A DNA stretch of 64,000 nucleotides from Rhodocyclaceae bacterium (GTDB lineage: Bacteria; Pseudomonadota; Gammaproteobacteria; Burkholderiales; Rhodocyclaceae), in the NCBI GenBank assembly GCA_046295975.1, contig JBKBMG010000004.1, positions 69,403 to 133,402 of the forward strand. The letters run 5' to 3'. Shown one piece after another: positions 1 to 64,000 of this stretch; the stretch's first letter is position 1, and every line of letters starts with the position of its first letter. Under the pieces are notes generated by a model that did not search any database, had not been told where the DNA came from, and saw nothing but the letters and a program-made list of their open reading frames with translations. The position numbers were made by a program, and so were the translations under genes.

Positions 1-148
1 GGTCAGGCGCCGCCTGATTGGCACTTCGGCATCCCAGCTCAAGGTAGGCGAAGCGGCTGCGGAAATGGGTTTTTATCACCTGAGCCACTTCGCCAGTCAC
101 TACCGGGTGCTGTTCGGTGAGTGCCCGTCGGAGACGAAGCGTGCTTAG
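1..148 (+). CDS. AraC/XylS-family transcriptional regulator, C-terminal fragment (5' end outside the window)
   Basis: Frame 2 reads ...VGEAAAEMGFYHLSHFASHYRVLFGECPSETKRA*, with stop TAG at 146-148. This is the typical second HTH signature of AraC-family proteins. Confidence 0.7.
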   Translation, partial: VRRRLIGTSASQLKVGEAAAEMGFYHLSHFASHYRVLFGECPSETKRA

Positions 149-355
149 GGAAGCCCTGATTAGCTCTGTTCGCCCGGAGCCCTTCGGCTGCGCTCAGGAC
201 CGGCTTGCGAAGCCCGGCTACCGGCACTGCCGAAGTCGCCCTTCGACAGGCTCAGGGCGGGCGGAGGTGCCTGTTTCAAAGGTTCGCTTTGGCACGCCCA
301 CACGGGGTTTACTTCGCTCAGCCCGAACGGCGGGGAATAAATCAGTGCTTCCCTA
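146..355. repeat. About 210-bp imperfect palindromic (MITE/REP-like) element bounded by 16-bp terminal inverted repeats
   Basis: 'tagggaagccctgatt' (146-161) matches the reverse complement of 'aatcagtgcttcccta' (340-355) at 15/16 positions. The interior holds three degenerate copies of a CTTCG..GCTCAG..CGG motif, e.g. 'cccttcgacaggctcagggcg'. These give the spurious peptides PFDRLRA / LSLSKG seen in ORFs 117..356(+) and 160..822(-). Confidence 0.55.
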
Positions 356-906
356 GAAGGCTGTTCATCGAGCGCCGGGCGTCCAGCGTCGATCGAGTGA
401 TGATACCGCCACGCGTCGCGCGCTTGCACGCATTCGTGTCCCATCGATCGCGCACAAGGGCTGTTCCCGTAGTCGCGTAGCTTCCGCTTCGACTGCGCGG
501 CAGATGACGGCGGCGAGCGCTGCGCGAGATCGGTGGCGCCACTGGGCGATTCCTTCGCAAATGCTCGGGTACGGCAGCGCTCCCCCCTGTTGTTGACGGT
601 GTATGCCGGCGCGGACCTTGGCGGCGACGCGGCCGGAGCAGTCGGCAGTCTCGCGCGTGCGCGCGGCCGCTGTCCCCGGGCGCTATCCCGAATCGGCAGG
701 CTTGCTTTCGTCTCGCGTTCGACGTGTGCGCCATGTCGGTGCGCGCCTTCGAATGCTGCCGATTTGGGATAACACCGCATCGGCGAGCAGCCTAGCATCC
801 AAATCGCAAACGCAATCAGCAAGAAACCAACTCGCGGACTGGGACGATTGGCGGCTTGCCGCTCCCCGGTCTTCCATCGATAGCCTCATAAAACTAGGTC
901 AAGAGA

Positions 907-2358
907 ATGAGCGTATCCCTGAGTCTGCCCAGCACCCCCAATGAGCTGCGGCGCGGCGCCCTGAGCGTCGGTTTCATCATCTTCTTCGTAGTGTCCGCGG
1001 CGAGCCCGTTGAGTGTTCTGGCGGGTGGCTTCCCAATCGGCATCATGCTCGGCAACGGTGCGGGCATGCCGGCGTTGCTGGCGTTGACGCTGCTGGTGCT
1101 GCTGACCTTCTCGGTGGGCTACACCACCATGGCCCGGCATGTGACCAATGCGGGCGGCTTCTATGCCTTCTCGGCGCGTGGGTTGGGCGGTATCGCCGGT
1201 GGCGCGGCGGGCATGCTGGCGATGTTTGCCTACAACATCCTGCAGGTCGGGTTGTATGGCATGTTCGGCGGGGTCGCGGCCGGCACCATGTCTGCCGTGT
1301 TCGACATCCATCTGCCGTGGTGGGCCTATTCACTGATGGCGATGGCCAGCATTGCAATCCTTGGCTATCGAAACATAGATTTGTCGGCTCGCGTGCTGGC
1401 GATCATCGTTGTCGCGGAGTATGTGGCGATTCTCGCGCTGGATATCGCGATTCTGGGCAGCGGTGGGGAGAATGGGATCAATCTCGACTCCTTCACGGCG
1501 GAGCACGTGTTCAGCGGTACGCCGTCGATCGGCCTGTTGTTCTGTTTCGCGGCATTCATCGGTTTCGAGGCCACCACGATCTATGGTGAGGAGGCGAAGA
1601 ACCCTCGGCGCGCGATTCCCGTGGCCACGTACGCGTCGATCCTGTTGATCGGGGCCTTCTACGGGCTGTCGGTCTGGTCGATGGTGGTGGCGGTCGGCTC
1701 CGACAGAATCGTGCCGCTGCTGCTGTCGCTGGACGATCCGACGACCTTCATCTACGGCCTGTCCGATCACTTCGTCGGCCCTGAGCTGACGCAGGTGATC
1801 CGCGTGCTGTTCCTGGTCAGCATCTATGCCGGAATGCTCGCGTTTCACAACTCGGCCGCACGCTATTTCTATGCGACCGGCCGGGATGGCCTGTTGTATG
1901 GCGTATTGGGCACCACGCATCGCATTCATCAGAGCCCGCACATGGGTTCGGCATTCCAGACCCTGATTGCTGCCGTGGTGGTGCTGGCTTTCGCCGCAGT
2001 GGGCGCGGATCCGATTCTTCAACTGTTCGCGTGGTTCTCCAGTCTGGCGGCACTGTCACTCATCTTGCTCATGGCGCTGACCTCGTTCGCGGTGATGGCG
2101 TACTTCCGGCGCCATCCTGAGCTGGGCTTGGGCGTGATGCGCAGCCTGATCCTGCCGCTGTTGTCCGGTGGGGCGCTGCTCTGCGTTCTGGTCGTCGCAG
2201 TGATTCACTTCGATGTGCTGACCGGCTCGAGCAAGCTGCTGTCCTACGGCCTGTGCATCCTCATTCCGGTGGCGCTGACCATCGGGGTGATGCTGGCCCT
2301 GCGTCTTCGCAGACTCTCGCCCGAGCGCTTCCGTGCCCTGGGTAGCCACAAGCTCTGA
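907..2358 (+). CDS. APC-superfamily amino-acid/amine permease
   Basis: 483 aa and highly hydrophobic with multiple transmembrane segments. The N-terminal region and overall pattern are typical of amino-acid permeases. ATG at 907. Confidence 0.85.
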   Translation: MSVSLSLPSTPNELRRGALSVGFIIFFVVSAASPLSVLAGGFPIGIMLGNGAGMPALLALTLLVLLTFSVGYTTMARHVTNAGGFYAFSARGLGGIAGGAAGMLAMFAYNILQVGLYGMFGGVAAGTMSAVFDIHLPWWAYSLMAMASIAILGYRNIDLSARVLAIIVVAEYVAILALDIAILGSGGENGINLDSFTAEHVFSGTPSIGLLFCFAAFIGFEATTIYGEEAKNPRRAIPVATYASILLIGAFYGLSVWSMVVAVGSDRIVPLLLSLDDPTTFIYGLSDHFVGPELTQVIRVLFLVSIYAGMLAFHNSAARYFYATGRDGLLYGVLGTTHRIHQSPHMGSAFQTLIAAVVVLAFAAVGADPILQLFAWFSSLAALSLILLMALTSFAVMAYFRRHPELGLGVMRSLILPLLSGGALLCVLVVAVIHFDVLTGSSKLLSYGLCILIPVALTIGVMLALRLRRLSPERFRALGSHKL

Positions 2359-2461
2359 AGGATCACCGGGGCATTCACTAGGGGGCGGTCGCTCCCCACG
2401 ACACACGTAGCCGTCGCGCGATCCGCTTGTCGCGTCGCCCGCGGCCAGAAGGAGACTTCAT

Positions 2462-3886
2462 ATGAACGACTATCAACTGCTTATCGACGGCGCCCGTGTA
2501 CCGGCTGAAGGCGGTTACTTCGAGGTGATCAATCCGGCCACCGGGCAGGCATTCGCCCATTGTCCGGCCGCCAGCGTGGCGCAATTGGAACTGGCCGTGG
2601 AGGCCGCCCAGCGCGCATTCACGAGCTGGGGCCGCAGCTCATGCGCCGAGCGTTGCGAGCGGCTGCAACTGATCGCCGCCGACATAGAACGCGAGGCCGA
2701 CGAGCTGGCGCGGCTGATCGTCATGGAGCAGGGCAAACCGCTGGCGCTGGCGTTCTCCGAAGTCATGGGTGGTGTCGCCTGGACGCGTTACGCCGCCTCC
2801 CAGGAACTGCCGGTGGAACTGGTCGAGGAAACCCCGGCTCAGCGCGTCGAGCTGCACCGCAAGCCGCTCGGCGTGGTGGCCTCGATCACCCCGTGGAACT
2901 GGCCGTTCATGATCGCCATCTGGCACATCATGCCGGCGCTGCGCGCGGGCAACTGCGTGATCAGCAAGCCGTCCAGCCTCACCCCCCTGAGCACAATCCG
3001 CCTGGTGGAAATCATTGCCCGTCACGTGCCGGCCGGGGTGATCAACATCGTCACCGGCGAGCGTGGTTTCGGCAGCGCCATTGCCAGCCATCCGGGCATC
3101 CACAAGATCGTCTTCACCGGCTCCACCGAAACCGGCCAGCGCGTGATGCAGGCCGCGGCCGGCAACCTCAAGCGCCTGACCCTGGAGCTGGGCGGCAACG
3201 ATGCCGCCATCGTCCTGCCCGGTACGCCGGTCGAGGCGGTGGTCGATGACATCTTCCAGGCCGCCTTCCTCAACATGGGCCAGACCTGCGCCGCGCTCAA
3301 GCGCCTGTACGTGCACGAGTCGCAGTACCAGGCGTTCGCCGAGGCGCTGGCCGCCATCGCCCGGCGCCAGGTGGTCGGCGATGGCCTGGAGGAGGGCGTC
3401 ACCTTCGGCCCGGTGCAGAACCCAGAGCAACTGGAACTGGTGGCCGAGCTGGTGGACGACGCCTGCGCCAAGGGCGGCCAGGTGCTGTGTGGCGGTGCGC
3501 CGCTGCCGCGTGCCGGCTTCTTCTATCCACCGACCATCGTCACTGGCGTCAGCGACGGCCAGCGCCTGGTGGACGAGGAGCAGTTCGGTCCGGTACTGCC
3601 GCTGATCGCCTACCGCGATGTGGAGGACGCATTGCGCCGCGCCAACGCCAGCACCATGGGCCTCGGCGGCTCGGTATGGGGCCCGGATGTGGCTGCCGCG
3701 CAGGCCGTCGCAGCGCGTCTGGAGAGCGGCGTGGCCTGGGTCAATTGCCACGCCCAGATTCAACCCAACACCCCATTCGGCGGCTGCAAGATGTCCGGTT
3801 TCGGCGTCGAGTTCGGCCAGGAAGGGCTGCTGGAATTCACCACTCAGCAGCTGTTGTTCGTCCGCAAGCCTGCGGCTCAGCAGTGA
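2462..3886 (+). CDS. NAD(P)-dependent aldehyde dehydrogenase
   Basis: 474 aa with ALDH motifs [22 protein letters not shown] and GQTCAALKR (catalytic Cys). AGGAG Shine-Dalgarno sequence upstream of the ATG at 2462. Confidence 0.93.
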
Positions 3887-3897
3887 GGATCATTCCC

Positions 3898-5310
3898 ATG
3901 TCGACCAATGCCATGTTCAAGCACAGCGAAACTTCGGAAGCCGCGCAGGGCGAAGCCATGTACGCGAAATACAAGACGGCGGAAAAGAAATTCTGGCACC
4001 CGATGAGCGCCTCGGCTCCGGCCAACCGGGCCAAGACCCTGATCATCGCCCGCGGTGACGGCAACTACATCACCGACATCGATGGCAACCGCCTGCTCGA
4101 CGGCGTCGGTGGCCTGTGGAACGTCAACGTCGGCCACAACCGCCCGGAAGTCAAAGCCGCCATCGCCGCGCAGCTCGATGAGCTGGCCTACTATCAGACC
4201 TTCGACGGCATCGCCCACCCGCGCGTGTTCGATCTGGCCGAGCGTCTGACCTCGATGTTCGCCCAGGAGAAAATGGCTCGTGTGCTGTTCAACTCCGGCG
4301 GCTCCGATGCCGTGGAAACCGCGCTGAAGATGGCGCGCCAGTACTGGATCGCCTCCGGCCAGCCGGGGCGCACCCGCTTCCTCTCGCTGCGCAACGGCTA
4401 CCACGGCGTACATGTCGGCGGCACCTCGGTCGGTGGCAACGGCGTCTACCACTACAACCACGGCCAACTGCTCGCCGGTTGCCACTTGCTCGACACCCCC
4501 TGGCTGTACCGCAACCCTTGGGATTGCGACGACGCCGAGCAACTGGTCGAGCACTGCATTCGCCAGCTGGAAGATCAGATCGCCTTCCTTGGCGCCGGCA
4601 CCATCGCTGCTTTCATCGCCGAGCCGGTGCAGGGCGCGGGTGGCGTGATCGTGCCGCCGTCCGCCTACTGGCCGCGCCTGCGCGAAGTCTGCGACCGTCA
4701 CGACATCCTGTTGATCGCCGATGAGGTGGTCACCGGTTTCGGCCGCAGTGGCTGCATGCTCGGCAGCCGTGGCTGGGGCGTGGCGCCGGACATCCTGTGT
4801 CTGGCCAAGGGCATCTCCGCCGGCTACATCCCGCTGGGCGCCACGGTGTTCAACCAGCGCATCGCCGATGCCATCGAGAACGCCCCCGGCTTCGCCAACG
4901 TGATCATGCACGGCTACACCTACAGCGGCCATCCGACCGCGTGCGCAGCTTCCCTGGCGGTGCTGGACATCGTCGAGAAGGAAGACCTGCCGGGCAATGC
5001 GGCCAAGGTCGGCGCGCACCTGATCGCTGGCTTGAAACCACTGAGCGAGCGTTTCGAGGTGGTGGGTGAAGTGCGCGGCAAGGGCCTGATGATCGCCGTC
5101 GATCTGGTCGCCGACAAGCGCACGCGTCAGCCGCTCGACCCGGCGTCGGGGCAGGCCTCGCGCATCGCCGAAGCGGCGCGGGCGCAAGGTGTACTGGTGC
5201 GCCCGATCGGCAACAAGATCGTCATTTCGCCACCTTTGACCCTCACCACCGGCGAAGCCGACCTGATCGTGTCGGCGCTGGAATTCGCCTTGGCTGCGCA
5301 TCAGGCGTGA
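3898..5310 (+). CDS. Class-III (omega) aminotransferase, PLP-dependent
   Basis: 470 aa beginning MSTNAMFKH.... Contains [20 protein letters not shown] and the [11 protein letters not shown] motif. The 607-aa ORF in the track is a 5' read-through over the preceding gene. This ATG lies 12 nt after the upstream stop. Confidence 0.9.
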
Positions 5311-5346
5311 CAACGCCCGCCCCCGAACAGAGAGGAACTCAAACAA

Positions 5347-6666
5347 ATGAATGCACGCACAATCCCCAAGGCTGGAATGGCGCTGGCCCTATGCCTGGCG
5401 TTGGCCGGACACGGCCAAGCATACGAACTGTATGCCAATGAAGACACCCAACTGAACGCCGACGTGCTTGCGGTGTTCGGCTGGATGAAGAGCCGCAAGA
5501 ATTACGACGGCACCGCGGGCGGCTCCAATTGGCGCGAAGGTTTCGTCAAGTACGGAGTCAGCGGCCAGCAGGGTTTGCGCGGAGCAGGCACGCTTTATGG
5601 TGCCTTCAACCTGGTCAGTTCCGCTACCTGGGGGGATGGCGACGCGGGTGGCAATACCATCGGCACCGAGCGCACCACCAAGATCGAGGACGCTTACCTG
5701 GGCTGGCGCTCTGCCGAACTGCTGCCGGTACTGGGCAATGATGGTCTCGACATCTCCTTCGGTCGCCAGGTCGTGCAGTTGGGCAGTGGCTTTCTGATCA
5801 ACGACGATGGTCCGAACCTGGGCAAGGGGCCGGCGGACGGCGCGCTCAATCGGGGCAGTGCCTACTACCTGGCGGCGCGGCATGCCTTCGATCGTACGGC
5901 GGTGCTGCGCATCGGTGGGGAGGCGGGTCTGCATGGCACGCTGGCCTGGTTGAAGTCGGACAACCGCGCCCAGGCGGGGACAGAACTGGCCGCGGCCACT
6001 CTGGATTACCGTGGTCAGGCGGGTTTGCTGGGGGTGACCTGGGTGCATGGGCTTGACGTCAACGATGCCTGGGCCGACGAATTCCTACAGCAGCGTGATG
6101 GCATGAATGTCTACAGCCTGCGGGGTGAAGGCGACGCTGGTCTGGCGAATGCGAGCTTCGCCTTCGAGTACGCCTGGCAGAAGAAGGATGCCGGCAACGA
6201 AAGGGCCTGGTACGCAGAGGCCGGCTATACCTTTGCCGATGCCGCCTGGTCTCCGAGCCTGAGCTATCGCTACACCCGCTACTCGGAAGGTTGGGACGCG
6301 CTGTTCACCGGTCTGAACAGCCCGGAGTTGGGCACCTGGTTTCAGGGGGAGGTGGCGGCCAACTACGCCGGCATCTTTGCTCGCAACGTGGGTATCCAGC
6401 ACCTTGCACTGAAAGCGTACCCGAGGGAAAACCTGACGGTGGGCGCCTTGCTCTATGACCTCAAGACGCTGCGCGGACGGGGGGGGCGCAATCTGGACGC
6501 GCGGGAGTTGGACCTCTATGTAGAGTGGGTGGTAAGTGACAACTTCATTGTCACGCCATTGGTGGGCTTCTTCAAACCGAAGCGCAGCGAACACAACGGC
6601 GGTACGCAGGTCGGCGGAAACGGCACCAATTTCTATGCTCAAGTGGTTGTGGCGGTTCCGTTCTGA
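5347..6666 (+). CDS. Outer-membrane beta-barrel protein (alginate-export/porin-like)
   Basis: 439 aa. It has a signal peptide (MNARTIPKAGMALALCLALAGHGQA), alternating beta-strand-like composition rich in Y/G/W, and a C-terminal ...VVVAVPF aromatic residue typical of OMPs. The family assignment is from recollection only. Confidence 0.65.
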   Translation: MNARTIPKAGMALALCLALAGHGQAYELYANEDTQLNADVLAVFGWMKSRKNYDGTAGGSNWREGFVKYGVSGQQGLRGAGTLYGAFNLVSSATWGDGDAGGNTIGTERTTKIEDAYLGWRSAELLPVLGNDGLDISFGRQVVQLGSGFLINDDGPNLGKGPADGALNRGSAYYLAARHAFDRTAVLRIGGEAGLHGTLAWLKSDNRAQAGTELAAATLDYRGQAGLLGVTWVHGLDVNDAWADEFLQQRDGMNVYSLRGEGDAGLANASFAFEYAWQKKDAGNERAWYAEAGYTFADAAWSPSLSYRYTRYSEGWDALFTGLNSPELGTWFQGEVAANYAGIFARNVGIQHLALKAYPRENLTVGALLYDLKTLRGRGGRNLDARELDLYVEWVVSDNFIVTPLVGFFKPKRSEHNGGTQVGGNGTNFYAQVVVAVPF

Positions 6667-6768
6667 GCGCAGCGAGTCCCGTCATCAATGGGGCTGGAAA
6701 CAGGGTTGGAAACGGAGCCGGGGTCGCGATCGCGACGGGCGTGCAGTACCGATGTCGTTGAAATACTC

Positions 6769-6798
6769 GGCATGGCCCGCCGTTGCGCGGGCCATGCC
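6769..6798. terminator. Bidirectional stem-loop between convergent genes
   Basis: The perfect 12-bp stem 'ggcatggcccgc' / 'gcgggccatgcc' has a 6-nt loop. It lies between the barrel-gene stop (6666) and the pobA stop (6819). Confidence 0.6.
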
Positions 6799-6818
6799 CA
6801 TGTTTGGTCGCCCCAGTC

Positions 6819-8057
<1,239 letters not shown>

Positions 8058-8107
8058 CTATAGGAGCGGGTAGCGTCGTGTGCTTGAACAAAGCAGGGGC
8101 ATTAGTT

Positions 8108-8124
8108 GTACTTTTCGAAAGTAC
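8108..8124. promoter_or_regulatory. Inverted repeat GTACTTT-N3-AAAGTAC in the pobA/pobR divergent region (candidate operator)
   Basis: The dyad is seen directly in the sequence. It is intergenic only if pobR starts at ATG 8146 rather than GTG 8080. Confidence 0.3.
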
Positions 8125-8145
8125 TTGCCCGCGACGGTGACCACC

Positions 8146-9039
8146 ATGAAAGCCTTCACGACTTCCGAACGCGCGACCCCCACCTATCAGTTGTTCGGCG
8201 AGCACCGCCCCTGGCTGGCACCGGAGCCGGTGCACCACGAGACCATCGCCGCCCGTAGCGCCTTGTATCAGTGGGATATTCGTCCCCACAGCCATGATGA
8301 CCTGGTTCATCTGCTGCTCGTGGAGGCGGGCGAGGCGAGCATGACGCTGGAGCTGCTGCATGCCGGCCTGACCCCGCCCTGCGCGGTCTTCATGCCGGCG
8401 AGGCACGTGCATGGGTTTCACTTTTCGCGGGACGTCGAGGGGCATGTCGTGACGCTGCCGACCCACGTGCTGCGCGACCTGCTGGCGATGTCGCCGGAGT
8501 TGAAGACGGCCTTCGACGTTCCGCGCTACGTGCCGCTCGACGCCGACAGCGCTGCGTACAAGGACCTGAGTACGTGGTTCGGGCGGATTGCGGCCGAATT
8601 CTCAGGTAGTGCGCCGGGGCGACTTGGCAGCCTGATGGCGACGGTGGGTCTGGTTTTCATCTGGCTGGCGCGCACCGCGACACCGGGCGAGGTCCATCAT
8701 GTCGGGCGCGCGCGTGCGCGGGTGGGGCGGTTTCTGGAACTGGTGGATGCCCACTTTCGCGAGGCGCATCCGGTCTCCTGGTATGCGGGGCGTGTCGGGG
8801 TGTCGACCGCGCAACTCGCCCAGGACTGCAACAAGGAGGCGGGGCGCAGCCCCAAGGCTTTGTTGCACGATCGCTTGCTGCTGGAGGCCCGGCGCATGCT
8901 GGCGTATTCGGACCTGGATGTGACGGCGATCTGCTATTCGCTGGGCTTTCGGGATCCCGCCTATTTCGCGCGCTTCTTCGCTCGCCACCATGGCATGCCG
9001 CCGTCCGCTTTCAGGCGCCTGCATGTCGCCAGCGTCTGA
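8146..9039 (+). CDS. pobR: AraC-family transcriptional regulator, divergent from pobA (PobR/PobC-like)
   Basis: The C-terminal HTH reads ...AICYSLGFRDPAYFARFFARHHGMPPSAFRR, with a cupin-like N-domain. The start is uncertain: ATG 8146 (297 aa) or GTG 8080 (319 aa, AGGAG 13 nt upstream). Confidence 0.8.
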   Translation: MKAFTTSERATPTYQLFGEHRPWLAPEPVHHETIAARSALYQWDIRPHSHDDLVHLLLVEAGEASMTLELLHAGLTPPCAVFMPARHVHGFHFSRDVEGHVVTLPTHVLRDLLAMSPELKTAFDVPRYVPLDADSAAYKDLSTWFGRIAAEFSGSAPGRLGSLMATVGLVFIWLARTATPGEVHHVGRARARVGRFLELVDAHFREAHPVSWYAGRVGVSTAQLAQDCNKEAGRSPKALLHDRLLLEARRMLAYSDLDVTAICYSLGFRDPAYFARFFARHHGMPPSAFRRLHVASV

Positions 9040-9324
9040 CTCTGGTGAGGCGATACATTCCAAAAAGGTCTTGATCGGGATGAGTTATGTGGAATTGAGA
9101 TAGCTGCTAGTGCGCATGACGTGTGTTGGGAAGGTGGCGCGTTCAACACAATGTGCCCGTCGGTCGTCCAGCGACGCGGATCCACCTGTGCGGTGTGGTG
9201 GGCGGTCCGCCGACTGTGAATCGCAAAGAGGCATTTCCGACGTGCCTTCTTGGACGCGGCGAAAGGGAAGGAGCGCCGGGTCGAGTTCCATCTCCTCTCC
9301 GACTCGTACGCTTCGATGCTTGGG

Positions 9325-9363
9325 CCCGGTCGTTTCCGCAAGGAAGACCGGGTCGATTTTTTT
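9325..9363 (+). terminator. Canonical intrinsic terminator with no ORF directly upstream
   Basis: The stem CCCGGTC (9325-9331) / GACCGGG (9346-9352) is followed by TCGA and a 7-T run (9357-9363). It lies about 320 nt downstream of the pobR stop. Confidence 0.6.
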
Positions 9364-9452
9364 CCGGCAAGGCGTTCCGGCAAGACGCGTGGCACGGGGG
9401 AAAGAAGCGGGTGAGGTTCGCCGGTGTGAGGCCCGCCGGTATCGGTTGAGGT

Positions 9453-10385
9453 CTACGCCTTCCCCTGTCCCGGCGCCATCTCCTTGAGCAACTCGAGCAT
9501 TGCCTGCTGGGCGTTGGTCACGGGGCGGCGCGCGCTCGAGGCCACGAACACCTGGCAGCGCAGTTCCGGTTCGACGATGGGGCTGGCGGTGAAACGCTGG
9601 GGCTCGCTGGCAGTCTGGACCGCACCCAGGGGCAGGATGGCGCTGCCCAGGCCGGCCGCGACCAGGTCGAGGATGGCGCCCACGCCGTCGATCTCCAGGG
9701 CGATCCGGGGGCGTACGCCGTGGGCCGCAAGTTCGGTCTCGACCAGCATGCGGATGGCGTTGGGCCGGCTGGGAATGACGAGTTCCTCGCCGGCCAGTTC
9801 ATGTAGCCGTACCGAGTGGCCAGGGGGGAGCGGCACGGGTGGCGGTGCGGCGCTTGTCTTGGTTGCCGACTCGGCACGACGAACCAGGTACAGGGCCTCG
9901 GTGAACAGCGGGTCGACCTGTACGTCGGGCGACGGGGCGGCGTTGTACAGCAGCGCCAGATCGAGCTTGCCGATCATCAAGGCCTCGCGCATGGTCGCTG
10001 ACAGGCCCTCGCTGACCGACAGTGTGGCGGTGGGAAAGCGCTGCAGGAAGGCGCGGGTGAGCGGCACCGCGAGTTGGCGCGACAGGCTGGGCGGGAGGCC
10101 GAGCGCCACCCTGCCGACGGGGGCTCCGCGCATGCGGCCGAGTTCCTCGCGGATGCGATCGACCTGGCGCAGCACGCCCCGGCCATGTTCGAGCAGCAAC
10201 TTGCCGGCATCGGTCACGGTGACGCCGCGACCGTTGCGGTTGAGCAGCGTGTGCCGCAACTCCACCTCCAGCAAGCGCACCTGGCGGCTGAGTGCGGGCT
10301 GGGCGACGTCCAGGGTGATGGCGGCGCGGGTAAAGCTGCCCAGCTCGGCGACGCGTACGAAGTACTCGAGTTGCTTGAGGTCCAT
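9453..10385 (-). CDS. LysR-family transcriptional regulator, divergent from the lig operon (LigR/PmdR-like)
   Basis: 310 aa. The N-terminal HTH reads MDLKQLEYFVRVAELGSFTRAAITLDVAQPALSRQVRLLE. Its position is divergent from the protocatechuate 4,5-cleavage genes. Confidence 0.9.
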   Translation of the reverse strand: MDLKQLEYFVRVAELGSFTRAAITLDVAQPALSRQVRLLEVELRHTLLNRNGRGVTVTDAGKLLLEHGRGVLRQVDRIREELGRMRGAPVGRVALGLPPSLSRQLAVPLTRAFLQRFPTATLSVSEGLSATMREALMIGKLDLALLYNAAPSPDVQVDPLFTEALYLVRRAESATKTSAAPPPVPLPPGHSVRLHELAGEELVIPSRPNAIRMLVETELAAHGVRPRIALEIDGVGAILDLVAAGLGSAILPLGAVQTASEPQRFTASPIVEPELRCQVFVASSARRPVTNAQQAMLELLKEMAPGQGKA

Positions 10386-10517
10386 GGTCGAATCTCGTTC
10401 AGAGGGCGGGACGGGTGGCAGGCGGTGGATTCGGCATGCGTGGACTTCGAGACATTCCGAATTGAGATATCAGATAGTCTGTCATGCGGATTTCGCTTGA
10501 TCAAGTCGATCTCCAGA

Positions 10518-11681
10518 ATGAGCGCCATGAAAGCCTCGCCGTTTGCCTCCATGACGCTGCAAGACGCTGGCGCGACCCAGTCCAGTCAGATCGCCATCCC
10601 AACGCTGTTCATGCGCGGTGGTACTTCGCGCGGGCCGTTCTTCAGGGAAGAAGACTTGCCGGCCGACGTGGCCGAGCGCGATCGGGTGTTGCTTGCGGTG
10701 ATGGGTTCGCCCGACCGTCGCCAGATCGACGGCCTGGGGGGTGCGCATCCGCTGACCAGCAAGGTCGGCATCGTGCGCAAGAGCGCAGTGGCGGGGGTCG
10801 ATCTCGATTTCCTCTTCGCCCAACTCCAGCCCGACAAGGACACGGTAGACACCACCCCCAACTGCGGCAACATGCTCGCCGCGGTGGTGCCCTTCGCGCT
10901 GGAGACCGGCATGGTGTCGGCCCGGGGCGACACCACCACGCTGCGCGTGCTCACCCTCAACACCGACATGCAGTGCGACATCACGGTGCAGACGCCCGGT
11001 GGGCAGGTGAGCTATGCGGGGGAGGCGCGCATCGACGGCGTGCCGGGCACGTCCGCCCCCATCAAGATCAACTTCCTGGATACCGCCGGCTCGGTATGTG
11101 CGGGGCTGCTGCCTACCGGCAACGTGCGCGACGTGATCGACGGGGTGGAAGTCACCTGCATCGACAACGGCATGCCGCTGGTGATCTTCCGCGCCGAGGC
11201 GGTCGGGCGCAGCGGCTACGAGACGGTGGCCGAGCTCAATGCAGACACTGAATTGAAGACCCGTATCGAGCGCCTGCGCATCGCCTGCGGCCACGCCATG
11301 GGGCTGGGCGACGTCACCAACAGGAACTACCCCAAGATGACCCTCGTCGCGCCGCCGCGCGAGGGCGGCAGCCTCACCACCCGAAGCTTCATTCCCCACG
11401 TCTGCCACGACGCCATCGGCGTGCTGGCTGCGGTCACCGTCGGCACCGCCTGCGTGCTCAAGGGCTCGGTCACCGAGGGCATCGCGGCGGTGCCGGAAGG
11501 AAACCTCAAGACGGTGTCCGTGGAGCATCCCACCGGTGAGTTTTCGGTGGAGCTCGAGGTGGATCCCGAACATCCCCAGAACGTCACCCGCGCGGCGCTG
11601 CTGCGCACCGCACGGCTCATCATGCGCGGCGAGGTCATGGTCCCCGCTGCGATCTGGACCCAGCAAGGAGAACAAGCGTGA
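10518..11681 (+). CDS. ligU: 4-oxalomesaconate tautomerase (PrpF superfamily)
   Basis: Contains IPTLFMRGGTSRGPFF, LLAVMGSPDRRQIDGLGGAHPLTSKV, NCGNMLAAV and RSFIPHVCHDAIGV, closely resembling GalD/LigU. The track ORF from 10074 overlaps the LysR gene, so the start was taken at ATG 10518. Confidence 0.88.
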   Translation: MSAMKASPFASMTLQDAGATQSSQIAIPTLFMRGGTSRGPFFREEDLPADVAERDRVLLAVMGSPDRRQIDGLGGAHPLTSKVGIVRKSAVAGVDLDFLFAQLQPDKDTVDTTPNCGNMLAAVVPFALETGMVSARGDTTTLRVLTLNTDMQCDITVQTPGGQVSYAGEARIDGVPGTSAPIKINFLDTAGSVCAGLLPTGNVRDVIDGVEVTCIDNGMPLVIFRAEAVGRSGYETVAELNADTELKTRIERLRIACGHAMGLGDVTNRNYPKMTLVAPPREGGSLTTRSFIPHVCHDAIGVLAAVTVGTACVLKGSVTEGIAAVPEGNLKTVSVEHPTGEFSVELEVDPEHPQNVTRAALLRTARLIMRGEVMVPAAIWTQQGEQA

Positions 11682-12703
11682 TCATCGACATCCACGGCCA
11701 CTACACCACCGCGCCCAAGGCGCTGGAGGATTGGCGGAACCGCCAGATTGCCGGGATCAAGGACCCCTCCGCGAAGCCCTCGGTCGCCGAGTTGCGAATC
11801 TCGGACGACGAGTTGCGCGACAGCATCGAAACCAACCAGCTCGCCAAAATGAAGGAGCGCGGCTCGGACCTCACCATCTTCAGCCCGCGGGCGAGCTTCA
11901 TGGCTCACCACATCGGCGATTTCGAGGTGTCCTCCACCTGGGCGGCGATCTGCAACGAGCTTTGCTACCGGGTCGCCGAGCTCTTCCCGGAACATTTCAT
12001 CGGCGCCGCCATGCTGCCTCAGTCGCCAGGCGTGGATCCCGCGAGCTGCGTGCCCGAGATCGAGAAATGCGTGAAGGAGTACGGCTTCGTCGCCATCAAC
12101 CTCAATCCTGATCCCTCGGGCGGCCACTGGACCAGCCCACCGCTGACCGACCGCCAGTGGTACCCCATCTACGAGAAGATGGTCGAGCTGGACATCCCGG
12201 CGATGATCCACGTCAGCACCAGTTGCAACGCCTGCTTCCACACCACCGGTGCTCACTACATCAACGCCGACACCACCGCGGTGATGCAGCTGATCCAGGG
12301 GGACCTCTTCAAGGACTTTCCCACGCTGAAGTTCGTCATCCCCCACGGCGGCGGCGCCGCGCCCTACCACTGGGGCCGTTATCGGGGCCTGGCGCAGGAA
12401 CTGAAGAAGCCGTTGCTGAAGGACCACCTGCTCAACAACCTGTTCTTCGACACCTGCGTGTACCACCAGCCGGGTATCGACCTGCTGACCCGCGTGATCC
12501 CGGTGGAAAACGTGCTCTTCGCCTCCGAGATGATCGGTGCGGTGCGTGGCATCGACCCGGAGACCGGGCACTACTACGACGACACCAAGCGCTACATCGA
12601 GGCGGCAAGCCTGACCGCCGAGGAGCGCTACAAGATCTACGAAGGCAACGCCCGTCGCGTCTATCCGCGGCTGGATGCCGCGCTCAAGGCCCAGGGCCGC
12701 TAA
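11678..12703 (+). CDS. ligJ: 4-oxalomesaconate hydratase (amidohydrolase-2)
   Basis: 341 aa starting MIIDIHGHYTTAPKA..., colinear with Sphingobium LigJ (PPLTDRQWYPIYEKMVELDIPAMIHVS, IPHGGGAAPYHWGR). GTG start with an AAGGAG Shine-Dalgarno sequence and a GTGA overlap with the ligU stop. Confidence 0.93.
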   Translation: MIIDIHGHYTTAPKALEDWRNRQIAGIKDPSAKPSVAELRISDDELRDSIETNQLAKMKERGSDLTIFSPRASFMAHHIGDFEVSSTWAAICNELCYRVAELFPEHFIGAAMLPQSPGVDPASCVPEIEKCVKEYGFVAINLNPDPSGGHWTSPPLTDRQWYPIYEKMVELDIPAMIHVSTSCNACFHTTGAHYINADTTAVMQLIQGDLFKDFPTLKFVIPHGGGAAPYHWGRYRGLAQELKKPLLKDHLLNNLFFDTCVYHQPGIDLLTRVIPVENVLFASEMIGAVRGIDPETGHYYDDTKRYIEAASLTAEERYKIYEGNARRVYPRLDAALKAQGR

Positions 12704-12715
12704 GGAGACGACCTC

Positions 12716-13405
12716 ATGTCCATCAACAACCTCGGTGTCGTCCGTCGCCATATCGAGCGCACCGACCCGGAAACCGTGGCGCGGTTGGCCAAGTTCGGCG
12801 TGGCCACCGTTCACGAAGCCTTTGGCCGCGCCGGTTTGATGAAACCCACCATCCGGCCCATTTATGCCGGCGCCCACCTGTGTGGTACCGCCGTCACGGT
12901 GCTGCTGCAGCCGGGTGACAACTGGATGCTGCACGTGGCGGCCGAACAGATCCGCCCGGGCGACGTGGTCGTCGCGGGCTGCACCGCCGACAGCACCGAC
13001 GGCTTTTTCGGCGATCTGCTTGCCACCTCTTACCGCGCGCGTGGTGCGGTGGGCTCGGTCATCGACGGCGGCGTGCGCGACGTGAAGGACCTCACCGCCA
13101 TGGGCTTCCCGGTGTTCAGCCGGGCGATTCACGCCAAGGGGTGCACCCGCGCCACATTGGGTTCGGTGAATATTCCGGTGGTGTGCGCCGGGGCCCTGGT
13201 GAATCCTGGCGACGTAGTCGTGGCCGACGACGACGGCGTGGTGGTGGTGCCGCGCGAAGTGGCGGCCCGTGTGGCCGACGCGGCCGAAGCCCGCGAGGCC
13301 AACGAAAGCGCCAAGCGCGCGCGGTTTGCCGCTGGCGAACTGGGGCTGGACATGTACCAGTTGCGCGAGCCGCTCGAAAAAGCCGGCCTCCGGTACATCG
13401 ACTGA
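12716..13405 (+). CDS. ligK: 4-carboxy-4-hydroxy-2-oxoadipate aldolase / oxaloacetate decarboxylase (RraA-like)
   Basis: 229 aa containing [27 protein letters not shown] and [31 protein letters not shown], as in LigK. Confidence 0.93.
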
Positions 13406-13417
13406 GCGGGGCGCGAC

Positions 13418-14410
13418 ATGGCCACGCTGCATCACCCCCTCGAATGGCGCATCGGTCTCGTCGGCTACGGCGAGGTCGGGCGCATTCTTGCCGAGGATCT
13501 GCGTGCCCAGGGGCTGCGGGTTGCCGCCTACGATCGCAAGCTCGGCGGCGGCGAAGAGGCTGCGCTGGTTGAACACGCCGGCCGGCACGGTGTCACCCTC
13601 GCGGCCTCGCACGCCGCCCTGGCGGCCGGCGCGGACCTGATCATCTCGGCGGTGACCGCCGATCAGACCGTCGCGGTGGCCTCCGCCTGCGTGCCAGGCG
13701 TGCGCGCCGGAAGTTGGTTTCTGGACCTCAACTCGGCCTCGCCGGGCGAGAAAATACGCGCCGCCGGCCTGGTGGATGCGGCCTCCGCGCACTATGTGGA
13801 AGCCGCGGTGATGACTTCCGTGCCGCCCTACCGGATTCGCGTGCCCATGCTGCTGGGGGGCGCCGATGCCGCGCAACTGGCACCGGCGCTCGCGGCCTTC
13901 GGTTTCGAGGCGCGGCTGGCGTCGGCGCGCCTGGGCGTGGCGTCGGCCACCAAGATGTGCCGCAGCATCATGATCAAGGGCCTGGAAGCGATGGTGATCG
14001 AGAGCTTCACTGCCGCCCGCGCCTACGGCGTGGAGGACGCGGTGCTGGCTTCGCTCGCCGAGACCTTCCCAGGTATCGACTGGGAGCGGCAAGGCGCCTA
14101 CTTCTTCCAGCGCGTCATCGAGCACGGCCGTCGGCGTGCCGAGGAGGTGCGGGAGGTGGCACGTACGGTGCGCGAAGCCGGGCTGGAGCCCTGGTCGGCC
14201 ACGGCGACCGCCGAACGCCAGGCCTGCATGGCGGACTTGGCGGACGACGGCGTGTTCGGCCAGCGCGGCACCGCCGGCTTCGCGCGCAGCCCGGACTGGC
14301 GCACCGAAGCCGACCGCCTGCTCGAATACCGTCAGCGTCGCGCGGCGAACCGGGCAGGGGACACGGCGTCGCAGCCCGGGCGGGCGTCGGTCGCCGCGGG
14401 GGCAGGCTGA
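13418..14410 (+). CDS. NAD(P)-binding 6PGDH-like oxidoreductase with a DUF1932-type C-terminal domain; role unknown
   Basis: 330 aa. Rossmann motif IGLVGYGEVGRILAEDL, and a C-terminal ...KMCRSIMIKGLEAMVIE segment typical of DUF1932 proteins. Its stop overlaps the ligI start (TGATG). Confidence 0.7.
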   Translation: MATLHHPLEWRIGLVGYGEVGRILAEDLRAQGLRVAAYDRKLGGGEEAALVEHAGRHGVTLAASHAALAAGADLIISAVTADQTVAVASACVPGVRAGSWFLDLNSASPGEKIRAAGLVDAASAHYVEAAVMTSVPPYRIRVPMLLGGADAAQLAPALAAFGFEARLASARLGVASATKMCRSIMIKGLEAMVIESFTAARAYGVEDAVLASLAETFPGIDWERQGAYFFQRVIEHGRRRAEEVREVARTVREAGLEPWSATATAERQACMADLADDGVFGQRGTAGFARSPDWRTEADRLLEYRQRRAANRAGDTASQPGRASVAAGAG

Positions 14411-15417
14411 TGTCCGACACGCCTGGCATGCCTGCGGATGGTATGTCCCAGGCGCAAGACGCTACGACAAAATCTGGAATGGACCCACAACGAATGGATT
14501 CGCAACGCTTCGAAAAAACGCCGGGCTGGCTGGATTGGTACGCAGGGCCGACGCAGCCCCAGTTCCGGGTGCCCGACGGCGCGGTGGACGCACATTGCCA
14601 CGTATTCGGCCCGGGGGCGGAGTTTCCGTACGCTGCCGAGCGCAAATACACGCCTTGCGACGCAAGCAAGGCGCAGCTTTTCGCGCTGCGCGACCACCTG
14701 GGTTTTGCCCGCAACGTGATCGTACAGGCCACCTGCCACGGCGCCGACAACCGTGCCATGGCCGATGCCTGCCGTGCCGCGGGGGGCAAGGCGCGCGGCG
14801 TGGCCACGGTGCGCCGCAGCGTGAGCGATGAGGAATTGCGCGACCTCCACGCGGCGGGCGTACGCGGGGTGCGCTTCAACTTCGTCAAGCGCCTGGTGGA
14901 TTTCACCCCGCGCGACGAATTGCTGGAGATCGCCCACCGCATCGCGCCGATGGGCTGGCATGTGGTGATTTACTTCGAGGCGCAGGACCTGCCCGAGCTA
15001 TGGGAGTTCTTTACCGCCTTGCCGACCGTCGTCGTCGTCGATCACATGGGCCGGCCGGACGTGACCAAGCCGGTGGACGGCCCGGAGTTCGAACTGTTCG
15101 TGAAGTTCATGCGCGACAATCCCAAGGTCTGGAGCAAGGTGAGCTGCCCCGAGCGCTTGTCGGTGAGCGGCCCGGCCGCGCGGGACGGCGAGCGCGCCGC
15201 CTATCGCGACGTCGTGCCGTTCGCGCGGCGCATCGTCGAGACCTTCCCGGACCGTGTGCTGTGGGGGACCGACTGGCCGCATCCCAACCTGAAGGACCAC
15301 ATGCCCGACGACGGCCTGCTGGTCGACTTCATCCCCCACATCGCGGTCACGCCCGAGTTGCAGCGCAAACTGCTGGTGGACAATCCGATGCGGCTGTACT
15401 GGCCGGAGGAATGCTAG
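14410..15417 (+). CDS. ligI: 2-pyrone-4,6-dicarboxylate lactonase (amidohydrolase)
   Basis: Contains GAVDAHCHVFGP, VQATCHG, VVVDHMGRP and LWGTDWPHP, as in LigI. ATG 14410 is the first in-frame start after the upstream stop. The first ~40 aa (MSDTPGMPADG...) form an unusual extension, so a later start is possible. Confidence 0.88.
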   Translation: MSDTPGMPADGMSQAQDATTKSGMDPQRMDSQRFEKTPGWLDWYAGPTQPQFRVPDGAVDAHCHVFGPGAEFPYAAERKYTPCDASKAQLFALRDHLGFARNVIVQATCHGADNRAMADACRAAGGKARGVATVRRSVSDEELRDLHAAGVRGVRFNFVKRLVDFTPRDELLEIAHRIAPMGWHVVIYFEAQDLPELWEFFTALPTVVVVDHMGRPDVTKPVDGPEFELFVKFMRDNPKVWSKVSCPERLSVSGPAARDGERAAYRDVVPFARRIVETFPDRVLWGTDWPHPNLKDHMPDDGLLVDFIPHIAVTPELQRKLLVDNPMRLYWPEEC

Positions 15418-15543
15418 AGAACATGCGTGCTGCGTGCCCGCATGGCACTACAGCGCCACGGCAAGCAGTTGCGGCGCCGCAAGGCGGGCGACTCCCGGCC
15501 CCGACGGAGAGCAGGGCGCATCGCAATACAAGGAGACGAACAC

Positions 15544-17838
<2,295 letters not shown>

Positions 17839-17888
17839 GCCACGCTCGCCACCCCACGCCAACGCGGATTCAAAGGAGCCAGCAAGCG

Positions 17889-18884
17889 ATGCAACAACGC
17901 CGCCTCGGACCCTTCCCGGTCGGTGCCATCGGCCTCGGCTGCATGAACCTGTCGCACGCCTACGGCGCCGCGCCGCCGCGTGAGGCGGCTGCGGCCTTGT
18001 TGCGACGGGCGCTCGACTGCGGCATCGCGCATTTCGACACCGCAGCCCTGTATGGTTTCGGCGCCAACGAAACGCTGCTCGGCGAGGTGCTGGCGCCGTT
18101 CCGCTCGCGCTTCACCCTGGCGAGCAAGTGCGGCATGACCGGCGTGGATGGCAAGCGCGTCATCGACGGCCGCCCCGACACGCTCCGCCGCACCTGCGAC
18201 GAGGCCTTGACGCGTCTGCGTACCGAGGTGATCGACCTCTACTACCTGCACCGCTGGGACAAACAGGTACCGATCGAGGATAGTGTCGGCGCCCTGGCCG
18301 ATCTCGTGCAGGCAGGCAAGATCCGGGCGATCGGCCTGTCCGAGGTATCGGCCACGACGTTGCGGCGCGCCCACGCGGTGCATCCGGTCGCTGCGGTGCA
18401 GTCCGAGTATTCCCTATGGACGCGCGAGCCCGAGATCGCGGTGCTGGACGCCTGCCGCGAACTGGGGGTGACCTTCGTCGCCTTCAGTCCGCTCGGACGG
18501 GGCTTTCTCGCGGGCGCCCTGGCCAGCGCCGAGGACGTCGACCGCCTCGACACCAAGGACATCCGCCGCGCCATGCCGCGTTTCCAGCACGAACACCTGG
18601 CGGCCAACCTGCGGTTGTTCGACGCGCTGCGGGAGCTGGCCAGGCAGTGCGATCTCAGCCCGGCGCAATTGGCGCTGGCGTGGCTGCTCACGCGCGGCGA
18701 ACACGTGCTGCCGATACCCGGCACCACCGCAATCGCGCACCTGGAGGAAAACCTCTCGGCCGCTGAGATTGTGCTCGATCCCGCGGTGGTGGCGCGACTC
18801 GATGCGCTCATCAACCGCGATACGGTGTCGGGGCCCAGATACGCGGCGACCACTCAGATGGAGATAGATACCGAGGCGTTTTGA
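17889..18884 (+). CDS. Aldo/keto reductase
   Basis: 331 aa. Starts MQQRRLGPFPVGAIGLGCMNLS..., with FDTAALYG, YYLHRWD and the AKR fold pattern. Confidence 0.88.
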   Translation: MQQRRLGPFPVGAIGLGCMNLSHAYGAAPPREAAAALLRRALDCGIAHFDTAALYGFGANETLLGEVLAPFRSRFTLASKCGMTGVDGKRVIDGRPDTLRRTCDEALTRLRTEVIDLYYLHRWDKQVPIEDSVGALADLVQAGKIRAIGLSEVSATTLRRAHAVHPVAAVQSEYSLWTREPEIAVLDACRELGVTFVAFSPLGRGFLAGALASAEDVDRLDTKDIRRAMPRFQHEHLAANLRLFDALRELARQCDLSPAQLALAWLLTRGEHVLPIPGTTAIAHLEENLSAAEIVLDPAVVARLDALINRDTVSGPRYAATTQMEIDTEAF

Positions 18885-18891
18885 ACCCGAT

Positions 18892-18920
18892 ACCACGGCG
18901 CCGGCCATCGGCGCCGTGGT
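18892..18920 (+). terminator. 12-bp perfect stem-loop after the AKR gene (no T-run)
   Basis: Stem 'accacggcgccg' / 'cggcgccgtggt' with a 5-nt loop, 8 nt after stop 18884. Confidence 0.4.
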
Positions 18921-19007
18921 GATCGCAGGGCCGGAGCGCGGCGTTGCCCGTTCCGTATACAAGAAGCATCCGCGCATCAGCGCGGACGACCACGAGGAGA
19001 CAACCTG

Positions 19008-20057
19008 ATGAGAGCGTTCAGCACCCTTTCCACGTTGGCGGCGTCATGCGCCGCCCTTGCCATGGCGTTCGTGCCCGCGGCCCCGGTTCAGGCGCAGGAG
19101 GTGACCCTGCGGCTGCACCAGATGCTGCCGCCGCAGGCCACCATTCCGGCTGAGGCGATCGCCCCCTGGGCCCGCGCCGTCGAGGAGCAGAGCCAGGGGC
19201 GGATCAAGATCCGCCTTTTCCCCAGCATGCAGCTTGGCGGGCGTCCGCCGGAACTGTTCGATCAGGCGCGCGACGGCGTCGCCGATGTCATCTGGACGGT
19301 GCTGGGTTACACCCCGGGGCGCTTCCCCAAGAGCGAGGTGTTCGAACTGCCGTTCACCACCGGCAACGCGGAGCAGGGCTCGCGCGCCTTCCAGGAGTTC
19401 GTCGAAACCCACGCCGCCGATGAGTTCCAGGATGTCAAGCTGCTGGCAGTGCACGTGCACGGACCCGGCCTGTTCCACAGCCGGACGCCAATCGAGAAGC
19501 TCGAGGACTTGCGCGGCATGAGCGTGCGCGGCGGTTCGCGGGTGGTCAACATGATGCTCGAACAACTCGGCGCGACGCCGGTCGGCATGCCGGTGCCGGC
19601 AGTGGGCGAGGCGCTCTCCAAGGGCGTGATCACGGCCACCACGGTGCCGTGGGAGGTCGTTCCGCCGCTGCGGGTGCACGAAATGGTGCGCAACCATACC
19701 GGTTTCTCCGGCGATACTGGCCTGTATACCCAGACCTTTGCGTTGGTCATGAACAAGCGCAGCTATGAGCGCCTGCCCGATGACCTGAAGCGCGTCATCG
19801 ACGCGAACTCGGGCAGCGACGTCGCCGCCCTGTTCGGCCGGGCGATGGACGAAGGGGATGCCAAGGCGCTGGCCATGGTGTCGGCCGACAAGCGCAACCG
19901 TATCGTGGCGCTCGACGAAGCCGAGACCGAGCGCTGGAAGAAGGTCGGAGAGGCGGTGCGCGAGGCCTGGTTCGCCGAGGCGCAAGCCCGGGGCATGGAC
20001 GGACGCCAGCTTGCGGACGAGGCGGCCAGGCTTGTGAGCCGGCACTCGGGAGAGTGA
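19008..20057 (+). CDS. TRAP transporter substrate-binding protein (DctP family)
   Basis: 349 aa with a signal peptide ending ...AAPVQAQ. Contains the DctP-like motifs VTLRLHQMLPP and FPKSEVFELPF. GAGGAG Shine-Dalgarno sequence. Confidence 0.9.
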   Translation: MRAFSTLSTLAASCAALAMAFVPAAPVQAQEVTLRLHQMLPPQATIPAEAIAPWARAVEEQSQGRIKIRLFPSMQLGGRPPELFDQARDGVADVIWTVLGYTPGRFPKSEVFELPFTTGNAEQGSRAFQEFVETHAADEFQDVKLLAVHVHGPGLFHSRTPIEKLEDLRGMSVRGGSRVVNMMLEQLGATPVGMPVPAVGEALSKGVITATTVPWEVVPPLRVHEMVRNHTGFSGDTGLYTQTFALVMNKRSYERLPDDLKRVIDANSGSDVAALFGRAMDEGDAKALAMVSADKRNRIVALDEAETERWKKVGEAVREAWFAEAQARGMDGRQLADEAARLVSRHSGE

Positions 20058-20060
20058 TTC

Positions 20061-20657
20061 ATGGCCGCACGAGGTTCGGGGGCAATCGCGATGGAGGTGT
20101 CAGGCATGGCAGGGACGGCAGCCGGTGACAGGGTAGGGCGACTGCTATACCACACCTGCCGCGGCATTGCCTGGTTCGGCGGAGTGGTGCTGGTGGCGCT
20201 GGCGGTGCTCAGCGTCGCCAGCATTGCCGGACGCAGCGCCAGTGGCGCGGGGTTCGGGCCCGGACCGGTGCCGGGTGATTTCGAACTGGTGGAGTTGGGC
20301 ACGGCGCTGGCGGTGTTCTGCTTCCTGCCCTGGTGCCATCTGTCGCGCGCACATGCGGTGGTGGATTTGCTGTGGCGCCTGTACCCGCCCTGGCTCGCCC
20401 GCGGTGCCGAGATCGCCGCCGATCTCCTGATGCTCGTGGTGTGGCTGCTGCTGACCTGGCGCATGGGGGTGGCGATGCTGGAGTATCGCGCCCAAGGCGA
20501 TACCAGCTTCATTTTGCGCATGCCTTTGTGGTGGGGCTATGCCTCGGCGCTGGTGCCGGCCGTGCTGGGGTGCGTGGCCTACGCCTGGCGATTGGCCGAA
20601 ACGCTGGGTGTGGTGGCCGCGCCTGCCGGTTTCGTACGCTCGGCGGGGGGGCATTGA
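20061..20657 (+). CDS. TRAP transporter small permease (DctQ family)
   Basis: 198 aa with about four hydrophobic helices, positioned between the DctP and DctM genes. The N-terminus may be shorter than annotated. Confidence 0.8.
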   Translation: MAARGSGAIAMEVSGMAGTAAGDRVGRLLYHTCRGIAWFGGVVLVALAVLSVASIAGRSASGAGFGPGPVPGDFELVELGTALAVFCFLPWCHLSRAHAVVDLLWRLYPPWLARGAEIAADLLMLVVWLLLTWRMGVAMLEYRAQGDTSFILRMPLWWGYASALVPAVLGCVAYAWRLAETLGVVAAPAGFVRSAGGH

Positions 20658-21986
20658 ATGGATTCCCTGCATCTGGCCGCCTGGTCGTTTCCGCTGTTGC
20701 TCATGCTCATCTTCCTGCGCATTCCCATCGGCCTGTCCATGCTGGTGGTGGGGCTGTGCGGTTCCTGGCTGGTGTTCGGCGACGCCCTGCCGCTGCTCAA
20801 TCAGATGAAGAGCCTGGCCTACGGCCAGTTTTCGGTGCATTCCCTGTCCATCGTGCCGCTGTTCCTGCTGATGGGTCAGTTCGCCACCCTGGGAGGGCTG
20901 TCGCAGGCCTTGTTTGGCGCGGCCGAGGCCTTCATCGGCCACCGTCGAGGCGGTGTCGCGATTGCCGCGGTGGGCGCGTGCGCCGGTTTCGGCTCGATCT
21001 GCGGGTCGTCGCTGGCAACCGCCGCGACGATGGGGCAGGTCGCCCTGCCGCAGCTGCGCCGCGCCGGCTATGACGGTGGCCTGGCGACGGCGACGCTGGC
21101 GGCCGGCGGTACCCTGGGCATTCTCATCCCGCCCTCCATCGTGCTGGTGATCTACGCCATTCTGGCCGAACAGAACATCGCCAAGATGTTCGCCGCGGCC
21201 CTGGTGCCAGGTCTGCTGGCAGCACTCGGCTATGCGATGGTGATCGCCGTGGTGGTGCGCCTGCGCCCGCACTGGGCGGGCACCATGGCACCGCTGCCGT
21301 GGCCACAGCGCTGGCGCGCGTTGGCGGCGGTGTGGCCGGTGGTGGTGATTTTCCTGGTGGTGATCGGCGGGATCTACGGCGGCGTGTTCACCCCCACCGA
21401 GGGGGCTGCGGTGGGGGTTGCCTCCACGGGTATGCTGGCCTGGTGGCGCGGCGGCCTGACGCCGGCCACACTGCGGCGTGCGCTGGAAGCGACCGCGGGC
21501 GCCACCGGCATGATCTTCATGATCGTCCTCGGTGCGGCGGCCTACAACAGCTTTCTGGCCTTGTCGCTGTTGCCGCAGGAACTGGCCGCCTGGGTCGGGG
21601 GCCAGGGCTTCGCGCCGTTCATGGTGCTGGCGGCGGTGTTGTTGTTCTACCTGGTGTTCGGCTGCGTGATGGATTCGCTGTCCATGATTCTGCTGACCGT
21701 GCCGATCTTCTTTCCGATGATCATGGGGCTGGACTTCGGGTTGTCGCCGGAGGAAACGGCGATCTGGTTCGGCGTGCTGGTCCTGATCGTGGTAGAGGTG
21801 GGGCTGATCACGCCGCCGGTGGGCATGAACCTGTTCATCATCCAGTCGATGGCGCCGGGGGTGTCGATGCGTGACACCTATCGCGGCGTCCTGCCCTTCG
21901 TCGCCAGCGACATCGCGCGTGTTGCGGTGCTCGTACTGTTCCCCGCGATTACGCTGTTCGTGCTGCGTTTCGGCGACATGGCTTAG
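20658..21986 (+). CDS. TRAP transporter large permease (DctM family)
   Basis: 442 aa polytopic membrane protein. Its start abuts the dctQ stop. Confidence 0.92.
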   Translation: MDSLHLAAWSFPLLLMLIFLRIPIGLSMLVVGLCGSWLVFGDALPLLNQMKSLAYGQFSVHSLSIVPLFLLMGQFATLGGLSQALFGAAEAFIGHRRGGVAIAAVGACAGFGSICGSSLATAATMGQVALPQLRRAGYDGGLATATLAAGGTLGILIPPSIVLVIYAILAEQNIAKMFAAALVPGLLAALGYAMVIAVVVRLRPHWAGTMAPLPWPQRWRALAAVWPVVVIFLVVIGGIYGGVFTPTEGAAVGVASTGMLAWWRGGLTPATLRRALEATAGATGMIFMIVLGAAAYNSFLALSLLPQELAAWVGGQGFAPFMVLAAVLLFYLVFGCVMDSLSMILLTVPIFFPMIMGLDFGLSPEETAIWFGVLVLIVVEVGLITPPVGMNLFIIQSMAPGVSMRDTYRGVLPFVASDIARVAVLVLFPAITLFVLRFGDMA

Positions 21987-22334
21987 GGCGCAGCCGGCGC
22001 CTGCCTTGGCGGAGCGTTGTCCGATGGACTTGCCAAGTCTTGAACTCCCGCGCATTACCACGCAGATCGCAGGACCTGCCAGCGCGCCTGTCGCTGACAT
22101 GATTCATGTGAGGTAGTGACGCGGCGCGGCAGTACGCCGGACTCCTGCCATGGCGAGGCTCCGCGCCATGCCGTATCGTTCTAGCAGCTATACCCCGCGC
22201 CGTGCCGCATGTCTTCGCCATGGTTACACAATGCCGTGAGACGACTGGGGCCGGCACACTGCGCCTAGGTTCTGCGGTGATCCGGCTCGGTTGTCCAGAT
22301 GCAGCACACAAAAAGAAGAACGTGGAGGGACAGC

Positions 22335-23465
22335 ATGGCAGGAAACAAGATGGCGTCTTGGCGGACGCTGCGGACAGCAGGCATGGGCTGCATGCTTGCG
22401 GTGTACGGTGTGGCAGGAGCCGCCGATATCGTGATAGGGCAGAGTCTGACGTTGTCAGGCGAGGATGTGGAGATCGGACGCGTGATTCGCTCCGGCGCCG
22501 AGGCTTATGTTGGCCACGTCAATGCCACGGGGGGGATAGACGGACGTCGTCTGAGGCTTGTGACGCTGGAAGACCACGGTGATGTAGAGATCTACCGACG
22601 CAATCTCGAGACCCTGATTACCCGCGACGGTGCCGTGGCCATCGTCAATTGCGTGGGCGATCGTTTCTGCCGCGTCGCCGCTGAGGTGGCCGACGCGCGC
22701 GGGGTGCCGCTGGTCGGTGCGATATCGGGTTCGTCCGCGTTGAGGCAGCCCGGCCGCATGGTGTTTGCGCTGCGGCCGGGTTACGCGGTCGAGGCGGAAG
22801 TGTTGACGCGGCAATTGAAGTCCGTCGGGGTTGCGCGGGTTGCGCTGGTCACCGAGGCGAAGCTGGCTTCTGACCAGCAGGCGGTGCTGGCGCGGGTGTT
22901 GGGCGCCGGTGGTCTGGAGGTCGTCGCGATGACTCTGGCCTCGCCCGCAGAACCCGACCTCGCGGCGTTGTTGCGGCAACTGGAGACGGGCGGTTTTGAT
23001 GCCGTTGTGCTCGAGTTCGGTGCCTCGACCTACGGCGTTCTGGCAGCGGGCGGATATGGCAGTCACCCGGCCTGGCCGGGCGTGATCGCCACCCTGGCCG
23101 ATCCCACCCTGCGACTGTTGGCGACGACGTTTCGTGGGCGCATGATCGGTTTCACCATGCTCGTACCGAATCCCGAGCATACGGCACTGCCGGTGGTGCG
23201 CGAATTTCAGCACCACGTCGAACACTATTCCGAGGCCTCAGCCTTGTACCTGGACGGTTTCGAGGCCTACCTGAACCTGCGCGTCTGTGCCGAGGCGCTG
23301 ACTCGGGCGGGCGGTGCCACGCCGGACAAGCTTGTGGCTGCGCTGGACCGGCTTTCAACGCTGGACCTGGGTGGCTTCACCGTGCGCGTGACCCGCGGCG
23401 AACGCGACGGGCCGGAGTGGGTGGATGTCGGCGTGGTATCGCGCTCGGGCCTGTTCCTGAATTGA
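22335..23465 (+). CDS. Periplasmic substrate-binding protein, type-I (Leu/Ile/Val-binding-like), with no adjacent ABC partners
   Basis: Signal peptide MAGNKMASWRTLRTAGMGCMLAVYGVAGA, then ADIVIGQSLTLSGE...YVGHVNATGGIDGRRL. GGAGGG Shine-Dalgarno sequence 5 nt before ATG 22335; the track ORF begins at 22299. Confidence 0.82.
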   Translation: MAGNKMASWRTLRTAGMGCMLAVYGVAGAADIVIGQSLTLSGEDVEIGRVIRSGAEAYVGHVNATGGIDGRRLRLVTLEDHGDVEIYRRNLETLITRDGAVAIVNCVGDRFCRVAAEVADARGVPLVGAISGSSALRQPGRMVFALRPGYAVEAEVLTRQLKSVGVARVALVTEAKLASDQQAVLARVLGAGGLEVVAMTLASPAEPDLAALLRQLETGGFDAVVLEFGASTYGVLAAGGYGSHPAWPGVIATLADPTLRLLATTFRGRMIGFTMLVPNPEHTALPVVREFQHHVEHYSEASALYLDGFEAYLNLRVCAEALTRAGGATPDKLVAALDRLSTLDLGGFTVRVTRGERDGPEWVDVGVVSRSGLFLN

Positions 23466-23466
23466 T

Positions 23467-23486
23467 CGGCCGCCGTCGGGCGGCCG
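23467..23486. terminator. Short GC stem-loop between convergent genes
   Basis: Stem 'cggccgcc' / 'ggcggccg' with the loop gtcg, lying between the SBP stop and the vanB stop. Confidence 0.35.
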
Positions 23487-23502
23487 GGGATGAGGCTGGG
23501 GG

Positions 23503-24471
23503 TCAGAGATCCAGCACCAGCCGGGCGCTGAGGGCGCGCGAGCAGCAGGGCGTAAACTGATTGTTGGCGGCTTGCTCGTCGGGCGTGAGGTAGAGGTCGC
23601 GGTGGTCCGGAATGCCATCCAGCACGCGGGTCAGGCAGGTGCCGCAGACTCCTTGCTCGCAGGACACCGGCAGGTCGACGCCATGGGCGTGGAGCACCTG
23701 GGCGACGCTGGTGCCGGCTGGGATGTGCAGGCGCCGACCGCTGCGGGCGAGTTCCACTTCGAAGGCACCGTCGATCGCGTCCGCGGCAGCCGGAGCGGCA
23801 GCGAAGCGCTCGATGTGGAGCTGGGTTTCGGGCCAGGCGTGTGCGCGGAAGGTGGCGAGAACGTGGTCGATGAAGCCGTTGGGCCCGCATACATGGATGT
23901 GGGTGTCCGTCTCAGGTGAGCCCGCGAGGGTGGCAAGATCGAGTTTTTGCGACGGCGCGCCGTCGTCCAGGTGAAACTGCACCCGGTCGGCGTAGGCACA
24001 GGCCTGCAGGTAGGGCCGAAATGCGGTGCGGGCGGCGCTGCGGGCGCAGTAGTGCAGTTCGAAGTCGGCACCACGCGTGGCAAGGGTTTCGGCCATGGCC
24101 AGCAGCGGGGTGATGCCGATGCCGCCGGCCAGCAGCAGATGGCGCCGACCCGGTGCCATTGGGAAGAGGTTGCGCGGTGCGCCGATCTGGATCAGGTCGC
24201 CCTCGGCGACGCGCTCGTGCATGGCGACCGAACCACCGCGCGAAGCCGGGTCGCGCAACACCGCGATCCGGTAGCGGTGGGTTTCGCCCGGGCGGTTGTA
24301 GAGCGAATACTGGCGTACCAGCCCGGGCTGGATATGCACGTCGATGTGGGCGCCGGCATCGAAGCCGGGCAGGGCGTCGCCTTGCGGCGGGACGAGTTCG
24401 AAACTGGCAATGTCTTCGGCCTCATGCACGATGCGTGCGACCCGGACGGTCAGGAGTTGGGGCATGCTCAT
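23503..24471 (-). CDS. vanB: Vanillate O-demethylase oxidoreductase (FMN/NAD/[2Fe-2S] PDR-type reductase)
   Basis: 322 aa. It has a flavin-reductase N-domain (RQYSL) and a C-terminal plant-type ferredoxin CEQGVCGTC...C. It sits directly downstream of vanA. Confidence 0.92.
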   Translation of the reverse strand: MSMPQLLTVRVARIVHEAEDIASFELVPPQGDALPGFDAGAHIDVHIQPGLVRQYSLYNRPGETHRYRIAVLRDPASRGGSVAMHERVAEGDLIQIGAPRNLFPMAPGRRHLLLAGGIGITPLLAMAETLATRGADFELHYCARSAARTAFRPYLQACAYADRVQFHLDDGAPSQKLDLATLAGSPETDTHIHVCGPNGFIDHVLATFRAHAWPETQLHIERFAAAPAAADAIDGAFEVELARSGRRLHIPAGTSVAQVLHAHGVDLPVSCEQGVCGTCLTRVLDGIPDHRDLYLTPDEQAANNQFTPCCSRALSARLVLDL

Positions 24472-24494
24472 TGTGACGTTTCCGTTATGTAGTT

Positions 24495-25541
24495 TCAGGC
24501 AACTTGCTGCGTGCTGCTGCGTTCTTCGGCGACCAGGCGGTCGATGACCCGCCGCGCCTGTACGCCACCCGCATCGATGTTGAGCTTGAGCATCTGACGC
24601 TCGGCGAAGGCCTGCAGGTTGCGCTGCTGGGCCTCGAGCATGGCGACGTCCTCGAGGAAGACCTTGCCCTGCGCCTCGCGGATAGTGGCGGTGAGCGCCG
24701 GGTCGTCCGCCTTGAAGTTGCGCGCGAGACCCCAGAAGTACCAGATCGAGTCGTCGCTCTCGGGCGTGATGAGGTCGACCACGATGCCCGCCACCCGGTG
24801 TTCGGGGGCCGCTTCGTGGGCACCGCGCCCGGCCAGCGCCACGCCGACGTCGATCATGACGTTGCTGGGTGGGGTGAAGCGGCAGATCTGCCAGCGATCC
24901 ACCTCGGCATCTTCGGGCAGTCCGGCGAAGCGCATGGCGTTGCGCCAGAAAGGGGGGGCGGTGATGTTCTCCATCAGCCGGCCAGTGATCACCTGATCGC
25001 CCTCGGTGACGGTTTTCGCCACGGCTTCCTCGATTTCCGGTTGACCAATGCTGGTGGCGTGTACATAGGTCTCATGGGTGAGATCCATGAGGTTGTCTAT
25101 CATCAGCCGATAATCGCAATCGATGCGATACACGCCGCCACCGTAGGCCCAGCCCGGGTCTTCGGCCCAGAACAGCTTGGGGATGAGGTCGGCGTCGGCC
25201 TGTTCCGGATCGCCCGGCCAGAACCAGACAAAGCCATGGCGCTCGACCACCGGGAAGCTGCGGTTGCGTGGGAAACCGCGCACGCGCTGGCCAGGCATGC
25301 AGGCGGTGCTGCCGTCACAGCTCATGACCAGGCCGTGGTAGCCGCACACCAGTTGGCCGTCGCGTACATAGCCCAGCGATAGCGGCGCACCGCGGTGCGG
25401 ACAGTAATCGTCCACGGCTGCGACCCGGCCTTCGGCATTGCGGAAGAACACCACGCTATGGCCGCAGATGCGCCTGCCCAGCGGCTTGTCGGCGACTTCC
25501 TCGGCGGTGGCGGCGACGTACCAGGTATTCTTGGGATACAT
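24495..25541 (-). CDS. vanA: Vanillate O-demethylase oxygenase subunit (Rieske)
   Basis: Starts MYPKNTWYVAATAEEVADKPLGR.... Rieske motif CPHRGAPLSLG...CGYHG, plus YRLMIDNLMDLTHETYVH and LKLNIDAGGVQARRVIDRL, colinear with Pseudomonas VanA. ATG at 25539-25541 with a GGAGAG Shine-Dalgarno sequence. Confidence 0.95.
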   Translation of the reverse strand: MYPKNTWYVAATAEEVADKPLGRRICGHSVVFFRNAEGRVAAVDDYCPHRGAPLSLGYVRDGQLVCGYHGLVMSCDGSTACMPGQRVRGFPRNRSFPVVERHGFVWFWPGDPEQADADLIPKLFWAEDPGWAYGGGVYRIDCDYRLMIDNLMDLTHETYVHATSIGQPEIEEAVAKTVTEGDQVITGRLMENITAPPFWRNAMRFAGLPEDAEVDRWQICRFTPPSNVMIDVGVALAGRGAHEAAPEHRVAGIVVDLITPESDDSIWYFWGLARNFKADDPALTATIREAQGKVFLEDVAMLEAQQRNLQAFAERQMLKLNIDAGGVQARRVIDRLVAEERSSTQQVA

Positions 25542-25587
25542 GTCTCTCTCCTCTGTGGGATGGGCTTGTGCGTTTGAATGTGATTGG

Positions 25588-25599
25588 ATTGGATCCAAT
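25588..25599. promoter_or_regulatory. Perfect 12-bp palindrome ATTGGATCCAAT in the vanA/vanR divergent region (candidate VanR operator); related half-site tGGGATCCAA at 25641-25650
   Basis: Seen directly in the sequence. From memory, it matches the VanR operator palindrome described for Caulobacter. Confidence 0.55.
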
Positions 25600-25667
25600 T
25601 GAGAGAAAAGATAAACGCAATCTGGTATAAATTTCAAGCATGGGATCCAAAAAAAGGTTTATCGAGC

Positions 25668-26357
25668 ATGAGTGATACGGACACCAGCGTGGTTGCCAGC
25701 CTTCGCCGCCTGATCCTGGAGGGGGTGATACCGCAGGGCGAGCGCATGGCGGAGATCCCGGTCGCCGAGCGGCTGGGAGTGTCGCGCACGCCGGTGCGGC
25801 TGGCGTTTCGCGTGCTGGAACAGGAAGGCTTGCTGGCGCGCGTGGGCAAGCGGGGCCTGGTGGTGCGGGCGTTCTCGGAAGCCGACGTGATGTGTGCGGT
25901 GGAGGTGCGCGGCGTGCTGGAAGGGCTGGCGGCGCGGCGGCTGGCCGAGGCGGGCATGACCGCCGCCGTAAGCGATACCTTGCAGGCGGCGCTGCACGAC
26001 GGGGCGCAGGTACTGGACAAGGGCTATCTGGTTGAGGCGGACATCGCGGCGTGGTCGGACCTCAATGCGCGTTTCCACAAGACCATCGTCGAAGCGACCG
26101 GCGCCCGGCCGATCGCCGACGCGATCGCCCGCAACAACCATTTGCCATTCGCTTCGTCCGACTCCATTGTCATCGACTTCGGCGCCCTGGGGCGGGAGTA
26201 CGAGAAGCTGCGCGTGGCGCAACTACAGCATCAGCTCCTCTTCGGCGCGCTGGTGTCGGGTGAGGGCGCGCGCGCCGAGATGCTGATGCGCGAGCACGCC
26301 TGGGTGGGCTTGCGCTACGGCGAGTTGCTGGAACCGGCGCGGCGCGCCACGCCGTAG
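25668..26357 (+). CDS. vanR: GntR-family transcriptional regulator (VanR-like)
   Basis: 229 aa starting MSDTDTSVVASLRRLILEGVIPQGERMAEIPVAERLGVSRTPVRLAFRVLEQEGL (winged HTH), with an FCD-like C-domain. It is divergent from vanAB. Confidence 0.88.
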   Translation: MSDTDTSVVASLRRLILEGVIPQGERMAEIPVAERLGVSRTPVRLAFRVLEQEGLLARVGKRGLVVRAFSEADVMCAVEVRGVLEGLAARRLAEAGMTAAVSDTLQAALHDGAQVLDKGYLVEADIAAWSDLNARFHKTIVEATGARPIADAIARNNHLPFASSDSIVIDFGALGREYEKLRVAQLQHQLLFGALVSGEGARAEMLMREHAWVGLRYGELLEPARRATP

Positions 26358-26480
26358 GGGGCGGAACCAGCGCGGTACGCCGTACCGCAAGGGTTGCAAC
26401 CTGCGCGCGAAATCGCGCCGGCGGGGCCGGGTGGCGAGCGCGTTCGGTAGTGCGGCAACCGAACATCGCTCGGGTTGACG

Positions 26481-28340
<1,860 letters not shown>

Positions 28341-28475
28341 GAGAGTCTCCTCGTTGTCGTTGTTCTGCGGGCAGGAGGCCGGCGAGCGGCATCTGAGCGA
28401 TGGTGCCTGGCGCCGGTCTCGTTCCGGTGCTTGTCCGTCTCCGTGTTTCAAAATTATCAATTCTTATCCTCCCAT

Positions 28476-28491
28476 TTAACAAACTTGTTAA
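28476..28491. promoter_or_regulatory. Inverted repeat TTAACAA-AC-TTGTTAA in an AT-rich tract (candidate UAS/operator)
   Basis: The dyad is seen about 125-140 bp upstream of the -24/-12 element. That distance is typical for enhancer-binding-protein UAS sites. Confidence 0.35.
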
Positions 28492-28615
28492 GCGAAACGC
28501 CACGGCTTTCGATGATGCGTTGCCGCAGCATGCCGGCCGTGTGTCGGCACCATTCGCAGACGGCAGGGGGGCGAGCGCGAATGCTGCGGTGCGGGGATCG
28601 GCTGCGTGGCGGATG

Positions 28616-28631
28616 TGGCACGGCGATTGCG
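28616..28631 (+). promoter_or_regulatory. Sigma54 (-24/-12) promoter
   Basis: 'TGGCACggcgaTTGCg' has canonical GG-N10-GC spacing. It lies 72 nt upstream of ATG 28703 and next to a divergent sigma54 activator gene. Confidence 0.65.
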
Positions 28632-28702
28632 ATTCAGGCTATCGAGACGGCGGCCGCTGCGGTGTGAATAACGCGGCCGGAACGAAAACGACACCCAGCC
28701 CG

Positions 28703-30193
28703 ATGGAGGTAATCGAAGTGTCAGACGAAAACAGCAGCGTGCTCAGCGAGTCGCTTTGGCGGGACAGCTTGTTCGATGGCGAATGGCGGGTGCCGAGCGG
28801 TGGCGGGCGGGCGGTGCTTGAGCCGGCCACCGGCGAGGTACTGACCAGTGTTGGTGTGGGCGACCCGTCGGATGTCGCGATGGCGGCGCGCAGCGCATCC
28901 GAAGCGCAAAAAGCCTGGCATGCGACGCCGCCGCGCGAGCGTGCCAACGTGTTCCATCGCGCCGCGGCGTTGATCGAGACCGAGGCCGCCGCACTGGCCA
29001 GCTGGATCGCCCGCGAGACCGGCGGGATCCTGCCCAAGGCCGAGCATGAGGTACGCGAGGCGGTCATCATCCTGCGCCGCGCGGCGGCCATGGTGCTGGA
29101 TCCGCAGCAAGGAATCGTGCTGCCGTCGGTGCCGGGGCGCCTCTCCTACGCCAAGCGCATGCCGCTGGGTGTGGTGGGCGTGATCTCGCCGTTCAACTTC
29201 CCCCTGATCCTGTCGATTCGCGCGGTGGCGCCGGCGCTGGCATCAGGCAACGCGGTGGTGCTCAAGCCCGATCTGCGCACACCGGTGACGGGTGGCTTCC
29301 TGATCGCGCGCGCCTTGCAACTGGCCGGACTGCCGGCGGGCCTGCTGCACGTGATACCGGGCGGGGCGGACGCGGGCGAGGCGCTGTGCACCGATCCGCA
29401 TGTGCGAATGATCGCATTCACCGGATCCACCGCGGTCGGGCGCCGCGTCGGTGAGCTTGCCGGCCGTCATCTCAAGAAGGTCATGCTCGAACTGGGCGGC
29501 AAGAACCCGCTGATCGTGCTCGAGGACGCCGATCTGGATCTGGCGGCAAGCAATGCGGCGTGGGGGGCCTGGTTGCATCAGGGCCAGATCTGCATGGCAT
29601 CGGGGCGGATTCTCGCCCATCAGTCGATTGCGGCGGAGCTCACCGAACGGCTGGTGAAGAAGGCGGCGATGCTGCCAGTCGGCGACCCCGCCAGCGCTGC
29701 GGTGGCGATCGGCCCGATTATCGACGAGCGCCAGCTCGAGCGGGTGGATGCCATTGTCCAGGACAGCGTCAAGGCCGGCGCGCGACTGGAAGCAGGGGGG
29801 CGGCGTGAGGGGCGTTACTACCTGCCGACCGTGCTGTCGGGCGTGCGGCCCGGCATGCGTGCGTTCCACGAGGAGTTCTTCGGCCCGGTGGCAAGCGTGA
29901 TCGCCTTTGCCGACGACGAGGAGGCGCTGGCCCTGGCCAACGACACCGAGTACGGCTTGTCGGCGGCGGTGATCTCACGTTCGGTCGGTCGCGCGATGGC
30001 GCTGGGCGATCGGCTGCAGGCCGGGATGGTGCATATCAACGACCAGACCGTCAATGATGAATGCACCAATCCCTTTGGCGGATGCGGTGCCTCGGGAAAT
30101 GGCGGCAGCATCGGCGGGCCGGCCGACCTGGACGAGTTCAGCCAGTGGCGATGGGTCACCGTCAAGGAGGCGCCGCCGGCCTACCCGTTCTGA
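28703..30193 (+). CDS. Aryl-aldehyde (benzaldehyde-type) dehydrogenase
   Basis: 496 aa from MEVIEVSDENS.... ALDH motifs ISPFNFP, FTGSTAVG, LELGGKNP and GQICMASGR. The C-terminal ...NDQTVNDECTNPFGGCGASGNG resembles XylC-type enzymes. Confidence 0.88.
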   Translation: MEVIEVSDENSSVLSESLWRDSLFDGEWRVPSGGGRAVLEPATGEVLTSVGVGDPSDVAMAARSASEAQKAWHATPPRERANVFHRAAALIETEAAALASWIARETGGILPKAEHEVREAVIILRRAAAMVLDPQQGIVLPSVPGRLSYAKRMPLGVVGVISPFNFPLILSIRAVAPALASGNAVVLKPDLRTPVTGGFLIARALQLAGLPAGLLHVIPGGADAGEALCTDPHVRMIAFTGSTAVGRRVGELAGRHLKKVMLELGGKNPLIVLEDADLDLAASNAAWGAWLHQGQICMASGRILAHQSIAAELTERLVKKAAMLPVGDPASAAVAIGPIIDERQLERVDAIVQDSVKAGARLEAGGRREGRYYLPTVLSGVRPGMRAFHEEFFGPVASVIAFADDEEALALANDTEYGLSAAVISRSVGRAMALGDRLQAGMVHINDQTVNDECTNPFGGCGASGNGGSIGGPADLDEFSQWRWVTVKEAPPAYPF

Positions 30194-30360
30194 ATCAAGG
30201 CACGGTACGGATTCGGGTCATGCGTGGATCACGCGCGGAGTACGCAGGCCCATTCGGCTACCCACATAAAGACACCGACGACGGGGCAGAGCGGCGGTTG
30301 CGAGGCTGCTTCGAGTGTCGGCGAAAAGCAAAAAAACGACCACCTCAAGGAGGAATCACG

Positions 30361-31983
30361 ATGTCTGCATACACCACGCTCAAGCGTCGGCCCCTGGCCG
30401 TCGCGGTTGCCGCCGCTACGGCGCTGTGGCTGCCCCAGGCGGGCGCGTTCCAGTTCGATACCGGCAATCCCGACCTGCGCGTGCGCTGGGACAACACCTT
30501 CAAGTACTCCAACGCCTTTCGCGTGAAAAGCCGCTCCGATCTGCTGGTCGCGGACGTGAACTACGACGATGGCGACCGCAATTTCGGTCGTGGCCTGATC
30601 TCGAACCGGATCGACTGGCTGAGCGAGTTCGACGTCCGCTACCGTGACGTGGGCCTGCGCCTGAGTGGCGCGGCGTGGTACGACTCGGTCTATAACCGCC
30701 GCAACGACAATGACTCGCCCTTCACCAACAACGCCCTGAGCGTGCCGCACGACCGGTTTACGCGCCAGACGCGCAAGTTGCACGGGCGCAAGGGAGAGCT
30801 GCTGGATGCCTTCGCCTACGCCAACGTCGACCTCGGCGACATGCGCGCCAACCTGCGCGCGGGTCGCCATTCGCTGGTGTTCGGCGAAACCCTGTTCTTC
30901 GGCGCCAACGGCATCGCGGATGCTCAAGGGCCGATCGACATCATCAAGCTGCTGACGGTACCGAGCACGCAGTTCAAGGAAGTGCTGCGCCCGGTCAACC
31001 AGATGTCGGGCACGCTGCAGATCAACTCGGCGCTGTCGTTGGGCGCTTACTACCAGTTCGAGTGGGAGGAAAGCCGCCTGCCGGGCGTTGGCAGCTATCT
31101 GTCCAACATCGACTGGGTGGGACCGGGTACCGAGTCGCTGCTGGCCGGACCGGGCGTGCTGTGGCGCAAGATCGCCGACGTCACGCCGCGCGATTCGGGG
31201 CAGGGCGGCCTGCAACTGCGCATCACGCCGGATGGCAGTGACATCGAGTACGGTCTGTACGTTGCGCGCTACCACGCCAAGACGCCGTCCGGTTTCTACT
31301 TCGACCCGGTGACCGAGTCGATTCGTACCGTCTACGGCGAAGGCATTCGCACCTTCGGTGCCAGCGCCACCACCTCGATCGGCCAGCTCAACCTCGCCAC
31401 CGAGGTGTCGCTGCGCAAGAACGCGCCGCTCAACAGCGACCCGGTGATCTCCATCGGTCAGACCGCAGACAACCGCGGCAACATCGGATACGCGGTGGGC
31501 AATACCGCCCACGCCAACCTGTCCGGCATCTACGTGCTGCAACCGGGGGCGCTGTGGGGCGGTGGGGCGGTGGTTGCCGAACTGGCCTGGAACCGGGTGC
31601 TGTCGGTGGACAAGAACCGCGAGGCGCTCGACCCCAACACCACGCGCGATGCCTGGGGGATGCGCATGATCTTCGCTCCGGCGTACTTTCAGGTATTGCC
31701 TGGGCTGGACCTCGAGGTGCCGATTGGTCTCGGTTACAACCTCAAGGGCCGCTCCGGTGCAATCGGCAACTTCAACGGCGGAGCGTCGCGCGGCGGCGAC
31801 CTCAGCCTGGGGGTGAACGGCACCTACCAGAACACCTGGAAGTTCGGCGCTAACTACGTGCATTTCTTCGGCGGCGAATTCAGCTTCGTGACCCCGCAGA
31901 ACTCGCCGGGGCCGGTGCTCTCGTTCAAGCAGACCCGCAAGGACCGCAACTTCGTGTCCTTCCACCTCCAGCGCAGCTTCTGA
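30361..31983 (+). CDS. DUF1302-family outer-membrane protein
   Basis: 540 aa. Signal peptide MSAYTTLKRRPLAVAVAAATALWLPQAGA, then FQFDTGNPDLRVRWDNTFKYS typical of DUF1302. The composition is beta-rich and the protein ends ...FHLQRSF. AAGGAGG Shine-Dalgarno sequence. Confidence 0.8.
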   Translation: MSAYTTLKRRPLAVAVAAATALWLPQAGAFQFDTGNPDLRVRWDNTFKYSNAFRVKSRSDLLVADVNYDDGDRNFGRGLISNRIDWLSEFDVRYRDVGLRLSGAAWYDSVYNRRNDNDSPFTNNALSVPHDRFTRQTRKLHGRKGELLDAFAYANVDLGDMRANLRAGRHSLVFGETLFFGANGIADAQGPIDIIKLLTVPSTQFKEVLRPVNQMSGTLQINSALSLGAYYQFEWEESRLPGVGSYLSNIDWVGPGTESLLAGPGVLWRKIADVTPRDSGQGGLQLRITPDGSDIEYGLYVARYHAKTPSGFYFDPVTESIRTVYGEGIRTFGASATTSIGQLNLATEVSLRKNAPLNSDPVISIGQTADNRGNIGYAVGNTAHANLSGIYVLQPGALWGGGAVVAELAWNRVLSVDKNREALDPNTTRDAWGMRMIFAPAYFQVLPGLDLEVPIGLGYNLKGRSGAIGNFNGGASRGGDLSLGVNGTYQNTWKFGANYVHFFGGEFSFVTPQNSPGPVLSFKQTRKDRNFVSFHLQRSF

Positions 31984-32073
31984 CCGCAAGGCGGGGCGCC
32001 GCGCGCGGCCGTCCTGCCCGAAACCGGCGGGGGTGCCCCCCGACTACCCAAATCGATACGGAGACAGACAATC

Positions 32074-33435
32074 ATGATCAAGCTTGCACTCAGGGCCACG
32101 CTCACCGGGCTTGCCTTTGCGCTTGGCGCCCAGTTCGCGGTCGCCGCGGTGACCGCCGAGGAGGCCGCCCGCCTCGATTCCACGCTCACGCCGGTGGGCG
32201 CCGAGCGTGCCGCCAATGCTGCCGGCACCATCCCGGAATGGACGGGTGGCTACACCACCGTCGCGGCCGGTTACAAAAACGGTGAGCCGCGCCCCGATCC
32301 GTTTGCTGACGACAAACCGTTGTTTTCGATCACCGCCGCCAACCTGGCCGAACACGCCGACAAGCTCAGCGATGGTGTGAAGGCCTTGTTCGCCCGGCGG
32401 CCGGAGTTCCGCATCGACGTCTATCCCACCCGTCGCACCGCCGCGGCACCGCAATGGGTGTATGACAACGTCCGACGCAACGCCACCACAGCGCATTTGG
32501 CGGATGACGAATCCTCGGTGAGCGGCGCCTACGGCGGCATTCCATTTCCGATTCCCGCCAGCGGTGCCGAGGTGATGTGGAACCACCGGCTGTCGTGGTA
32601 CGGACAGTCGGTCGAGTATGCACTGCGCACCTTCGTCGTCACCGCCGACGGCCGCCGCGCACTTGCCAGCGAGGGCGACGAGATCCAGCAGTGGCCGTAC
32701 TACTACCCGAGCGGCAGCCTGGAAACCTATGGTGGCCACTACATGCTGGGGCGTTTCATCGTCACCGGTCCGGCGTCCAAGGCGGGCGAAGCCATCCTGG
32801 TGCATGACGCCTCCACCAGCAACAAGTCGCGCGACATCTGGCAATACCTGGTGGGGCAGCGGCGGGTACGCAAGGCACCTTCGGTGGCCTACGACACCCC
32901 CGATTTCGTGACTTCCGGAGTGGGCCTGTTCGACGAGGCCTTCATGCTGTTCGGGCCGATCGACCGGCACGATTTCAAGCTGGTTGGCAAGCGCGAGCTG
33001 TACGTCCCGTACAACAACAATCGCGCCGCGCTGGTGGCCATCGACGACCTCGTCGGCCCGCAGTTCCTCAACCCCGACCACGTGCGCTGGGAGCTGCACC
33101 GGGTGTGGGAGGTCGAGGCCACGCTCAAGCCCGGCAAGCGTCACACCGTGCCCAAGCGCAAGTACTACATCGACGAGGACTCCTGGCAGATCGTGCTGTT
33201 CGATGGCTGGGACGCCAAGGGCGACCTTTCGCGCATGAACTACTCGCTTACCTACCTCGTGCCCGAACTGCCGGCCCTGGTGACCAACGTCATGTGGGGT
33301 GGCTATGACCTGCAGACCGGCGCCTACTACTTCAATGCCGCGATGAACGGTGCCTCGCCGCACTATCGGGTGCGAGAGCCGGTGTCGGAGAACAACTGGA
33401 GTCCGACCGAACTGGCCAACCAGGGAGCGCGCTGA
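32074..33435 (+). CDS. DUF1329-family periplasmic protein (LolA-like fold family)
   Basis: 453 aa. Signal peptide ...ALGAQFAVAAV, then TAEEAARLDSTLTPVGAERAANAAGTIPEWTGGY, the characteristic DUF1329 N-terminus. Confidence 0.8.
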   Translation: MIKLALRATLTGLAFALGAQFAVAAVTAEEAARLDSTLTPVGAERAANAAGTIPEWTGGYTTVAAGYKNGEPRPDPFADDKPLFSITAANLAEHADKLSDGVKALFARRPEFRIDVYPTRRTAAAPQWVYDNVRRNATTAHLADDESSVSGAYGGIPFPIPASGAEVMWNHRLSWYGQSVEYALRTFVVTADGRRALASEGDEIQQWPYYYPSGSLETYGGHYMLGRFIVTGPASKAGEAILVHDASTSNKSRDIWQYLVGQRRVRKAPSVAYDTPDFVTSGVGLFDEAFMLFGPIDRHDFKLVGKRELYVPYNNNRAALVAIDDLVGPQFLNPDHVRWELHRVWEVEATLKPGKRHTVPKRKYYIDEDSWQIVLFDGWDAKGDLSRMNYSLTYLVPELPALVTNVMWGGYDLQTGAYYFNAAMNGASPHYRVREPVSENNWSPTELANQGAR

Positions 33436-33437
33436 GC

Positions 33438-34598
33438 ATGAGGTCCCGCCGCCCCTTCCGTCGGCTTGCCGTCCTGCCGGCCACGCGCCTCCTCCTGTCC
33501 TCGTGCGCTGCTCTCCTCGGCGCTGGACACGCGTGGTCGGCACCCTTGTCCGAGCCGGCGGTGGCCCCCGTGCCGCCGGTGCTGGTCCAGCCGTCGCCAC
33601 AATTGCCGGCGGCGGCCCGCCAGGCGATGCTGGCGCTGGCACGCGCCGGCGACCGCCTGGTGGCGGTTGGCGAACAGGGCATCGTGCTGCTGTCCGACGA
33701 CCATGGCGCGAACTGGCGCCAGGCGCGCGTGCAGGTGTCGGTCACGCTCACCGCGGTGCGCTTCGCCGACGCGCGTCGAGGTTGGGCGGTGGGGCACATG
33801 GGTGTGGTGCTGGCGACCGAGGACGGCGGCGAGACCTGGCAAACCCGGCTGGACGGGGTAACCGCGGCACAACGCGTACTGGCTGAAGCCGAAGCCACCG
33901 CGCGGGCGGCCACGGCGGGAGCCCGCGAGCGCGCCGAGCGGGCTCTGGAGGACGCCCGCCGGCTGGTCGAGGAGGGGCCGGACAAGCCGTTTCTGGACGT
34001 GTTCTTCATCGATGCGCAACGTGGCTTCGTGCTTGGCGCCTACAACCTGATCTTCCGTACCTCCGATGGCGGGCAGTCCTGGCAACCGTGGAGCGCCCGC
34101 GTGCCCAACCCCATGGGCATGCACTTGTACGGCATGGCGGCGACGGCCGAGGCGTTGTTCGTGGTTGGTGAGCAGGGCACCTTGCTGCGCGCCGACCTGG
34201 GTGGCGAGCGCTTCGAGGCACTCGATTCGCCCTACGACGGCAGCTTCTTCGGCGTGGTGGCGATGCCGGATGGCGCGGTGGTGACCTTCGGCCTGCGCGG
34301 ACATGCCTTCCGCTCGGATGACGGCGGTGACACCTGGATCGAGCTCGACAGCGGGCAGGGCGAGAGCATCGCCGCCGGCGCGCTGCTGGATGACGGTCGG
34401 GTGATGCTCTCCAGCCAGGCCGGAGCGGTGCTGGTAGGTGCCGACGATGGACGGCGCCTGATGCCGCTGGAGGGCGTGCCGCCGCTACCGCTTGCCGCCG
34501 TCGCCCAAGCGGCCGACGGCGGCCTGGTGGCGGCCGGGCTGATGGGGGTGCTGCGCCTGAATGGCCTGTCTGACGTGGCGGGGAGCGCCTCCCGATGA
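33438..34598 (+). CDS. BNR/Ycf48-like beta-propeller protein, secreted
   Basis: 386 aa with a signal peptide and a possible lipobox (LLSSC). It has four SxDxGxxW repeats (SDDHGANW, TEDGGETW, TSDGGQSW, SDDGGDTW). It starts 2 nt after the DUF1329 stop. Confidence 0.8.
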   Translation: MRSRRPFRRLAVLPATRLLLSSCAALLGAGHAWSAPLSEPAVAPVPPVLVQPSPQLPAAARQAMLALARAGDRLVAVGEQGIVLLSDDHGANWRQARVQVSVTLTAVRFADARRGWAVGHMGVVLATEDGGETWQTRLDGVTAAQRVLAEAEATARAATAGARERAERALEDARRLVEEGPDKPFLDVFFIDAQRGFVLGAYNLIFRTSDGGQSWQPWSARVPNPMGMHLYGMAATAEALFVVGEQGTLLRADLGGERFEALDSPYDGSFFGVVAMPDGAVVTFGLRGHAFRSDDGGDTWIELDSGQGESIAAGALLDDGRVMLSSQAGAVLVGADDGRRLMPLEGVPPLPLAAVAQAADGGLVAAGLMGVLRLNGLSDVAGSASR

Positions 34599-34698
34599 GC
34601 CTCGTGCCGTCGCGTCATGCCGCCGACGCACGCCGCGCCACATCCCCGACCGTCCTTTGCGGTGGTGCCTACCCGCATTCGTTTTCAAGGAGTCCGTC

Positions 34699-37296
34699 TT
34701 GACCGACAACACCCGCGCCGGCCCTCCGCCGGCATCTCCGGGCGCGGAAGCGTTCCAGCGAGGCTCAGGCCCGATCCTGGAACGCTTCGTCTTCAATCAC
34801 CGCCCGCTCGTGCTGCTGCTGTGCCTGCTGCTCACCCTTGGTCTGGGCTGGCAGGCGAGCAGGCTGCAACTGAACGCCAGCTTCGAGAAGATGATTCCGA
34901 CCGGGCATCCGTTCATCGCCAATTTCCTCGCCAACCGCGCCGATCTGGCGGGGCTGGGCAACGCCCTGAGGGTGGCCGTGGCGGTGCGCGAGGGCAACAT
35001 CTTCACGGACGACTATCTGCGGACCCTGGCGCAGATCAACGACGAGCTCTATTTACTGCCGGGCGTGGACCGGCCCTACATGAAGTCGTTGTGGACCCCG
35101 GCCACCCGCTGGATCGCCGTCACCGAGGAAGGCCTGGACGGCGATACCGTCATCCCCGGCGACTACGACGGCTCGCCGGAAAGCCTTGAGCAGGTGCGCC
35201 TGAACGTACAGCGCTCCGGTGAGATCGGCCAACTGGTGGCGGAGGACTTCCGCTCCAGCATCGTCTATCTGCCGCTGCTCGACTTCGATCCGACCTCCGG
35301 CGCGCCGCTCGACTATGCCGAGTTCTCGCGCCAATTGGAGGAAATACGGGCCAAATACACCAACGACTACATCGACATCCACATCACCGGTTTCGCCAAG
35401 ATCGTTGGCGACCTGATCGACGGATTGCGTCAGGTGTTGCTGTTCTTCCTGCTGGCGGTGGCGATCGCTACCGCGGTGCTGTTCGCCTACACCCGCTCGC
35501 TGGGCAGCGCGTTGTTGGTGATCGCGTGCTCGCTGGTCGGGGTGTTGTGGCAGCTTGGTCTGCTCGCCACCTTCGGGCTCGCGATCGACCCCTACTCAGT
35601 GCTGGTGCCGTTTCTGGTGTTCGCCATTGGCGTAAGCCATGGCGCGCAGAAGATGAGTGGCGTGATGCAGGACATCGCCCGCGGCGTGCCGCGCTACGTT
35701 GCCGCGCGCCACACCTTCCGCCGGCTGTTCCGCACCGGCATGGCGGCGCTGGTTACCGACTCGGTGGGGTTCGCCGTGCTGCTGGTGATTGACATCGGCG
35801 TGATCCGCGAACTGGCGATGACCGCCAGCCTCGGCGTGCTGGTACTCATCCTCACCAACCTGGTGCTGCTGCCGGTGTTGCTGTCCTACTTCGGCACTGG
35901 CCGTCATTCCGCCGCGCGCGGTGCACGTGCGCTTGCAGATGCTGCGGGCGAGGGCGGCACGGGGGCGTGGAAAACGCTGCCGGAGACGGGTGCGATGGCC
36001 CGTCTGTGGGCCACGCTCGCCCGCTTCACCGCGCGCGGCCCGGCAACGTGCGCACTGGCGGTGGCTGCCGGGTTGGCGGTGCTGGGGGTGAGCGTGGGCA
36101 AGCACGTGCAGATCGGCGACCTCGACCCGGACGCGCCCGAACTGCGCGCCGATTCGCGCTACAACCGCGATTCGGCTTTCATGGTGGACAGCTACGCCGC
36201 CAGTGCCGACATCTTCGTCGTCATGGTGGAAACCCCTGTGGACGGCTGCACCCGCTACGAAGTGTTGTCGCGGGTGCGGGCGCTTACCGGGCGGCTCGAC
36301 CAGTTGCCCGGTGTCGAGAGCACCAATTCCATGGCCAAGCTGTCGCGCTTCGCGATGGTCGGATACAACGAAGGCAACTTCAAATGGCTGGAGCTGATCC
36401 CCAACGATGCCGCCCTCGGCGCCGTGCAGACGCGCGCCCCGCGCGAACTGCTCAACCAGGACTGCAGCCTGCTGTCGATCTACGTCTATCTGCAGGACCA
36501 CAAGGCCGCCACCCTCGCGCGGGTGGTCGAGACGGTCGAGGCCTTCGCCCGCGAGCACGATGACGACACCACCCGCTTTCTGCTTGCGGCCGGCAACGCC
36601 GGCATCGAGGCCGCGACCAACATCGTGGTGGAACGTGCGATGCGGCAGATGCTGTACCTCGTGTATGGCGTGGTGATCGTACTGTGCTGGCTCACCTTCC
36701 GAAACTGGCGCGGTGTGGTGGTCGCGGTGCTGCCGCTGATGCTCACCTCGGTATTGTGCGAGGCCTTGATGGTTGCGCTGGGCATGGGCGTGAAGGTCGC
36801 CACGCTGCCGGTGGTGGCGCTGGGCGTGGGAATCGGCGTGGATTATGCGCTGTACGTGTTGTCGGTGGTGCTGGCCGGCATGCGCGAGGGGATGAGCCTG
36901 GCCGATGCCTATCGCCGCGCGCTGCGTTCCACCGGTCAGGTGGTGCTGCTCACCGGCGCCACACTCGCCGCCGCGGTGGCCACCTGGGTGTTCTCGCCGA
37001 TCAAGTTCCAGGCCGACATGGGCATCCTGCTGGCCTTCATGTTCCTGCTCAACATGCTCGGTGCACTCATCCTGCTGCCGGCGCTCGCCCACTTCCTGCT
37101 GCGTCCGGTGGCGGTCACGGGCCTCAGCAGCGCCGCCGCCGCGATGACCGATGCAGGGCCTTCGGACCCGACGCTTGCCCCCGATACCCGCCCCAATCTC
37201 CATCCCAACCCAGAGCAGGACGATACCCCCGCGCTTCTCAGGAGATCCCAAGATGCCCGCCACAACGCTGGACAACCAGCTTCTGAAACTGCTTGA
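34699..37296 (+). CDS. RND-superfamily (COG1033/MMPL-type) inner-membrane transporter
   Basis: About 865 aa with two blocks of about 6 transmembrane helices, each following a large soluble loop. A TTG start at 34699 lies 6 nt after AAGGAG. The alternative ATG at 34561 would overlap the upstream gene by 38 nt. Confidence 0.82.
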   Translation: MTDNTRAGPPPASPGAEAFQRGSGPILERFVFNHRPLVLLLCLLLTLGLGWQASRLQLNASFEKMIPTGHPFIANFLANRADLAGLGNALRVAVAVREGNIFTDDYLRTLAQINDELYLLPGVDRPYMKSLWTPATRWIAVTEEGLDGDTVIPGDYDGSPESLEQVRLNVQRSGEIGQLVAEDFRSSIVYLPLLDFDPTSGAPLDYAEFSRQLEEIRAKYTNDYIDIHITGFAKIVGDLIDGLRQVLLFFLLAVAIATAVLFAYTRSLGSALLVIACSLVGVLWQLGLLATFGLAIDPYSVLVPFLVFAIGVSHGAQKMSGVMQDIARGVPRYVAARHTFRRLFRTGMAALVTDSVGFAVLLVIDIGVIRELAMTASLGVLVLILTNLVLLPVLLSYFGTGRHSAARGARALADAAGEGGTGAWKTLPETGAMARLWATLARFTARGPATCALAVAAGLAVLGVSVGKHVQIGDLDPDAPELRADSRYNRDSAFMVDSYAASADIFVVMVETPVDGCTRYEVLSRVRALTGRLDQLPGVESTNSMAKLSRFAMVGYNEGNFKWLELIPNDAALGAVQTRAPRELLNQDCSLLSIYVYLQDHKAATLARVVETVEAFAREHDDDTTRFLLAAGNAGIEAATNIVVERAMRQMLYLVYGVVIVLCWLTFRNWRGVVVAVLPLMLTSVLCEALMVALGMGVKVATLPVVALGVGIGVDYALYVLSVVLAGMREGMSLADAYRRALRSTGQVVLLTGATLAAAVATWVFSPIKFQADMGILLAFMFLLNMLGALILLPALAHFLLRPVAVTGLSSAAAAMTDAGPSDPTLAPDTRPNLHPNPEQDDTPALLRRSQDARHNAGQPASETA

Positions 37297-38242
37297 ACAA
37301 GGTCGCGCACTGGGCGTGCCCGACTTCGCCGACCTGCCCCCGGCCGCGGCGCGCGAAGTCTACCGCATGCTGGTGACCACCCATGATGCGCCGGCCATCG
37401 ACCTGCCGGTTGAAGATCGGGCGATTCCCGGCCCGGGCGGTGAACTGGCACTGCGCATCTATCGCCCGCCGGGCGACGTGGTGCCGCGCGGCGCAGTGCT
37501 GTACCTGCACGGCGGCGGCTTTGTGGTCGGTTGCCCCAACGACTACGACGGTCTGGCGCGCAGCCTGTGCGCACAAAGCGGCTGCGTGCTGGTGCTGCCG
37601 GACTATCGCCTGGCGCCCGAGCATCTGTTTCCCGCCGCGGTGGAAGATGCGTGGGCGGCGCTGGCGTGGTTGGCGGCAAATGCCGACGAGATCGGCTGCG
37701 TCGACGCGGACGGTCAGGCCCGCATCGCGGTTGCTGGCGACAGTGCCGGCGCCAACCTCGCCGCCGTGTGTGCGCTGCTCGCGCGCGACCGGGGCGGCCC
37801 GGCGCTTTGCCAGCAAACGCTGATCTATCCGGTGACCGTGGTGGATGGCGCGCGCTTCGAATCCCGCCGCACCTATGGTGAAGGGCTCACCCTGAGCACG
37901 CGCTCCATGCACTACTTCACCTCCCATTACCTGGGCAGCGAGGACTTTCTGAACAGCGACCACGTGCGCGACTTCCGCGCCGCGCCGCTGGAGGCGGCTG
38001 ATCTCTCCGGCGTGGCGCCGGCGCTGGTGCTGGTGGCGGGCTTCGACCCCTTGCGCGACGAGGGCGTGGCCTATGCCAGCGCCCTGCAGACTGCCGGCAG
38101 CGACGCGGTGCTGATCGAGTACGCCGGGCTGGCCCACGGCTTCATCAACATGTCGGGCACGGTGGAAGCGGCGCGGCTGGCCGTGGCCCAGGTCGCCAAT
38201 GCCTGGCGTCACGCGCTTGCTGCGCCGGGAACAGGCCAATGA
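37253..38242 (+). CDS. Alpha/beta-hydrolase esterase (HSL / family IV)
   Basis: 329 aa with the oxyanion motif LHGGGFVVG and the nucleophile elbow GDSAGANL. The start overlaps the RND gene by 44 nt and has an AGGAG Shine-Dalgarno sequence. Confidence 0.88.
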   Translation: MPATTLDNQLLKLLEQGRALGVPDFADLPPAAAREVYRMLVTTHDAPAIDLPVEDRAIPGPGGELALRIYRPPGDVVPRGAVLYLHGGGFVVGCPNDYDGLARSLCAQSGCVLVLPDYRLAPEHLFPAAVEDAWAALAWLAANADEIGCVDADGQARIAVAGDSAGANLAAVCALLARDRGGPALCQQTLIYPVTVVDGARFESRRTYGEGLTLSTRSMHYFTSHYLGSEDFLNSDHVRDFRAAPLEAADLSGVAPALVLVAGFDPLRDEGVAYASALQTAGSDAVLIEYAGLAHGFINMSGTVEAARLAVAQVANAWRHALAAPGTGQ

Positions 38243-38270
38243 GCGGCTTCGAGACATCCGGTGTAGTGGC

Positions 38271-38310
38271 CGGTGGCGGCGGTGGCCGCAACCAGCCACC
38301 GCCGCCACCG
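38271..38310 (+). other. Perfect 16-bp GC-rich stem-loop within the operon
   Basis: 'cggtggcggcggtggc' (38271-38286) pairs with 'gccaccgccgccaccg' (38295-38310) across an 8-nt loop. Translated, it gives the odd GGGGGRNQPPPPP peptide. Confidence 0.7.
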
Positions 38311-38322
38311 ACCACGCGCGCT

Positions 38323-39348
38323 GTGCGCTTTCACCGGCTTGGCGGTCCGGAGGTGTTGCAGATCGAAACCGTCACGCTGGCGCCGCCGGGTCCGGGCGAG
38401 GTCTGCATCCGCGTCGAGGCGCTGGGGTTGAACCGGGCTGAGGCGGCGTTTCGTGGCGGACACTACCTGGAGCTACCGAATCTGCCGTCGGGGCTGGGCT
38501 ATGAGGCGGCCGGCGTGATCGTGGCCTTGGGGCCGGATGTGCCGGGCTTCGCGCCTGGTGATCCGGTCTGCGTGCTGCCGGCGATCTCGATGACACGCCA
38601 TCCGCTGCAGGCCGAATACGCGGTGGTGCCGGCCAGCGCATTGGTGGCGCGCCCCGCAGGTCTGGACGCACCGCAGGCGGCGGCGCTGTGGATGGCGGCA
38701 CTGACCGCCTACGGTGGCCTGGTCGACATTGGCAAGCTCGGTCCAGGGGACGGGGCGATCGTCACCGCGGCCTCCAGCAGCGTCGGCATCGCCGCGTTGC
38801 AGCTTGCGCGCGCGCTCGGTGCGATCCCGATCGCGCTTACCCGGGACCCGGGCAAGGTCGAGGCCTTGCGCCGCCATGGTGCCGAGCACGTCATCGTCGG
38901 CACGCCGGACGCAACCCTCGCCAGCCGCGTTGCAGCCGTTACCGGCGGCCTCGGGGCGCGTCTGGCCTTCGATCCGGTGGCCGGGCCCACGGCCCTGCCG
39001 CTGGCGGCGGCGCTGCGTCGCGGCGGTACGCTGGTGGTGTACGGCAACCTCGGCGGTGAGGCCGAGCACACCCCGTTTCCGTTCTACGCGGCGGTCGGCA
39101 AGGGACTGAGCATGCGCGGCTACCTGGTGTTCGAACTGCTCGCTGACGCGCGACGCCTGGCGGCGGCGCGCGGATTCATCGAATTGGCGCTGGCCGCTGG
39201 CACGCTGTTTCCGGTCATCGACCGGGTCTTTCCGTTCAACGACATCGTGGGTGCCTACCGTCATCTGGAGTCGAACGCCCAGGTCGGCAAGGTGGTGGTC
39301 AGCCTGGATCACGGCGGCGCCCCGTTCACCCCCGAGGAGCATTCATGA
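38323..39348 (+). CDS. NADPH:quinone oxidoreductase-like medium-chain reductase
   Basis: MDR fold with RFHRLGGPEVLQIETV...PGPGEVCIRVEALGLNRAE and GSSVGIAALQLA. The start was taken as GTG 38323, downstream of the hairpin. ATG 38239 (ATGA overlap with the esterase stop) is the alternative and would add 28 Gly/Pro-rich residues. Confidence 0.8.
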   Translation: MRFHRLGGPEVLQIETVTLAPPGPGEVCIRVEALGLNRAEAAFRGGHYLELPNLPSGLGYEAAGVIVALGPDVPGFAPGDPVCVLPAISMTRHPLQAEYAVVPASALVARPAGLDAPQAAALWMAALTAYGGLVDIGKLGPGDGAIVTAASSSVGIAALQLARALGAIPIALTRDPGKVEALRRHGAEHVIVGTPDATLASRVAAVTGGLGARLAFDPVAGPTALPLAAALRRGGTLVVYGNLGGEAEHTPFPFYAAVGKGLSMRGYLVFELLADARRLAAARGFIELALAAGTLFPVIDRVFPFNDIVGAYRHLESNAQVGKVVVSLDHGGAPFTPEEHS

Positions 39349-40487
39349 CTACCCATTCGATCGATTCCCCGAGCCTGACCATTCGTGCGGCGGTGGCCCG
39401 TGCCCACCATGCACCGCTGAATCTCGAAACCCTGACCCTGGAGGCGCCGCGCGATGATGAGATCCTGGTGCGCGTGGTGGCCACCGGGGTATGCCACACC
39501 GACATCGTGGTGCGCGACGGCATGCTGCCGACGCCACTGCCGGTGGTGCTGGGCCACGAGGGGGCGGGCGTGGTGGCGCGTGTCGGCCTCGCGGTGACCA
39601 AGGTCGCGCCCGGCGACCACGTGGTGATGAGCTTCAATTCCTGCGGCGCCTGCCCGAGTTGTGCTGACCACGCGCCCAGCTACTGCCACGAGTTCTTTCC
39701 GCGAAATTTCTTCGCCACGCGCAGCGATGGCAGTACTGCGCTGTCGCGGGAAGGTGAGCCGGTACATGGCAATTTCTTCGGCCAGTCCTCTTTCGCCTCC
39801 CATGCCTTGTGCCATGAGCGCAATGTCGTGAAGGTACCTGCCGACGTGCCGCTGCGCCTGCTCGGGCCGCTGGCCTGCGGCGTGCAGACCGGGGCCGGTG
39901 CGGTGATGAACGCGCTTCGGGTTGGCCCTGGGCGCAGCTTCGCGGTGTTCGGTGCGGGTTCGGTGGGGCTGTCGGCGGTGATGGCGGCGCGGGCGGTCGG
40001 TGCGAGCCGGATCATCGCGGTCGACCTCAATCCGGACCGACTCGCCTTCGCGCGGGAGATCGGCGCCACCGACAGCGTGGACCCGCGCACCACCAATGCC
40101 ACGGCCGAGATCATGCGCCTGACCGGTCACGGGGTGGACTACGCGCTGGACACCACCGGCCTGGCATCGGTCATCCGTGGCGCGGTCGAAAGCCTGGCGC
40201 CGCGCGGTGCCTGCGGCCTGCTTGGCGCATCCGGCCCGGGCAGTGAGGTCGTGCTCGACGAGGTGCATTTCATGAGTGGTGGCCGTCGCCTGATCGGCAT
40301 TGTCGAAGGCGATGCCCAGCCCGACCTGTTCATTCCCGAACTGATCCGCCTCTATCAGGCTGGCCGCTTCCCCTTCGACAAGATGGTGAAGTACTACCCT
40401 TTCGAGCGCATCAACGACGCCATCGCCGATTCGGAAAGTGGCCGGACGATCAAGCCGGTCGTGGTGATGGACGAGCGCGCTCAGTAA
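39345..40487 (+). CDS. Zn-dependent aryl-alcohol (benzyl-alcohol-type) dehydrogenase
   Basis: 380 aa containing GVCHTDIVVRDG, LGHEGAGVV, the structural-Zn cysteines (CGACPSCADHAPSYC) and GAGSVGLSAV. GAGGAG Shine-Dalgarno sequence, with an ATGA overlap with the upstream stop. Confidence 0.9.
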   Translation: MTTHSIDSPSLTIRAAVARAHHAPLNLETLTLEAPRDDEILVRVVATGVCHTDIVVRDGMLPTPLPVVLGHEGAGVVARVGLAVTKVAPGDHVVMSFNSCGACPSCADHAPSYCHEFFPRNFFATRSDGSTALSREGEPVHGNFFGQSSFASHALCHERNVVKVPADVPLRLLGPLACGVQTGAGAVMNALRVGPGRSFAVFGAGSVGLSAVMAARAVGASRIIAVDLNPDRLAFAREIGATDSVDPRTTNATAEIMRLTGHGVDYALDTTGLASVIRGAVESLAPRGACGLLGASGPGSEVVLDEVHFMSGGRRLIGIVEGDAQPDLFIPELIRLYQAGRFPFDKMVKYYPFERINDAIADSESGRTIKPVVVMDERAQ

Positions 40488-40960
40488 TGAGCGGGGTCAT
40501 CGACCAGTTTGCGCAGCGCCCCGAGCATGGTGCGCAACTGGTCGTGCAAGGTGTCGCGTGCCGCGTCCGGCAACGCGGCCAGCATCGCTTGCTCGATGGC
40601 CGCGACCGCCGCGTCGCAGTCGACCAGCAGGGCATGGCCGGCGGCGGTGACGCGGATGCGCACGATGCGCCCGTGGCTGGCATCCGGTTCGCGGGCAATC
40701 CAGCCGCGGGCCTCCATGGTCTTCACCATCTCGTTGGCGGCCTGCGGCGATACCAGGGAACGTTCGGCCAACTGCGCGTTGGAAAGATGTTCGTGCGCGG
40801 CGAGCGCGGACAAGGCCGTGTATTGATTGGTTGTCAGGCCATAGGGCGCCAGCGCATCGCGGATGCGGCGGCTGAGCACATGGTCCACACGCCCGACCAG
40901 GTAGGCGATTCCGATAGGGCGAACCAATTGCGAGTCGATATTTTTCGAGATTTTTTTCAT
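40481..40960 (-). CDS. MarR-family transcriptional regulator, divergent from ech-vdh-fcs
   Basis: 159 aa with the winged-HTH region LTTNQYTALSALAAHEHLSNAQLAERSLVSPQAANEMVKTMEARGWI. Confidence 0.88.
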   Translation of the reverse strand: MKKISKNIDSQLVRPIGIAYLVGRVDHVLSRRIRDALAPYGLTTNQYTALSALAAHEHLSNAQLAERSLVSPQAANEMVKTMEARGWIAREPDASHGRIVRIRVTAAGHALLVDCDAAVAAIEQAMLAALPDAARDTLHDQLRTMLGALRKLVDDPAHY

Positions 40961-41007
40961 TGAAGACGGGCTGGCAGGTTGGAAAGCCGACGTATAGAAT
41001 CAGTCGT

Positions 41008-41026
41008 ATATCAAGTAACCTGATAT
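41008..41026. promoter_or_regulatory. Pseudo-palindrome ATATCA-N7-TGATAT in the MarR/ech intergenic region (candidate operator)
   Basis: Seen directly within an AT-rich 89-bp divergent region. Confidence 0.35.
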
Positions 41027-41049
41027 TAACCTGAAACAGGCGGGCAAAC

Positions 41050-41883
41050 ATGGCTAATTATGAAGGACGTTGGAGCACGGTAAAGGTCGAGGTGGAAGAG
41101 GGGGTCGCCTGGGTGACGCTGAACCGCCCCGAGAAACGCAATGCGATGAGCCCGACGCTCAACCGCGAGATGGGCGAGGTGCTCGACGCCATCGAACTGG
41201 ATGACGACGCCCAGGTACTGGTGCTCACCGGTGCCGGCGAGGCCTGGTCGGCCGGCATGGACCTCAAGGAATACTTCCGCGAAACCGACGGCAAGTCCGA
41301 GATCATGCAGGAGCGCATGCGCCGCGATTGCTCTCACTGGCAATGGAGGGTGCTGCGCTTCTACACCAAGCCCACCATCGCCATGGTCAACGGCTGGTGC
41401 TTCGGCGGGGCGTTCTCGCCGTTGGTGGCCTGCGATCTCGCCATCGCGGCGGACGAGGCGGTGTTCGGCCTGTCCGAAATCAACTGGGGCATTCCGCCGG
41501 GCAACCTGGTGAGCAAGGCGGTGGCCGACACCATGGGGCATCGCGCGGCGCTGCATTATGTGATGACCGGCAACACCTTCACCGGCGTGGAAGCGGCCCA
41601 GATGGGGCTGGTGAACAAGAGCGTGCCACGCGAACGCTTGCGCGACGAGGTCAAGGCGCTGGCCGGCAAGTTGCTGGAGAAGAACCCGGTGGTGCTGCGC
41701 TTCGCCAAGCACGGTTTCAAGCGCTGCCGCGAACTGACCTGGGAACAGAACGAGGACTACCTCTACGCCAAGGTGGACCAGTCCAATGGGCGCGACCCGG
41801 AAAAAGGTCGCCAGCAGGGGCTGAAGCAGTTCCTCGACGACAAGACCATCAAGCCGGGGCTGCAGACCTACAAGCGCGGCTGA
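41050..41883 (+). CDS. ech: Hydroxycinnamoyl-CoA (feruloyl-CoA) hydratase/lyase
   Basis: 277 aa starting MANYEGRWSTVKVEVEEGVAWVTLNRPEKRNAMSPTLNREM.... It also contains TGAGEAWSAGMDLKEYFRE and KPTIAMVNGWCFGGAFSPLVACDLAI. It is near-colinear with Pseudomonas HCHL. Confidence 0.95.
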   Translation: MANYEGRWSTVKVEVEEGVAWVTLNRPEKRNAMSPTLNREMGEVLDAIELDDDAQVLVLTGAGEAWSAGMDLKEYFRETDGKSEIMQERMRRDCSHWQWRVLRFYTKPTIAMVNGWCFGGAFSPLVACDLAIAADEAVFGLSEINWGIPPGNLVSKAVADTMGHRAALHYVMTGNTFTGVEAAQMGLVNKSVPRERLRDEVKALAGKLLEKNPVVLRFAKHGFKRCRELTWEQNEDYLYAKVDQSNGRDPEKGRQQGLKQFLDDKTIKPGLQTYKRG

Positions 41884-41972
41884 GTTTCCGGCGTTCCAAC
41901 GCCTAGAACAAGATCGTCCGGACCGGGGTGGTCCGAGACGGCATGGATCAACCACCGATGGAGGACTGGACG

Positions 41973-43562
41973 ATGTACGAATGCAATCTGTTGATCGGCG
42001 GCGCCGATCGTGCCGCGGCCGGCGGCGCCACCTTCAACCGGATCGACCCGGTCAGCGGCGAGGTGGCGACCCGTGCCGCAGCCGCCACCGTGGCCGATGC
42101 CCAGGCCGCGGCCGAGGCTGCGCGCGCCGCTGCGCCGGCTTGGGCTGCCCAGCCGCCGGCGGCACGCCGTGCGCTGCTGCTCAAGGCAGCCGACGTGCTC
42201 GAGGCCAAGGCGCCCGAGTTCATTGCCCGCGGTGTCGCCGAGGCGGGCGGTGCGCCGGGCTGGTACGGCTTCAACGTCATGCTGGCCGCGAGCATGTTGC
42301 GCGAGGCCGCCAGCATGACCACCCAGGTCACCGGCGAGACCATTCCCTCCAACGTGCCCGGCTGCTTCGCCATGTCGCTGCGCCAGCCGGTGGGCGTGGT
42401 GCTGGGCATCGCGCCGTGGAATGCGCCGCTCATCCTCGGTGTGCGCGCAATCGCGATGCCGCTGGCCTGCGGCAACAGCGTGGTGCTGAAAGCCTCGGAA
42501 ACCTGCCCGGCGCTGCACCGGCCGGTGGGCGTGGTGCTGGGCATCGCGCCGTGGAATGCGCCGCTCATCCTCGGTGTGCGCGCAATCGCGATGCCGCTGG
42601 CCTGCGGCAACAGCGTGGTGCTGAAAGCCTCGGAAACCTGCCCGGCGCTGCACCGGCTGATCGGCACGGTGTTCGAAGAGGCCGGCTTCCCGGCCGGCGT
42701 GGTGAACGTGGTCACCAATGCGCCGGACGACGCCCCCGCGGTGGTCGAAGCCTTGATCGCACACGATGCGGTGCGGCGGGTGAATTTCACCGGTTCCACC
42801 CATGTGGGCCGGATCATCGCGCAGATGGCCGCGCGCCACCTGAAGCCGGTGCTGCTGGAGTTGGGCGGCAAGAATCCGCTGGTGATCCTGCACGATGCCG
42901 ATCTCGACGAAGCGGTGCAGGCGGCCGCCTTTGCGGCGTTCTTCAATCAAGGCCAGATCTGCATGTGCACCGATCGCATCATCATTGATCGCAGGATCGC
43001 GGATGCCTTCGTCGACAAGCTCGCATCCAAGGCCAGGACACTCGCGGCCGGCACACCGGGTGCAGAGGGCGCGGTCCTCGCCGCGATGGTCGACGCGCGG
43101 GCGGCAGAACGCGTGCGTGGGCTGGTGGACGATGCGGTTGCCAAGGGCGCGCGCCTGCCGCTCGGGCCGCTGCAGATCGACGGCGCCATCATGCAGCCGG
43201 TGATGCTCGACGGCGTCACCGCCGAGATGCGCTTCTATGCCGAGGAGTCTTTCGGCCCGGTGGTCGGGATCGAGCGCTTCGACGACGAGGCCGAGGCGTT
43301 GCGCCTGGCCAACGACAGTGAATACGGGCTGTCGGCGGCGGTGTTCAGCCGCGATGTCGCGCGTGCGCTGGAATTTGCCAAACGGGTGGAGTCGGGCATC
43401 TGCCACGTCAATTCTTCCACCGTCGCCGACGAGGCGCAGATGCCGTTCGGCGGTGTGAAGGCGAGCGGTTACGGGCGCTTCGGCGGCAAGGCGGCGATCG
43501 ACGCATTCACCGAGTTGCGCTGGATCACGCTGCAGACCACGCCGCGCCACTACCCGGTGTAA
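41973..43562 (+). CDS. vdh: Vanillin/aryl-aldehyde dehydrogenase carrying an internal 45-aa tandem duplication
   Basis: 529 aa from MYECNLLIGG..., with GGAGG upstream. ALDH motifs APWNAP, FTGSTHVG, LELGGKNP and GQICMCTDR are present. The segment PVGVVLGIAPWNAPLILGVRAIAMPLACGNSVVLKASETCPALHR occurs twice in tandem. Without it the protein would be 484 aa, the normal length. Confidence 0.85.
   Translation: MYECNLLIGGADRAAAGGATFNRIDPVSGEVATRAAAATVADAQAAAEAARAAAPAWAAQPPAARRALLLKAADVLEAKAPEFIARGVAEAGGAPGWYGFNVMLAASMLREAASMTTQVTGETIPSNVPGCFAMSLRQPVGVVLGIAPWNAPLILGVRAIAMPLACGNSVVLKASETCPALHRPVGVVLGIAPWNAPLILGVRAIAMPLACGNSVVLKASETCPALHRLIGTVFEEAGFPAGVVNVVTNAPDDAPAVVEALIAHDAVRRVNFTGSTHVGRIIAQMAARHLKPVLLELGGKNPLVILHDADLDEAVQAAAFAAFFNQGQICMCTDRIIIDRRIADAFVDKLASKARTLAAGTPGAEGAVLAAMVDARAAERVRGLVDDAVAKGARLPLGPLQIDGAIMQPVMLDGVTAEMRFYAEESFGPVVGIERFDDEAEALRLANDSEYGLSAAVFSRDVARALEFAKRVESGICHVNSSTVADEAQMPFGGVKASGYGRFGGKAAIDAFTELRWITLQTTPRHYPV
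42386..42655 (+). repeat. Perfect direct tandem duplication, 2 x 135 bp, in frame within vdh
   Basis: 42386-42520 is identical base-for-base to 42521-42655, checked by hand. The junction is ambiguous by 2 nt ('gc'). Confidence 0.97.
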
Positions 43563-43578
43563 GCGGGGCGCGACATCC

Positions 43579-45444
43579 ATGACTGCATCGAACCGACAAG
43601 CCTTCGCCGGCTATCGGGCGGTGTCCATCGGCTCCGCGCCGGTGGACGTCCGCAGCGAGGCCGGCGAAGGCGGCACGATCTGGTATCTGCGCTGCACCGA
43701 GCCCCTGCAGGCACATCCGCTGCGATTGACCGACTGCCTGATCGAGGGCGCCGGGCGCCACCCCGAGCGCACCCTGGTGGCGCGCCGGGGGGCGGACGGC
43801 GAATGGGTGCGCATCTGTTACGCCGACATGCTCGCCCGTGCCCGCGCCATCGGGCAGGCCTTGCTTGAGCGCGGGTTGTCACCCGAGCGGCCGTTGCTCA
43901 TCCTGTCGGGCAACGACCTTGAGCATCTGCAGCTGGCGCTTGGGGCCATGCTGGCGGGCGTGCCGTACTGCCCGATGTCGCCGGCCGCATCGCTGGTGTC
44001 GTCCGACTTCGGCAAGCTGGCGCATGCCTTGTCCTTGCTCACGCCCGGCATGGTCTACGCGACCGAGGGCGAGGCCTACGCCCGCGCGATCCGCGCCAAG
44101 GTGCCGGAATCGGTGGAGGTCGTGGTGGGGCAGGGCGCGGTCGACGGCCGTTCGTGCACGCATCTGGACGAACTACTGGCCACCGTGCCGCGCGACATCG
44201 ACGCGGTGCACCACGGGCTTGGCCCCGACACCATCGCCAAGTTCCTGTTTACCTCGGGCTCGACCAAGCTGCCCAAGGCCGTCACCACCACCCACCGCAT
44301 GCTCTGCGCCAATCAGCAGATGCTGCTGCAGACCTTTCCGTGCTTCGGCGAGGTGCCGCCGGTATTGGTCGACTGGCTCCCGTGGAACCACACCTTTGGC
44401 GGCAGCCACAACGTTGGCATCGCGCTTTACAACGGTGGCAGCTACTACATCGACGATGGGCGGCCGACGCCACAGGGCATGGCGGAGACCTTGCGCAACC
44501 TGCGCGACGTCGCACCCACCGTATTCTTCAACGTGCCCAAGGGGTGGGAGCTGCTCACCGAGGCGCTGGAGCAGGATGCGGCGCTGCGCGACACCTTTTA
44601 TTCGCGTGTGAAGATGTTCCTGTTTGCCGGTGCGGGATTGTCGCAGGCCGCCTGGGACCGCCTTGAGCGGGTGAGCGAGGCGCACTGCGGCGAGCGCATC
44701 CGCATCATGAGCGGGCTGGGCATGACCGAGACCTCGCCGTCATGCACCTTCACCACCGGACCCGAGATTCGCGCGGGCTACGTCGGCCTGCCGGTGCCGG
44801 GCTGCGAGGTCAGGCTGGTGCCGGTCGACGGCAAGCTTGAGGCGCGCTTCCGCGGGCCGCACGTGATGCCGGGCTACTGGCGGGCGCCGGAGCAGACCCA
44901 CGAGGCCTTCGATGGGGCGGGCTTTTATCGCACAGGGGATGCGCTGAAGTGGGTGGACGTCGAGCGCCCCGAGCTGGGCCTGCTGTTCGACGGCCGGATT
45001 GCCGAGGACTTCAAGCTCTCGTCCGGCACTTTTGTCAGCGTCGGGCCGCTGCGCGCACGCCTCATCAGCGAGGGCGCACCCTATGTACAGGATGTGGTGG
45101 TGACCGGCATCAACCGCGACGACATCGGCGTGATGATCTTCCCGCGTTTGGAGCATTGCAGCCGTCTGGCCGGTTTGTCGGCCGACGCGCCGGCGCACGA
45201 GATTCTTGCCGCCGCCCCGGTGCGGACCTGGGCTGCCAATCTGCTCGCCCGCGCCAACCAAGGTGCAACCGGTTCCGCCAGTCGTGTCGCGCGGTTGCGC
45301 CTGCTGGAGGAAGCACCGGCGATCGATGCCGGCGAAATCACCGACAAGGGCTCGATCAACCAACGAGCGGTACTGGCACGCCGTGCCGCCCTGGTCGAGG
45401 CCATGTACGACGGCAGCGATCCGCATACCCTCACGATCGCCTGA
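43579..45444 (+). CDS. fcs: Feruloyl-CoA synthetase (AMP-forming acyl-CoA ligase family)
   Basis: 621 aa with the AMP-binding motif FTSGSTKLPKAV and TGD..K in the C-terminal part. It lies immediately downstream of ech-vdh. The size and N-terminal region resemble Pseudomonas Fcs. Confidence 0.88.
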   Translation: MTASNRQAFAGYRAVSIGSAPVDVRSEAGEGGTIWYLRCTEPLQAHPLRLTDCLIEGAGRHPERTLVARRGADGEWVRICYADMLARARAIGQALLERGLSPERPLLILSGNDLEHLQLALGAMLAGVPYCPMSPAASLVSSDFGKLAHALSLLTPGMVYATEGEAYARAIRAKVPESVEVVVGQGAVDGRSCTHLDELLATVPRDIDAVHHGLGPDTIAKFLFTSGSTKLPKAVTTTHRMLCANQQMLLQTFPCFGEVPPVLVDWLPWNHTFGGSHNVGIALYNGGSYYIDDGRPTPQGMAETLRNLRDVAPTVFFNVPKGWELLTEALEQDAALRDTFYSRVKMFLFAGAGLSQAAWDRLERVSEAHCGERIRIMSGLGMTETSPSCTFTTGPEIRAGYVGLPVPGCEVRLVPVDGKLEARFRGPHVMPGYWRAPEQTHEAFDGAGFYRTGDALKWVDVERPELGLLFDGRIAEDFKLSSGTFVSVGPLRARLISEGAPYVQDVVVTGINRDDIGVMIFPRLEHCSRLAGLSADAPAHEILAAAPVRTWAANLLARANQGATGSASRVARLRLLEEAPAIDAGEITDKGSINQRAVLARRAALVEAMYDGSDPHTLTIA

Positions 45445-45475
45445 GGCCGCAAGGTCATCAAGCCGCGGAGCCAGA

Positions 45476-46354
45476 ATGGATTTCGACGCCCTGGAAGCGA
45501 TCGACGTGCACGTGCACGCCGAGGTCTCGTGCCGTTGTCCGGCCGACGACTTCGGCAAGGAATTCGACGAGGCGGCCGAGCGCTACTTCGGTTTTCAACA
45601 CCGCCCGACGATTGCCGAAACCATCGCTTACTACCGTGCGCGCAAGCTGGGTCTGGTGATGTTCACCGTGGACGCCGAGTTCGAGACGGGGCGGCGGCGC
45701 ATTCCCAACGAGGAAATCGCCGAAGCGGCCCGGGCCAATCGCGACATGATGATCGCCTTCGCCAGCATCGATCCGCACAAGGGCAAGATGGGGCTGCGCG
45801 AGGCGCGACACCTGATCGAAACCTACCGCGTCGGTGGGTTCAAGTTCCATCCGACGGTGCAGGGCTTCTTTCCCAACGACCGGATGGCCTACCCACTCTA
45901 TGAACTGATTGCCGCCCATCGCCTGCCGGCAATCTTCCATAGCGGTCATTCGGGCATCGGCACCGGCATGCCGGGCGGTGGCGGACTGCGCCTGAAGTAC
46001 TCCAATCCGATTCATCTGGACGATGTCGCGGCGGATTTCCCGGACATGAAGATCGTCATCGCTCACCCTTCCTGGCCTTGGCAGGACGAGGCCTTGTCGG
46101 TCTGCCTGCACAAGCCCAATGTTTTTATCGACCTGTCCGGCTGGTCGCCCAAGTACTTTCCGCCGCAACTGGTGCAATACGCCAACACCCGCCTGCGCGA
46201 CCGCATGTTGTTCGGCTCCGACTTTCCCTTGATCACGCCCGAGCGCTGGATTGCCGACTTCGATACAGCGGGTTTTCGGCCAGACGTCAAGCCGTTGATC
46301 TTCAAAGAGAACGCCAGACGTCTGCTGGCGGACTCGGCGGCGGAACGGGAGTGA
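45476..46354 (+). CDS. Amidohydrolase-2 family metal-dependent hydrolase/decarboxylase
   Basis: 292 aa starting MDFDALEAIDVHVHAE..., with FKFHP, FHSGHSG, AHPSWPW and FGSDFP (TIM-barrel amidohydrolase pattern). Confidence 0.8.
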   Translation: MDFDALEAIDVHVHAEVSCRCPADDFGKEFDEAAERYFGFQHRPTIAETIAYYRARKLGLVMFTVDAEFETGRRRIPNEEIAEAARANRDMMIAFASIDPHKGKMGLREARHLIETYRVGGFKFHPTVQGFFPNDRMAYPLYELIAAHRLPAIFHSGHSGIGTGMPGGGGLRLKYSNPIHLDDVAADFPDMKIVIAHPSWPWQDEALSVCLHKPNVFIDLSGWSPKYFPPQLVQYANTRLRDRMLFGSDFPLITPERWIADFDTAGFRPDVKPLIFKENARRLLADSAAERE

Positions 46355-46477
46355 ATGATGTCCGGGAATGCGTTCGTCCGCAGCACTGATCGGCGCAATC
46401 GGAGGAATTGAGTCATAGATATAACATAATGTAGGATATCAAACTGAGATCACCTGTCGCTGCGAAGGAGTCTTCGT

Positions 46478-47422
46478 TTGAGCTTTCTTGCCTTATTCGT
46501 CAGCCTTCCCACCAAGGCGTCGACCGGCCGCATGCGTGTCTGGCGCTCTGTCAAGGCGCTGGGTTGCGCGACGCTGCGCGATGGGGTCTACGTGCTACCC
46601 GACTCGGTGGACAGTGCCGCGACGCTCAACGAAGTGGCAGCGCACGCGGTGGAAGCGGGGGGGAGCGGTGAGGTCTATCGACTCTCGGGGTGTGACGAAT
46701 TTCAGGAAGCCGCGCTACGCGCGCTGTTCGACCGGGGGGAGGAGTACGCCAGCATCGCCGAGGAGATCAAAGCGCTCGGGCGAAGTCTGGCATCGCTGGA
46801 CGATGGCGCCGCCGCACGCAAGCTCCAGCCGCTCGTGCGTCGGTTCGAACAGGTCACAGGCATCGATTTTTTCCCCGGGGAGGCGCAGCGGCAGACCTTG
46901 AGCCTGCTGGATGACCTGCGCGACGCGATCACCCGCCGTATGTCGCCCGACGAGCCGACCGCCCGGCAGGCGGGTATTCCGCGATTGGACCGTGCCGACT
47001 ATCAGGGCCGGACCTGGGCCACGCGGGCACGCCCGTGGGTGGACCGACTTGCCTCCGCCTGGCTGATCCGGCGGTTCATCGACCGGAGCGCGCACATCGT
47101 CTGGCTGGCAAGTCCCGCCGACTGCCGCGACGGCTGGCTCGGCTTCGATTTCGACGGCGCGGTCTTCAGCCACGTCGACACCAAGGTCACCTTCGAGACG
47201 CTACTGACGAGTTTCGCACTCGATTCGACTCCCGCGCTGGTCCGGGTGGGGGAACTGGTGCATTGCCTGGACGTAGGAGGGCTCCCGGTCGCGGAAGCGC
47301 CAGGCGTTGAATCACTGCTTGCGGGCTTGCGCGCATCCGAACCCGATGACGACGCGCTGCTCGCCCGCGCGTGCGAACTCTTCGACTGGCTGCTGAAGAG
47401 CTATGAGGAAATATCAGCGTGA
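46478..47422 (+). CDS. chrB: Chromate resistance regulator ChrB
   Basis: 314 aa. The N-terminus ...LPTKASTGRMRVWRSVKALGCATLRDGVYVLP is typical of ChrB. TTG start 7 nt after AAGGAG. Confidence 0.85.
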   Translation: MSFLALFVSLPTKASTGRMRVWRSVKALGCATLRDGVYVLPDSVDSAATLNEVAAHAVEAGGSGEVYRLSGCDEFQEAALRALFDRGEEYASIAEEIKALGRSLASLDDGAAARKLQPLVRRFEQVTGIDFFPGEAQRQTLSLLDDLRDAITRRMSPDEPTARQAGIPRLDRADYQGRTWATRARPWVDRLASAWLIRRFIDRSAHIVWLASPADCRDGWLGFDFDGAVFSHVDTKVTFETLLTSFALDSTPALVRVGELVHCLDVGGLPVAEAPGVESLLAGLRASEPDDDALLARACELFDWLLKSYEEISA

Positions 47423-48762
47423 ACTCCCAGACCCGATCACAACTACGGCCCGCCCACCCCCCGTTCCGGGAGGCCTTCGCCTATTGGCTGAAACTTGGCT
47501 TCATCAGCTTCGGTGGTCCAGCCGGGCAGATCGCCATCATGCATCAGGAGTTGGTAGAGAAGCGCCGCTGGATTTCCGAGCATCGCTTCCTGCACGCGCT
47601 CAATTACTGCATGCTGCTGCCCGGCCCCGAAGCTCAGCAACTGGCCATCTATATCGGCTGGTTGCTGCACCGTACCTGGGGTGGCATCGTCGCCGGTGTC
47701 CTGTTCGTGCTGCCTTCGCTCTTCATCCTCGCGGCGCTCACCTACGTCTACCTGGCCTTTGGTGACGTCTCGTACGTGCGGGGGGTGTTCAACGGCATCA
47801 AGCCGGCGGTAGTGGCCATCGTGGTGTTCGCCGCCTGGCGCATCGGCTCGCGTGTGTTGAAGAACAGCGCTTTGTGGGCGCTGGCGGTCCTGTCCTTCAT
47901 CGCGATCTTCGTCTTCAGGGTACCCTTTCCCTATATCGTTGTCGCAGCCGGCGTCCTGGGTTTCATCGGCGGCAGGGTGGCTCCCGACAAGTTCAAGGTC
48001 GGCGGTGGCCATGGCGCTTCGGACAAGGGCTACGGGCCAGCCGTCATCGACGACGACACGCCCCCCATGGCGCATACGCGCTTTCGCTGGCCCTACCTCA
48101 TCACGCTCTTGGTGGCGGCGCTCGTAACCTGGGTCGCAGCCATGGCCTTGCTGGGGCAGCCGGTCTTGAAGGATATGGGCGCGTTCTTCACGAAGGCGGC
48201 ACTCGTCACCTTCGGTGGCGCCTACGCGGTGCTGCCCTATGTCTATCAGGGCGGCGTGGAGCACTACCAGTGGCTGACCGGTACGCAGATGATCGACGGC
48301 CTGGCCTTGGGTGAGAGTACGCCGGGGCCGCTCATCATGGTCGTGTCTTTCGTTGGTTTCGTCGGCGCCTGGACCAAGGAGATCTTCGGGCCCGATGCCT
48401 TGCTGCTGGCCGGCTTCGCGGGCGCCTCCGTGGCCACTTTCTTCACCTTCCTGCCCAGCTTCGTCTTCATCCTGGCCGGCGCACCCCTGGTGGAGTCCAC
48501 CCACGGCGACCTGAAGTTCACCGCGCCACTCACCGGCATCACCGCCGCCGTGGTCGGGGTGATTGTGAACCTCGCGCTGTTCTTTGCTTATTACGTGCTT
48601 TGGCCCCAAGGCTTCGAAGGGCCCTTCGACACCGTTTCTGCACCGATCACCGTAGCCGCGGCCATCGCCCTGCTGCGCTTCAAGCGTGGCGTGATCGAAA
48701 CATTACTCGGCTGCGCGGTTATTGGCTTTGCCGCACAGCTCTTGACGACAGGTGTGACATGA
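47419..48762 (+). CDS. chrA: Chromate ion transporter ChrA (two CHR domains)
   Basis: 447 aa containing FREAFAYWLKLGFISFGGPAGQIAIMH...MLLPGPEAQQLAIYIGW. The second half has LVTFGGAYAVLPYV...LGESTPGPL. GTGA overlap with the chrB stop. Confidence 0.92.
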   Translation: MNSQTRSQLRPAHPPFREAFAYWLKLGFISFGGPAGQIAIMHQELVEKRRWISEHRFLHALNYCMLLPGPEAQQLAIYIGWLLHRTWGGIVAGVLFVLPSLFILAALTYVYLAFGDVSYVRGVFNGIKPAVVAIVVFAAWRIGSRVLKNSALWALAVLSFIAIFVFRVPFPYIVVAAGVLGFIGGRVAPDKFKVGGGHGASDKGYGPAVIDDDTPPMAHTRFRWPYLITLLVAALVTWVAAMALLGQPVLKDMGAFFTKAALVTFGGAYAVLPYVYQGGVEHYQWLTGTQMIDGLALGESTPGPLIMVVSFVGFVGAWTKEIFGPDALLLAGFAGASVATFFTFLPSFVFILAGAPLVESTHGDLKFTAPLTGITAAVVGVIVNLALFFAYYVLWPQGFEGPFDTVSAPITVAAAIALLRFKRGVIETLLGCAVIGFAAQLLTTGVT

Positions 48763-49085
48763 GTGCGATTACCGCCCCAGAACTCGCCCTTTGGCAACGC
48801 GGCGGCTTGGACTTTGCGCTGCTTGACGTGCGGCGCACCGAGAAGCGCCGCAGCGATGGCGACCATATTCCGGGAGACCGTTGGCTCGACCCCGCGAGCT
48901 GGCTCGACTGGAAGGACAGCATCGCAACCGACCGCCCCGCGGTCGTCTACTGCGCTCACGGCCACGAGATCAGTCAGGGTTTGACCGCCGCGCTGCGCGT
49001 AATTGGGGTGGACGCCCGCTACCTTGAAGGGGGCATCGCAGCCTGGCGCGGAGTCGGTGGTTCGGTCGAGGCGATCGGGTTATGA
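48759..49085 (+). CDS. Rhodanese-domain protein (ChrE-like position)
   Basis: 108 aa with LLDVRR...IPG and the active-site loop VVYCAHGHEISQ. ATGA overlap with the chrA stop. Confidence 0.8.
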   Translation: MSAITAPELALWQRGGLDFALLDVRRTEKRRSDGDHIPGDRWLDPASWLDWKDSIATDRPAVVYCAHGHEISQGLTAALRVIGVDARYLEGGIAAWRGVGGSVEAIGL

Positions 49086-49231
49086 AACAGGCACCAGAGC
49101 ATGCCGGTATCGCCCATCCGCTCGTGGGCGCGTGGGCGTGCCTGTTCAGAAGCCGAACCTCCGCATGACGTAGAGCCCGCCCGCCAGCGCCGCGTTGCGC
49201 GGTTGGCTGGATCGCTGAGAAAACCATTGCC

Positions 49232-49260
49232 AAGGCGGCGATCGGTGACGCCGCCGCCTT
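49232..49260. terminator. Stem-loop between the convergent rhodanese and phnA genes
   Basis: Stem 'aaggcggcg' / 'cgccgcctt' with an 11-nt loop, 13 nt beyond the phnA stop. Confidence 0.4.
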
Positions 49261-49272
49261 CAGCCTTTGTGT

Positions 49273-49611
49273 TCAGGCTTTCTTGACGAATTCGGACTTG
49301 AGCTGCATCGATCCAAAGCCGTCGATCTTGCAGTCGATGTCGTGATCGCCCTCGATCAGGCGAATGTTCTTGACCTTGGTGCCAACTTTCACCACCGATG
49401 ACGAACCCTTGACCTTCAGATCCTTGATCACGGTGACCGAGTCCCCGTCCTGCAGCACGTTACCGTTGGCGTCCTTCCATACGCGCGCGGTCTCGGCGGA
49501 TGCCTCGGACGTCGCGCTCCACTCGTGTGCGCATTCGGGGCAGACCAGAAGGCCGCCGTCTTCATAGGTGTAGGTGGAGTCGCATTTGGGGCAATTGGGC
49601 AAGGTACTCAT
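49273..49611 (-). CDS. phnA: Zinc-ribbon protein PhnA/YjdM
   Basis: 112 aa starting [31 protein letters not shown].... It also contains [25 protein letters not shown] and [20 protein letters not shown]. Confidence 0.92.
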
Positions 49612-49842
49612 CGGGAATGTCGGTTCCTGTGGCGGTTGAACGAAGCACGGCTGCGTGCCAGCGAAGCTGTGCCGGTGTGCAAACCGGGTTTTGGCAAGGC
49701 ACGCGGCGCACCGCGACCGGGACACATCAAGCGGATAAGCGAGGGCGCGAGCGCCGCCAATGACCCGATGTCTGGCGATCATCGGGACGCGCAGTGGATT
49801 GATTCACAAAATGGGAGCGGCGCAGCTGCCGGGCGTACGCCA

Positions 49843-50025
49843 CTAGTCAGCACTGGAGCGCGAGGCTTCCAATTTCCAGTCTACCCCGTGGGCCTTCAGA
49901 TACTCGCCAATCAGGCGGCGTACGACCTGCGAGGGGGTCACGTCGTCCTGTGCGCAGAGTTCTTCGAAGGCCTTCTTCTTCGCGGGATCGATCAGAACCG
50001 TCAACCGGGCGGTTTTCTGTTCCAT
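49843..50025 (-). CDS. Small ribbon-helix-helix (CopG/Arc-like) protein, orphan
   Basis: 60 aa. RLTVLIDPAKKKAFEELCAQDDVTPSQVVRRLIGEYL fits a beta-strand/helix/helix RHH pattern. Confidence 0.65.
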   Translation of the reverse strand: MEQKTARLTVLIDPAKKKAFEELCAQDDVTPSQVVRRLIGEYLKAHGVDWKLEASRSSAD

Positions 50026-50411
50026 GTACGGTCTCGGTGCGGATTATCATTGAATGTGTCTCAAGTTTAAACACAATTGTAATGGGCACAAAGACCTCAC
50101 CCCGCTGGCTCGTCTGCGAACGAGGTCTGTACATCGCCTGTTCTGGCTACAAACACTTGCGCAGGTCGAGGCAGTGTTCATTTCGGTGAAGTTGCCGATC
50201 GAATGTTTCTACGTCGCGCTGTAGCGGTGCCGGGTGCCACACCATCTCTTTCGTTATGCATGCCCAAGTCGCGAGCGATGCGGCTACACACGAGTTGATC
50301 TGCGAATACCACGCTTGGTGTGCGATGTGCTCCGCTTCGTGTGCCAATCCCCGGCACGGCCGCGGCCAGGCCGGCGTTGAGTAGTGAATGGGGCTGGGAT
50401 AGAATCTCGCT

Positions 50412-50443
50412 CGCAACCGCAATGTAATGTTATTGCGATTGCA
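50412..50443. promoter_or_regulatory. Imperfect 12-bp inverted repeat CGCAACCGCAAT-N8-ATTGCGATTGCA upstream of the ABC operon; adjacent sigma70-like TTGATT-N16-TACACT (50445-50472)
   Basis: Seen directly, with 10/12 arm complementarity. It lies in a 38 % GC tract 44 nt before ATG 50487. Confidence 0.35.
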
Positions 50444-50486
50444 GTTGATTCCAATTATTTGATGTTTACACTGCTTCCCGAGCCCC

Positions 50487-52094
50487 ATGACCGACCGTAT
50501 TCCCTTCGACAGACATCGGCGAGGCTTTGCCCGCGCACTTGCGGCAGGTGCCGCGCTATTGCCGCTCGGCCTGGCCGGCCCCATGTCGGCGTGGGCCGCC
50601 GGACCGGCACGTGGTCCGGAGGTGTTGCGCATCGTCGGTCCGTGGGAAATCGTGGGCCTGGATCCGTCGCGTGCCGGCTATCTTTTCTCGCGCATGGAGA
50701 TCGTCGAAACCCTGTTCGAGGCCGATGACGACGGCGCCCCCCGGCCCGGGCTCGTCCGCGCATGGACAGTGAGCGAAGACGGCCGGAGCTGGACCCTGCA
50801 ACTGCGCCCGGGCGCGCGCTTCCACGACGACACCGCGGTGACCGCCGATGCAGTGGTGCTGGCCCTGAACCACGCCCTGGCCAAGCCGGGTGTACTTGGT
50901 CTGGCGCCGGTCGAGCGCGTTGCCGCCGAAGACGGCGCGGTGGTCGTGCACTTGCGCGAGCCGTTCGCGCCGCTCGCGGCGGTGCTCGCTCACAGCAGTA
51001 CGCAAATCCTGGCCCCGGCAAGCTACGCCGCGGACGGTACGGTGAGCCGCATCATCGGCAGTGGGCCTTACCGCATCACCGCGTTGCAGCCGCCGCAACG
51101 TTTCGAGGTGGAGCGCTTTGCCGGCTGGGACGGCACGCCCCCCGCGATTGCGCGGGTCAGCTATCTGGCCGTGGGCCGCAGCGAGACGCGCGCACTGATG
51201 GCCGAGAGCGGCGAGGCCGACCTGGTGTTCGGGCTGGACCCCGCGAGCTTTCAGCGGCTTGGCCGCAGTCGTTCGGTGTCGGTGGCGTCGGTACTGATTC
51301 CGCGCACGATTTATCTCAAGCTCAACGCGGGTCACCCCTGGCTGGGCGACCCGCGGGCACGCGAGGCGATCAGTCTGGCGCTGTCGCGCAACGGCATTGC
51401 GCGTGCAGTGCTGCGCGATCCCGAACTTGCGGCCGGCCAGTTGCTCCCGCCCACGCTGGCCGCCTGGCACGACCCGGTACTGGGGTCGCTGGAGGCGGAC
51501 GTTTCGCGCGCACGCGCGCTGCTCGGGGAACTCGGCTGGCAGGCCGGTGCGGACGGCATGCTGCAACGTCCGGCGGAGGAGGGCGGGGCGCCGTTCGCGC
51601 TGCGTCTGCTGACCTTTCCCGACCGCCCCGAACTGCCGACGGTCGCGGCGGCGATACAAGACCAACTGCGCCAGATCGGCATTGCCGTCGCCGTGGCGGT
51701 AGGCAATTCCAGCGAGGTCCCTGCCGGACATCGCGACGGCACCCTGGAAATGGCGCTGGGTGCGCGCAACTACGCGCTGGTGCCCGATCCGCTGGTGACC
51801 TTGCTGCAGGATTTCGGCCCCGAAGGAGGCGACTGGGGGGCGATGGGCTGGTCCCATCCGGAATTCACGGACACCCTGAACGCGCTGGCGCGCGTGAGCG
51901 GCGCCGGCGACGACGAGCGGGGTGCGGCGACGCTGCGCAGACGGCTGACGAGCATCCTGCAGCGCGAACTGCCGCTCATCCCGGTCGCCTGGTACCGTTT
52001 GTCGGTCGCGGTGTCGCCGCGCCTGTCGGCGGTGAGCGTGGATCCGCTCGAGCGCAGCTATCGCGTCGGACAAATGGGATGGGCCGCGCCATGA
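50487..52094 (+). CDS. ABC transporter substrate-binding protein, family 5 (peptide/nickel/opine type), Tat-like signal
   Basis: 535 aa. The N-terminus MTDRIPFDRHRRGFARALAAGAALLPLGLAGPMSAWA has a twin-Arg motif. The SBP_bac_5-like core reads WTLQLRPGARFHDDTAVTADAV. Confidence 0.88.
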   Translation: MTDRIPFDRHRRGFARALAAGAALLPLGLAGPMSAWAAGPARGPEVLRIVGPWEIVGLDPSRAGYLFSRMEIVETLFEADDDGAPRPGLVRAWTVSEDGRSWTLQLRPGARFHDDTAVTADAVVLALNHALAKPGVLGLAPVERVAAEDGAVVVHLREPFAPLAAVLAHSSTQILAPASYAADGTVSRIIGSGPYRITALQPPQRFEVERFAGWDGTPPAIARVSYLAVGRSETRALMAESGEADLVFGLDPASFQRLGRSRSVSVASVLIPRTIYLKLNAGHPWLGDPRAREAISLALSRNGIARAVLRDPELAAGQLLPPTLAAWHDPVLGSLEADVSRARALLGELGWQAGADGMLQRPAEEGGAPFALRLLTFPDRPELPTVAAAIQDQLRQIGIAVAVAVGNSSEVPAGHRDGTLEMALGARNYALVPDPLVTLLQDFGPEGGDWGAMGWSHPEFTDTLNALARVSGAGDDERGAATLRRRLTSILQRELPLIPVAWYRLSVAVSPRLSAVSVDPLERSYRVGQMGWAAP

Positions 52095-52140
52095 GCGTCT
52101 GCCGTCCGAAAGCAAGGTGGCCGTTTCCGGAGCACGGGCA

Positions 52141-53139
52141 ATGAGCGCCGCGAAGATGTCCGAGTCGGTCGCATCGGCGACCCACCAAGGCCTGCATCCG
52201 CTTGTTGGGATGGCCGGCCGACGTGGACTTCAGGCGGTGTTGGTGGCCCTGCTGGTCGGTACGCTGAGTTTCTTCATGATGCGTATGCTGCCGGGCGACC
52301 TGGCCTACCGGATAGCCGCCGGTCGCTATGGCTACGACTTGGTGAGCACGCTCGCGGCCGATGCGGTGCGGGCCGAACTGGGGCTGGATCTGCCGTGGTA
52401 TCGGGCGCTCCTCACATGGCTGGGAGACCTGCTGCGCCTGGACCTGGGCGTGTCGCTGGTGACCGGTCAGCGCGTCGCACACGAGATCGCCCACCAACTC
52501 GGCCATACCTTGGTGCTGGCCTTTACTGCCATGGGGTTTGCGCTGGTGCTTGGCCCGACCCTGGGGGTGCTGGCGGGGCTGCGCCCGGGGGGCGTGCTCG
52601 ACCGGGTCACCCTTGTCGCCGCAGTGATTTTCAAGACGCTACCGCCGTTTCTGCTTGGTCTGCTACTGATCGTCGGGCTTTCCGTGCATCTGGGTTACCT
52701 GCCCGCGGCAGGGCATGGCCATGCGACCAATCTGGTGCTGCCGGCGCTTACACTGGGGCTGGGACTGGCCGCCACCTCTTGCCGGGTGGCGCGCGATGCG
52801 ATGCGTGGCGCGGCCGAATCGGCCTGGTTCGCCTTCGGTCGCACCAAGGGCTTGAACGATCGGCAGGTGGTGCTGCGCCACGGCTTGCGCAACGCGGCCG
52901 TGCCGGTGGTGGCCTACCTGGGCGTGCAACTGGTGTTCGTGATCGAAGGCGTGGTCATTCTCGAAACCCTGTTCGCTTGGCCGGGCATCGGACACGCGCT
53001 GGTGCATGCGATTTTCTGGCGCGACATCCCGATGATCCAAGGTACGGTGATCACGCTTGCGTTGTTGTTCGTGCTGCTCAACGCGTTGGTCGATCTCGCG
53101 TGTTTCGCACTCGATCCGCGTCGTCGCACGAGTGCGTGA
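52141..53139 (+). CDS. ABC transporter permease (DppB/NikB-like)
   Basis: Polytopic, with the DppB-like N-terminus ...LVALLVGTLSFFMMRMLPGD. The start is uncertain: GTG 52117, ATG 52141 or ATG 52210. Confidence 0.85.
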   Translation: MSAAKMSESVASATHQGLHPLVGMAGRRGLQAVLVALLVGTLSFFMMRMLPGDLAYRIAAGRYGYDLVSTLAADAVRAELGLDLPWYRALLTWLGDLLRLDLGVSLVTGQRVAHEIAHQLGHTLVLAFTAMGFALVLGPTLGVLAGLRPGGVLDRVTLVAAVIFKTLPPFLLGLLLIVGLSVHLGYLPAAGHGHATNLVLPALTLGLGLAATSCRVARDAMRGAAESAWFAFGRTKGLNDRQVVLRHGLRNAAVPVVAYLGVQLVFVIEGVVILETLFAWPGIGHALVHAIFWRDIPMIQGTVITLALLFVLLNALVDLACFALDPRRRTSA

Positions 53140-53199
53140 GATTCCCCGGATACCGTTCGCCGCTCTTCACCCTGTGCTCACACGCTCCCAAATTTCCCG

Positions 53200-54129
53200 A
53201 TGACGTCTTCCCATCCGTCTTCCGCCCGCTCGTCCGGTGTCGCGCTGTCGCTTGTTTCGCCCGCCGGGCGTGATCCCGCAACATCCGATCCGTCGTCAAC
53301 AGCGCGCGATGTGGTGCTCGACGTGGCAGCGGCGACTGCGCCACGTCGTTCGCGTCTGCGCCTCACGGGGGCGTTGCTGCTTGGCGCCGTCGTGCTGTTC
53401 GCCCTGCTCGGTCCTTGGTTGGTGGCGTACGATCCAGCCGCCCAGGACCTGGACCGCTTTCTCGAACCGCCTGGTGCGATACATCTGCTGGGTGCAGACC
53501 ATCTCGGCCGCAGCATGCTGGCGCGACTCGCCCACGCCGCTCAGTTGTCACTGGCATTGGCGGTGCTGAGCGTGTTGAGCGCGGCGCTCCCTGGCGTTGC
53601 CCTGGGCATGCTCGCCGCGTGGCGTGGAGGCTGGACCGAGCGCCTGTGCGGCGTGCTGACCGATTCGGTGCTCGCGTTGCCGGGCCTGCTGTTGGTGCTG
53701 CTGCTCGCGGCGTTTGCGCCTGGCGCGTTCTGGCCGCTCTACGTCGGTCTGTCACTGACCTTCTGGGTGGAGTACTTCCGGGTGGTGCGGGCGAGCACCC
53801 GCAGCCTGTTGGCCAGCCCCCAGGTGGAAGCTTCGCGCTTGCTGGGCTTCGGTCCGCTCTACATCGTACGCCGCCACCTGTGGCCCGAGATCGCACCGCT
53901 GGTGGCGACGCTGATGAGCTTTGGTGCGGCGTCGGCGGTACTGGCCATGGCCGCGCTTGGCTTCGTCGGCGTGGGCATTCGTCCGCCCACGCCCGAGCTT
54001 GGGGTGATGATGACCGAGTTGCTGCCCTACTATCAGGAAGCGCCCTGGCTGATCGCGTCACCGGTGGTGTTACTGGCAGTCACCGTGCTTGGACTTGCGC
54101 TGGTGACGGGAACGGAGGCACGGCGATGA
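53200..54129 (+). CDS. ABC transporter permease (DppC/NikC-like)
   Basis: Contains LLGADHLGRSMLARL, typical of DppC/NikC. The long Ser/Ala-rich N-terminal extension suggests a later start is possible. Confidence 0.85.
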   Translation: MTSSHPSSARSSGVALSLVSPAGRDPATSDPSSTARDVVLDVAAATAPRRSRLRLTGALLLGAVVLFALLGPWLVAYDPAAQDLDRFLEPPGAIHLLGADHLGRSMLARLAHAAQLSLALAVLSVLSAALPGVALGMLAAWRGGWTERLCGVLTDSVLALPGLLLVLLLAAFAPGAFWPLYVGLSLTFWVEYFRVVRASTRSLLASPQVEASRLLGFGPLYIVRRHLWPEIAPLVATLMSFGAASAVLAMAALGFVGVGIRPPTPELGVMMTELLPYYQEAPWLIASPVVLLAVTVLGLALVTGTEARR

Positions 54130-55520
54130 GCAGGGTGCTTTCGGCCGAGGGCTTGTGCGTGCGCGCCGGCACGACAGACTTGATCCATGACGTAAGCTTC
54201 GACCTGCGTGCGGGCGAACCGCTGACCCTGCTGGGCGAAAGCGGTGCGGGCAAATCCCTGTTGGTGCAGGCGGTCATGGGCAACCTGCCGCAAGGTCTGA
54301 CGGCGAGCGGACAGGTGGCGGTGGGCGAGCATCGTAGCGACGCCGGCGACCCACGTGCACGCCGGCCGCTGTGGGGGCGCGCGCTGGGTTTGTTGCCGCA
54401 GGAACCCTGGCTGGCACTCGATCCCACCATGCGGGTGATCGATCAGATCGCCGAAAGTCATCGCTTCGTGCGCGGCTTGCCCGGTATGCGCGAGGCGAGG
54501 CTGCGCGCCACGAGCGATCTCGAATCCGTCGGGCTGGCGGACGCCGGGCGCAAGTATCCACACCATTTGTCGGGTGGCATGGCGCAGCGCGTGGCCTTTG
54601 CCGCGGTGTATGCAGCCGGGGCGCCGGTGTTGATCGTGGACGAACCCACCAAGGGACTGGACGCACGGCTGCGCGACGACATCATCGCCTTGCTGCGCCG
54701 CTTCCTTGAAGAAGGCGGGGCCTTGCTCACCATCACCCATGACGTTGCGGTGGCGCGCGCGCTGGGCGGCCGGGTGGCGGTCATGCAGGGCGGGGCAATG
54801 GTGGAGGCCGGGGAGGCCCACGCCGTGCTGACATCGCCTGCCCATGCCTACACCCGCGCGCTGCTCGAGGCAGAACCGTCGCGCTGGCCGGACCGGCCGG
54901 CGGCCGATATCGGTGAAACATTGCTGGACGGCAGGGGACTGGGCAAACGCTTCGGCGAGCGCCGGTTGTTTTCCGGGCTGGATGTGACGGTCCGGGCGGG
55001 CGGGCGCATGGCGTTGCAGGGGGCGAGCGGCGCGGGCAAGACCACGCTGGGCAATCTGTTGCTCGGGTTGTTGTCGCCAGACGAAGGTCGCGTCACGCGC
55101 AAACCGGGGCTTGCGTCCATCCGTCTGCAGAAACTCTACCAGGACCCGGCAGCGGCCTTTGCGCCCCGCATCACGCTGCGCCAGTCGCTGCAGGACGTGC
55201 TGACCTTGCATCGCCTGCCGTGGTCGCGGCTCGAAAGCCTGCTTCAGGCGCTGCGCCTTTCACCCGCACTGCTGGCGCGTCTGCCGTCGGCCGTGTCGGG
55301 CGGTGAGCTGCAGCGCATCGCCTTGGCGCGGGTGCTGTTAATCGCGCCGGCGGTGATCTTTGCCGACGAGCCGACCTCGCGCCTGGACCCGATCACCCAG
55401 CGCCAGACAATGGACTTGCTGGTGGATAGTGCGGCGGAGCGGGGCAGCGCGCTGGTGCTGGTGACCCACGACCCCGATCTTGCCGCCAAGGTTGCCGACA
55501 CGACCGTCGCCGTTGGGTAA
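54126..55520 (+). CDS. ABC transporter ATP-binding protein with two fused ATPase domains
   Basis: 464 aa. The first domain has GESGAGKS / LSGGMAQR / LIVDEPT and the second has GASGAGKT / VSGGELQR / IFADEPT. ATGA overlap with the upstream stop. Confidence 0.9.
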   Translation: MSRVLSAEGLCVRAGTTDLIHDVSFDLRAGEPLTLLGESGAGKSLLVQAVMGNLPQGLTASGQVAVGEHRSDAGDPRARRPLWGRALGLLPQEPWLALDPTMRVIDQIAESHRFVRGLPGMREARLRATSDLESVGLADAGRKYPHHLSGGMAQRVAFAAVYAAGAPVLIVDEPTKGLDARLRDDIIALLRRFLEEGGALLTITHDVAVARALGGRVAVMQGGAMVEAGEAHAVLTSPAHAYTRALLEAEPSRWPDRPAADIGETLLDGRGLGKRFGERRLFSGLDVTVRAGGRMALQGASGAGKTTLGNLLLGLLSPDEGRVTRKPGLASIRLQKLYQDPAAAFAPRITLRQSLQDVLTLHRLPWSRLESLLQALRLSPALLARLPSAVSGGELQRIALARVLLIAPAVIFADEPTSRLDPITQRQTMDLLVDSAAERGSALVLVTHDPDLAAKVADTTVAVG

Positions 55521-55533
55521 ACCCGACCGCCTC

Positions 55534-56328
55534 CTAGCCGCTGGTCTGCAGTGCCCGGCGGTCGCGTTCCACCTTGAAGATGTAGCGCTGGATGTTGGCG
55601 GCGAGCTTGCTGGGCAGGTCCACAAACTCGCAGCCGAAGCGCAGGTTGCGAACCCCGGCACGCGTCTCGACGTGGAACTGGTTGCGAACCTTCAGTTTGA
55701 CCGGCGCCGGCTCGAACTCGGGTAGCGCCAGCACGCATTGCTCCAGCAACATGCCGGCGGACACCTCGATCTCGCCCGGCGAGGCGACCAGCGCCAGCCC
55801 GCCGTTGCTGATGTCCAGGGCGCGGAACTCCTGGGTCTTTACCGTGCCGTCCGGTTGCGGACGCGAAATGCGGCACAACACCGGATGGCTCACCGGTACC
55901 GGCAGGCGATAGCACTCGCGCCGCTGCAGGCGCAGGACCGCCTCGGGCATGGTGCATTTCAAGGCTTCCATTCCATCGTAAGGAAACGCGCCGGGGTGGG
56001 CGACGGTGAACTGCACCCGTATGCCTTCCAGCCGCGTGACGCAGGTCAGGCGGTCGGCGCCCAGGCTGCGCTCCTTCAACGCCTGATCGGGGCTGGCGTC
56101 GAGGATGAGTTCGTCCTCGCCCGGGGTGACCGCCAGCACCGCGCTGACGAACGATACGCTGGGATTGACGTACACGCTCAGCAGCGCGCGTTTGTTTTCC
56201 AGATTGCGGATCAGTTGCAGGATGGAACGCTTGTCGCGGACGACGTAATTCGGAAATTTCTCGATATCGAGAATCTCGTGGCGGATGTCCTCATCGGGCG
56301 CCTGAGGCGCCTGGGTGTCCTGTGTCAT
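55534..56328 (-). CDS. ycgR: Flagellar brake protein YcgR (PilZN + PilZ, c-di-GMP binding)
   Basis: 264 aa with the PilZ motifs LQRRECYR and LDISNGGLAL, plus the N-terminal YcgR domain (ILQLIRNLENKRALLSVY). Confidence 0.88.
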   Translation of the reverse strand: MTQDTQAPQAPDEDIRHEILDIEKFPNYVVRDKRSILQLIRNLENKRALLSVYVNPSVSFVSAVLAVTPGEDELILDASPDQALKERSLGADRLTCVTRLEGIRVQFTVAHPGAFPYDGMEALKCTMPEAVLRLQRRECYRLPVPVSHPVLCRISRPQPDGTVKTQEFRALDISNGGLALVASPGEIEVSAGMLLEQCVLALPEFEPAPVKLKVRNQFHVETRAGVRNLRFGCEFVDLPSKLAANIQRYIFKVERDRRALQTSG

Positions 56329-56405
56329 GCTGTTCGTTGTCCGGTTCGAAGAAGAGGCGGTCGATGCCGGCCGCCCTTGGCCGCTTGCCTGCCCCGCGCC
56401 TTATA

Positions 56406-56750
56406 TCATGGTTGGCCGGCAGGCGGGTGTGCAGCACTTCCGGTTTCCGGCAATTCACGTTGCTCCACCTTGTACAGCCAGGCCAGCAGTTCGGCGATCG
56501 CCACATAGAGCTGGGGCGGGATCCGTTCGTCGAGATCGACCTGCATCAGCAGTCCGAGCAGCTCCGGCGACTCGTGCACATACACTCCGGCTTCCCGGGC
56601 GCGTTCGATGATTTCGTGCGCGATCAGCCCCTTGCCCTTGGCGACGACCCGTGGGGCGGCTTCGCCCGGCGTATAGGCGAGGGCCACGGCTTGCTCGCGC
56701 AAGCCCTCGTCGGTGTCGTCGCGAGCGTCGAGGTGGTCACTCGGCGGCAT
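56406..56750 (-). CDS. Stand-alone FlhB C-terminal-domain (EscU/YscU-type) protein
   Basis: AVALAYTPGEAAPRVVAKGKGLIAHEIIERAREAGVYVHESPELLGLLMQ...IPPQLYVAIAELLAWLY aligns with the post-cleavage FlhB-C subdomain. There are no transmembrane segments and no NPTH motif. ATG at 56750; a TTG at 56768 is an alternative start. Confidence 0.8.
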   Translation of the reverse strand: MPPSDHLDARDDTDEGLREQAVALAYTPGEAAPRVVAKGKGLIAHEIIERAREAGVYVHESPELLGLLMQVDLDERIPPQLYVAIAELLAWLYKVEQRELPETGSAAHPPAGQP

Positions 56751-57975
56751 GGCGGCGCTCCGCGACAAAGCCGGTCAGGGGCAGGTCGGCCGCCTGCAGT
56801 GCGGCGTCCAGCGCCGGTCGGGCGTCGATCAGGGCTTGAACCGAGGCGTCGTCGTCCGCGAGCAAACGCAGGGCGATGCCGGCCGGCGTGAGATGCAGGC
56901 GCGCCTCGACGCCGCCCAGGCGGGGCAGGCTTACGCGCAAGGTGGTGTGCCAGCCGTCTGCAGCTTCGTCGCCTTCGCCGTGATCACGTTCAGGGTCGTC
57001 GATTTCCCATTCGAATCGCTGGCCGGGCCAGGCCTGTCCATGCACGATGTATTGTTGCGTGGCCATGGCGTCGAGCTGCTGGTGCACCACCGGCAGGAGC
57101 CGTTCGGGTAGCGTGGGCGCCCGGCCGGAAGCCTGCTGGGCTTCGGCGGCGCGCGCCGCCTCGCCGTCGGCAAGGCGCAGCGCCTGGGTGCCGCGGCCAG
57201 CCGCTTCGGCGGAGGCTTGACCGGGGACACCACGCTGCTGCGCGTCTGCGCCGCCCTCGCGCGTCGTCGCGCCGGGCACGGTCACGCCCAGCAACAGACC
57301 GGCGAGCGTACCTGAGAGTCCGCTTGTCGTACCGCCCGCGCCAGCCGCCGCCGCGCCGGGTTGCAACAGCGGACTCAACTGGCCCTGGGGCTCGCGCAAC
57401 AGGCCGGCGGTGTCGTAGCGGCCCGCCAGCCAACGCTGTTGATGCGCCTCGTAGAACAAGCCGCTTTGACTGAGTGCTTCGCGCAGTGCCGGCGCAAGTG
57501 TCTGCGCCGCCTGGCTGCCGGTCGGAGCACTCGACAGCAGGGGCTTGCCGGCGGCCAGTTGCGTGGCCGCCGCGGCCGGCTGTCCGGTGAGGAGAAAGCT
57601 GATCAAGCGACCGGTCGGGCTGAGGTTGGGGCGGCTTGCATCCGCCGCCGCAGTACCTGTAGCGCTGGTGTTGTCCGCCAGAGACGCGAATACCGCCCGC
57701 GAGGTGTTCTTGGTGACGACGAGTTCCAGCGTGTCGCCCGCCTTGGCGGCATGGTTGAGCGCCAGGGTGTAGCTGCGCCCGCCGACAATGGCCTGGAAGG
57801 TACCATCGGGCAGGGGGCGCTGAAGCGTCGCGGTGAATTGCTGCCCCGGCAGCAACTGCGGCAGGCGGGCCTGGATCTCGCGGACCTTTGCCGTACCCTG
57901 TACGGGGGGCTCGCTGTCGAAGAAACTCGCCTCGGTAAGCATTCTCAGGCGGGCGGCGAGATCGGAGGGAATCAT
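56737..57975 (-). CDS. fliK: Flagellar hook-length control protein FliK-like
   Basis: 412 aa with an Ala/Gly/Pro/Gln-rich low-complexity centre. The C-terminal Flg_hook-like region reads GWHTTLRVSLPRLGGVEARLHLTPAGIALRL. Its position between fliT and the flhB-C-like gene supports the call. Confidence 0.75.
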   Translation of the reverse strand: MIPSDLAARLRMLTEASFFDSEPPVQGTAKVREIQARLPQLLPGQQFTATLQRPLPDGTFQAIVGGRSYTLALNHAAKAGDTLELVVTKNTSRAVFASLADNTSATGTAAADASRPNLSPTGRLISFLLTGQPAAAATQLAAGKPLLSSAPTGSQAAQTLAPALREALSQSGLFYEAHQQRWLAGRYDTAGLLREPQGQLSPLLQPGAAAAGAGGTTSGLSGTLAGLLLGVTVPGATTREGGADAQQRGVPGQASAEAAGRGTQALRLADGEAARAAEAQQASGRAPTLPERLLPVVHQQLDAMATQQYIVHGQAWPGQRFEWEIDDPERDHGEGDEAADGWHTTLRVSLPRLGGVEARLHLTPAGIALRLLADDDASVQALIDARPALDAALQAADLPLTGFVAERRHAAE

Positions 57976-58013
57976 GGCGGGACTCGGGGCTGCCGTTCAG
58001 GGCATGGGCGCGC

Positions 58014-58364
58014 TCAGGGACCCGATGAGGGGCCCATCGCGCCGTAGGCATTGCGTACGGCACGGTCGCGGGCGCCGTCGGAGAGCAGCTTGCGCGCACT
58101 GTCCATCCACGGTTCGACGTGCTGCCGCACCGTTTCGACATCTGCAAGGACTTGGGTGATCTGCTTGGCCTTGAGCGCCTGCGCGGCCGCGTCCAGCTCT
58201 TCCGCCTGGGCTCCGCCTGGCTCAAGGCGGGCCAGCGCGTGGCGCTGCTGGGCAAAGCGGCGCTCGAGTTCGACCAGCGTGTCCCAGTCGTTGGCGATCG
58301 CCGCGTTCACCATTTCGCGCGACAGGCAGACCATTTCGTCGACCAGTTTGAGCGACGCACTCAT
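58014..58364 (-). CDS. fliT: Flagellar export chaperone FliT
   Basis: 116 aa from MSASLKLVDEM.... It contains DWDTLVELERRF and ends ...RNAYGAMG, reminiscent of FliT. It sits directly downstream of fliS. Confidence 0.7.
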   Translation of the reverse strand: MSASLKLVDEMVCLSREMVNAAIANDWDTLVELERRFAQQRHALARLEPGGAQAEELDAAAQALKAKQITQVLADVETVRQHVEPWMDSARKLLSDGARDRAVRNAYGAMGPSSGP

Positions 58365-58374
58365 GCCGATGGCC

Positions 58375-58791
58375 TCATTCGGGCGCCGCGCCGGTGCGCA
58401 CCTGCGGTCCGATCGCCTCCCAGCTTTCACGCAGACCGCCCAGCAGTTCGGCCACCTCGTCGAGGGCGGCGGTGTTGTCGTGGATGTTGGCGTAGAGCAG
58501 GCGGTCGATCATGTAGTCGTACAGCGAGGACAGTCTCGCAGAGAGTTCGCCGCCGGCTTCGTGGTCGAGACTGGCGTCGAGCCCGGAGGCGATGATCTCG
58601 ATGGCCTTCGAGATCGCCTTGCCCTTGTTTGGGACGTTCTTGGAACTGATCGCCTGCTTGGAGGCGGCGATGGCCATCAGGGCGCCGTCATAGAGCATCA
58701 GGATCAGTTTATGGGGATCGGCAGTGCTGACGCCGGTTTCGACACCGACCCTGGCGTAGGCTGAAGCACGGTTGGCTGTTGCGCCGAACAT
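58375..58791 (-). CDS. fliS: Flagellin-specific chaperone FliS
   Basis: 138 aa containing AYARVGVETGVSTADPHKLILMLYDGAL....KAISKAIEII.GL..SLD.E.GGELS.RLSSLYDYM. Confidence 0.93.
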   Translation of the reverse strand: MFGATANRASAYARVGVETGVSTADPHKLILMLYDGALMAIAASKQAISSKNVPNKGKAISKAIEIIASGLDASLDHEAGGELSARLSSLYDYMIDRLLYANIHDNTAALDEVAELLGGLRESWEAIGPQVRTGAAPE

Positions 58792-58818
58792 CTTAGTACT
58801 CCTGATCTGACTCTGGGA

Positions 58819-60243
58819 TTAGTTGTTGCCTGAAGTTATCTTGGACAGATTCGTCAGTTGCTGCTGCAAGTAGTTGCTCGTCTGCTGCATGCTGCCGAGC
58901 ATGCTGTCGAGCGCGGTGAATTGTGCGCGATATCGTTTTTCGATCATCTCAAGGCGTATGCCAAGGCTCTCGCGCTGCGCGTCCAGTGACTTGATCGAAC
59001 GATTGATGCCGTCGGAGCGGGAATCAAGTATCCCGCCGGTGCCGAGTATGCCGTCGAGCACGCCGGAGAGCGTATGGGCGAGCCCGCTCTTGCCGTCGTC
59101 CCCTGTGAACAAACCGGCGACGTTCTTTTCTGGATCGTTGAGCGCCGTATCAAGCTTGCTGGCGTTGATGCTTAATGAGCCGTCACGATTGAAGGAAATG
59201 CCGATCTCGGACAGGCTCTGAACGCCGTCGGGGTTGGAGAACACACCGCCTATGGTGTTACGCAACTGAGACTGGATGCTACGCAGCGACGAGTCGCCAT
59301 TCAGCGCACCCGCCTGCTTGGTTTCCTCGTTGTAGTTGCCGAGTTGCCTGGCCGCGGTATTGAACTCGTTGTAGGCCTTGACGAGATTCTCGATGGCCGT
59401 CTTGACCGCGGTCCGGTCGTTGGCAACGGTCAACGTCGTTTTCTTGTCCGGATCCCCCTTTAAAAGGTTGATGGTGACGCCTTCGATGACATCCGATATG
59501 GCGTTACCGCTTCGGGTCAGCGTGACACCGTCGACTCGGATACGGGCATCCTGGGCGGTTTCGATCTCGGTCAGCGAGTTGGTTGCGCCGGTCGAACCAT
59601 CGTAACTGAAGCCGGACAGGCCATCGGTTCCCACGATCTGGAAAGCAGCGTTCTTGCCTTCGCTGTTGCCGGCGATGATCAATTGATCCGTAGTACCGTT
59701 GTTGATGACCTGGGCACGAACCCCGATGTTCGCGCCGTTGATCGCATCGCGGAGGTCCTGCAGGGACGTCTTGCCTGGTTCGAGCGTGACGGACGCACTG
59801 GAGGTCTGGGTGAAGGAGGTGACTGGATTGCCGGGATCGCTATCGTCAACGTCGTAGCGACCGAAATTGAAAGTGAGGGTCCCCGACGATACCGAGGGCG
59901 TGGTCGTTTCGCTTGTGAGTACGCGCTGGCCTTGAGCGATCTGCATCACTTCAAGCGAATAATTACCCTTTGCCGCACCTGTGGTGGCCGTCGCCAGCGC
60001 GAGCGTGCTGTCACCCACTGACGCACGCATCCCCTGAAACGACGAGGGCGTCTTGAGACTGCTCAGCGCCGATTGCAGAGGACTAAGGGCGGACTTCAAC
60101 TGCCCGATACCGGACAGGCGGGCCTGAAAGCTCGCCTCGCGGGCATTGAGCAGGGTGAGCGGACGGGCTTCAAGCGTCATCAACTGGTTGACGATGCCAC
60201 TGATGTCCAGACCCGATCCAACTCCATTCGCGGTGATGGCCAT
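58819..60243 (-). CDS. fliD: Flagellar filament cap protein FliD
   Basis: 474 aa. The N-terminus reads MAITANGVGSGLDISGIVNQLMTLEARPL. The C-terminal coiled region reads RYRAQFTALDSMLGSMQQTSNYL. Confidence 0.93.
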   Translation of the reverse strand: MAITANGVGSGLDISGIVNQLMTLEARPLTLLNAREASFQARLSGIGQLKSALSPLQSALSSLKTPSSFQGMRASVGDSTLALATATTGAAKGNYSLEVMQIAQGQRVLTSETTTPSVSSGTLTFNFGRYDVDDSDPGNPVTSFTQTSSASVTLEPGKTSLQDLRDAINGANIGVRAQVINNGTTDQLIIAGNSEGKNAAFQIVGTDGLSGFSYDGSTGATNSLTEIETAQDARIRVDGVTLTRSGNAISDVIEGVTINLLKGDPDKKTTLTVANDRTAVKTAIENLVKAYNEFNTAARQLGNYNEETKQAGALNGDSSLRSIQSQLRNTIGGVFSNPDGVQSLSEIGISFNRDGSLSINASKLDTALNDPEKNVAGLFTGDDGKSGLAHTLSGVLDGILGTGGILDSRSDGINRSIKSLDAQRESLGIRLEMIEKRYRAQFTALDSMLGSMQQTSNYLQQQLTNLSKITSGNN

Positions 60244-60263
60244 GTGCTACTCCTCAGCGAAAA

Positions 60264-60671
60264 TCAAGCTTCCTGGCGTACCAGCAGACCCTGAAGCCTG
60301 TCCAACGCCTTGGAAATTCTTACCATCTCTTCGGACGGAATCTGTTTGATGACTTCGTCCGTCTCACGATCGACGATCTTGACGATGGTACGGCCGGTAT
60401 CTTCATCGATCGAAAACTGGAGGTCGCGCGTAAAAGCGCCGATTGCGGTTTGAACCTCGTCCATGGCCCGGCGCAGGTCTTCCAGTTCGGGTTGCTCGAC
60501 CGGAGCGACGCGTTCGGTGGACCTGGGTGCGGCGTCCGCGTTCTGGGATGCCGACACACGCAGCGGACCTGCTTCGCCAACGGGGGGAGCCTGCCGGTTC
60601 GAGTTCTGTTGGGCGGACGGTTGCGGCATCGCAACCGGGGGTGTGGGTGGTGCGACGGATGAGATCCCCAT
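60264..60671 (-). CDS. flaG: FlaG protein
   Basis: 135 aa. The C-terminal part LQFSIDEDTGRTIVKIVDRETDEVIKQIPSEEM is the FlaG signature. Confidence 0.88.
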   Translation of the reverse strand: MGISSVAPPTPPVAMPQPSAQQNSNRQAPPVGEAGPLRVSASQNADAAPRSTERVAPVEQPELEDLRRAMDEVQTAIGAFTRDLQFSIDEDTGRTIVKIVDRETDEVIKQIPSEEMVRISKALDRLQGLLVRQEA

Positions 60672-60693
60672 TTTCTCGCTCCTTTAGGCGAAA

Positions 60694-60725
60694 GCGGCGC
60701 GGCGACCACGTGGCCGGCGCGCCGC
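60694..60725 (-). terminator. Stem-loop downstream of fliC (terminator/attenuator before flaG)
   Basis: The 8-bp GC stem 'gcggcgcg' / 'cgcgccgc' encloses a CCACGTGG palindrome. On the minus strand it is followed by TTTCGCC. Confidence 0.5.
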
Positions 60726-60743
60726 AACTTGCATATTACCTGA

Positions 60744-62381
60744 TTAGCGGAGCAGACTCAGCACGTTGTTGGGCAGGGAGTTCGCTTGGGACAGCATTGC
60801 GACGCCTGCCTGCTGCAGGATCTGGGCGCGCGTCAGGTTGGCGGTTTCGGCGGCGAAGTCCGCATCGCGAATCCGCGAACGCGAGGCCGAAAGGTTTTCC
60901 GACGTTGCCTGCAGGTTGCTGATCGTGGTCTCGAAGCGGTTCTGCAGTGCGCCGTAGCGGGCTCGCTGCGCATTGACCGCGGCGAGTGCCGAGTCGACCA
61001 GGGCCAGGGTGCGGTTGGCGGCATCGACCGTACTGACGTCCAGGTTCTCGACGGTCTGGAGCTGTCCGCCAACCGTTCCGGCCGTCGTGAGGATTTCCGT
61101 GGTGGCGGCGGTCAGCGTGAAGGAGCGATCCGAGTCCAGAACGACTTGTCCGGTCACCCACACCCCGTTTGCGGCGGCCCACGCATTGGTGTTGCCCGCG
61201 GCAGTGATGGTGGCGTTTGTACCCGACGCTGTGCTGTCGTCTCCGTCGAGAACAGTCACGTCCTCAAGAATGATGTCGTTGCCGGTGGCGGAATCGTTCA
61301 TGATCCGCAGATCCTTGCCCGCCTCGTTGGTCAGTTGGATGCCATACTGGCCATTGTCGGTTTCAACGATCTTGGCGGTGAAACCTGTCTTACCGGACAC
61401 GTCGTTGAATGCCTGGACAGCCGCGTTGAGCTGTGCCGCCTGATTGACGGCGGAGCCCGACGCCGTGCCGCCTACAGTGAAGGCCACCGTCGTGTAGGCG
61501 TCCGGCGCGACGCCGTCCTCGGTTTCCGTTGCCAGCAAGAAGACGTAGCTCGTATCCTGTTCGAAGCCGGCCGCTCCAGCGTTGGCATCGTCGGCACCGA
61601 GCACGAAGGACGTGATTGCGCTCGCGCGGACGCCTGTTTGAGCCTGATTGATCTTGGCGGCGATCTGTTCGGCGCTGCTGCCCGACTCGTAGGTGATGTC
61701 TTTCGCACCCAGGCTGCTGGTGATCGTAATCGTGTCGCCGGCTGTAATGATCGAGTTGTCGCCATCGGCGCCGAAAGTGGTCAGGTTGGAATCCGCCGTG
61801 CTCCCGACGACAAGGTCACCAACGCCGTTCGGTGTGTTCGAAGAAGTCGCCAGACCGCCGATACGATAGTTGCCGTAGGCGTTGATCTGGAAGTTACCCG
61901 AAGTGGCGGTGATGGTCTGGTTGGCATTCGCGCCGACCTGGAACTGAGCCGACGTGAAGGAGCCGTCGAGCAGCTTCTGGCCGTTGAACTCGGTGTTGGT
62001 CGCGATGCGCTGCAGTTCCTGGGTGAGCTGCTGCACTTCGGCGTTCAACGCAGAGCGGTCACCGGCGGAGTTCGTGGCGTTGGCCGATTGCACGGCCAGT
62101 TCGCGGATTCGCTGAAGGATGTCGCCTGACGACTGCATGGCAGCTTCAGCCGTTTGGGAGAGCGAGATGCCGTCATTGGCGTTACGACGCGCCTGGTCCA
62201 GGCCGCGGATCTGGGCGGTGAAACGTTCGGAGATCGCCAGGCCGGCCGCATCATCCTTTGCGCTGTTGATGCGCAAGCCGGAGGACAGGCGCTGGAGCGA
62301 GGCTTGGAGCGAGTTCGCCGAATTGTTGAGGTTGCGTTGCGCGTTGAGGGATGCGACGTTGGTGTTGATGACTTGTGCCAT
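60744..62381 (-). CDS. fliC: Flagellin (large, 545 aa)
   Basis: Conserved N-terminus [21 protein letters not shown]...[24 protein letters not shown]. Conserved C-terminus ...[32 protein letters not shown]. The central region has two flagellin-IN-like motifs. Confidence 0.96.
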
Positions 62382-62468
62382 GATGATCTCCAGGAATCGG
62401 CCGGTTGTTCAGGTGCCAGAACGACCTTTCGGGGGCTGGCAGAGCGTGCTTGTCCGCTCTTGTATCCA

Positions 62469-62495
62469 TTAACGTCCCGGAACCGGAAAACTTTA
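62469..62495 (-). promoter_or_regulatory. Sigma28 (FliA)-type promoter for fliC
   Basis: The minus strand reads TAAAgttt-N11-GACGTTAA, against the consensus TAAA-N15-GCCGATAA (6/8 in the -10 element). It lies about 88 nt upstream of the fliC ATG. Confidence 0.45.
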
Positions 62496-62625
62496 GGTTT
62501 TTCCGGAGGAGCTTCCGATCATCTGTTGGCAAGGTGTGACGAATTCCGCACGGATGTGCTGGGCTGCCCATTTGACCAACGATGGGTCGCCGTTCCGTCC
62601 CGCCCGGCGGCAAGAATGGAACAAC

Positions 62626-62658
62626 GGGTGACCAACTCGTCGAGGAGGGTGGTCACCC
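62626..62658 (-). terminator. Stem-loop downstream of the second flagellin gene
   Basis: The 9-bp stem GGGTGACCA / TGGTCACCC has a 15-nt loop. It begins 26 nt beyond the stop at 62684. Confidence 0.45.
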
Positions 62659-62683
62659 GATGTCGGCAACTTCTACGTGGACT

Positions 62684-64000
62684 TTAGCCTTGCAGCAATT
62701 GCAGCACACGCTGGGGCAACTGGTTGGCCTGGGCGAGCATTGCCGTGCCGGCCTGCTGGAGGATCTGTGCACGAGTCAGGTTGGCCGTTTCGGCTGCGAA
62801 GTCAGCATCCCGTATCCGGGAGCGTGAGGCGGACAGGTTTTCCGACGTGCTCTGCAGGTTCATGATTGCGTTTTCGAAGCGCGACTGCAGTGCGCCGTAG
62901 CGGGCGCGCTGGTTGTTGATTGCGGCCAAGGCGGAGTCGACGATGGCAAGCGTGCGGTTTGCGGCTTCCACAGTGCTGATGTCCATGTCCTTGGCCGTTT
63001 GGAGCTGTCCGCCACTGGTGCCCGCGACGAGGAGAATGTCGTCGTTGGCCGAGGTCAGCGCGAAGGAGCGGTCGGAATCGAGTATGACCTGACCGGTGAT
63101 CCAGACCGAGTCGGCGTTGGTCCACGCGGTGGAGACGCCGTTGGCAGCGAGCGGACCGCCGCCGAGCACCGCGTTGGTGTTGGTTGGGTCACCGTCGAGC
63201 ACGCTCAGGTCTTCCAGGGTGAGATCGTTCCCGGCCTCCGATCCATTGATGATCCGCAGATCCTTGCCGCTTTCACTGGTCAATTGAATGCCGAAGTAGC
63301 CATTGTCGGTTTCGACGATCTTGGCGACAAATCCGGTCCGGCCCGATACATCATTGAATGCCTGAACTGCGGCACTGAGTTGATTGGCGTTGGAGACGGC
63401 CGAGCCCGAGGCGCTGCCTCCGATCGAGAACGCGACGGTGGTGTATGCCGCCGGATCGCCGGTGGGACTGGTATCGGTGGCGAGCAGGAAGGTGTAACTC
63501 GTGGTCTGTTGGAATCCTGCCGCGTTGCTGCCGGCTTCATCCGCGCCGAGAACGAAGGACGTCAGGGCGGACGCACGCACTCCGGTTTCGGCCTGGTTGA
63601 TCTTTGCCGCAATGGACTCGGCGCTCGAACCGGCCGCATAGGTGATGTCCTTGCTGCCGAGACTGCTGGAGAGCGTGATGGTGTCTCCAGCGATGCGGGA
63701 GATGACAGCGTTTGCCGTGGTCAGTTGGGCAGCGGGAACGCTCCCGACGACAAGGTCGCCGATGCCCGTGGGGGTATTGGCGGTTGTCGCCAAGCCACCG
63801 ATCCGGAAGTTCCCGTAGGCGTCCGTCTGGAAGTTGCCGGACGTTGCCGTGATCGTCTGGAAGGCATTGGCGCCGACCTGGAATTGCGCCGATGTGAATG
63901 ACCCGTCAAGCAGCTTCTGACCATTGAACTCGGTGTTGGTGGCGATGCGTTGCAACTCCTGGGTGAGTTGCTGCACTTCGGCGTTCAAGGCCGCGCGGTC
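62684..64000 (-). CDS. fliC: Flagellin paralogue, N-terminus outside the window
   Basis: The frame stays open to the window edge (...[33 protein letters not shown]...). It is colinear with the 545-aa flagellin, including the central domain, and has the same C-terminal motif. Confidence 0.93.
   Translation of the reverse strand, partial: DRAALNAEVQQLTQELQRIATNTEFNGQKLLDGSFTSAQFQVGANAFQTITATSGNFQTDAYGNFRIGGLATTANTPTGIGDLVVGSVPAAQLTTANAVISRIAGDTITLSSSLGSKDITYAAGSSAESIAAKINQAETGVRASALTSFVLGADEAGSNAAGFQQTTSYTFLLATDTSPTGDPAAYTTVAFSIGGSASGSAVSNANQLSAAVQAFNDVSGRTGFVAKIVETDNGYFGIQLTSESGKDLRIINGSEAGNDLTLEDLSVLDGDPTNTNAVLGGGPLAANGVSTAWTNADSVWITGQVILDSDRSFALTSANDDILLVAGTSGGQLQTAKDMDISTVEAANRTLAIVDSALAAINNQRARYGALQSRFENAIMNLQSTSENLSASRSRIRDADFAAETANLTRAQILQQAGTAMLAQANQLPQRVLQLLQG

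Follow-up and report, generated by a model that had tools for sequence, protein, structure and literature searches.

An AmeABCD-type envelope transport cassette in a predicted sigma54-controlled aryl-ester/alcohol/aldehyde operon of a Rhodocyclaceae bacterium

Described four-family cassettes and the present locus

A deletion mutant of Castellaniella defragrans lacking the four-gene cassette ameABCD (2018, PMC6394551) which is the closest one described, showed weak growth on monoterpene hydrocarbons and a raised accumulation of Nile Red. Limonene above 5 mM inhibited the mutant despite a supply of acetate. These phenotypes can also be read as a failure of uptake, followed by a failure of detoxification through consumption. 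Co-fitness of the DUF1302, DUF1329, BNR and RND families has been reported from RB-TnSeq studies (bioRxiv 10.1101/072470; 10.1101/2020.07.04.188060), and four-family cassettes of this kind were described earlier in sigma54/XylR-type aromatic regulons (PMC4630880, PMC6449761). An 'efflux' cluster of Aromatoleum EbN1 depends on EtpR and sigma54 (PMC4630880) and, judging from PMC6449761, is composed of the same four families; in the AphR, AphS and AphT regulons these families were read as a solvent-stress response (PMC6449761). In Xanthomonas citri, aryl-aldehyde toxicity is handled by efflux (PMC11393088).

In the DNA analyzed here (the window, 64 kb in total), ORF calls place a cassette with the order DUF1302, DUF1329, BNR and RND at positions 30361-37296 of the plus strand, and both its composition and its gene order are shared with AmeABCD. 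An earlier note on this DNA had described the four genes as an uncharacterised module, which is incorrect in view of the publications cited above, and its statement that DUF1302 and DUF1329 lack a biochemically defined function still holds. The four consecutive genes and the flanking enzyme genes that it listed were all found at the positions given there: a gene for an aryl-aldehyde dehydrogenase (ALDH) lies upstream, and genes for an esterase, a reductase and a benzyl-alcohol-type dehydrogenase lie downstream (Table 1). Gaps of 90, 2 and 100 nt separate the cassette genes, and the esterase gene, starting at 37253, shares 44 nt with the end of the RND gene, in agreement with the spacing noted before, whilst the genes for the reductase and the Zn-dependent alcohol dehydrogenase (Zn-ADH) each overlap the preceding gene by 4 nt (ATGA). 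No part of the 10 kb flanking the cassette on each side is left unassigned. Very probably, the locus represents an AmeABCD-type envelope transport cassette that is co-regulated with enzymes acting on aryl esters, alcohols and aldehydes.

Table 1. Positions of genes and putative regulatory sites in the window
Feature	Position	Strand	Basis
XylR/DmpR-type sigma54-dependent activator, divergent from operon	26481..28340	-	Pfam domains
UAS-like site pair (putative)	28446..28491	.	read from sequence
sigma54 -24/-12 promoter TGGCACGGCGATTGC	28616..28630	+	TGGCAC-N5-TTGC pattern
Aryl-aldehyde dehydrogenase	28703..30193	+	PF00171, E 1.5e-156
DUF1302 outer-membrane beta-barrel (AmeA-like)	30361..31983	+	PF06980, E 1.8e-126
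DUF1329 periplasmic LolA-like protein (AmeB-like)	32074..33435	+	PF07044, E 3.8e-127
Secreted BNR/Ycf48-like beta-propeller (AmeC-like, COG4447)	33438..34598	+	PF14870, E 1e-21
HAE3-like RND/MMPL inner-membrane transporter (AmeD-like), 865 aa	34699..37296	+	PF03176, E 5.5e-26
Cytoplasmic family-IV (HSL-type) carboxylesterase	37253..38242	+	PF07859, E 1.6e-64
MDR-family NAD(P)H quinone/ene-reductase-like protein	38239..39348	+	ADH_N + ADH_zinc_N domains
Zn-dependent aryl(benzyl)-alcohol dehydrogenase	39345..40487	+	ADH_N + ADH_zinc_N

The four envelope proteins

Pfam searches upheld the assignments to DUF1302, DUF1329, BNR/Ycf48-like and MMPL families that had been made from the sequence by eye (Table 1). 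The DUF1302 protein, whose ATG is preceded by AAGGAGG, has a full-length PF06980 match, a signal peptide and a C-terminal Phe (...HLQRSF). Although no match to the PDB was obtained by sequence, its AF2 model (pLDDT 82, pTM 0.80) is an all-beta barrel for which Foldseek returned generic matches (TM ~0.5) to 16-18-strand porins, that is OmpF, OccAB, OccD/K, AlgE and chitoporin. Similarly, the DUF1329 protein carries a signal peptide, and its AF2 model (pLDDT 77, pTM 0.82) gave Foldseek matches to LolA3 (9tp6; E 1e-16, TMt 0.81), 4z48 (DUF1329 family), 3bk5 and 3buu. The models therefore predict a large porin-like barrel for DUF1302 and a LolA-like carrier for DUF1329. The proposed layout of outer-membrane barrel, periplasmic carrier, propeller and RND protein agrees with these structure models and with published AlphaFold-Multimer predictions (PMC10866462, PMC13499233).

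The propeller matches the Ycf48 structures 2xbg and 5oj5 (E ~2.5e-13). It had been credited with four SxDxGxxW repeats, which is true for four Asp-boxes in a loose sense, two being of the strict form and two reading TxDGGxxW. It had also been called secreted or lipidated; secretion is supported by a Sec-type signal, and since the Cys of its 'LLLSSC' motif is unconserved among 66 orthologues, which possess ordinary AxA-type signal peptides instead, the protein is predicted not to be lipidated.

Translation of the RND protein starts at a TTG codon 6 nt 3' of AAGGAG, and the protein, with its ~12 hydrophobic segments and a pair of ~180-aa periplasmic loops, accords with the 12-TM RND/MMPL-type transporter seen earlier. 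The nearest solved structure is HpnN (5khn, E 1.3e-10). Among NCBIfam/RND-subfamily models, the top match was HAE3 (TIGR00921, E 8.6e-42), with a score under the curated cutoff (143 versus 352 bits), which is a counterpoint to the outward relay considered below. Residues S314-H315 in TM4 and D716-Y717 in TM10 are invariant in 70/70 orthologues, and the invariance of H315 and D716-Y717 suggests an energy-requiring step.

Promoter, enzymes and conservation of the operon

The divergent activator contains XylR_N (2.6e-38), V4R (3.9e-13), Sigma54_activat (1e-68) and HTH_8 domains according to Pfam, its top NCBIfam match being MobR-like and under cutoff; an orthologue occupies the same position at 61/77 related loci. 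Between the activator and ALDH genes lies TGGCACGGCGATTGC, the only exact match to TGGCAC-N5-TTGC in the window. Thus, both the promoter and the XylR-type activator of the earlier note were found, and when at least 9 of 11 positions were required to match, the promoter pattern was present in 53/66 orthologous regulator-operon intergenic regions versus 3/66 control regions. A UAS-like pair is kept in 5/5 close relatives; one member is an AT-rich half-site (28446-28463), the other the palindrome TTAACAA-AC-TTGTTAA (28476-28491). The centres of the two sites are separated by ~29 nt, with the -24 GG ~134 nt downstream, and the spacing of this putative UAS agrees with the rule that PMC6449761 gives for XylR/DmpR sites. 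No internal sigma70-like promoter was found on the plus strand of the operon, in which terminator-like sites were no commoner than in shuffles. Because of the conserved sigma54 promoter and UAS, the lack of such an internal promoter and the overlapping downstream genes, cassette and enzyme genes most probably form one co-regulated, sigma54-driven operon.

The enzyme set is are-like. The nearest solved relatives of the ALDH, for which an alternative GTG start exists at 28718 after GGAGG, are 4-hydroxybenzaldehyde dehydrogenase (9jw2, 6.5e-109), benzaldehyde dehydrogenase (3r64) and vanillin dehydrogenase (9ihb), and its homologues are annotated as 'benzaldehyde dehydrogenase'. Zn-ADH matches benzyl alcohol dehydrogenase (1f8f, E 1.7e-113). 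The esterase, in which no signal peptide was found, matches Est8 (4ypv, E 1e-67); in gene-called relatives its gene has overlaps of 8 nt and 32 nt with the RND gene, and in ~20 loci the two genes appear to adjoin, as their starts are about one RND length apart. The reductase matches the PIG3 family (TIGR02824, E 4.4e-48, under cutoff) and has orthologues in few loci only (L023, L042, L068 and L092).

Across the alpha-, beta- and gamma-proteobacteria, ~80 loci retain the whole operon, which often adjoins ech-vdh-fcs or vanAB, and the link of the cassette to aryl alcohol/aldehyde/ester enzymes and to ech-vdh-fcs/vanAB, as supposed before, recurs in independent lineages. A survey of 77 loci likewise bears out that the four genes are a conserved unit, with DUF1302 in 75, RND in 69 and, by ORF call, BNR in 61; about 10 further loci probably hide BNR behind antisense-ORF miscalls. 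Since one orthologous XylR/ALDH/SDR/esterase operon (L091) is devoid of the cassette, the latter is an optional accessory of the operon. Operon-wide conservation, the usual coupling of esterase and RND genes and the optional status of the cassette are new.

Possible direction and cargo of transport

As a tentative explanation, to which we assign a probability of about 0.4, the locus would encode an AmeABCD-type, proton-driven relay that moves hydrophobic aromatics outward and is made together with the are-like enzymes from an XylR-switched sigma54 promoter. This value applies to every part of the explanation, outward movement included, and we infer substrate, protein contacts, energy coupling and direction alike. 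An aromatic molecule would be loaded onto the LolA-like DUF1329 protein, the uphill step being its extraction from the inner membrane onto this soluble carrier, as occurs from LolCDE to LolA and with HpnN and MmpL3. DUF1329 would then hand the molecule to the DUF1302 barrel, which would release it at the outer membrane or outside it. Overall, the relay would act as a relief valve induced by the substrate: membrane-active esters, alcohols and, above all, aldehydes would stay under toxic levels during their conversion by the cytoplasmic esterase, ADH and ALDH into aromatic acids, which would enter the ech-vdh-fcs, vanAB and lig routes encoded nearby. There are counterpoints to an outward direction: a pathway expelling its own substrate would be wasteful, and an RND-coupled esterase would suit the inward delivery of esters.

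A canonical tripartite multidrug pump of the AcrAB-TolC or TtgGHI type, with partner genes elsewhere, is highly improbable. An RND-superfamily protein is present and has a weak ACR_tran match (E 9e-4), but this match reaches 17.5 bits versus a 28-bit cutoff, the protein has 865 aa and periplasmic loops of only ~180 aa, and its conserved partners are DUF1302, DUF1329 and BNR. As had been noted for membrane-fusion and TolC-like genes, no HlyD/MFP or OEP family was found among the 39 ORFs of the window scanned against Pfam. The proposal that DUF1302 and DUF1329 are cell-surface hydrolases (esterases), first made for P. putida PP_0765/PP_0766 on ester-specific fitness defects (Thompson et al. 2020), is effectively refuted by models that show a porin-like barrel and a LolA-like fold without an alpha/beta-hydrolase core or hydrolase match. 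Pfam yields DUF families and a weak LolA_like match only, the operon already has its own family-IV esterase, and a subsequent publication of the same institution, on Foldy, withdrew the idea.

Uptake closely rivals the outward relay and is quite conceivable: DUF1302 would admit poorly soluble aryl esters or alcohols across the outer membrane, DUF1329 would ferry them through the periplasm, the propeller and RND proteins would pass them to the inner membrane, much as NPC2 does with NPC1, and the cytoplasmic esterase, coupled in translation to RND, would trap them by hydrolysis. Such a direction is suggested by P. putida mutants in the four families, which were specifically unfit in RB-TnSeq on Tween 20 and butyl stearate and not on free acids, and whose authors, after AlphaFold co-folding, proposed a 'substrate transport system'. 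To grow on phenanthrene, Delftia reportedly requires a DUF1329 gene, and in the benzene degrader ORM2a a DUF1329 protein ranks fourth in abundance. Other sigma54 upper-pathway operons encode XylN or AlkL-type uptake proteins at the place taken here by the cassette, and no other dedicated outer-membrane channel gene recurs across the 77 loci. MCP (chemoreceptor) genes at 16 loci and Peripla_BP_6 genes lie within related operons, the overlap of esterase and RND genes extends to gene-called close relatives, and the RND sequence also resembles Patched-type proteins. However, import is known for no bacterial RND protein, downhill transfer would not require invariant proton-relay-like RND residues, and an energised uptake machine would be needless for small aryl alcohols, aldehydes and acetates, which are soluble and membrane-permeant. 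Where a replicon has many paralogues, a separately regulated copy in every catabolic island can account for them without substrate specificity, and the sole published directional experiments, those on ameABCD, favour export. Rather unlikely is the export of an endogenous lipid or outer-membrane component, instead of the aromatic compound, by which, when hydrophobic substrates are present, the outer membrane would be strengthened or reshaped, or vesicles or 'nanopods' promoted. Against it, the cassette lies within a catabolic operon whose XylR-type activator senses small molecules, lipid-synthesis genes are absent nearby, an orthologous operon does without the cassette, and a candidate cargo cannot be named. 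In its favour, Price et al. suggested 'export of a cell wall component' on the basis of pleiotropic co-fitness in Shewanella, Kangiella and Pseudomonas; DUF1302 and DUF1329 proteins occur in the Delftia nanopod/OMV proteome, the nearest solved RND relatives (HpnN, MmpL3/4/5) export lipids, and LolA-like carriers usually bear acylated cargo. Remodelling of this kind would reconcile tolerance with the insoluble-substrate growth phenotypes, both being indirect consequences of a changed envelope.

Gene content of the operon and its surroundings

ORF listing, translation and scans against Pfam and NCBIfam recovered the whole string of genes that the earlier note had described, with its families and its neighbours. 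The four envelope genes, called the cassette here, code for a DUF1302 protein, a DUF1329 protein, a BNR/Ycf48-like propeller and an RND protein, and lie between an aryl-aldehyde dehydrogenase (ALDH) gene and the genes for an esterase, an MDR-type reductase and a Zn alcohol dehydrogenase (Zn-ADH).

Genes of the operon, its regulator and the neighbouring genes in the window
Feature	Position	Strand	Family match or content
Divergent activator	26481-28340		XylR_N, V4R, Sigma54_activat, HTH_8 (Pfam)
Aryl-aldehyde dehydrogenase (ALDH)	28703-30193	+	PF00171, E 1.5e-156
DUF1302	30361-31983	+	PF06980, E 1.8e-126, match spans full length; signal peptide, C-terminal Phe
DUF1329	32074-33435	+	PF07044, E 3.8e-127; LolA_like match weak
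BNR/Ycf48-like propeller	33438-34598	+	PF14870, E 1e-21
RND	34699-37296	+	PF03176 MMPL, E 5.5e-26, passes Pfam cutoff; 865 aa
Family-IV esterase	37253-38242	+	PF07859, E 1.6e-64
MDR quinone-reductase-like protein	38239-39348	+	
Zn alcohol dehydrogenase (Zn-ADH)	39345-40487	+	
Upstream neighbours			pobA-like monooxygenase and AraC regulator; protocatechuate 4,5-cleavage genes (PrpF, Amidohydro_2, RraA-like aldolase, LigB)
Upstream neighbours, further			TRAP transporter; orphan Peripla_BP_6 protein; vanBA on minus strand; GntR regulator
Downstream neighbours			MarR regulator (minus strand), then ech (ECH_1), vdh (Aldedh), fcs (AMP-binding), Amidohydro_2

Gaps of 90, 2 and 100 nt separate the genes of the cassette, and the genes downstream of it overlap: the RND and esterase genes by 44 nt in the window, 8 nt in Amphritea and 32 nt in two metagenomic relatives with gene calls, and the esterase and reductase as well as the reductase and Zn-ADH genes by 4 nt each. 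An AAGGAGG precedes the ATG of the DUF1302 gene, and the start codon of the RND gene is a TTG located 6 nt past an AAGGAG. A cytoplasmic tail of about 65 aa, rich in Pro and Ala and of low complexity, closes the RND protein (window 37100-37296); the esterase gene begins inside this stretch, and the length of the tail varies among relatives, as does the overlap.

The proteins DUF1302, DUF1329 and propeller carry N-terminal signal sequences, and none was found on the esterase or the dehydrogenases. The propeller matched Ycf48 structures by sequence (E about 2.5e-13) and its Sec signal is conserved. Two of the four Asp-boxes attributed to it previously are strict, the other two being Thr variants. 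The suggestion that the propeller might be lipidated had to be abandoned, because the Cys of 'LLLSSC' is not conserved among 66 orthologues, which carry ordinary AxA signal peptides; the protein is thus secreted rather than lipidated.

Searches of the PDB by sequence gave no matches for DUF1302 and DUF1329, so that their structural relatives come from a fold search. The AF2 model of DUF1329 (pLDDT 77, pTM 0.82), which has an extra helical N-terminal region, matched LolA3, the DUF1329-family structure 4z48, 3bk5 and 3buu with TMt values of 0.65-0.81 in Foldseek. The model of DUF1302 (pLDDT 82, pTM 0.80) is a large all-beta barrel that resembles OmpF, OccAB, OccD/K, chitoporin and AlgE only generically (TM about 0.5). 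For the RND protein, with a topology consistent with 12 TMS and two periplasmic loops, the hopanoid transporter HpnN came first among solved structures in the sequence search, with Patched and MmpL proteins next. Its best match to an RND subfamily is TIGR00921 (HAE3; E 8.6e-42), with 143 bits lying under the curated cutoff of 352 bits. The motifs FAIG[MV]SHGAQKMNG in TM4 and GIGVDYALY in TM10 are invariant across 70 RND orthologues, and from their placement we infer that His315 and Asp716-Tyr717 occupy the positions of the proton-relay residues of RND proteins.

In the wider surroundings, chrB-chrA chromate-resistance genes (46478-48762) lie directly past the ferulate genes, and flagellar genes (fliC-like, fliK-like, ycgR-like) are located at 55.5-62.4 kb. 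The orphan Peripla_BP_6 gene (22299-23465) sits between the TRAP genes and vanB with no ABC permease close by; genes of this family also flank the cassette in Rhodoferax (related locus L085, 7015-8154 and 14998-16119). Two ORFs with coding-like GC3, at 5347-6666 (+, 439 aa) and 16822-17862 (-, 346 aa), have no Pfam family at E <=1e-5, and the latter, within the lig cluster, may be a wrong-strand call. The DUF1302 protein of the window is 100% identical to a protein of the NCBI entry 'MAG: Rhodocyclaceae bacterium', and an exact-protein look-up for its DUF1329 gave no match. A plasmid origin of the window was considered and rejected, as no plasmid matched over a long stretch at near identity; the similarity seen was confined to benzaldehyde dehydrogenase genes of Ralstonia, at about 75% identity.

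Promoter and enzymes of the operon

The promoter proposed in the earlier note was confirmed as the sole exact TGGCAC-N5-TTGC match in the window, TGGCACGGCGATTGC at 28616-28630. In 53 of 66 regulator-operon spacers a sigma54 element agreed with the pattern at 9 or more of 11 positions, compared with 3 of 66 control stretches. Alignment of five spacers revealed as conserved a palindrome, TTnACAAAnTTGTnAA, a second site about 29 nt upstream of it, and the -24/-12 element. The two sites form a predicted UAS pair, about 134 nt upstream of the promoter and kept in relatives, which together with the promoter would fit the UAS rule of XylR/DmpR. The regulator itself combines a sensor of XylR_N and V4R with an AAA+ sigma54-interaction domain and HTH_8, and a GG-N10-GC promoter and an upstream palindrome pair accompany it, as in systems of the XylR/DmpR type. 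Between these elements a GC-rich block, ATGCTGCGGTGC (window 28581-28592), lies 24-35 nt upstream of the -24 element; it is kept in 5/5 aligned relatives and is unlike an IHF site. Inside the operon no sigma70-like site was found on the plus strand, and terminator-like hairpins were fewer there than in shuffled sequences. The 167-nt gap between the ALDH and DUF1302 genes was considered as a site for a regulatory RNA or attenuator and discarded, since the fold z-score was -0.03 and Rfam was empty across the whole window.

Among solved structures, the nearest relatives of the ALDH are 4-hydroxybenzaldehyde, benzaldehyde, vanillin and salicylaldehyde dehydrogenases, and its homologues are labelled 'benzaldehyde dehydrogenase'. 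The Zn-ADH matches the Acinetobacter benzyl alcohol dehydrogenase 1f8f with E 1.7e-113, and the esterase is a carboxylesterase of the hormone-sensitive-lipase type. A family-IV esterase, a 1f8f-like ADH and an aryl-ALDH therefore occur in one gene string under a XylR-family regulator, and judged by sequence the predicted enzyme logic is that of the Acinetobacter are genes and of the TOL upper operon. Both of these operons, areCBA/AreR of Acinetobacter baylyi ADP1 and xylUWCMABN/XylR, have a sigma54 promoter, a XylR-family activator, an aryl-aldehyde dehydrogenase and a benzyl-alcohol dehydrogenase like the window, and are has the esterase as well, the match being one by enzyme type. The xyl operon carries the FadL-type XylN, an outer-membrane uptake protein, and the cassette fills the operon slot that XylN holds there; the are operon is not known to have an envelope cassette. 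According to the passage of PMC12718231 that cites them, the are genes serve growth on benzyl esters, with the esterase cutting the ester and the two dehydrogenases following. Published work on the catabolism of coniferyl alcohol and monolignols describes other genes (molRKAB, calAB), which are without a DUF1302/DUF1329/BNR/RND cassette.

The MDR protein has a Gly/Pro-rich N-terminus, GGGGGRNQPPPPP (window 38239-38320), and its gene was found in only a few of the orthologous operons (L023, L042, L068 and L092). It is weakly similar to curcumin and alkenal double-bond reductases and, speculatively, might for this reason reduce the propenyl double bond of cinnamyl-type aldehydes.

Conservation of the cassette in related loci

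One genome per species was scanned with the DUF1329 protein of the window, which yielded 80 loci with identities of 56-78%. These belong to Gammaproteobacteria (Amphritea, Marinobacterium, Pseudomonas, Marinobacter) and to Betaproteobacteria, among them many Burkholderiales and Rhodocyclales, and an Azospirillum plasmid extends the range to Alphaproteobacteria. Locus content was determined by tblastn with nine window proteins and by clustering of ORFs with Pfam labels for the clusters, taking the 77 loci with a called DUF1329 as the base. Across these loci the four genes that the earlier note had grouped as a module are indeed kept as a unit, often with aromatic enzymes and a regulator. DUF1302 adjoins DUF1329 in 75/77 loci, the RND gene is present in 69/77 and the propeller in 61/77 by ORF call, with about ten further propellers probably miscalled as antisense ORFs. 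The divergent XylR-type regulator (61/77) and the ALDH (58/77) are similarly frequent, and a 255-aa SDR is encoded between ALDH and DUF1302 in 49/77 loci. An Abhydrolase_3 esterase occurs in 31/77 loci and a COesterase in 8 others; ech-like, vanB-like and vanA-like genes were found in 12/77, 12/77 and 10/77 loci, respectively. The nearest relatives, at 75-80% identity, have exactly the gene order of the window, and paralogues at 48-51% identity, located in other catabolic contexts, still have the four genes together as a unit. By tblastn, the RND and esterase starts lie about one RND length apart in about 20 loci, which suggests that the two genes adjoin there.

Sampling of esterase homologues led to an orthologous operon that has no cassette (L091 4573-9945, JGI metagenome 3300050241), with the regulator at 64%, the ALDH at 65% and the esterase at 51% identity, together with the 255-aa SDR. 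The cassette is thus an optional addition to an enzyme operon that is complete without it, and L091 constitutes a natural 'minus-cassette' comparator.

Several loci carry additional genes. A chemoreceptor (methyl-accepting chemotaxis protein, MCP) gene is located 3' of the RND gene in 16/77 loci (L028-L067, ORF cluster c8), and also on the P. putida YC-AE1 plasmid (L088 14277-16391); in Pseudomonas loci a 245-aa protein without Pfam family (cluster c22) is encoded between the RND and MCP genes. The nearest relatives of the operon belong to marine Oceanospirillales (Amphritea, Marinobacterium, Nitrincola) and to Rhodocyclales (Denitromonas, Nitrogeniibacter), and one copy adjoins IS66 transposase genes (L081 199-2207); this spread and this neighbour suggest that the whole operon may have moved by horizontal transfer.

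Described relatives of the cassette and direction of transport

The earlier note had read the cassette as an uncharacterised trans-envelope system for hydrophobic aromatics. Its parts, their compartments and their predicted co-regulation with the aromatic enzymes stand. Like the lipidated propeller, the word uncharacterised does not, as a full-text search showed that the four families have already been described as a unit, in work on AmeABCD, on co-fitness, on predicted complexes and on regulons. In Castellaniella defragrans 65Phen, AmeABCD (CDM25259-62) comprises a DUF1302 outer-membrane protein, a DUF1329/LolA-like protein, a COG4447 protein and an HAE3 RND protein; it was termed a tetrapartite exporter and reported as conserved in a distinct HAE3 lineage (Puentes-Cala and Harder, 2018; PMC6394551). 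Deletion of ameABCD caused poorer growth on monoterpene hydrocarbons, less tolerance to limonene with acetate, and more accumulation of Nile Red (PMC6394551). A literature search on 'HAE3' gave nothing beyond AmeD. At the family level the window shares with AmeABCD the four families (DUF1302, LolA-superfamily DUF1329, Ycf48-like propeller, RND), their contiguous A-B-C-D order and the lack of an MFP or TolC gene, and on this family-level comparison the locus is a predicted member of the AmeABCD-type kind. Both lie in a catabolic setting, in the case of AmeABCD an island for hydrophobic substrates whose proteins are co-induced by substrate. However, that island serves anaerobic monoterpene degradation, whereas the window operon contains enzymes for aryl esters, alcohols and aldehydes, and, unlike AmeABCD, the window cassette lies mid-way in a single sigma54 operon and appears translationally coupled to the esterase. 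Also, on functionalised terpenoids (alcohol, aldehyde, acid), the kind of compound that the window operon would handle, the Ame mutant showed no impairment.

Other copies were reported in different contexts. The four families are co-fit in Shewanella, Kangiella and several Pseudomonas, for which export of a cell-wall component was proposed, and copies in aromatic clusters (Delftia phnK, Thauera pipAB, Comamonas ORF61) were listed (Price et al., bioRxiv 10.1101/072470). P. putida PP_0765/0766 and PP_2018/2019 are required on Tween 20 and butyl stearate (Thompson et al., 2020), and AlphaFold-Multimer complexes of DUF1302-DUF1329 (ipTM 0.84) and of DUF1329-BNR-RND led to the proposal of a transport system (Foldy, PMC10866462; ECLIPSE). 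These copies show the same four families as one functional unit with an ester-related phenotype, but those of Shewanella, Kangiella and Pseudomonas belong to the core genome, often in two loci, with LuxR-type regulators and pleiotropic phenotypes, whereas in the window the four genes stand together as a single cassette, within a catabolic operon that is presumably mobile and has a XylR-type activator. Closer in regulation are a 'solvent efflux' cluster by the p-ethylphenol genes of Aromatoleum EbN1, which depends on the sigma54 regulator EtpR (Büsing et al., PMC4630880), and COG4447, COG1033, PF07044 and DUF1302 members within the AphR/AphS/AphT regulons (Suvorova and Gelfand, PMC6449761). EbN1 ebA326-335, for which we infer the four-family content, and the Betaproteobacterial Aph operons share XylR/NtrC-type regulators, sigma54 and substrate-specific induction beside aromatic genes; they form operons of their own next to phenol, alkylphenol and p-ethylphenol pathways, in contrast to the window cassette, which is intercalated between enzyme genes. 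In a methanogenic benzene degrader, a cluster of DUF1329, Ycf48-related and MMPL genes ranks with the most strongly expressed ones (PMC13101534). More distantly, HpnN, MmpL3 with its periplasmic partners, BstABC, LolCDE-LolA-LolB and NPC2-NPC1 pair an energised extractor or small-loop RND protein with a soluble beta-barrel-like carrier that exchanges hydrophobic cargo, a likeness at superfamily level only (E 1e-10; 10-15% identity in fold matches). These relays carry lipids, whereas the cargo of the cassette is presumed to be small aromatics, and they are without a Ycf48-like propeller and a DUF1302 barrel.

For the direction of transport we tentatively favour an outward relay, with a probability of roughly 0.4, in which RND and propeller would extract an aromatic compound from the inner membrane or periplasm, driven by the proton gradient, and load it onto DUF1329, which would then dock on DUF1302. 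The uphill step, for which the conserved charged residues would be needed, is the extraction of cargo onto a soluble carrier, and to our knowledge every characterised bacterial RND-carrier relay runs outward. Furthermore, the sole directional experiments on such a cassette indicate export or tolerance (PMC6394551). A serious rival, possible though somewhat less probable, is uptake of aromatics by the cassette, to which the ester-specific fitness defects of P. putida mutants (Thompson et al., 2020), the Delftia DUF1329 gene reported as needed on phenanthrene and the abundance of a DUF1329 protein in the ORM2a benzene degrader all point. The coupling of the esterase gene to the RND gene and the chemoreceptor and binding-protein genes in the same operons are also consistent with uptake. 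There is a precedent in NPC2, a carrier that hands sterol to the RND protein NPC1 for membrane insertion. In the more specific and slightly less probable case of a proton-coupled importer of hydrophobic aryl esters, the porin-like barrel and the LolA-like shuttle would pass esters to the RND-propeller complex, as NPC2 does to NPC1, and the translationally coupled cytoplasmic esterase would render the transfer irreversible. Such an importer would be the first bacterial RND system working inward, and the many DUF1329/DUF1302 paralogues would amount to a general way of taking up hydrophobic carbon sources that has so far been overlooked, with esters, terpenes, PAHs, steroids and benzene as examples. 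A search of the 77 loci for a competing channel of the FadL or OprD type met outer-membrane protein genes only here and there, which did not help on direction.

Export of an endogenous envelope lipid, which could reconcile the tolerance and growth phenotypes, appears improbable. A canonical tripartite HAE1 pump of the AcrAB-TolC or Ttg type is effectively excluded: in line with the earlier note, which had seen no such genes nearby, Pfam detected neither HlyD/MFP nor OEP/TolC genes among the 39 window ORFs scanned, and no HlyD-family gene recurs among the 77 loci. Also, the DUF1302 model is porin-like rather than TolC-like, and the RND protein has 865 aa as opposed to about 1050 aa and reaches only 17.5 bits for ACR_tran against a cutoff of 28 bits. 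Least probable of all, and again effectively excluded, is a role of DUF1302 and DUF1329 as hydrolases, since neither model resembles a hydrolase.

The presence of the cassette in an operon of this kind would not surprise a specialist. New here are the widely conserved are-like, sigma54-controlled operon that includes it, the frequent linkage to hydroxycinnamate and vanillate genes, the conserved RND-esterase coupling and the natural cassette-less counterpart. This operon family offers a handy test bed, with candidate substrates named (aryl esters, alcohols and aldehydes related to benzyl and coniferyl compounds), one presumably inducible promoter, culturable hosts and the cassette-less orthologue. 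The direction, once settled, would inform the engineering of either tolerance or uptake for aromatics derived from lignin, and would show whether import by bacterial RND proteins is possible.

The DUF1302/DUF1329/BNR/RND cassette is very widespread and recurs in terpene, phenol, PAH, steroid, benzene and ester clusters; DUF1329 alone forms 2600 clusters at 50% identity among 1.84 billion representative proteins. Copies of DUF1329 occur in 7 places on a Massilia putida plasmid and in 4 each on plasmids of Azoarcus sp. KH32C and Diaphorobacter, which implies heavy paralogue expansion tied to catabolic islands.

Follow-up and report, generated by a model that had tools for sequence, protein, structure and literature searches.

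A perfect 135-bp in-frame tandem duplication, probably very young and microhomology-mediated, in the vanillin dehydrogenase gene of a Rhodocyclaceae bacterium

The 64,000-nt stretch of Rhodocyclaceae DNA analyzed here (the window) contains a gene cluster with the order marR-ech-vdh-fcs. A divergently oriented gene on the minus strand (40481-40960) encodes a MarR-family regulator, as judged from Pfam MarR matches on an identical protein. The plus strand then carries ech (41050-41883), which encodes the p-hydroxycinnamoyl-CoA hydratase/lyase of the vanillin-making step and matches the NCBIfam equivalog NF006588 with 495 bits (cutoff 276), followed by vdh (41973-43562) and an fcs-like gene for an acyl-CoA synthetase (43579-45444). 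The product of the latter has a PF00501 match and scores 682 bits against PRK12582, below the cutoff of 777; the ligase would be of the feruloyl-CoA synthetase type, and its substrate is accordingly given here as putative. An identical fcs-like protein is present in the Logan run SRR31360865.

The vdh gene encodes a protein of 529 aa, which would be 484 aa with the repeat described below collapsed to one copy. Its start codon is ATG 41973, placed 7 nt downstream of a GGAGGA ribosome-binding site (41960-41965, plus strand), and the N-terminus MYECNLL is common to all homologues. Longer start calls (539 or 544 aa) were rejected, as the spacing to GGAGGA and the N-termini of the homologues favor the 529-aa protein. 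The product matches the Pfam family Aldedh (PF00171) with E=1.1e-160 and 535.6 bits, the match being split in two stretches because of the repeat. It also matches two PDB entries, the salicylaldehyde dehydrogenase 6qhn (E=2e-193) and 9ihb, whose deposited name is vanillin dehydrogenase (E=2.2e-187); each of them aligns twice to the duplicated segment with the same chain residues 130-169. None of the NCBIfam equivalog models reaches its cutoff with this product. The position of vdh between ech and the fcs-like gene is the classical ech-vdh-fcs arrangement, and we therefore use the name vanillin dehydrogenase, a well-supported assignment from sequence homology and gene context. The family matches and the neighboring genes thus bear out the preliminary description of this DNA, which had called the gene an aldehyde dehydrogenase (ALDH) of the Vdh type.

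Within vdh, bases 42386-42520 and 42521-42655 (plus strand) are identical base for base over 135 bp. The identity runs 2 bp past the right end, giving a 137-nt exact direct repeat with a period of 135, and TRF reports 2.1 copies at 42376-42657. The two copies lie head to tail with zero spacer, a change from one copy to two, and the reading frame is preserved: residues 139-183 and residues 184-228 both read PVGVVLGIAPWNAPLILGVRAIAMPLACGNSVVLKASETCPALHR. Direct comparison, TRF and translation therefore agree with the perfect in-frame duplication first noted in the preliminary description. Because the frame is kept, the duplication brings no frameshift and no premature stop upstream of fcs. Copy 2, to which the homologues align, contains the oxyanion-hole asparagine N195 and the NAD-contacting K218 and E221, which are invariant columns in a 37-sequence alignment, and copy 1 contains an extra set of these residues (N150, K173 and E176). 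The catalytic motifs downstream are intact, as had been claimed; both the general-base glutamate of ELGGK (E296, codon 42858-42860, plus strand) and the cysteine of GQICMC (C330, codon 42960-42962, plus strand) are present and occupy invariant columns of the same alignment.

The repeat stands out in its genome. No other exact repeat of at least 40 bp was found in the 64,000-nt window. All 118 contigs of the 5.44-Mb assembly were scanned for perfect tandem duplications, with periods from 12 to 600 bp covered, and this returned the vdh repeat as the sole one with a period above 36 bp, the next-largest having periods of 36 and 33 bp.

All relatives have a single copy of the segment. Among the best 120 of 8000 scored homologues, every protein except that of the window is 479-493 aa long, and the unit is single copy in 80 of 80 orthologous loci of other species (span about 1443-1452 nt); family-level relatives match the region once. 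The nearest relative, encoded on a 10.6-kb Logan contig from run SRR13362312 (L024), is identical at 474 of 484 aa (98%) and has one copy. L024 shows the same gene order, marR-ech-vdh-fcs-amidohydrolase-chrB, and its DNA is 90-95% identical to the window. Two synonymous differences from L024 are common to both window copies. The sharing of these lineage-specific bases places the event after the split from L024, and the comparison indicates that the duplication arose on the terminal branch of the window strain itself. An old, tolerated repeat inherited by the relatives is ruled out by the single-copy orthologues; the diverged 45-aa repeat that the preliminary description had named as the mark of such an old feature was looked for in the orthologues, all of which proved to be single copy. 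A collection of 15 billion proteins contained no independent allele of the same strain, duplicated or collapsed. The protein cluster of the duplicated protein has one member, as does the nearest 484-aa cluster, and a search with the 33-nt junction gave 0 matches in JGI metagenome contigs, where the species is barely sampled.

The ends of the unit suggest how the duplication formed. The proximal end lies in a 25-nt stretch (TCGCTGCGCCAGCCGGTGGGCGTGG, 42375-42399) that is also found in the single-copy contig L024, and the distal end lies in a second 25-nt stretch (GCGCTGCACCGGCTGATCGGCACGG, 42645-42669) with imperfect homology to the first (all coordinates in this paragraph are on the plus strand). 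The entry into the unit, TCGCTGCGCCA followed by GCCGGTGGGCGTGG, resembles the exit from it, GCGCTGCACCG followed by GCTGATCGGCACGG, in the window as well as in L024. At an offset of 135, the two arms agree in 17 of their 25 positions, for which a genome-wide null gives P=2.9e-4, only 0.03% of genome positions doing as well. By comparison with L024, the novel junction (42510-42534) takes its left part, GCGCTGCACCG, from the distal arm and its right part, GCCGGTGGGCGTGG, from the proximal one; written shorter, the junction-crossing sequence is GCTGCACCG followed by GCCGGTGGG. It is an exact hybrid of both arms, joined at a shared GC. This GC is the only perfect microhomology, a 2-bp arm inside the 17/25 imperfect homology. 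It occurs at 42386-42387, at 42521-42522 and a third time at 42656-42657, giving the arrangement MH-X-MH-X-MH.

A tandem duplication with a perfect arm of at least 1 bp at its breakpoints is classed as a microhomology-mediated tandem duplication (MTD); about 76,000 strain-variable tandem duplication loci have been described in microbial genomes (2026 preprint, 10.64898/2026.02.28.708716). The 2-bp GC places the vdh repeat in this class. Our main reading, to which we give a probability of roughly three in four, is that the repeat is a real and evolutionarily very young MTD inside vdh. The single-copy ancestor would have held two similar 25-nt stretches of the form CGCTGC-n-CC-n-GC, 135 bp apart. 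A nascent 3' end, having copied the distal stretch in the course of replication, may then have annealed to the proximal one, so that the 135 nt in between were copied again; this would leave a hybrid junction at the shared GC. The step was presumably one of slippage or template switching. Hairpin-assisted slippage finds no support, as the unit shows no secondary-structure propensity (DNA fold z = -0.24). The zero divergence, the single-copy orthologues and the junction homology together support the earlier proposal of a very recent slippage event.

Evidence on the reads came from a second assembly. Exact-protein look-ups located the same strain in the Logan assembly of SRR31360865, which was made independently with k=31. 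For reads that contain the repeat, two different 31-mers can follow the one that ends at 42657 and two can precede the one that starts at 42386, so that the upstream contig has to stop at 42415; the duplicated allele contains 107 repeated 31-mers in the region and the collapsed allele 0. One Logan contig (L105) equals window positions 42628-48235 (5608 of 5608 identical) and thus begins with the last 30 nt of the 137-nt repeat. Another (L108, 1031 bp), found by a look-up of the truncated product (residues 1-147) that had been predicted beforehand, equals 41385-42415 with 100% identity. The breaks at 42415 and 42628 thus fall exactly 30 nt (k-1) inside the left and right ends of the repeat, and the boundary 30-mers have no further occurrence in the genome. 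A strain-SNP bubble was rejected as the cause of these breaks, since SNPs of the L024 type, located at 42410 and 42626, would place the breaks at 42409 and 42627. Protein look-ups of the short loop contigs that would display the junction itself (the 45-aa unit, or 54 aa for the unit plus junction) gave no match; such contigs probably carry no gene calls. The contig breaks indirectly indicate that the junction k-mers occur in the raw reads, independently of the submitter's assembler; SRR31360865 may be the genome's own source data, so this evidence is assembler-independent and not necessarily sample-independent.

The same data bear on the strongest alternative, a genuine junction that only a subpopulation carries, the dominant allele being single copy and the duplicated one having been promoted into the consensus by loop traversal during assembly. 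A de Bruijn graph looks alike whether all cells or only some of them have the duplication, so that the Logan contig breaks fit both cases, and de novo MTDs are usually subclonal (PMC8639346; 10.64898/2026.02.28.708716). The smallest contig of 2915 bp and the fragmented Logan contigs hint at a metagenome bin, where mixtures are common. However, two different assemblers (k=121 and k=31) retained the path through the junction after graph cleaning, as would hardly be expected of a very rare variant, and public assemblies usually report the major haplotype (10.64898/2026.02.28.708716). We regard a minority allele as unlikely, although it deserves to be kept in mind.

We assessed the effect of the duplication on the protein with AF2 models. 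In the single-copy relative the unit spans a strand (142-146), a helix (152-165), a second strand (169-173) and the first turn of the helix 179-192. As modeled, the duplicated unit is the first beta-alpha-beta element of the cofactor-binding domain together with a single turn of the helix that follows. The alignment and this control model bear out the earlier statement that the segment holds the asparagine of PWNAP, the lysine and glutamate of VLKASE and a strand-helix-strand. Using the conserved landmarks Asn169, Lys192 and Glu195, we take the unit to correspond to about residues 158-202 of ALDH2, which presumably begin where the oligomerization hairpin re-enters the domain. In the model of the 529-aa protein, copy 2 occupies the Rossmann core (pLDDT 74-98) and copy 1 is left unmodeled (pLDDT of about 24); the alignment biases this preference for copy 2, and AF2 neither responds to destabilization nor measures stability. 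The rest of the model is unchanged compared to the single-copy control. Low confidence at the hairpin 118-138 and in the C-terminal region 490-515 was rejected as a sign of duplication damage, as the control shows the same dips. The unit is strongly hydrophobic, with a GRAVY of 0.92, compared to a whole-protein value of 0.32. Copy 2 is most likely the one in the native position, and copy 1 would be extruded at the base of the oligomerization hairpin. With a hydrophobic core element as copy 1 and no homologue carrying an insertion here, the 529-aa enzyme is on balance rather likely to be destabilized or inactive, and the allele would be a hypomorph or a null.

An allele of this kind should not be stable. 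Direct repeats shorter than 200 bp undergo RecA-independent deletion (PMC7145654), and MTDs are reversible and revert to wild type (PMC8639346). By analogy, the perfect 135-bp tandem repeat should be intrinsically unstable and should revert precisely, and at a high rate, to the wild-type gene.

The effect on the enzyme could also be benign or even useful: the 529-aa protein might fold and work, or the repeat might be a selected, rapidly reversible switch between a crippled 529-aa and an active 484-aa form. The frame and all catalytic residues are kept, AF2 holds the rest of the fold at high confidence, and MTDs can yield reversible phenotypes (PMC8639346). Against this, none of thousands of homologues tolerates an insertion at this segment, and the insert is a hydrophobic core element at a domain junction. 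There is no sign of recurrence of the duplication or of selection for it, and we consider a tolerated or adaptive variant improbable. Were the switch true, the population would hedge between oxidizing and sparing vanillin; were the 529-aa protein to fold, it would be a natural snapshot of a Rossmann-type domain that tolerates an extra beta-alpha-beta unit.

Slightly less probable still is a technical artefact, with no such DNA in the cells, be it an error of the assembler or scaffolder or a chimera formed by template switching during library PCR and then PCR-duplicated. The zero divergence between the copies would fit such an origin. So would the occurrence of the allele in one assembly only, its one-member cluster and the absence of the junction from the JGI metagenomes, and template switching in vitro likewise prefers microhomology. 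But the details of the assembly speak against it. The commonest end overlap of the submitter's contigs is 121 bp and the assembly contains gaps of 10 N and 100 N, which indicates a de Bruijn assembly with a final k of 121. A repeat period of 135 corresponds neither to this k nor to k-1. About 38 kb separates the repeat from the closest contig end, and its contig has no N gap. An undeleted k-mer or contig overlap was thus rejected, there being no scaffold join at the repeat, and so was a systematic habit of the assembler, which produced no second long tandem duplication in 5.44 Mb. In addition, the k=31 assembly breaks at both predicted bases and not at those expected from a co-occurring strain SNP, which requires that the junction k-mers were seen repeatedly in the reads. 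An assembler artefact is unlikely, given that the Logan breaks fall exactly at the repeat ends, that the k of 121 differs from 135 and that the vdh repeat is the genome's only long tandem duplication. Of the three alternatives that the preliminary description had offered for the zero divergence, the recent slippage event is therefore supported, and the assembly or consensus artefact loses most of its appeal in view of the k=31 contig breaks. A two-repeat architecture of old, inherited origin, in which gene conversion would have kept the copies identical, can be set aside as next to impossible: perfect identity by itself cannot exclude homogenization, but every orthologue is single copy, including the relative with 98% aa identity and an unchanged gene order, and the lineage-specific synonymous bases are common to both copies.

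The genome contains at least 13 ALDH paralogues elsewhere, the closest of which is only 43% identical (window 29003-30187). In P. putida KT2440, vanillin was still not accumulated when vdh, seven other aldehyde dehydrogenases and a reductase were deleted (PMC12102074). The predicted phenotype is therefore uncertain: accumulation of vanillin from ferulate is doubtful, and other aldehyde dehydrogenases would probably buffer the loss.

For annotation, vdh of this strain should be marked as a likely hypomorph or a variable allele rather than counted among intact ferulate-to-vanillate steps, and the ferulate and vanillin phenotype of the strain may depart from what its gene content predicts. As a natural MTD the repeat is one more example, ordinary in kind; its one slightly unusual aspect is that a buried beta-alpha-beta element of the catalytic core is duplicated, and not a loop or linker. 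The analysis also illustrates a way to check a tandem duplication that needs no read mapping, namely to predict the breaks of an independent small-k assembly and the truncated gene product.

The vdh product shares full-length homology (E=2e-187 to 2e-193) and the catalytic cysteine and glutamate with the vanillin/salicylaldehyde dehydrogenase branch (PDB 9ihb, 6qhn and 4jz6). Like Vdh of the Pseudomonas ech-vdh-fcs cluster (PMC12102074), it has a hydratase/lyase (HCHL) and a CoA ligase as operon partners. The solved and sequenced Vdh relatives have one copy of the segment 139-183, whereas this allele has two.

The repeat resembles the known MTDs (Dan et al., 2021 PNAS, PMC8639346; Wei et al., 2026, 10.64898/2026.02.28.708716; PMC13167724) in being an exact head-to-tail duplication of the form MH-X-MH-X-MH. 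It is likewise strain-specific (a 'variable TD locus') and in frame in a coding sequence, and precise reversion is expected. It differs in that the perfect arm is only 2 bp long, within the 17/25 imperfect homology. Compared to the other perfect tandem duplications of its own genome (at most 36 bp), the unit of 135 bp is long, and its formation and reversion are predicted from sequence.

In-frame duplications in the KPC beta-lactamase gene reportedly are also repeat-mediated, lie inside an enzyme gene and arise within strains (PMC12593533). There, the duplications are reported to diversify the enzymes and raise drug resistance; in vdh, a buried beta-alpha-beta core element is affected and loss of function is likelier. 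A parallel in behavior is the set of engineered internal tetA repeats (pSTL57, 101 bp; PMC7145654 and the Lovett papers cited there), with which RecA-independent deletion was measured in E. coli and which similarly carry an internal tandem duplication of about 100 bp. In this system the duplication gives a null allele, and precise deletion between the repeats restores the gene. The tetA repeats are engineered and plasmid-borne and their phenotype was measured, whereas the vdh repeat is natural and chromosomal and was recognized in the genome sequence.

The start of vdh, the vanillin dehydrogenase gene of the ALDH family, is over-called within window positions 41928-41975. The gene is listed in the protein collection at 539 aa with a start at 41943, and its longest open reading frame, beginning with GTG at 41928, would encode 544 aa. 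Both the GGAGGA site and every 484-aa homologue favour the ATG at 41973 as the start codon.

Comparison of window 37005-47745 with L024, a 10.6-kb Logan contig (run SRR13362312) from the closest relative, revealed a step in DNA identity at mid-vdh. Identity is 89.6% upstream of this point (37005-42522) and 94.9% downstream (42511-47745), a step that could stem from a difference in constraint or from a recombination boundary.

Elsewhere in the window's own assembly, outside the window, a perfect minisatellite with a 15-bp period lies at two contig ends (C26:1-99 and C60:1-121). These ends overlap in 15-bp steps (31, 46, ... 106 bp), so the assembly apparently broke at this place on a long array of the 15-bp unit. 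We also noticed two 100-N gaps with repeats on their flanks, again outside the window: C10:53236-53335, flanked by 13-bp-period arrays of 108 nt, and C96:671-770, flanked by exact 121-nt repeats approximately 2 kb apart. Both look like repeats that the scaffolder left unresolved. Inside ech, two contigs (L106 and L108) of the Logan k=31 assembly of run SRR31360865 overlap by only 11 nt (window 41385-41395), whereas a branch in the graph should give an overlap of 30 nt; this suggests a local coverage gap and a modest depth of the window's strain in that run.

The best ALDH paralogue of Vdh (29003-30187, plus strand; 43% identity) sits in a neighbouring sigma54-controlled aromatic ester/alcohol/aldehyde operon and is a candidate for backing up the oxidation of vanillin. 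The four other species of the genus (G001-G004) lack an orthologue of the ech-vdh-fcs cluster (41050-45444) and gave weak paralogue matches only. Certain other genera of the family do carry the cluster, at ~70% DNA identity, so from these sequence comparisons it looks like an accessory trait within the genus.
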